Assembly: GCA_965644295.1 (NCBI GenBank)
Contig: CBFFRP010000478.1
Location: 1 to 19,131 of the forward strand
From: Paraphysomonas bandaiensis
Lineage: Eukaryota; Protista; Chrysophyceae
Direction: 5' to 3'
Length of the DNA: 19,131 nt
Below the pieces are notes generated by a model, which worked only from the letters and a program-made list of their open reading frames with translations, did not search any database and was not told the origin of the DNA. Made by a program: the position numbers and the translations under genes. Below, piece after piece: positions 1-19,131 of this stretch. Every line of letters begins with the position of its first letter. Position 1 is the first letter of the stretch.

Positions 1-150
1 TAAGCCTATGACACAGAGCATTCTTTTATTCTGTCTATAGACAATTGCCTGCGTATCATTTGGGTTTTAGCCTATGACACAGAGCACTTTTTGTTGTCTA
101 TAGGCAAAGGCCTGCGTATCATTTGGGTTTAAGCCTATGACACAGAGCAT
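1..150 (+). repeat. ~63-66-bp tandem repeat array (about 2.3 units, may extend upstream of the window)
   Basis: AGCCTATGACACAGAGCA recurs at 3, 69 and 132. GCCTGCGTATCATTTGGGTTT precedes the 2nd and 3rd copies. Unit 1 contains the palindrome TGTCTATAGACA. Confidence 0.92.
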
Positions 151-268
151 TATGGGGGGGCGGTTGTGACTTAGTCGAGCAATAGCCGATTGAGGTCACG
201 GTATTTAATATTTATTTATAGGTTCATATTTTATGGACGATAAGGAGATCAGGCGTTGGACTGAACAT

Positions 269-277
269 AGGAGGGTG
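269..277 (+). other. Polypurine tract immediately 5' of the LTR
   Basis: AGGAGGGTG directly precedes TGTTG at 278, the usual PPT/3'-LTR arrangement of LTR retrotransposons. Confidence 0.6.
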
Positions 278-659
278 TGTTGTCATCCCCGTATAGGAGG
301 TTGGCTGTCATTGGAGTGAAAGCTTGGTTTGATAGTATACTGCTGTATATTGCACTATACTGTGGATGTATAGTATACAGGATATATACAGTGTAGACAG
401 CCAGCTACAGTAGGGTAACGGTATACCATTATACGGTGTATGATGACAATACGGTGTAGGATATGTGCAGTCCAATATGTACAGTGGATTGGTATAGAGT
501 AAGGGCATATATATGTGCCCAAGCAGTGAGCTGTAGGTGTAGTCTGTGATCGAAGATAGATTAGAATGCTAGTCATTATTATCACAGATAACCTCTGATA
601 AAACAAGTTAATAACACTATCATTACTATCAACTTGTGGCTTGTTATTGCCTTACAACA
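278..659 (+). mobile_element. LTR of an LTR retrotransposon (probably Ty1/copia-like 3' LTR), 382 bp
   Basis: Begins TGTTGT and ends ACAACA (6-bp terminal inverted repeat, TG...CA), preceded by a purine tract. A second copy at 4114-4495 has exactly the same boundaries. Confidence 0.8.
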
Positions 660-768
660 CTGTGTCATAGGCTAAAACCCAAATGATACGCAGGCAATTG
701 TCTATAGACAGAATAAAAGAATGCTCTGTGTCATAGGCTTAAACCCAAATGATACGCAGGCAATTGTC
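660..768 (-). repeat. Inverted copy of the ~65-bp tandem repeat (about 1.7 units)
   Basis: 660-741 is the exact reverse complement of 1-82. The repeat continues to about 768 (AAACCCAAATGATACGCAGGCAATTGTC). Confidence 0.92.
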
Positions 769-849
769 CGAAGACAAGATGATATCGATCATAATTGTTG
801 ATTTATAATCTGAAAACAATATATTAGTCATCGTATATCAAAATACAAA

Positions 850-3800
850 CCAGATCATCCTTCCCTGTTTTCTCTTTTATCCTCCGCAGGACCTTCTTAT
901 GATTTCCACTAAAAAAAAACTCCTCCATAATAATCAACAACGCATTTTATCTGCAAATATTAGAGTAGGTTCCAACTGCACACAAGTAGGCCTAGCCCGC
1001 AAGCAATTTTCGAAACCAAATATCTCTCAGTATTGGACTTTAACTCACACAAATGATCACCATGTAGTCGACCTTCTGAACTGCCATATATAACCAGCTC
1101 TGATCCTTGTTCGTGCCTAAGGACCAAGTTCTCCTTCATAATATCACCAACACATACTGAAATAAACTATCGACTAATGCATTGAACTCTTTCAACATTA
1201 TATCCTTCGCAGTAATGATGGATTTGTTTGAAAATAACACTCTCGAAAGAGTATACAGTAGTATCACACTCCTCCTAACAATGTCAACATTATAAACTCA
1301 CATGGAGAATGCAGATGCAATTATTTGTCATTCATTCAACTGCTGCCGATAACCATCATCGAAATTGAAACTTGCTGTCAGGAAAATCTCCAATAAATTT
1401 ATGATCAAATAATGTCGTCGCTACAATAACACTCTTGATAATATGATACTGTGTTGAACACATATTCTTCGTAACATCACACACAACCATCACGAATGCG
1501 TAACTTTAAGAACCATTGGAATGTAAATAACAACGGGTCATTCGAGGAAAAAAGAAAACACACACACTGTACCACTGCACGAATTAAATAATGTTGCATG
1601 GTCATTGAATTCACAAGCTGTCGAACACTGAACCGGCATTGTCGAATACCAATCACTCCTTTCCTTTATAATTGTAGCACAATATTTGAACATAACTCAT
1701 AACGAACAACTGAACATCCGAATTACTTTGTCTCAAAGATTCTCACACAATCTATTAAGATCATCAACTAAATCCATACAAATTGCAGAACAAAATATAT
1801 GTACTTTACTTCACCATGTAACATATACCCTATTATATGTTTGAGACACTTTTCAACTTATTCCGAATTAACTCTTCTTTTGCATTCATTGAAACAGTGA
1901 AGAACGACGAAGAACTATAACTGATCACACTGACAAAACTTTCACCCTGATCATTCAGTCTCTCCCAAAAAAAAACTTTGATACGCTGACACCTCATTCG
2001 CAACATAATAACTCTTTCTTTCAAAAGAAATCGTAACTTCACACAGTCGAATAATAACAGTACAAATCCCAGAAACCAACCAAACGAAATAAACGCACTG
2101 CTGCTTTGTATACCTACTAGGTCCTTGAATAAAAATAACCGTAATTTTAACTCTCGGGTTTCCCTCGTGTTGCTGTCACTCGGCGGGTGTATATACCTTT
2201 GAATAGGTTGTCGATCTCTAAATAAACTCTTGTATAGCCACATACACGACACAACCAAATCAGACCCCTGTAACATATATGATGCTCTCCTGTAGCACAC
2301 CCTCCTGATCATGTGTACTGTTTCCATTGCCTATACACCCTCCTGAACTCTTGACCAAACATATCTATTTATGGTTAGAGTACCATGATGCCGCACACAA
2401 CTCAACAGTTCCCACAGAAGTCCTTGAACTGATTTATAACTCTGTGGTCCATTTCTCATCAATCGTAGGAACCATCTCCTGAATCTTTCATTCATTTAAC
2501 ATAATCTTCAACTCCTAACTTCACCACCCGCACATCTCCACGCACATAGAACTTTCCACTTCCTTTCGACCCGGTATATATAAACAAGTGTAGCTCCATT
2601 TTTGTACCACAAGTTGAGCCTATACCCAAATTCAAACTCTGCATGCGGTACAAACACAAAATTTTAACTGCTACTGTGATGCAATACCACTGACACCACC
2701 GGCCGCTACCCAATAATACGGAGTATATTCTCCACTAAAAGCTTTTATGAAACTGATGCGCAAGAACAACCGGTACTCCTTTATCCACTGTTGGCATCGA
2801 CCATACCGCAAGCTTTTAAAACTATGCTTCAGGAGCTGCCGGCTCTACAACAATTCTCGCAACGAGACTAAGTACCTTAACCTCATGACCATCTATTTAT
2901 AGAAACGCACGAGTTGACACAACTGCAGCCAATATAGATCTTCCGACTCCTCGTGTTCTCTTACCAACGACGCCCATTTATATCTTCTTGACACGTCCAC
3001 ACACATATATTATATATATATATTCCAATCCAATCATATGTCCAACTATCACAATATGAATCCCGGAAACAACTGTTCGATGCATCAGATTAGGTTGCCC
3101 TTAGCTAGTAGCAAACATGCGAAACATCTGATGTAAATACACCTCCTCTATCACTGACGGATTAACAGTAGCTCCTGGCAACAAGCACCATTTTCTAAAT
3201 TTCCAACACCTGATACATATCTCGAGTCATCTACTGAACCCTCCTGAACATTATATTCACACTCAACTAAGGCTCTGATATCAACATAATCCAACTGATG
3301 TATATGCCTTACGTAATAATATATACGGCTGTCGTACAACCAAATTTCCATGCCGATCCCACACTCAAATATACTCTCAACCTCAACACAGCAGCAACTT
3401 CTGTTTGCTCCGGAATCCACAAGGGCCATCATGCATGCATCCTCCCATTGATTCTGACCCTTATTCACCCCAACAAACCGCTGCATACACTCTGTCGATA
3501 CTCCACTGGATCTAACTCATATTCTTCACTAGTTATAACATCGCCCTCTTGATCGTACGCTATGTTTGACGATCACAGACAACAACCGGACATTCGCAAA
3601 AATCATAATACGTAAGATCCTGTTTCGAAGATCACCACTTTCCACGCATTCCAATCTCTGTCATTGACTTCTCAACGCCCAATGAAGGTGAGGCTAATGT
3701 TCCCGGAAAAGCCAGAGCAGGAGGAATATTGATGCCACCTTGGTACATTATAAACCAATCAACCCAGAAGAAACCATAAAAGTCAATCCAATCCCCAACA

Positions 3801-4050
3801 AAGAATTACTTGCACTAGTTACACTCCTATTACGCCGTTGAACCACTCGAATAGTCATTATTTTGTAGACAAGGGCCTCCTTATTCGATAAACACTCCAA
3901 GAGGCCACCACAGAGCAAACGGCTGATGATCTGTGTTCTCCAAAATACCCGTGAAATTAGCCTTTTTCAATTCCTCTTCCACAGTCTCCTCAAACTCAAA
4001 AAACAGCACTCCTTCACTCCATATACATACAATCTCTCTCTGCTCTTCCG
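850..4050 (-). pseudogene. Decayed coding sequence of unknown identity, possibly an old transposon gene
   Basis: Strong strand skew (A/C-rich on +). Minus-strand frames read as protein-like stretches broken by in-frame TGA/TAG, e.g. YEGELGP*ARTRIRAGYIWQFRRSTTW*SFV*VKVQY*EIFGFENCLRARP near 1140-990. No family recognised. Confidence 0.3.
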
Positions 4051-4113
4051 GTCATCGTAACTACACTGCTGGAGCGACATGCTTCAGATAACATACTCTC
4101 GAGAACAAGTTAA

Positions 4114-4495
4114 TGTTGTAAGGCAATAACAAGCCACAAGTTGATAGTAATGATAGTGTTATTAACTTGTTTTATCAGAGGTTATCTGTGATAATAATGA
4201 CTAGCATTCTAATCTATCTTCTATCACAGACTACACCTACAGCTCACTGCTTGGGCACATATATATGCCCTTACTCTATACCAATCCACTGTACATATTG
4301 GACTGTACATATCCTACACCGTATTGTCATCATACACCGTATAATGGTATACCGTTACCCTACTGTAGCTGGCTGTCTACACTGTATATATCCTGTATAC
4401 TATACATCCACAGTATAGTGCAATATACAGCAGTATACTATCAAACCAAGCTTTCACTCCAATGACAGCCAACCTCCTATACGGGGATGACAACA
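4114..4495 (-). mobile_element. Second copy of the 382-bp LTR, opposite orientation (solo-like)
   Basis: Reverse complement of 278-659 (coordinates sum to 4773 at both ends). Two substitutions noticed (R/L and A/V in the mirrored 83-aa ORFs). No PBS, PPT or TSD seen (flanks GTTAA / ATATA). Confidence 0.8.
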
Positions 4496-4496
4496 A

Positions 4497-4746
4497 TATA
4501 TATATTGAAAGTCTTTTTATTTAGCAATAGGCGTTAAAAACCTGTGCCAATATAGTGGCTAGTTGAATGCTAGACATACTAGTTAGACCTCTACCCATAA
4601 CTAATCAGCACAAATTCCATTATCCTACTATTTAACGCTACAGAAGCTGCTTGTGCGTCGCCGCAAGCACCAAGGTGCGACCATTTCCGTTCTTGATGTT
4701 GATTGCGAGTTTCGCCATTGTCGTGTGTCCTAGGACTCACCGGCGC
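4497..4746 (-). mobile_element. Short 5'-truncated non-LTR retrotransposon (LINE) 3' end, 250 bp
   Basis: Aligns to 8347-8610 with scattered substitutions and small indels. On the minus strand it ends AATAAAAAGACTTTCAATATATATA (polyadenylation-like signal plus TA tail). Confidence 0.75.
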
Positions 4747-5797
4747 TATATGATAGATGTGTATGTAGGGGACACGTTGTGCAACGTACAGCATGACAAG
4801 TGAAAGCAGTGATCTAAGTCCACTACTACAACACTGGAACGCTTAAGACTACACATACATTGTGTGCAATTTGCATCGGGGACTGCCTTATGTACCTCAC
4901 GGCAACCAGGGGAACACAGTACTATACCCTGCTTATATTGGCGATCTGGTGGCCTTCCTTTAGACATTGTGCCAAGTGGCTCGGAGGTATGTGGATGAAG
5001 GTCTTGCAAAAGGATATGGCCTACTGTGAAGAAGCGTCGAAATCGACTCTTTTGCTGTCTTAGCCAGCGGTAGAGAGCACATGCAAGAGAGTGTATAGCT
5101 GGACAGGGGTGGGATATGAGGGTCATCCGGTGTGTCCAGCAGTCAATAACTAGGCCCTGGTGTGGAGCTCCCTTAATTACTAATAAAGTTACATAACAGA
5201 CTACGAATCGTAACTACTTCTTGCTCTCCACTGGCACATTAGTTAAAAGTTAAAATGCTATTAGTTTATAGAATTAAGAAGTTTGCCGCTGATAATGGAC
5301 AAAGTTGCCACAAAGTAGCTGTAGAGTTTTAAGAACATTGTTTAGATTTCACTTAGTTCTATATATAGATATAACAATCACCAGTACATGTCATTAATGA
5401 AAAATGTCTCGGCAATTATAATGGCGTTACTATTAGTGGCCATCAATGCCATTACCATTAACGGTTACCAGCCCTGGTATATTGTATAATATCTAGAATT
5501 ACGACAGTACCCAATGGCGAGATATATAACCTGGAGATAAGAAACCACCAAATGAACATAATATATGAAATACGGTCGATACGAGGGTGTCCAAAGTACA
5601 CAAGTGTATGCATGATCACTAAAACTGGCCACGCAAATAGAACATCGTATGCACTAAAACGATACTCAGTTCGCAATATTTTAGTATTTACTGACTTCAC
5701 TCGAATGTTTACATCTTCGCCAGTACAAAGCCAATGCAACAGCTAGCTATCTACATAGCATTATTATATCAAAAGAGCATAACTGCCCGCTGTGGCT

Positions 5798-6363
5798 TTA
5801 AAACCTCTGTTTCGGTTCATCAGGGGCGAGTCGTTCAGTGAAAGCATACATTGCTCCAAACTTCAAGGGTTCACACAAGAGACTTCCAATCAAAACTGCA
5901 GACATCTTGTGGAGAAAAGGCGGTGCATTAGATGTTAACTCGTCTGCCGCATACCCAGGTTCCGGGGGAATATACTGTATAATATACTTTTAAATATACA
6001 AATATATAATGGCACAGTAACTTACGCTGCCGTATATGCTCGGCAATATCTGCAAATAGAAGTCATTTATGTTCATTGGTAGGAAGGCAGTCTGTGTACC
6101 TCTTTTAAGACAAAGCTGTAATCAAACCCGAACGTTCCACATAAAGTATCAATTGAGCACCATAGCAAAATAACTGTCGCAATATCTGCTGTTTCGTGCA
6201 CAGCAATAGCAGTATTTTCATACTTAACCCACCATTCTGAAAATGACTTCGGATTTTCCGCTGTATAATACATGGTTCCTGAATACTGTCGTGCTAACTG
6301 CGCTGACTGACTGCAGAATATGCGATTCGCTCCCATCAGACGACGGGTCAGTTGTCTGAGCAT
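5798..6363 (-). CDS. Three-exon gene, 154 aa, FAM210/DUF1279-like putative mitochondrial membrane protein
   Basis: Exons 6363-6100, 6049-6026 and 5974-5798 join in frame across GT-AG introns of 50 and 51 nt. The N-terminus MLRQLTRRLMGANRIFCSQSAQLARQYS is Arg-rich and acid-free, like a transit peptide. KYENTAIAVH...FGFD and LLCEPLKFGAMYAFTERLA resemble the two conserved DUF1279 blocks. The exon structure is more secure than the family call. Confidence 0.6.
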
Positions 6364-6874
6364 TGCGGTATAACACACTTCTTGTTATAGTACCTCGCAA
6401 AATAACAGCTACTTTTCGGAGGATTTAATACAAAACAATCAATTCAATTCACCGCTCTGTACAGCATAGACCATACATATATATATATGATGTGTGATAC
6501 TTGTATATGCATTTTCTTTGGCTGCTTCATATACCCCATGTGGCATGGCATGGTAAACGGTATATGCATATGCATGGATTGTGGGCTATAATTTCTGTAT
6601 TCTCTGTACTCTAGTATTTCTGTGATTCAGGGTAGCGTATTTACTATGATATGGAAATAGCGATATCGATATCTATCCGCCCTGGTTGGAGTTCGGTTTT
6701 TCAGTGGGTCAATTCATGAATTTACTCGTTTTTTGAACAGAATGATTGGATTATATGACAACCATTCGAACAATCTCCAAAGCGGAATATACATACATAT
6801 ATATACACAACATCATTGTGCAATGCTACAGACCCCTTAAATACTACATACAATCTGCACCAGCACAAAGGAAA
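6364..6874. promoter_or_regulatory. Intergenic region between divergent genes (probable bidirectional promoter region)
   Basis: 511 bp between the minus-strand ATG at 6363 and the plus-strand ATG at 6875, with TA-rich tracts. Inferred from position only. Confidence 0.35.
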
Positions 6875-8103
6875 ATGGGACTTGCATCGAATATCGGAAC
6901 GTGTGTATTTTATAGTATTGCAGTGGTTGTTGCATTGGTGGCTATTGGGTTAGGAAAATATGTGTTTGTATTGGAGAGATGGTCTGCATATGAATCCCTA
7001 GATAGGGAAAACTTCAATGCCGCGAATTGGAAAATTCATCAAGAAAGTGAGATTCCAACCACATATTACTCCGCAGGGAAGCTCGGTGAAGTTTTGCCGA
7101 AGGTATGTCGCAAGGTGCAATGCAAGCATAATGTAATTTAACTGTGTACGATCAGTGGCACCACAATGCATTCCACTTGTACAGACTGAAGGAAGGAGAG
7201 TCTTTTAATTTTGATACTTCCACTATCAAGTCTTCTGTGGTTGGAAAAAAGCTTGACTATAGTTGTATGAGTGACCCTGATGTGAGTGACTGCTTTCGGC
7301 GTAGCTCTCTCATTACAAATTGTGTTTTTGATTACAACAACACTGAGACCGATGAAACGATGATTCAGGCGGAAACGATTCTGAGCGGAGAGGGACGGGG
7401 ATACCGTGCGGCTTTTGCAAATTTAACGAATAGAGAGGTAATCAAGACGGTGTGGGATACTCTTAACGTACCTTTTACTCTGTCCTCGACACGCTTTGAG
7501 CATTCATTTATATCTAATCTGGAGTACCCCGCGATTACCGCACCATTTCATGCCAATGGTCTTACAGACAGTATGGCATATCAGCTGGTAGGATTGAAAA
7601 CTTGGGTGTTTCTCCCGCCTCCTACCTACGTGGAACTGATGAAAGGTACTGCTGCCTCCAGTGCTCTTTTTGTCAAAAATGCTCCCCCCGCTGACTCTAA
7701 GCCTGATGTCTGGTTGATTACCACCCGCCCTGGGGATGTACTTTTTTTCCCCAATTGCTGGGGACATAGTGTATACACCTACGCTGGACCGAACCTTCTC
7801 ATGAACTTCCGCAAGATTTACCCTGGCAACTTTATCAATCAGCCGGTGATATGGATATCTACCATCCTCGAATACTTTCTCACCCAGTCTCATAGAGTGG
7901 AGGCTAATACTAATCAAGATGTTGATGATGAGGAAGTCAAGAAACTCTCTCGGTTTGTTCCCACCAAGAAAGAAAACATCAGAGTCAATGAGATGTATCA
8001 AAAGCTCTGTACATCTGAAGGAAGATCTCCTTTTGATGAGCAAATTCTATCTATTCTTGACGAGGAAGTGAAGAGAGTTGAGACACTTGGGATCAAGGGT
8101 TAA
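6875..8103 (+). CDS. JmjC/cupin-like domain protein with N-terminal signal anchor, two exons, about 391 aa
   Basis: Exon 1 6875-7102, a 53-nt intron GTATGT...ATCAG (7103-7155) and exon 2 7156-8103 join in frame. Hydrophobic segment VFYSIAVVVALVAIGLG. JmjC-like motifs APFHANG, QLVGLKTWVFLPP and RPGDVLFFPNCWGHSVYT. Confidence 0.85.
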
Positions 8104-8346
8104 AGAGATAGTTATGCATGGTGTGGGTACTGCAAGTTTTGGATATATATGCAGTGGAAAATATAGTGTACTGCGTTCTTGCTGATCACTTGCTCAATAG
8201 CGAACTTGCTGGCATGCGCACTACTGGAATGGTAAATAAGACATTTTAATCATAACATTTGTATTTCCGATTTGATAACTACCAAGCTGTGCTGTTAAGA
8301 TGTACCCTACTTTATTACAAGTGCAATGGGTGAAACCAGGGTCTGG

Positions 8347-9690
8347 TATATATATTGAAAGTCTTTTTATTTAGCAATAGGCGTTAAAAACTCGTTCCGA
8401 TATACGATATAGTGGCTAGTTGAATGCTGAATGCTAGACCTACTAGTTAGACCTCTACCCATAACTAATCAGCACAAATTCTATTATCCTACTATTTAGC
8501 GCTACAGAAGCTGCTTGTGCGTCGCCACAAGCACCAAGGTGCAACCACTTCCGTTCTTAATGTTGTTTGTGAGTTTCGCCCTGCTCGTGTGTCTTAGGAC
8601 TCACTGGCGCGTGTTGTCCGGGGGCCTCCCCTTGGGATAAGGTTCCGCCAGGCTCTGAGGTACAGGGTTCTGCATTAAGGTCCTGAGTGTACCGAGCACT
8701 AGATGTGTGTGCTGAGAAGGTTGATGGTGTGGTGGAATGTGTCGTTGTCGCCGTGCACCGTCTGGGCATCAGGCATAGGTGGAGTTGCCGGAGACGGCGT
8801 CGCTGCTGTCTAGGGCCTGCTGGTTTCGTGCGGTCCGGTGCTATGGTCCTATGCGTATGATTGGTGGGGTTCATATGTGCGGTGGACGGTGTTCCAGTCT
8901 CGGTTCGTCTGTGGATTCCTAGTAGTCTTAGCACCCTTGGGCGTTTCCATTTCTGTCTATGTTTTGGACGCAGTCGCGGTAGTAGCCTAGGGGGTCCTTT
9001 CTGTAGGGTAACGTATCGTCTACGTCGATCTTGGATCATTAGCTTTGCTGCAGCGAAAAGCGGTAGAAGCAATCTGATGACCGCTGATTCGATGCTGCGC
9101 AGTCCTTGGGGTGTCAGTGACTCATGGATGTGATCTCCAAAAACCGTCTCGAGTTGTGCAGTTGTGATGATACCCGTCCAGAATCTCTCCACCTGTGGAA
9201 CGGAGGGATTCCAGGCCCTGCTGGAGAGCCGCTGTAGTACAGTGGTGGTCCATTGGGGTAGTACCGGATTTCTCAGTTCTTCTTGAAGCGCGTTTTTGTG
9301 GCTGTAAAATGAAGACTCCCTCATCTGCTTTATGGCGTCAATTGTACAGTCTAGACACATATGCTTGAGTGTGTCTAGTCGAAATCCACAGTCAGAACAT
9401 GCGGCTTTAGCCAGGTCGAGTCCGTGTTTGGTTTTCGCCCGGTTTCTTCCTATGCTGAAAGATTTGTCCCATGTCAGTGCTTCATTGAGTACTCGCTGGC
9501 GCAGGTGGGAACTAACTTTGTCCTTTGATGGTCCACCGTCTGCTTGTGCCAGTTTGCGCGGAAGTAGTGCTCCACTGTCCGTCCAATATCCAGGTGCCCG
9601 GTCGGGATTGTGACCGTAGCGTTGGTCTCTGAGGGTAGTGCATGTGATGTTTCTGAGAACTAGAAACACGTGAATGACAGAAAGCTCTCT
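8347..9690 (-). mobile_element. 5'-truncated non-LTR retrotransposon (LINE), about 1.3 kb
   Basis: GC-richer block carrying the C-terminal part of an ORF with a CCHC finger, then a 3' UTR and TA tail shared with 4497-4746. The 5' boundary is approximate and no TSD was found. Confidence 0.75.
8557..9669 (-). pseudogene. C-terminal fragment of LINE ORF2 (post-RT region with CCHC zinc finger)
   Basis: 370-codon open frame with no ATG start. CSDCGFRLDTLKHMCLDC is C-x2-C-x8-H-x4-C, like the finger downstream of RT in L1/Tx1-type elements, followed by a basic tail. No RT motifs remain. Confidence 0.7.
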
Positions 9691-9825
9691 CTAAAAACGT
9701 TTTAACAGATTAAAGTGTACGCCAGCGGGCTGCTACACTGTTAAGCCTACCAGCGGGTAGAACTCCTCCACACAAACGCAAACCGCGAATGAGCTTAATT
9801 GAATCGTTATTAAAACGTTATATAG
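9691..9825. repeat. Small element with imperfect terminal inverted repeats (MITE-like)
   Basis: AACGTTTTAA (9696-9705) and TTAAAACGTT (9810-9819) form a perfect 10-bp IR inside a looser ~25-bp IR. CCAGCGGG occurs twice internally. Confidence 0.3.
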
Positions 9826-10043
9826 AAGAAGAATGAGTAACACAGCTATACATCTCTACAGTGTAACACACACATCATGTTCAGCATTTCACTTCAACAC
9901 ACAACACACCCGATTAGAAGTATTTTATCCGGTATGTATGTACAGCTTCAACACTCTGAGAGTAGAAACTGAAAATAAAACTGAACACTGAAAATACTAA
10001 AACCCGAAGAAGTATGAAAATTAAAACCTCAATTTTTTGGAGT

Positions 10044-10158
10044 TGTGTAAATTATTTTTCATACTTCGGATAGTTTCGATTCAGCTCCCTCGCAGGATCT
10101 CATAGCAAACGAGTGTAATTTTTCGAAATTAGTAGAAGTATGAAAAATAATTTACACA
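10044..10158. repeat. Perfect 24-bp inverted repeat with 67-bp spacer (repeated in each unit at +1644)
   Basis: TGTGTAAATTATTTTTCATACTTC (10044-10067) and GAAGTATGAAAAATAATTTACACA (10135-10158). Confidence 0.95.
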
Positions 10159-10320
10159 GCCTTAAACTCTAAAAAACCCTTATTTTAAGTATAAAAGTGC
10201 ACTTTTTAAGCATAGAAATCCATCATATTACTGGAACTGTTGAAGTGATAGAACAAGAACACTCATAGTATACTGACTGGACATTCAATGTACATCAACT
10301 AACTGTAATTGTGTTATATA

Positions 10321-11520
10321 ATGGAACGAGCTAGACTGAGTCTTGTTGTTCAAGGGCAGGCTGAAAGAAACGTTGTCACAAAGACGAAAAAACAGTATCT
10401 TTCGAAGTGTAAAGTACTCACCAACATACTAAACAAAGACGAGGATATACGAAAAGAAGCACTGGTGACTAATGAGGATGGTGAAGCTATCAAGCACACT
10501 GGAGAAGCTAAAGACATTTACGTAATGAAGCTTCCTATTGACGTAGCTGTGGCAAAGCTTCTCTTTGCGGCCATCTCTATTGATGAAGACCTTCCCAAAC
10601 GAGGGAATAAAAGGAAACGACGTGACGAAATTATCACGGAAGGTGAAGTTGAGGCAACCAGCAGTGATCACGTTGAAGTCGACAGTCAATACGATATGAA
10701 TCCGGGAAAAGATAAAGTTACCGTAAGTGCACAGGCTTATCAAAATTACAAGAGTGCACTTCGGTGGTGGCACCAATATGACTGTCCAAGTATGGGAAAA
10801 GTCGGCTACCCATGGCCTGGGGATGTGGATATGGCTTTGTGTGCTTCCATTGCAACCTATAAAAGGGATGTAGGAAGTAAAAAGCGCAATGGCATAATGA
10901 AGTCAAGAGAAGGGAAAAGTGCATTCAATTTACATGGCTATAAAGCTATATGTCGTTATTTCAAGAAAATGAAGCCCACCAAAAAAGGCCAATCATGGCA
11001 CGAGGGAATATTTGCTTCTTTATTTACTACAAAATCCGTTTCAACTATAGGTAGATCGGATAATGTTGATGATGTCATAACTACGAATATGGACTGGTCT
11101 AATGACGCTATGACTATAAAATTTGGAACCACCAAAACTGATCAAGCAGGGACTATGACAAGTGATATAAAGCGTATTTATGCAAACCCTTTTGCTCCAG
11201 AAATTTGTCCTCTATTAGATCTGGCAGTATATGTTTTCTGTATCCATCGAACCAGTGTCGAAGATGCTAAATATTTATTTGCTGGAAACGATCAAAATAA
11301 GAGATATTACAGTCTTCTCGTCGATGCAGTAAGAAATGGAATCGATAAATCATTGGATCTTGGTTGCGCAAGGGAAGATATAGGAACTCATAGCAATCGG
11401 AAGTTTGCCGAATCAACTTCAGTATCCAAACTTGATGGACCTAGTAGAACTCAAGTTTGCTTGAGGGCTGGTCAAGGAGTAGGCGGAACTCAGGACTGTT
11501 ATATGTTATATGATACATGA
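10321..11520 (+). CDS. Crypton (CryptonS-like) tyrosine recombinase, 399 aa, copy 1
   Basis: First ATG at 10321. Motifs IGRSDNV (R245), TKTDQAG (K272), IYANPFAPEICP, GTHSNRK (H357, R360) and GPSRTQVCLRAGQGVGGTQDCY (Y394). YQNYKSALRWWH resembles the N-terminal core-binding region. PKRGNKRKRR is NLS-like. Confidence 0.85.
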   Translation: MERARLSLVVQGQAERNVVTKTKKQYLSKCKVLTNILNKDEDIRKEALVTNEDGEAIKHTGEAKDIYVMKLPIDVAVAKLLFAAISIDEDLPKRGNKRKRRDEIITEGEVEATSSDHVEVDSQYDMNPGKDKVTVSAQAYQNYKSALRWWHQYDCPSMGKVGYPWPGDVDMALCASIATYKRDVGSKKRNGIMKSREGKSAFNLHGYKAICRYFKKMKPTKKGQSWHEGIFASLFTTKSVSTIGRSDNVDDVITTNMDWSNDAMTIKFGTTKTDQAGTMTSDIKRIYANPFAPEICPLLDLAVYVFCIHRTSVEDAKYLFAGNDQNKRYYSLLVDAVRNGIDKSLDLGCAREDIGTHSNRKFAESTSVSKLDGPSRTQVCLRAGQGVGGTQDCYMLYDT

Positions 11521-11617
11521 GTGCAGGCGTGGTTTACGATTGTCTATACAGCAGTATACCATGTATACTATCTATACTGTATACAACGTAATACGTACCT
11601 ATATACAATTTTCACAT

Positions 11618-11665
11618 ATTTTCATACTTTTGATCATTTAGAAAAACCCGAAGAAGTATGAAAAT
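11618..11665. other. Unit junction: 12-bp inverted repeats around a 24-bp spacer (putative joined element ends)
   Basis: ATTTTCATACTT (11618-11629), spacer TTGATCATTTAGAAAAACCCGAAG, AAGTATGAAAAT (11654-11665). The unit boundary 11642/11643 lies within 1 bp of the symmetry centre. Same structure at every junction. Confidence 0.75.
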
Positions 11666-11964
11666 TAAAACCTCAATTTTTTGGAGTTGTGTAAATTATT
11701 TTTCATACTTCGGATAGTTTCGATTCAGCTCCCTCGCAGGATCTCATAGCAAACGAGTGTAATTTTTCGAAATTAGTAGAAGTATGAAAAATAATTTACA
11801 CAGCCTTAAACTCTAAAAAACCCTTATTTTAAGTATAAAAGTGCACTTTTTAAGCATAGAAATCCATCATATTACTGGAACTGTTGAAGTGATAGAACAA
11901 GAACACTCATAGTATACTGACTGGACATTCAATGTACATCAACTAACTGTAATTGTGTTATATA

Positions 11965-13164
11965 ATGGAACGAGCTAGACTGAGTCTTGTTGTTCAAGGG
12001 CAGGCTGAAAGAAACGTTGTCACAAAGACGAAAAAACAGTATCTTTCGAAGTGTAAAGTACTCACCAACATACTAAACAAAGACGAGGATATACGAAAAG
12101 AAGCACTGGTGACTAATGAGGATGGTGAAGCTATCAAGCACACTGGAGAAGCTAAAGACATTTACGTAATGAAGCTTCCTATTGACGTAGCTGTGGCAAA
12201 GCTTCTCTTTGCGGCCATCTCTATTGATGAAGACCTTCCCAAACGAGGGAATAAAAGGAAACGACGTGACGAAATTATCACGGAAGGTGAAGTTGAGGCA
12301 ACCAGCAGTGATCACGTTGAAGTCGACAGTCAATACGATATGAATCCGGGAAAAGATAAAGTTACCGTAAGTGCACAGGCTTATCAAAATTACAAGAGTG
12401 CACTTCGGTGGTGGCACCAATATGACTGTCCAAGTATGGGAAAAGTCGGCTACCCATGGCCTGGGGATGTGGATATGGCTTTGTGTGCTTCCATTGCAAC
12501 CTATAAAAGGGATGTAGGAAGTAAAAAGCGCAATGGCATAATGAAGTCAAGAGAAGGGAAAAGTGCATTCAATTTACATGGCTATAAAGCTATATGTCGT
12601 TATTTCAAGAAAATGAAGCCCACCAAAAAAGGCCAATCATGGCACGAGGGAATATTTGCTTCTTTATTTACTACAAAATCCGTTTCAACTATAGGTAGAT
12701 CGGATAATGTTGATGATGTCATAACTACGAATATGGACTGGTCTAATGACGCTATGACTATAAAATTTGGAACCACCAAAACTGATCAAGCAGGGACTAT
12801 GACAAGTGATATAAAGCGTATTTATGCAAACCCTTTTGCTCCAGAAATTTGTCCTCTATTAGATCTGGCAGTATATGTTTTCTGTATCCATCGAACCAGT
12901 GTCGAAGATGCTAAATATTTATTTGCTGGAAACGATCAAAATAAGAGATATTACAGTCTTCTCGTCGATGCAGTAAGAAATGGAATCGATAAATCATTGG
13001 ATCTTGGTTGCGCAAGGGAAGATATAGGAACTCATAGCAATCGGAAGTTTGCCGAATCAACTTCAGTATCCAAACTTGATGGACCTAGTAGAACTCAAGT
13101 TTGCTTGAGGGCTGGTCAAGGAGTAGGCGGAACTCAGGACTGTTATATGTTATATGATACATGA
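11965..13164 (+). CDS. Crypton-like tyrosine recombinase, copy 2
   Basis: Translation identical to copy 1, offset 1644. Confidence 0.85.
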   Translation: MERARLSLVVQGQAERNVVTKTKKQYLSKCKVLTNILNKDEDIRKEALVTNEDGEAIKHTGEAKDIYVMKLPIDVAVAKLLFAAISIDEDLPKRGNKRKRRDEIITEGEVEATSSDHVEVDSQYDMNPGKDKVTVSAQAYQNYKSALRWWHQYDCPSMGKVGYPWPGDVDMALCASIATYKRDVGSKKRNGIMKSREGKSAFNLHGYKAICRYFKKMKPTKKGQSWHEGIFASLFTTKSVSTIGRSDNVDDVITTNMDWSNDAMTIKFGTTKTDQAGTMTSDIKRIYANPFAPEICPLLDLAVYVFCIHRTSVEDAKYLFAGNDQNKRYYSLLVDAVRNGIDKSLDLGCAREDIGTHSNRKFAESTSVSKLDGPSRTQVCLRAGQGVGGTQDCYMLYDT

Positions 13165-13608
13165 GTGCAGGCGTGGTTTACGATTGTCTATACAGCAGTA
13201 TACCATGTATACTATCTATACTGTATACAACGTAATACGTACCTATATACAATTTTCACATATTTTCATACTTTTGATCATTTAGAAAAACCCGAAGAAG
13301 TATGAAAATTAAAACCTCAATTTTTTGGAGTTGTGTAAATTATTTTTCATACTTCGGATAGTTTCGATTCAGCTCCCTCGCAGGATCTCATAGCAAACGA
13401 GTGTAATTTTTCGAAATTAGTAGAAGTATGAAAAATAATTTACACAGCCTTAAACTCTAAAAAACCCTTATTTTAAGTATAAAAGTGCACTTTTTAAGCA
13501 TAGAAATCCATCATATTACTGGAACTGTTGAAGTGATAGAACAAGAACACTCATAGTATACTGACTGGACATTCAATGTACATCAACTAACTGTAATTGT
13601 GTTATATA

Positions 13609-14808
13609 ATGGAACGAGCTAGACTGAGTCTTGTTGTTCAAGGGCAGGCTGAAAGAAACGTTGTCACAAAGACGAAAAAACAGTATCTTTCGAAGTGTAA
13701 AGTACTCACCAACATACTAAACAAAGACGAGGATATACGAAAAGAAGCACTGGTGACTAATGAGGATGGTGAAGCTATCAAGCACACTGGAGAAGCTAAA
13801 GACATTTACGTAATGAAGCTTCCTATTGACGTAGCTGTGGCAAAGCTTCTCTTTGCGGCCATCTCTATTGATGAAGACCTTCCCAAACGAGGGAATAAAA
13901 GGAAACGACGTGACGAAATTATCACGGAAGGTGAAGTTGAGGCAACCAGCAGTGATCACGTTGAAGTCGACAGTCAATACGATATGAATCCGGGAAAAGA
14001 TAAAGTTACCGTAAGTGCACAGGCTTATCAAAATTACAAGAGTGCACTTCGGTGGTGGCACCAATATGACTGTCCAAGTATGGGAAAAGTCGGCTACCCA
14101 TGGCCTGGGGATGTGGATATGGCTTTGTGTGCTTCCATTGCAACCTATAAAAGGGATGTAGGAAGTAAAAAGCGCAATGGCATAATGAAGTCAAGAGAAG
14201 GGAAAAGTGCATTCAATTTACATGGCTATAAAGCTATATGTCGTTATTTCAAGAAAATGAAGCCCACCAAAAAAGGCCAATCATGGCACGAGGGAATATT
14301 TGCTTCTTTATTTACTACAAAATCCGTTTCAACTATAGGTAGATCGGATAATGTTGATGATGTCATAACTACGAATATGGACTGGTCTAATGACGCTATG
14401 ACTATAAAATTTGGAACCACCAAAACTGATCAAGCAGGGACTATGACAAGTGATATAAAGCGTATTTATGCAAACCCTTTTGCTCCAGAAATTTGTCCTC
14501 TATTAGATCTGGCAGTATATGTTTTCTGTATCCATCGAACCAGTGTCGAAGATGCTAAATATTTATTTGCTGGAAACGATCAAAATAAGAGATATTACAG
14601 TCTTCTCGTCGATGCAGTAAGAAATGGAATCGATAAATCATTGGATCTTGGTTGCGCAAGGGAAGATATAGGAACTCATAGCAATCGGAAGTTTGCCGAA
14701 TCAACTTCAGTATCCAAACTTGATGGACCTAGTAGAACTCAAGTTTGCTTGAGGGCTGGTCAAGGAGTAGGCGGAACTCAGGACTGTTATATGTTATATG
14801 ATACATGA
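13609..14808 (+). CDS. Crypton-like tyrosine recombinase, copy 3
   Basis: Translation identical to copy 1. Confidence 0.85.
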   Translation: MERARLSLVVQGQAERNVVTKTKKQYLSKCKVLTNILNKDEDIRKEALVTNEDGEAIKHTGEAKDIYVMKLPIDVAVAKLLFAAISIDEDLPKRGNKRKRRDEIITEGEVEATSSDHVEVDSQYDMNPGKDKVTVSAQAYQNYKSALRWWHQYDCPSMGKVGYPWPGDVDMALCASIATYKRDVGSKKRNGIMKSREGKSAFNLHGYKAICRYFKKMKPTKKGQSWHEGIFASLFTTKSVSTIGRSDNVDDVITTNMDWSNDAMTIKFGTTKTDQAGTMTSDIKRIYANPFAPEICPLLDLAVYVFCIHRTSVEDAKYLFAGNDQNKRYYSLLVDAVRNGIDKSLDLGCAREDIGTHSNRKFAESTSVSKLDGPSRTQVCLRAGQGVGGTQDCYMLYDT

Positions 14809-15252
14809 GTGCAGGCGTGGTTTACGATTGTCTATACAGCAGTATACCATGTATACTATCTATACTGTATACAACGTAATACGTACCTATATACAATTTT
14901 CACATATTTTCATACTTTTGATCATTTAGAAAAACCCGAAGAAGTATGAAAATTAAAACCTCAATTTTTTGGAGTTGTGTAAATTATTTTTCATACTTCG
15001 GATAGTTTCGATTCAGCTCCCTCGCAGGATCTCATAGCAAACGAGTGTAATTTTTCGAAATTAGTAGAAGTATGAAAAATAATTTACACAGCCTTAAACT
15101 CTAAAAAACCCTTATTTTAAGTATAAAAGTGCACTTTTTAAGCATAGAAATCCATCATATTACTGGAACTGTTGAAGTGATAGAACAAGAACACTCATAG
15201 TATACTGACTGGACATTCAATGTACATCAACTAACTGTAATTGTGTTATATA

Positions 15253-16452
15253 ATGGAACGAGCTAGACTGAGTCTTGTTGTTCAAGGGCAGGCTGAAAGA
15301 AACGTTGTCACAAAGACGAAAAAACAGTATCTTTCGAAGTGTAAAGTACTCACCAACATACTAAACAAAGACGAGGATATACGAAAAGAAGCACTGGTGA
15401 CTAATGAGGATGGTGAAGCTATCAAGCACACTGGAGAAGCTAAAGACATTTACGTAATGAAGCTTCCTATTGACGTAGCTGTGGCAAAGCTTCTCTTTGC
15501 GGCCATCTCTATTGATGAAGACCTTCCCAAACGAGGGAATAAAAGGAAACGACGTGACGAAATTATCACGGAAGGTGAAGTTGAGGCAACCAGCAGTGAT
15601 CACGTTGAAGTCGACAGTCAATACGATATGAATCCGGGAAAAGATAAAGTTACCGTAAGTGCACAGGCTTATCAAAATTACAAGAGTGCACTTCGGTGGT
15701 GGCACCAATATGACTGTCCAAGTATGGGAAAAGTCGGCTACCCATGGCCTGGGGATGTGGATATGGCTTTGTGTGCTTCCATTGCAACCTATAAAAGGGA
15801 TGTAGGAAGTAAAAAGCGCAATGGCATAATGAAGTCAAGAGAAGGGAAAAGTGCATTCAATTTACATGGCTATAAAGCTATATGTCGTTATTTCAAGAAA
15901 ATGAAGCCCACCAAAAAAGGCCAATCATGGCACGAGGGAATATTTGCTTCTTTATTTACTACAAAATCCGTTTCAACTATAGGTAGATCGGATAATGTTG
16001 ATGATGTCATAACTACGAATATGGACTGGTCTAATGACGCTATGACTATAAAATTTGGAACCACCAAAACTGATCAAGCAGGGACTATGACAAGTGATAT
16101 AAAGCGTATTTATGCAAACCCTTTTGCTCCAGAAATTTGTCCTCTATTAGATCTGGCAGTATATGTTTTCTGTATCCATCGAACCAGTGTCGAAGATGCT
16201 AAATATTTATTTGCTGGAAACGATCAAAATAAGAGATATTACAGTCTTCTCGTCGATGCAGTAAGAAATGGAATCGATAAATCATTGGATCTTGGTTGCG
16301 CAAGGGAAGATATAGGAACTCATAGCAATCGGAAGTTTGCCGAATCAACTTCAGTATCCAAACTTGATGGACCTAGTAGAACTCAAGTTTGCTTGAGGGC
16401 TGGTCAAGGAGTAGGCGGAACTCAGGACTGTTATATGTTATATGATACATGA
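15253..16452 (+). CDS. Crypton-like tyrosine recombinase, copy 4
   Basis: Translation identical to copy 1. Confidence 0.85.
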   Translation: MERARLSLVVQGQAERNVVTKTKKQYLSKCKVLTNILNKDEDIRKEALVTNEDGEAIKHTGEAKDIYVMKLPIDVAVAKLLFAAISIDEDLPKRGNKRKRRDEIITEGEVEATSSDHVEVDSQYDMNPGKDKVTVSAQAYQNYKSALRWWHQYDCPSMGKVGYPWPGDVDMALCASIATYKRDVGSKKRNGIMKSREGKSAFNLHGYKAICRYFKKMKPTKKGQSWHEGIFASLFTTKSVSTIGRSDNVDDVITTNMDWSNDAMTIKFGTTKTDQAGTMTSDIKRIYANPFAPEICPLLDLAVYVFCIHRTSVEDAKYLFAGNDQNKRYYSLLVDAVRNGIDKSLDLGCAREDIGTHSNRKFAESTSVSKLDGPSRTQVCLRAGQGVGGTQDCYMLYDT

Positions 16453-16896
16453 GTGCAGGCGTGGTTTACGATTGTCTATACAGCAGTATACCATGTATAC
16501 TATCTATACTGTATACAACGTAATACGTACCTATATACAATTTTCACATATTTTCATACTTTTGATCATTTAGAAAAACCCGAAGAAGTATGAAAATTAA
16601 AACCTCAATTTTTTGGAGTTGTGTAAATTATTTTTCATACTTCGGATAGTTTCGATTCAGCTCCCTCGCAGGATCTCATAGCAAACGAGTGTAATTTTTC
16701 GAAATTAGTAGAAGTATGAAAAATAATTTACACAGCCTTAAACTCTAAAAAACCCTTATTTTAAGTATAAAAGTGCACTTTTTAAGCATAGAAATCCATC
16801 ATATTACTGGAACTGTTGAAGTGATAGAACAAGAACACTCATAGTATACTGACTGGACATTCAATGTACATCAACTAACTGTAATTGTGTTATATA

Positions 16897-18096
16897 ATGG
16901 AACGAGCTAGACTGAGTCTTGTTGTTCAAGGGCAGGCTGAAAGAAACGTTGTCACAAAGACGAAAAAACAGTATCTTTCGAAGTGTAAAGTACTCACCAA
17001 CATACTAAACAAAGACGAGGATATACGAAAAGAAGCACTGGTGACTAATGAGGATGGTGAAGCTATCAAGCACACTGGAGAAGCTAAAGACATTTACGTA
17101 ATGAAGCTTCCTATTGACGTAGCTGTGGCAAAGCTTCTCTTTGCGGCCATCTCTATTGATGAAGACCTTCCCAAACGAGGGAATAAAAGGAAACGACGTG
17201 ACGAAATTATCACGGAAGGTGAAGTTGAGGCAACCAGCAGTGATCACGTTGAAGTCGACAGTCAATACGATATGAATCCGGGAAAAGATAAAGTTACCGT
17301 AAGTGCACAGGCTTATCAAAATTACAAGAGTGCACTTCGGTGGTGGCACCAATATGACTGTCCAAGTATGGGAAAAGTCGGCTACCCATGGCCTGGGGAT
17401 GTGGATATGGCTTTGTGTGCTTCCATTGCAACCTATAAAAGGGATGTAGGAAGTAAAAAGCGCAATGGCATAATGAAGTCAAGAGAAGGGAAAAGTGCAT
17501 TCAATTTACATGGCTATAAAGCTATATGTCGTTATTTCAAGAAAATGAAGCCCACCAAAAAAGGCCAATCATGGCACGAGGGAATATTTGCTTCTTTATT
17601 TACTACAAAATCCGTTTCAACTATAGGTAGATCGGATAATGTTGATGATGTCATAACTACGAATATGGACTGGTCTAATGACGCTATGACTATAAAATTT
17701 GGAACCACCAAAACTGATCAAGCAGGGACTATGACAAGTGATATAAAGCGTATTTATGCAAACCCTTTTGCTCCAGAAATTTGTCCTCTATTAGATCTGG
17801 CAGTATATGTTTTCTGTATCCATCGAACCAGTGTCGAAGATGCTAAATATTTATTTGCTGGAAACGATCAAAATAAGAGATATTACAGTCTTCTCGTCGA
17901 TGCAGTAAGAAATGGAATCGATAAATCATTGGATCTTGGTTGCGCAAGGGAAGATATAGGAACTCATAGCAATCGGAAGTTTGCCGAATCAACTTCAGTA
18001 TCCAAACTTGATGGACCTAGTAGAACTCAAGTTTGCTTGAGGGCTGGTCAAGGAGTAGGCGGAACTCAGGACTGTTATATGTTATATGATACATGA
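16897..18096 (+). CDS. Crypton-like tyrosine recombinase, copy 5
   Basis: Translation identical to copy 1. Confidence 0.85.
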   Translation: MERARLSLVVQGQAERNVVTKTKKQYLSKCKVLTNILNKDEDIRKEALVTNEDGEAIKHTGEAKDIYVMKLPIDVAVAKLLFAAISIDEDLPKRGNKRKRRDEIITEGEVEATSSDHVEVDSQYDMNPGKDKVTVSAQAYQNYKSALRWWHQYDCPSMGKVGYPWPGDVDMALCASIATYKRDVGSKKRNGIMKSREGKSAFNLHGYKAICRYFKKMKPTKKGQSWHEGIFASLFTTKSVSTIGRSDNVDDVITTNMDWSNDAMTIKFGTTKTDQAGTMTSDIKRIYANPFAPEICPLLDLAVYVFCIHRTSVEDAKYLFAGNDQNKRYYSLLVDAVRNGIDKSLDLGCAREDIGTHSNRKFAESTSVSKLDGPSRTQVCLRAGQGVGGTQDCYMLYDT

Positions 18097-18540
18097 GTGC
18101 AGGCGTGGTTTACGATTGTCTATACAGCAGTATACCATGTATACTATCTATACTGTATACAACGTAATACGTACCTATATACAATTTTCACATATTTTCA
18201 TACTTTTGATCATTTAGAAAAACCCGAAGAAGTATGAAAATTAAAACCTCAATTTTTTGGAGTTGTGTAAATTATTTTTCATACTTCGGATAGTTTCGAT
18301 TCAGCTCCCTCGCAGGATCTCATAGCAAACGAGTGTAATTTTTCGAAATTAGTAGAAGTATGAAAAATAATTTACACAGCCTTAAACTCTAAAAAACCCT
18401 TATTTTAAGTATAAAAGTGCACTTTTTAAGCATAGAAATCCATCATATTACTGGAACTGTTGAAGTGATAGAACAAGAACACTCATAGTATACTGACTGG
18501 ACATTCAATGTACATCAACTAACTGTAATTGTGTTATATA

Positions 18541-19131
18541 ATGGAACGAGCTAGACTGAGTCTTGTTGTTCAAGGGCAGGCTGAAAGAAACGTTGTCACA
18601 AAGACGAAAAAACAGTATCTTTCGAAGTGTAAAGTACTCACCAACATACTAAACAAAGACGAGGATATACGAAAAGAAGCACTGGTGACTAATGAGGATG
18701 GTGAAGCTATCAAGCACACTGGAGAAGCTAAAGACATTTACGTAATGAAGCTTCCTATTGACGTAGCTGTGGCAAAGCTTCTCTTTGCGGCCATCTCTAT
18801 TGATGAAGACCTTCCCAAACGAGGGAATAAAAGGAAACGACGTGACGAAATTATCACGGAAGGTGAAGTTGAGGCAACCAGCAGTGATCACGTTGAAGTC
18901 GACAGTCAATACGATATGAATCCGGGAAAAGATAAAGTTACCGTAAGTGCACAGGCTTATCAAAATTACAAGAGTGCACTTCGGTGGTGGCACCAATATG
19001 ACTGTCCAAGTATGGGAAAAGTCGGCTACCCATGGCCTGGGGATGTGGATATGGCTTTGTGTGCTTCCATTGCAACCTATAAAAGGGATGTAGGAAGTAA
19101 AAAGCGCAATGGCATAATGAAGTCAAGAGAA
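18541..19131 (+). CDS. Crypton-like tyrosine recombinase, copy 6 (cut by the window end)
   Basis: ATG at 18541. Same sequence as copy 1 up to MKSRE at the window edge. Confidence 0.82.
   Translation, partial: MERARLSLVVQGQAERNVVTKTKKQYLSKCKVLTNILNKDEDIRKEALVTNEDGEAIKHTGEAKDIYVMKLPIDVAVAKLLFAAISIDEDLPKRGNKRKRRDEIITEGEVEATSSDHVEVDSQYDMNPGKDKVTVSAQAYQNYKSALRWWHQYDCPSMGKVGYPWPGDVDMALCASIATYKRDVGSKKRNGIMKSRE

What the first reader, a model, noticed from the sequence alone, without database searches (positions are those of the whole stretch)
11618..11665. Unit junction is a symmetric att-like site with the breakpoint at its centre
Seen: the right end of one unit (ATTTTCATACTT) and the left end of the next (AAGTATGAAAAT) form an inverted pair 24 bp apart, with the symmetry centre at 11641/11642. 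Identity with the first unit's chromosomal flank begins at 11643 (equivalent to 9999). The central hexamer is TAGAAA at junctions versus TACTAA at the chromosome/element border (9995-10000). Known: tyrosine recombinases exchange strands across a 6-8-bp overlap between inverted binding sites. Inferred: the array was made by site-specific joining of true element ends rather than random unequal crossover, and the junction predicts both the binding motif and a TAnnAA-like crossover core that tolerates mismatch.
Basis: partly seen in the sequence, partly recalled or inferred. Interest (0 to 1): 0.78.

Follow-up and report, generated by a model that had tools for sequence, protein, structure and literature searches.

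The report
Crypton transposon end-to-end junction site
This is the exact joint where one copy of a small "Crypton" jumping gene meets the next in a head-to-tail chain; its mirror-image sequence, kept in many related elements, likely marks where the element's own cut-and-rejoin enzyme binds and cuts, which gives a concrete site for testing how these little-understood transposons move.

Summary
In detail: perfect 12-bp inverted boxes 24 bp apart, axis at 11641/11642, at all five joints of a 1644-bp array of identical units. The unit is an internally deleted Crypton-type tyrosine-recombinase transposon; a 767-aa full-length relative (99% identical) exists.

Related elements share the joint: TTT-AnnA-AAAC at the centre plus distal boxes that co-vary between the two arms. 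Each half-site is therefore bipartite (AAA[C/T]-N5-box), and it recurs three times at the left end.

Two corrections. The exchange point is not at the axis: empty-site, left-end and right-end contigs show a 5-bp AAAAC direct repeat (11643-11647) just right of it. TAnnAA belongs to the element's right end and is not a target consensus (1 of 8 host flanks match).

Best model: a symmetric site in which only the right-edge strand exchange is inherited. A precise joint between two 70%-identical subfamilies supports site-specific accretion, but identical joints cannot exclude later unequal crossover. The array's far end was not seen. A new variant of a known kind.

The parts
11618..11629 (-). Distal box of right-end half-site R1 (left arm of the joint)
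   Evidence: co-varies with its partner across relatives
11636..11639 (-). Inner motif of R1 (ATTT here, mostly GTTT in relatives)
11640..11643 (.). Central 4 bp AGAA (A-nn-A); symmetry axis 11641/11642; with one T and one A on either side it is the predicted 6-bp overlap 11639-11644
   Evidence: overlap role inferred
11643..11647 (+). 5-bp direct repeat AAAAC shared by left end, right end and empty target; the exchange point lies here
11654..11665 (+). Distal box of left-end half-site L1 (right arm of the joint)
9995..10022 (+). Host/element border (attL-like): host ACT, AAAAC at 9999-10003, half-site L1 of unit 1
10054..10076 (-). Accessory half-site L2 (same bipartite motif)
10126..10148 (+). 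Accessory half-site L3; with L2 it forms the 36-bp 89% inverted pair
   Evidence: below the PWM threshold
10321..11520 (+). Truncated tyrosine-recombinase ORF, 399 aa from the ATG (R245, K272, H357, R360, Q385 in the His/Trp slot, Y394 at 11500-11502); it leaves the family alignment after M395 and has Gly where the full-length relative has Arg389
9999..11642 (+). Unit 1 (1644 bp)
11643..18218 (+). Units 2-5, identical; further joints with axes at 13285/6, 14929/30, 16573/4, 18217/8
18219..19131 (+). Unit 6, cut by the window end; the array's right border is not in the window
9719..10003 (.). Host target: a multi-copy repeat whose other copies run on without the element
   Evidence: runs X3 and X6

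Best explanation
The site is the right-end/left-end joint of a Crypton-type transposon in a head-to-tail array, and it likely serves as the element's attP-like recombination site, bound by the full-length tyrosine recombinase at two bipartite half-sites either side of a predicted 6-bp overlap. Shown: ends, axis, co-varying half-sites, AAAAC direct repeat, empty site, recombinase fold, truncation of the array's own ORF. Inferred steps: (1) Each half-site is AAA[C/T]-N5-box. One enzyme monomer would contact the inner motif and, one helical turn out, the box; the extra left-end copies L2 and L3 would help build the synapse. (2) The host target needs little more than AAAA[C/T], usually after an A-rich stretch. 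(3) Only the exchange at the right edge of the overlap (bottom strand, within AAAAC, where donor and target match) would be inherited, for example by one strand exchange resolved by replication. The left border then keeps the host's centre (CT here), the right border and every joint keep the element's (GA), and the empty site is restored exactly. (4) An integrated end is itself a target, so circles or sister-chromatid ends would add head to tail; homologous unequal exchange may then have expanded the identical units. (5) The array's deleted units are likely non-autonomous and moved in trans. Odds: att-like recombinase site about 0.9; symmetric binding with one-sided inheritance about 0.55.
For: Ends: in 4 of 4 runs laid (4 studies), host-flanked contigs begin at 11641-11643; two host-flanked right-end contigs (X6, X10; 3 differences each) stop at 11647. 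Empty site: in 2 of 4 runs (X3, X6; 2 studies) a flank contig matches to 10003 and continues with the same 25 other letters. Conserved architecture: 14 of 34 close loci carry the canonical joint. In 13 aligned joints complementarity peaks at this axis (0.69 versus at most 0.39 for 16 shifted axes), and own arms pair at 10.5 of 13 positions versus 7.9 for swapped arms, 0 of 100000 permutations; 9 of 13 distal pairs show two-sided changes, covariation 0 of 500 shuffles. The inner AAAC is kept in accessory copies that are not joints, which points to a binding motif and not just overlap homology. Polarity: first base of the central four is A in 9 of 9 right borders versus 3 of 8 host-side left borders, p=0.009. 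Joint and right border share the same centre within a family (L017; L046 with L030), while the left border differs (L006 versus L007; L004). L008 has a precise joint between a right end 99.8% identical to L025 and an element only 70% identical to it. Full-length model: Flp Z 15.4 (rmsd 3.8, 264 aligned) and Ndc10 Z 15.0 (rmsd 3.9, 231 aligned), aligned ranges reaching residues 467-498. P0090 is 767 aa and 99% identical over the shared part. Chlamydomonas Cryptons use a short terminal/target motif, excise cleanly and still gain copies (PMC9977147, passages).
Against: No binding or cleavage data. The array's far right end was not seen. The positions of the 3 differences in the two right-border contigs were not given, so a changed nn there is not excluded. 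One X6 right end leaves at 11643 without AAAAC. L005 has the centre CCTA at a joint and at its right end and was outside the selection pattern; L021 has AATT in place of AAAC. The joints are related (three rows from one subfamily group, two from another), so the permutation and Fisher values overstate independence, and the Fisher test was post hoc (p=0.044 without the two read-derived flanks). The empty site is a paralogous repeat copy, not the orthologous locus. A 24-bp half-site is longer than the 11-13-bp arms quoted for typical recombinases (PMC3212892). The clade has Gln in the His/Trp catalytic slot (26 of 62 rows), so its activity is inferred from recent insertions only.
Confidence: 0.6

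Rival explanations
1. Classical Goodwin model: both strands are exchanged across the homologous 5-bp AAAAC itself (an off-centre overlap); the inverted boxes are accessory binding sites and the axis is not the cleavage centre.
For: All products are equally explained by a crossover inside AAAAC. Published Cryptons have 4-6-bp direct repeats treated as recombination substrates (PMC3212892 passages and Additional file 1; PMC9977147).
Against: AAAC has an inverted partner at the mirror position (TTT/AAA in 13 of 13 rows, partly by selection; G/C in 10 of 13) and is kept in non-joint copies at fixed spacing to the box. It would lie inside the overlap, where it is not expected to be a binding motif (general knowledge of Cre/Flp sites, recalled).
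Confidence: 0.27
2. Tn916/CTnDOT-like: symmetric cuts and both strands exchanged across a mismatched TAnnAA overlap, the heteroduplex being resolved afterwards (closest to the first reader's reading).
For: nn varies between families while its flanks do not. IntDOT needs identity only next to the first cleavage (PMC2817482 abstract). L005's CCTA centre could be host-derived.
Against: Random resolution would put host centres at right borders and joints. Seen instead: 5 of 5 window joints are GA; joint and right border match in L017 and in L046/L030; right borders 9 of 9 AnnA versus left borders 3 of 8 with a first A; in X18 a 0-difference right-end contig at depth 1155 runs through GA although the window-type joint has depth 423. 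It survives only if repair is biased.
Confidence: 0.1
3. The array or joint is an assembly artefact, or a chance or replication-slippage duplication unrelated to the recombinase.
For: Units are 100% identical and the array runs off the window; the copy number could be inflated; no genome was held for checking.
Against: Joint-crossing contig pieces in 4 of 4 runs at several times the depth of host-flanked pieces (depth is only a rough guide); the same truncated protein on 1651- and 1753-bp contigs elsewhere; the same joint architecture in 14 of 34 related loci.
Confidence: 0.03

Closest known systems
CryptonS elements of oomycetes and a diatom (Kojima and Jurka 2011, PMC3212892; passages and Additional file 1 read)
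   Same: Single tyrosine-recombinase ORF with a long C-terminal region and no Pfam GCR1_C hit (0 of 62); 5-bp terminal direct repeat; internally deleted derivatives of similar size exist (N families of 465-1656 bp); nearest Atlas clusters include oomycete and diatom ones.
   Different: The direct repeat is AAAAC, absent from the list of repeats in Additional file 1 (mostly TATGG). The paper describes Cryptons as lacking terminal inverted repeats, while here there are co-varying subterminal inverted half-sites. Gln sits in the His/Trp slot. Head-to-tail joints are common. Phylogenetic placement against Repbase CryptonS was not possible.
CryptonF-1_cRei of Chlamydomonas (PMC9977147; passages read)
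   Same: Short motif at one terminus matching the target; clean empty sites; copy-number gain.
   Different: Motif CACCG/CAYCG, CryptonF group; the passages read describe no binding sites or joints.
Starship Hephaestus circle junction (bioRxiv 10.64898/2026.09.21.753150; parts 1-2 of 4 read)
   Same: Eukaryotic tyrosine-recombinase element whose joined ends form an integration-competent site.
   Different: Giant cargo element with a DUF3435 captain; junction reads are rare (36 versus 6959 end reads), whereas here the joint is abundant and integrated in tandem.
CTnDOT IntDOT (PMC2817482, abstract) and Tn916/Tn1549 (PMC5871717, search listing only; details recalled)
   Same: Non-identical centres between donor and target, with identity only at one edge.
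   Different: Bacterial conjugative elements with arm-binding domains; both strands are exchanged and host-derived coupling sequences enter the circle, which the data here do not show.
Strand-biased circularizing elements, SE (PMC9345347; passages read)
   Same: Tyrosine-recombinase exchange inherited from one strand only, the model favoured here.
   Different: Bacterial, four core genes; the circle takes its 6 bp from attL and no empty site is left, whereas here the joint matches the right border.

Membership tests
[quoted passage not shown] | Tyrosine recombinase with R-H-R-Y tetrad | tested here: met
   R245 and K272 in 60 of 62 rows (2 gaps); H357, R360, Y394 in 62 of 62; Flp, Ndc10, Cre and Xer folds. 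Pfam gave no hit for the window ORF.
[quoted passage not shown] | Short (4-6 bp) direct repeat at both ends, one copy at the empty site | tested here: met
   AAAAC; both ends in L004. The window array's own right end was not seen.
[quoted passage not shown] | No reverse transcriptase or DDE transposase, no long terminal repeats | tested here: met
   The unit holds one sense ORF and one 115-aa antisense ORF of 80 aa or more; only 12-bp subterminal inverted boxes, no long terminal repeats.
[quoted passage not shown] | Mobility through the recombinase and a circular intermediate | not testable with these tools
   Contigs cannot tell circles from tandem arrays; polymorphic insertions are indirect.
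CryptonS | TATGG termini (majority of members) | tested here: not met
   AAAAC here; the paper lists other exceptions. TATGG was seen at the joint of one distant relative, L035.
CryptonS | 5-6-bp terminal direct repeat | tested here: met
CryptonS | No GCR1_C domain, conserved own C-terminal region | tested here: inconclusive
   Pfam 0 of 62, but the Atlas gives a weak lead (0.86) to a GCR1_C/NDC10_II cluster for residues 400-767; the C-terminal domain was not folded alone.
CryptonS | Phylogenetic placement in the CryptonS clade | not testable with these tools
CryptonF | GCR1_C DNA-binding domain | tested here: inconclusive
   No Pfam hit in 62 rows; top Atlas hit is an NDC10_II/GCR1_C cluster at 0.98.
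Simple loxP/FRT-type site | 11-13-bp inverted arms directly flanking a 6-8-bp spacer | tested here: not met
   The 12-bp boxes are 24 bp apart; only 3-4 inverted bases flank the central 4 bp.
Simple loxP/FRT-type site | Identical overlap in both partners | tested here: not met
   TAGAAA versus TACTAA; other host flanks differ more.
Tn916/CTnDOT coupling-sequence systems | Host-derived, variable overlap in joints and right borders | tested here: inconclusive
   Constant within families in the few comparisons possible, one odd case L005; read output incomplete.

The most novel reading that the evidence does not exclude
A widespread aquatic-eukaryote Crypton clade with Gln in the His/Trp catalytic slot uses long bipartite half-sites and a one-strand, replication-resolved exchange; its own ends serve as landing pads, so head-to-tail accretion, even between subfamilies, is its normal way of multiplying. 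The same geometry may explain the TATGG repeat of classical CryptonS (one locus, L035).
Probability: 0.35. Interest if true: 0.75.

Novelty: new variant of a known kind. Interest (0 to 1): 0.5.

Why it matters
How Cryptons recognise their ends, and why they gain copies although they excise cleanly, is open (PMC9977147 calls the mode complex). This joint supplies a defined donor site, a predicted binding motif supported by covariation, a short target (AAAA[C/T]), a natural full-length enzyme and a strand-specific prediction, so the question can be tested directly. A eukaryotic integrase needing only a 5-bp target is also of tool interest, as for Starships. Tandem Crypton arrays themselves are not rare: earlier notes of this scan report several. 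My four Crypton searches (listings, with passages read in four of the listed Crypton or Starship papers) showed no description of such arrays or binding sites, but Goodwin 2003 and Repbase reports were not seen.

Tried and rejected
No whole genome was held, so no genome-wide insertion table and no view of the array's far end. Pfam found nothing for the window ORF or P0090; the PDB sequence search gave only 3 chance hits. The viral collection gave 75 pattern matches and 0 relatives. The window's exact 11-bp box (up to 1 mismatch) gave only scattered hits in 7 of 51 related loci: the box diverges between families and only the architecture is kept. TAnnAA as target consensus: rejected (1 of 8). 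An intron rescuing the ORF was considered but not favoured: homology stops at M395 and only about 140 bp remain in the unit, against about 370 missing residues; no RNA was examined. I first read X6 pieces 26-27 (ending 11646-11647) as right borders; their depths sum to that of the joint piece (14.7 + 9.2 = 23.9), so they are variant paths into the joint and were dropped as evidence for the end. Symmetry scans of 20 other loci found no TTT-N4-AAA-type joint among the top two axes per locus; the L035 joint came from a targeted look. The fold searches did not test the C-terminal domain (650-763) properly. Look-ups of earlier findings by sequence and by place returned nothing. Genome contigs was not scanned, and no complex prediction was run. 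Supplements of the bioRxiv preprint could not be seen.

Full report
OBSERVATION. The described pair is present exactly: 11618-11629 and 11654-11665 are perfect reverse complements, 24 bp apart, with the axis at 11641/11642. Identity at lag 1644 begins at 9999/11643, and the hexamers are as stated. Five full units and a 913-bp sixth are identical to unit 1, and 0 of 5000 local shuffles give such an arm near that point. The same box occurs twice more in each left end (10056 minus strand, 10136 plus strand). All four copies read AAA[C/T]-N5-[G/A]AAGTATGAAAA outward from their inner end.

THE ELEMENT. The unit's ORF has 85 hits among 5463 candidates, one of them the window's own cluster representative, and 5036 hits at E up to 0.001 among 50%-identity representatives. 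It has no Pfam hit, but its model matches Cre. The full-length relative P0090 (767 aa, same 90% cluster, 99% identical over the shared part) folds at pLDDT 89 and matches Flp (Z 15.4, rmsd 3.8, 264 aligned) and Ndc10 (Z 15.0, rmsd 3.9, 231 aligned). The R-K-H-R-Y residues are conserved. The His/Trp slot is Gln in 26, Trp in 34 and His in 2 of 62 rows, and Gln in every row at 39% identity or more; in Cre and Flp that position matters for docking the tyrosine helix (PMC4381057 passages). The window protein stops following the family one residue after the catalytic Tyr and lacks about 370 residues, including parts aligned to Flp and Ndc10 (to residues 467-498). It is therefore probably inactive (inferred). 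The same 399-aa form is recorded on contigs of 1651 and 1753 bp, about one unit long. The Atlas neighbours are fungal NDC10_II/GCR1_C, oomycete and diatom clusters. This is a Crypton-type element, most like CryptonS as described in PMC3212892, in a eukaryote whose DNA also appears in marine runs.

WHERE THE ENDS ARE. Of 24 listed runs I laid five (X1, X3, X6, X18; X3, X6, X10, X18); all are contigs, and one may be the window's own source. In X3 and X6 a contig follows the flank to 10003 and then continues with the same 25 unrelated letters. This is an empty copy of the multi-copy host repeat, and it shares AAAAC (9999-10003, equal to 11643-11647) with the joint. On 11560-11690, host-flanked contigs begin at 11641-11643 in 4 of 4 runs, and two diverged host-flanked right ends stop at 11647. 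One X6 right end leaves at 11643 without AAAAC. Pieces crossing the joint occur in 4 of 4 runs (0, 2, 0 and 0 differences) at depths 405, 26, 423 and 24, against 36-42, 3-8, 91-118 and 3-4.5 for host-flanked pieces. The ends are thus real, and the exchange point lies in AAAAC, 2-6 bp right of the axis.

RELATIVES. The metagenome scan gave 51 loci; 34 (L001-L032, L040, L046) were examined for ends. Fourteen carry a canonical head-to-tail joint. I aligned the window and 12 of them, dropping L003 and L020 as duplicates; L005 and L021 have variant joints that missed the selection pattern. The centre is TTT-A-nn-A-AAA in 13 of 13 rows, with nn variable between families; TT and AAA were selected for, the inner As were not. 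Distal boxes 12-24 bp from the axis differ between families but stay complementary: 9 of 13 pairs show two-sided changes, 0 of 500 shuffles reach the covariation score, own arms pair at 10.5 of 13 positions versus 7.9 for swapped arms, and the axis fraction is 0.69 versus at most 0.39 when shifted. The rows are related, so these controls are optimistic. A weight matrix from the arms finds further half-sites at left ends, often as a plus, minus, plus triad, and 0 hits in window 1-9900.

POLARITY. Nine right borders (one at a contig end, one on the minus strand of L022) all have AnnA followed by AAA[C/T]. Six left borders from loci and the window, plus two single-contig flanks from reads, have a first A in 3 of 8 and the full TAnnAA in 1 of 8 (Fisher p=0.009, or 0.044 without the read flanks; post hoc). 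Within families, joint and right border share the centre (L017; L046 with L030) while the left border differs (L006 versus L007; L004). L005 (centre CCTA) is a counter-example to AnnA. So TAnnAA travels with the element's right end, and the host contributes its own bases at the left border.

MECHANISM. A symmetric site combined with one-sided products is most simply explained if the recombinase binds both half-sites around a roughly 6-bp overlap and only the exchange at the right edge, where donor and target match, is inherited. Precedents for the separate pieces are one-edge identity in IntDOT (abstract) and one-strand circularisation or replicative resolution in SE elements and integrons (PMC9345347 passages). 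It would also fit clean excision with copy gain in Chlamydomonas Cryptons. The classical alternative, an off-centre homologous overlap at AAAAC, predicts the same products and remains open (0.27). These steps are inferred, not shown.

ORIGIN OF THE ARRAY. The first joint must come from precise end joining. Because an integrated end contains AAAAC it is itself a target, and L008 shows a precise joint between a right end 99.8% identical to L025 and an element 70% identical to it, which homologous exchange would not make; a rare chimera is not excluded.

NOVELTY. Cryptons, their short direct repeats and the circle model are published, and Starship circles are now shown. Earlier notes of this scan report tandem Crypton arrays in other genomes (unchecked leads). 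New here are the AAAAC repeat (not in the list), the co-varying bipartite half-sites with accessory copies, the left/right polarity, the Gln clade and the high frequency of joints. Searches for Crypton with tandem, head-to-tail, circular intermediate and tandem array listed no paper whose title or abstract start describes these; Goodwin 2003 and Repbase reports were not seen. Verdict: real, a new variant of a known kind, interest 0.5.

Noticed in passing
L035, axis at 3156/3157 of a contig with 103-bp terminal redundancy: A distant Trp-type relative (33% identity) has a joint of the same geometry (GTAT-N4-AAAC plus distal inverted boxes), with the CryptonS repeat TATGG ending exactly at the axis. 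One locus only.
   Followed up: partly
L008:862 and L025: Precise joint between two subfamilies 70% identical in their 3' regions, suggesting accretion at element ends.
   Followed up: yes
window 11473-11475 and alignment A3: Gln replaces His/Trp of the catalytic pentad in the whole close clade (26 of 62 rows).
   Followed up: partly
window 278-659 and 4114-4495: 382-bp inverted repeats, 99% complementary, 3454 bp apart: probably another transposon with terminal inverted repeats.
   Followed up: no
window 1-151 and 660-777: Short repeated unit of about 60 bp present in inverted copies around the left long inverted repeat.
   Followed up: no
window 8557-9669 (minus) and 4553-4746 versus 8417-8610: High-depth, diverged repeat with a 370-aa open frame and no Pfam hit; it looks like a retrotransposon tail (recalled resemblance, untested); a border near 9643 separates it from the repeat that holds the array.
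   Followed up: no
window 7144-8103: Cupin_8/JmjC-like gene (Pfam E 9e-7), possibly joined by an intron to the ORF at 6746-7141.
   Followed up: no
window 10208-10861 and 11643-11690, runs X3, X6, X10, X18: Low-depth contigs with other internal deletions, and left ends that diverge after about 35-45 bp: further non-autonomous derivatives.
   Followed up: no
window 11642 to 11676, run X18: One contig joins these places on opposite strands (depth 94); not seen as a joint; unexplained.
   Followed up: no
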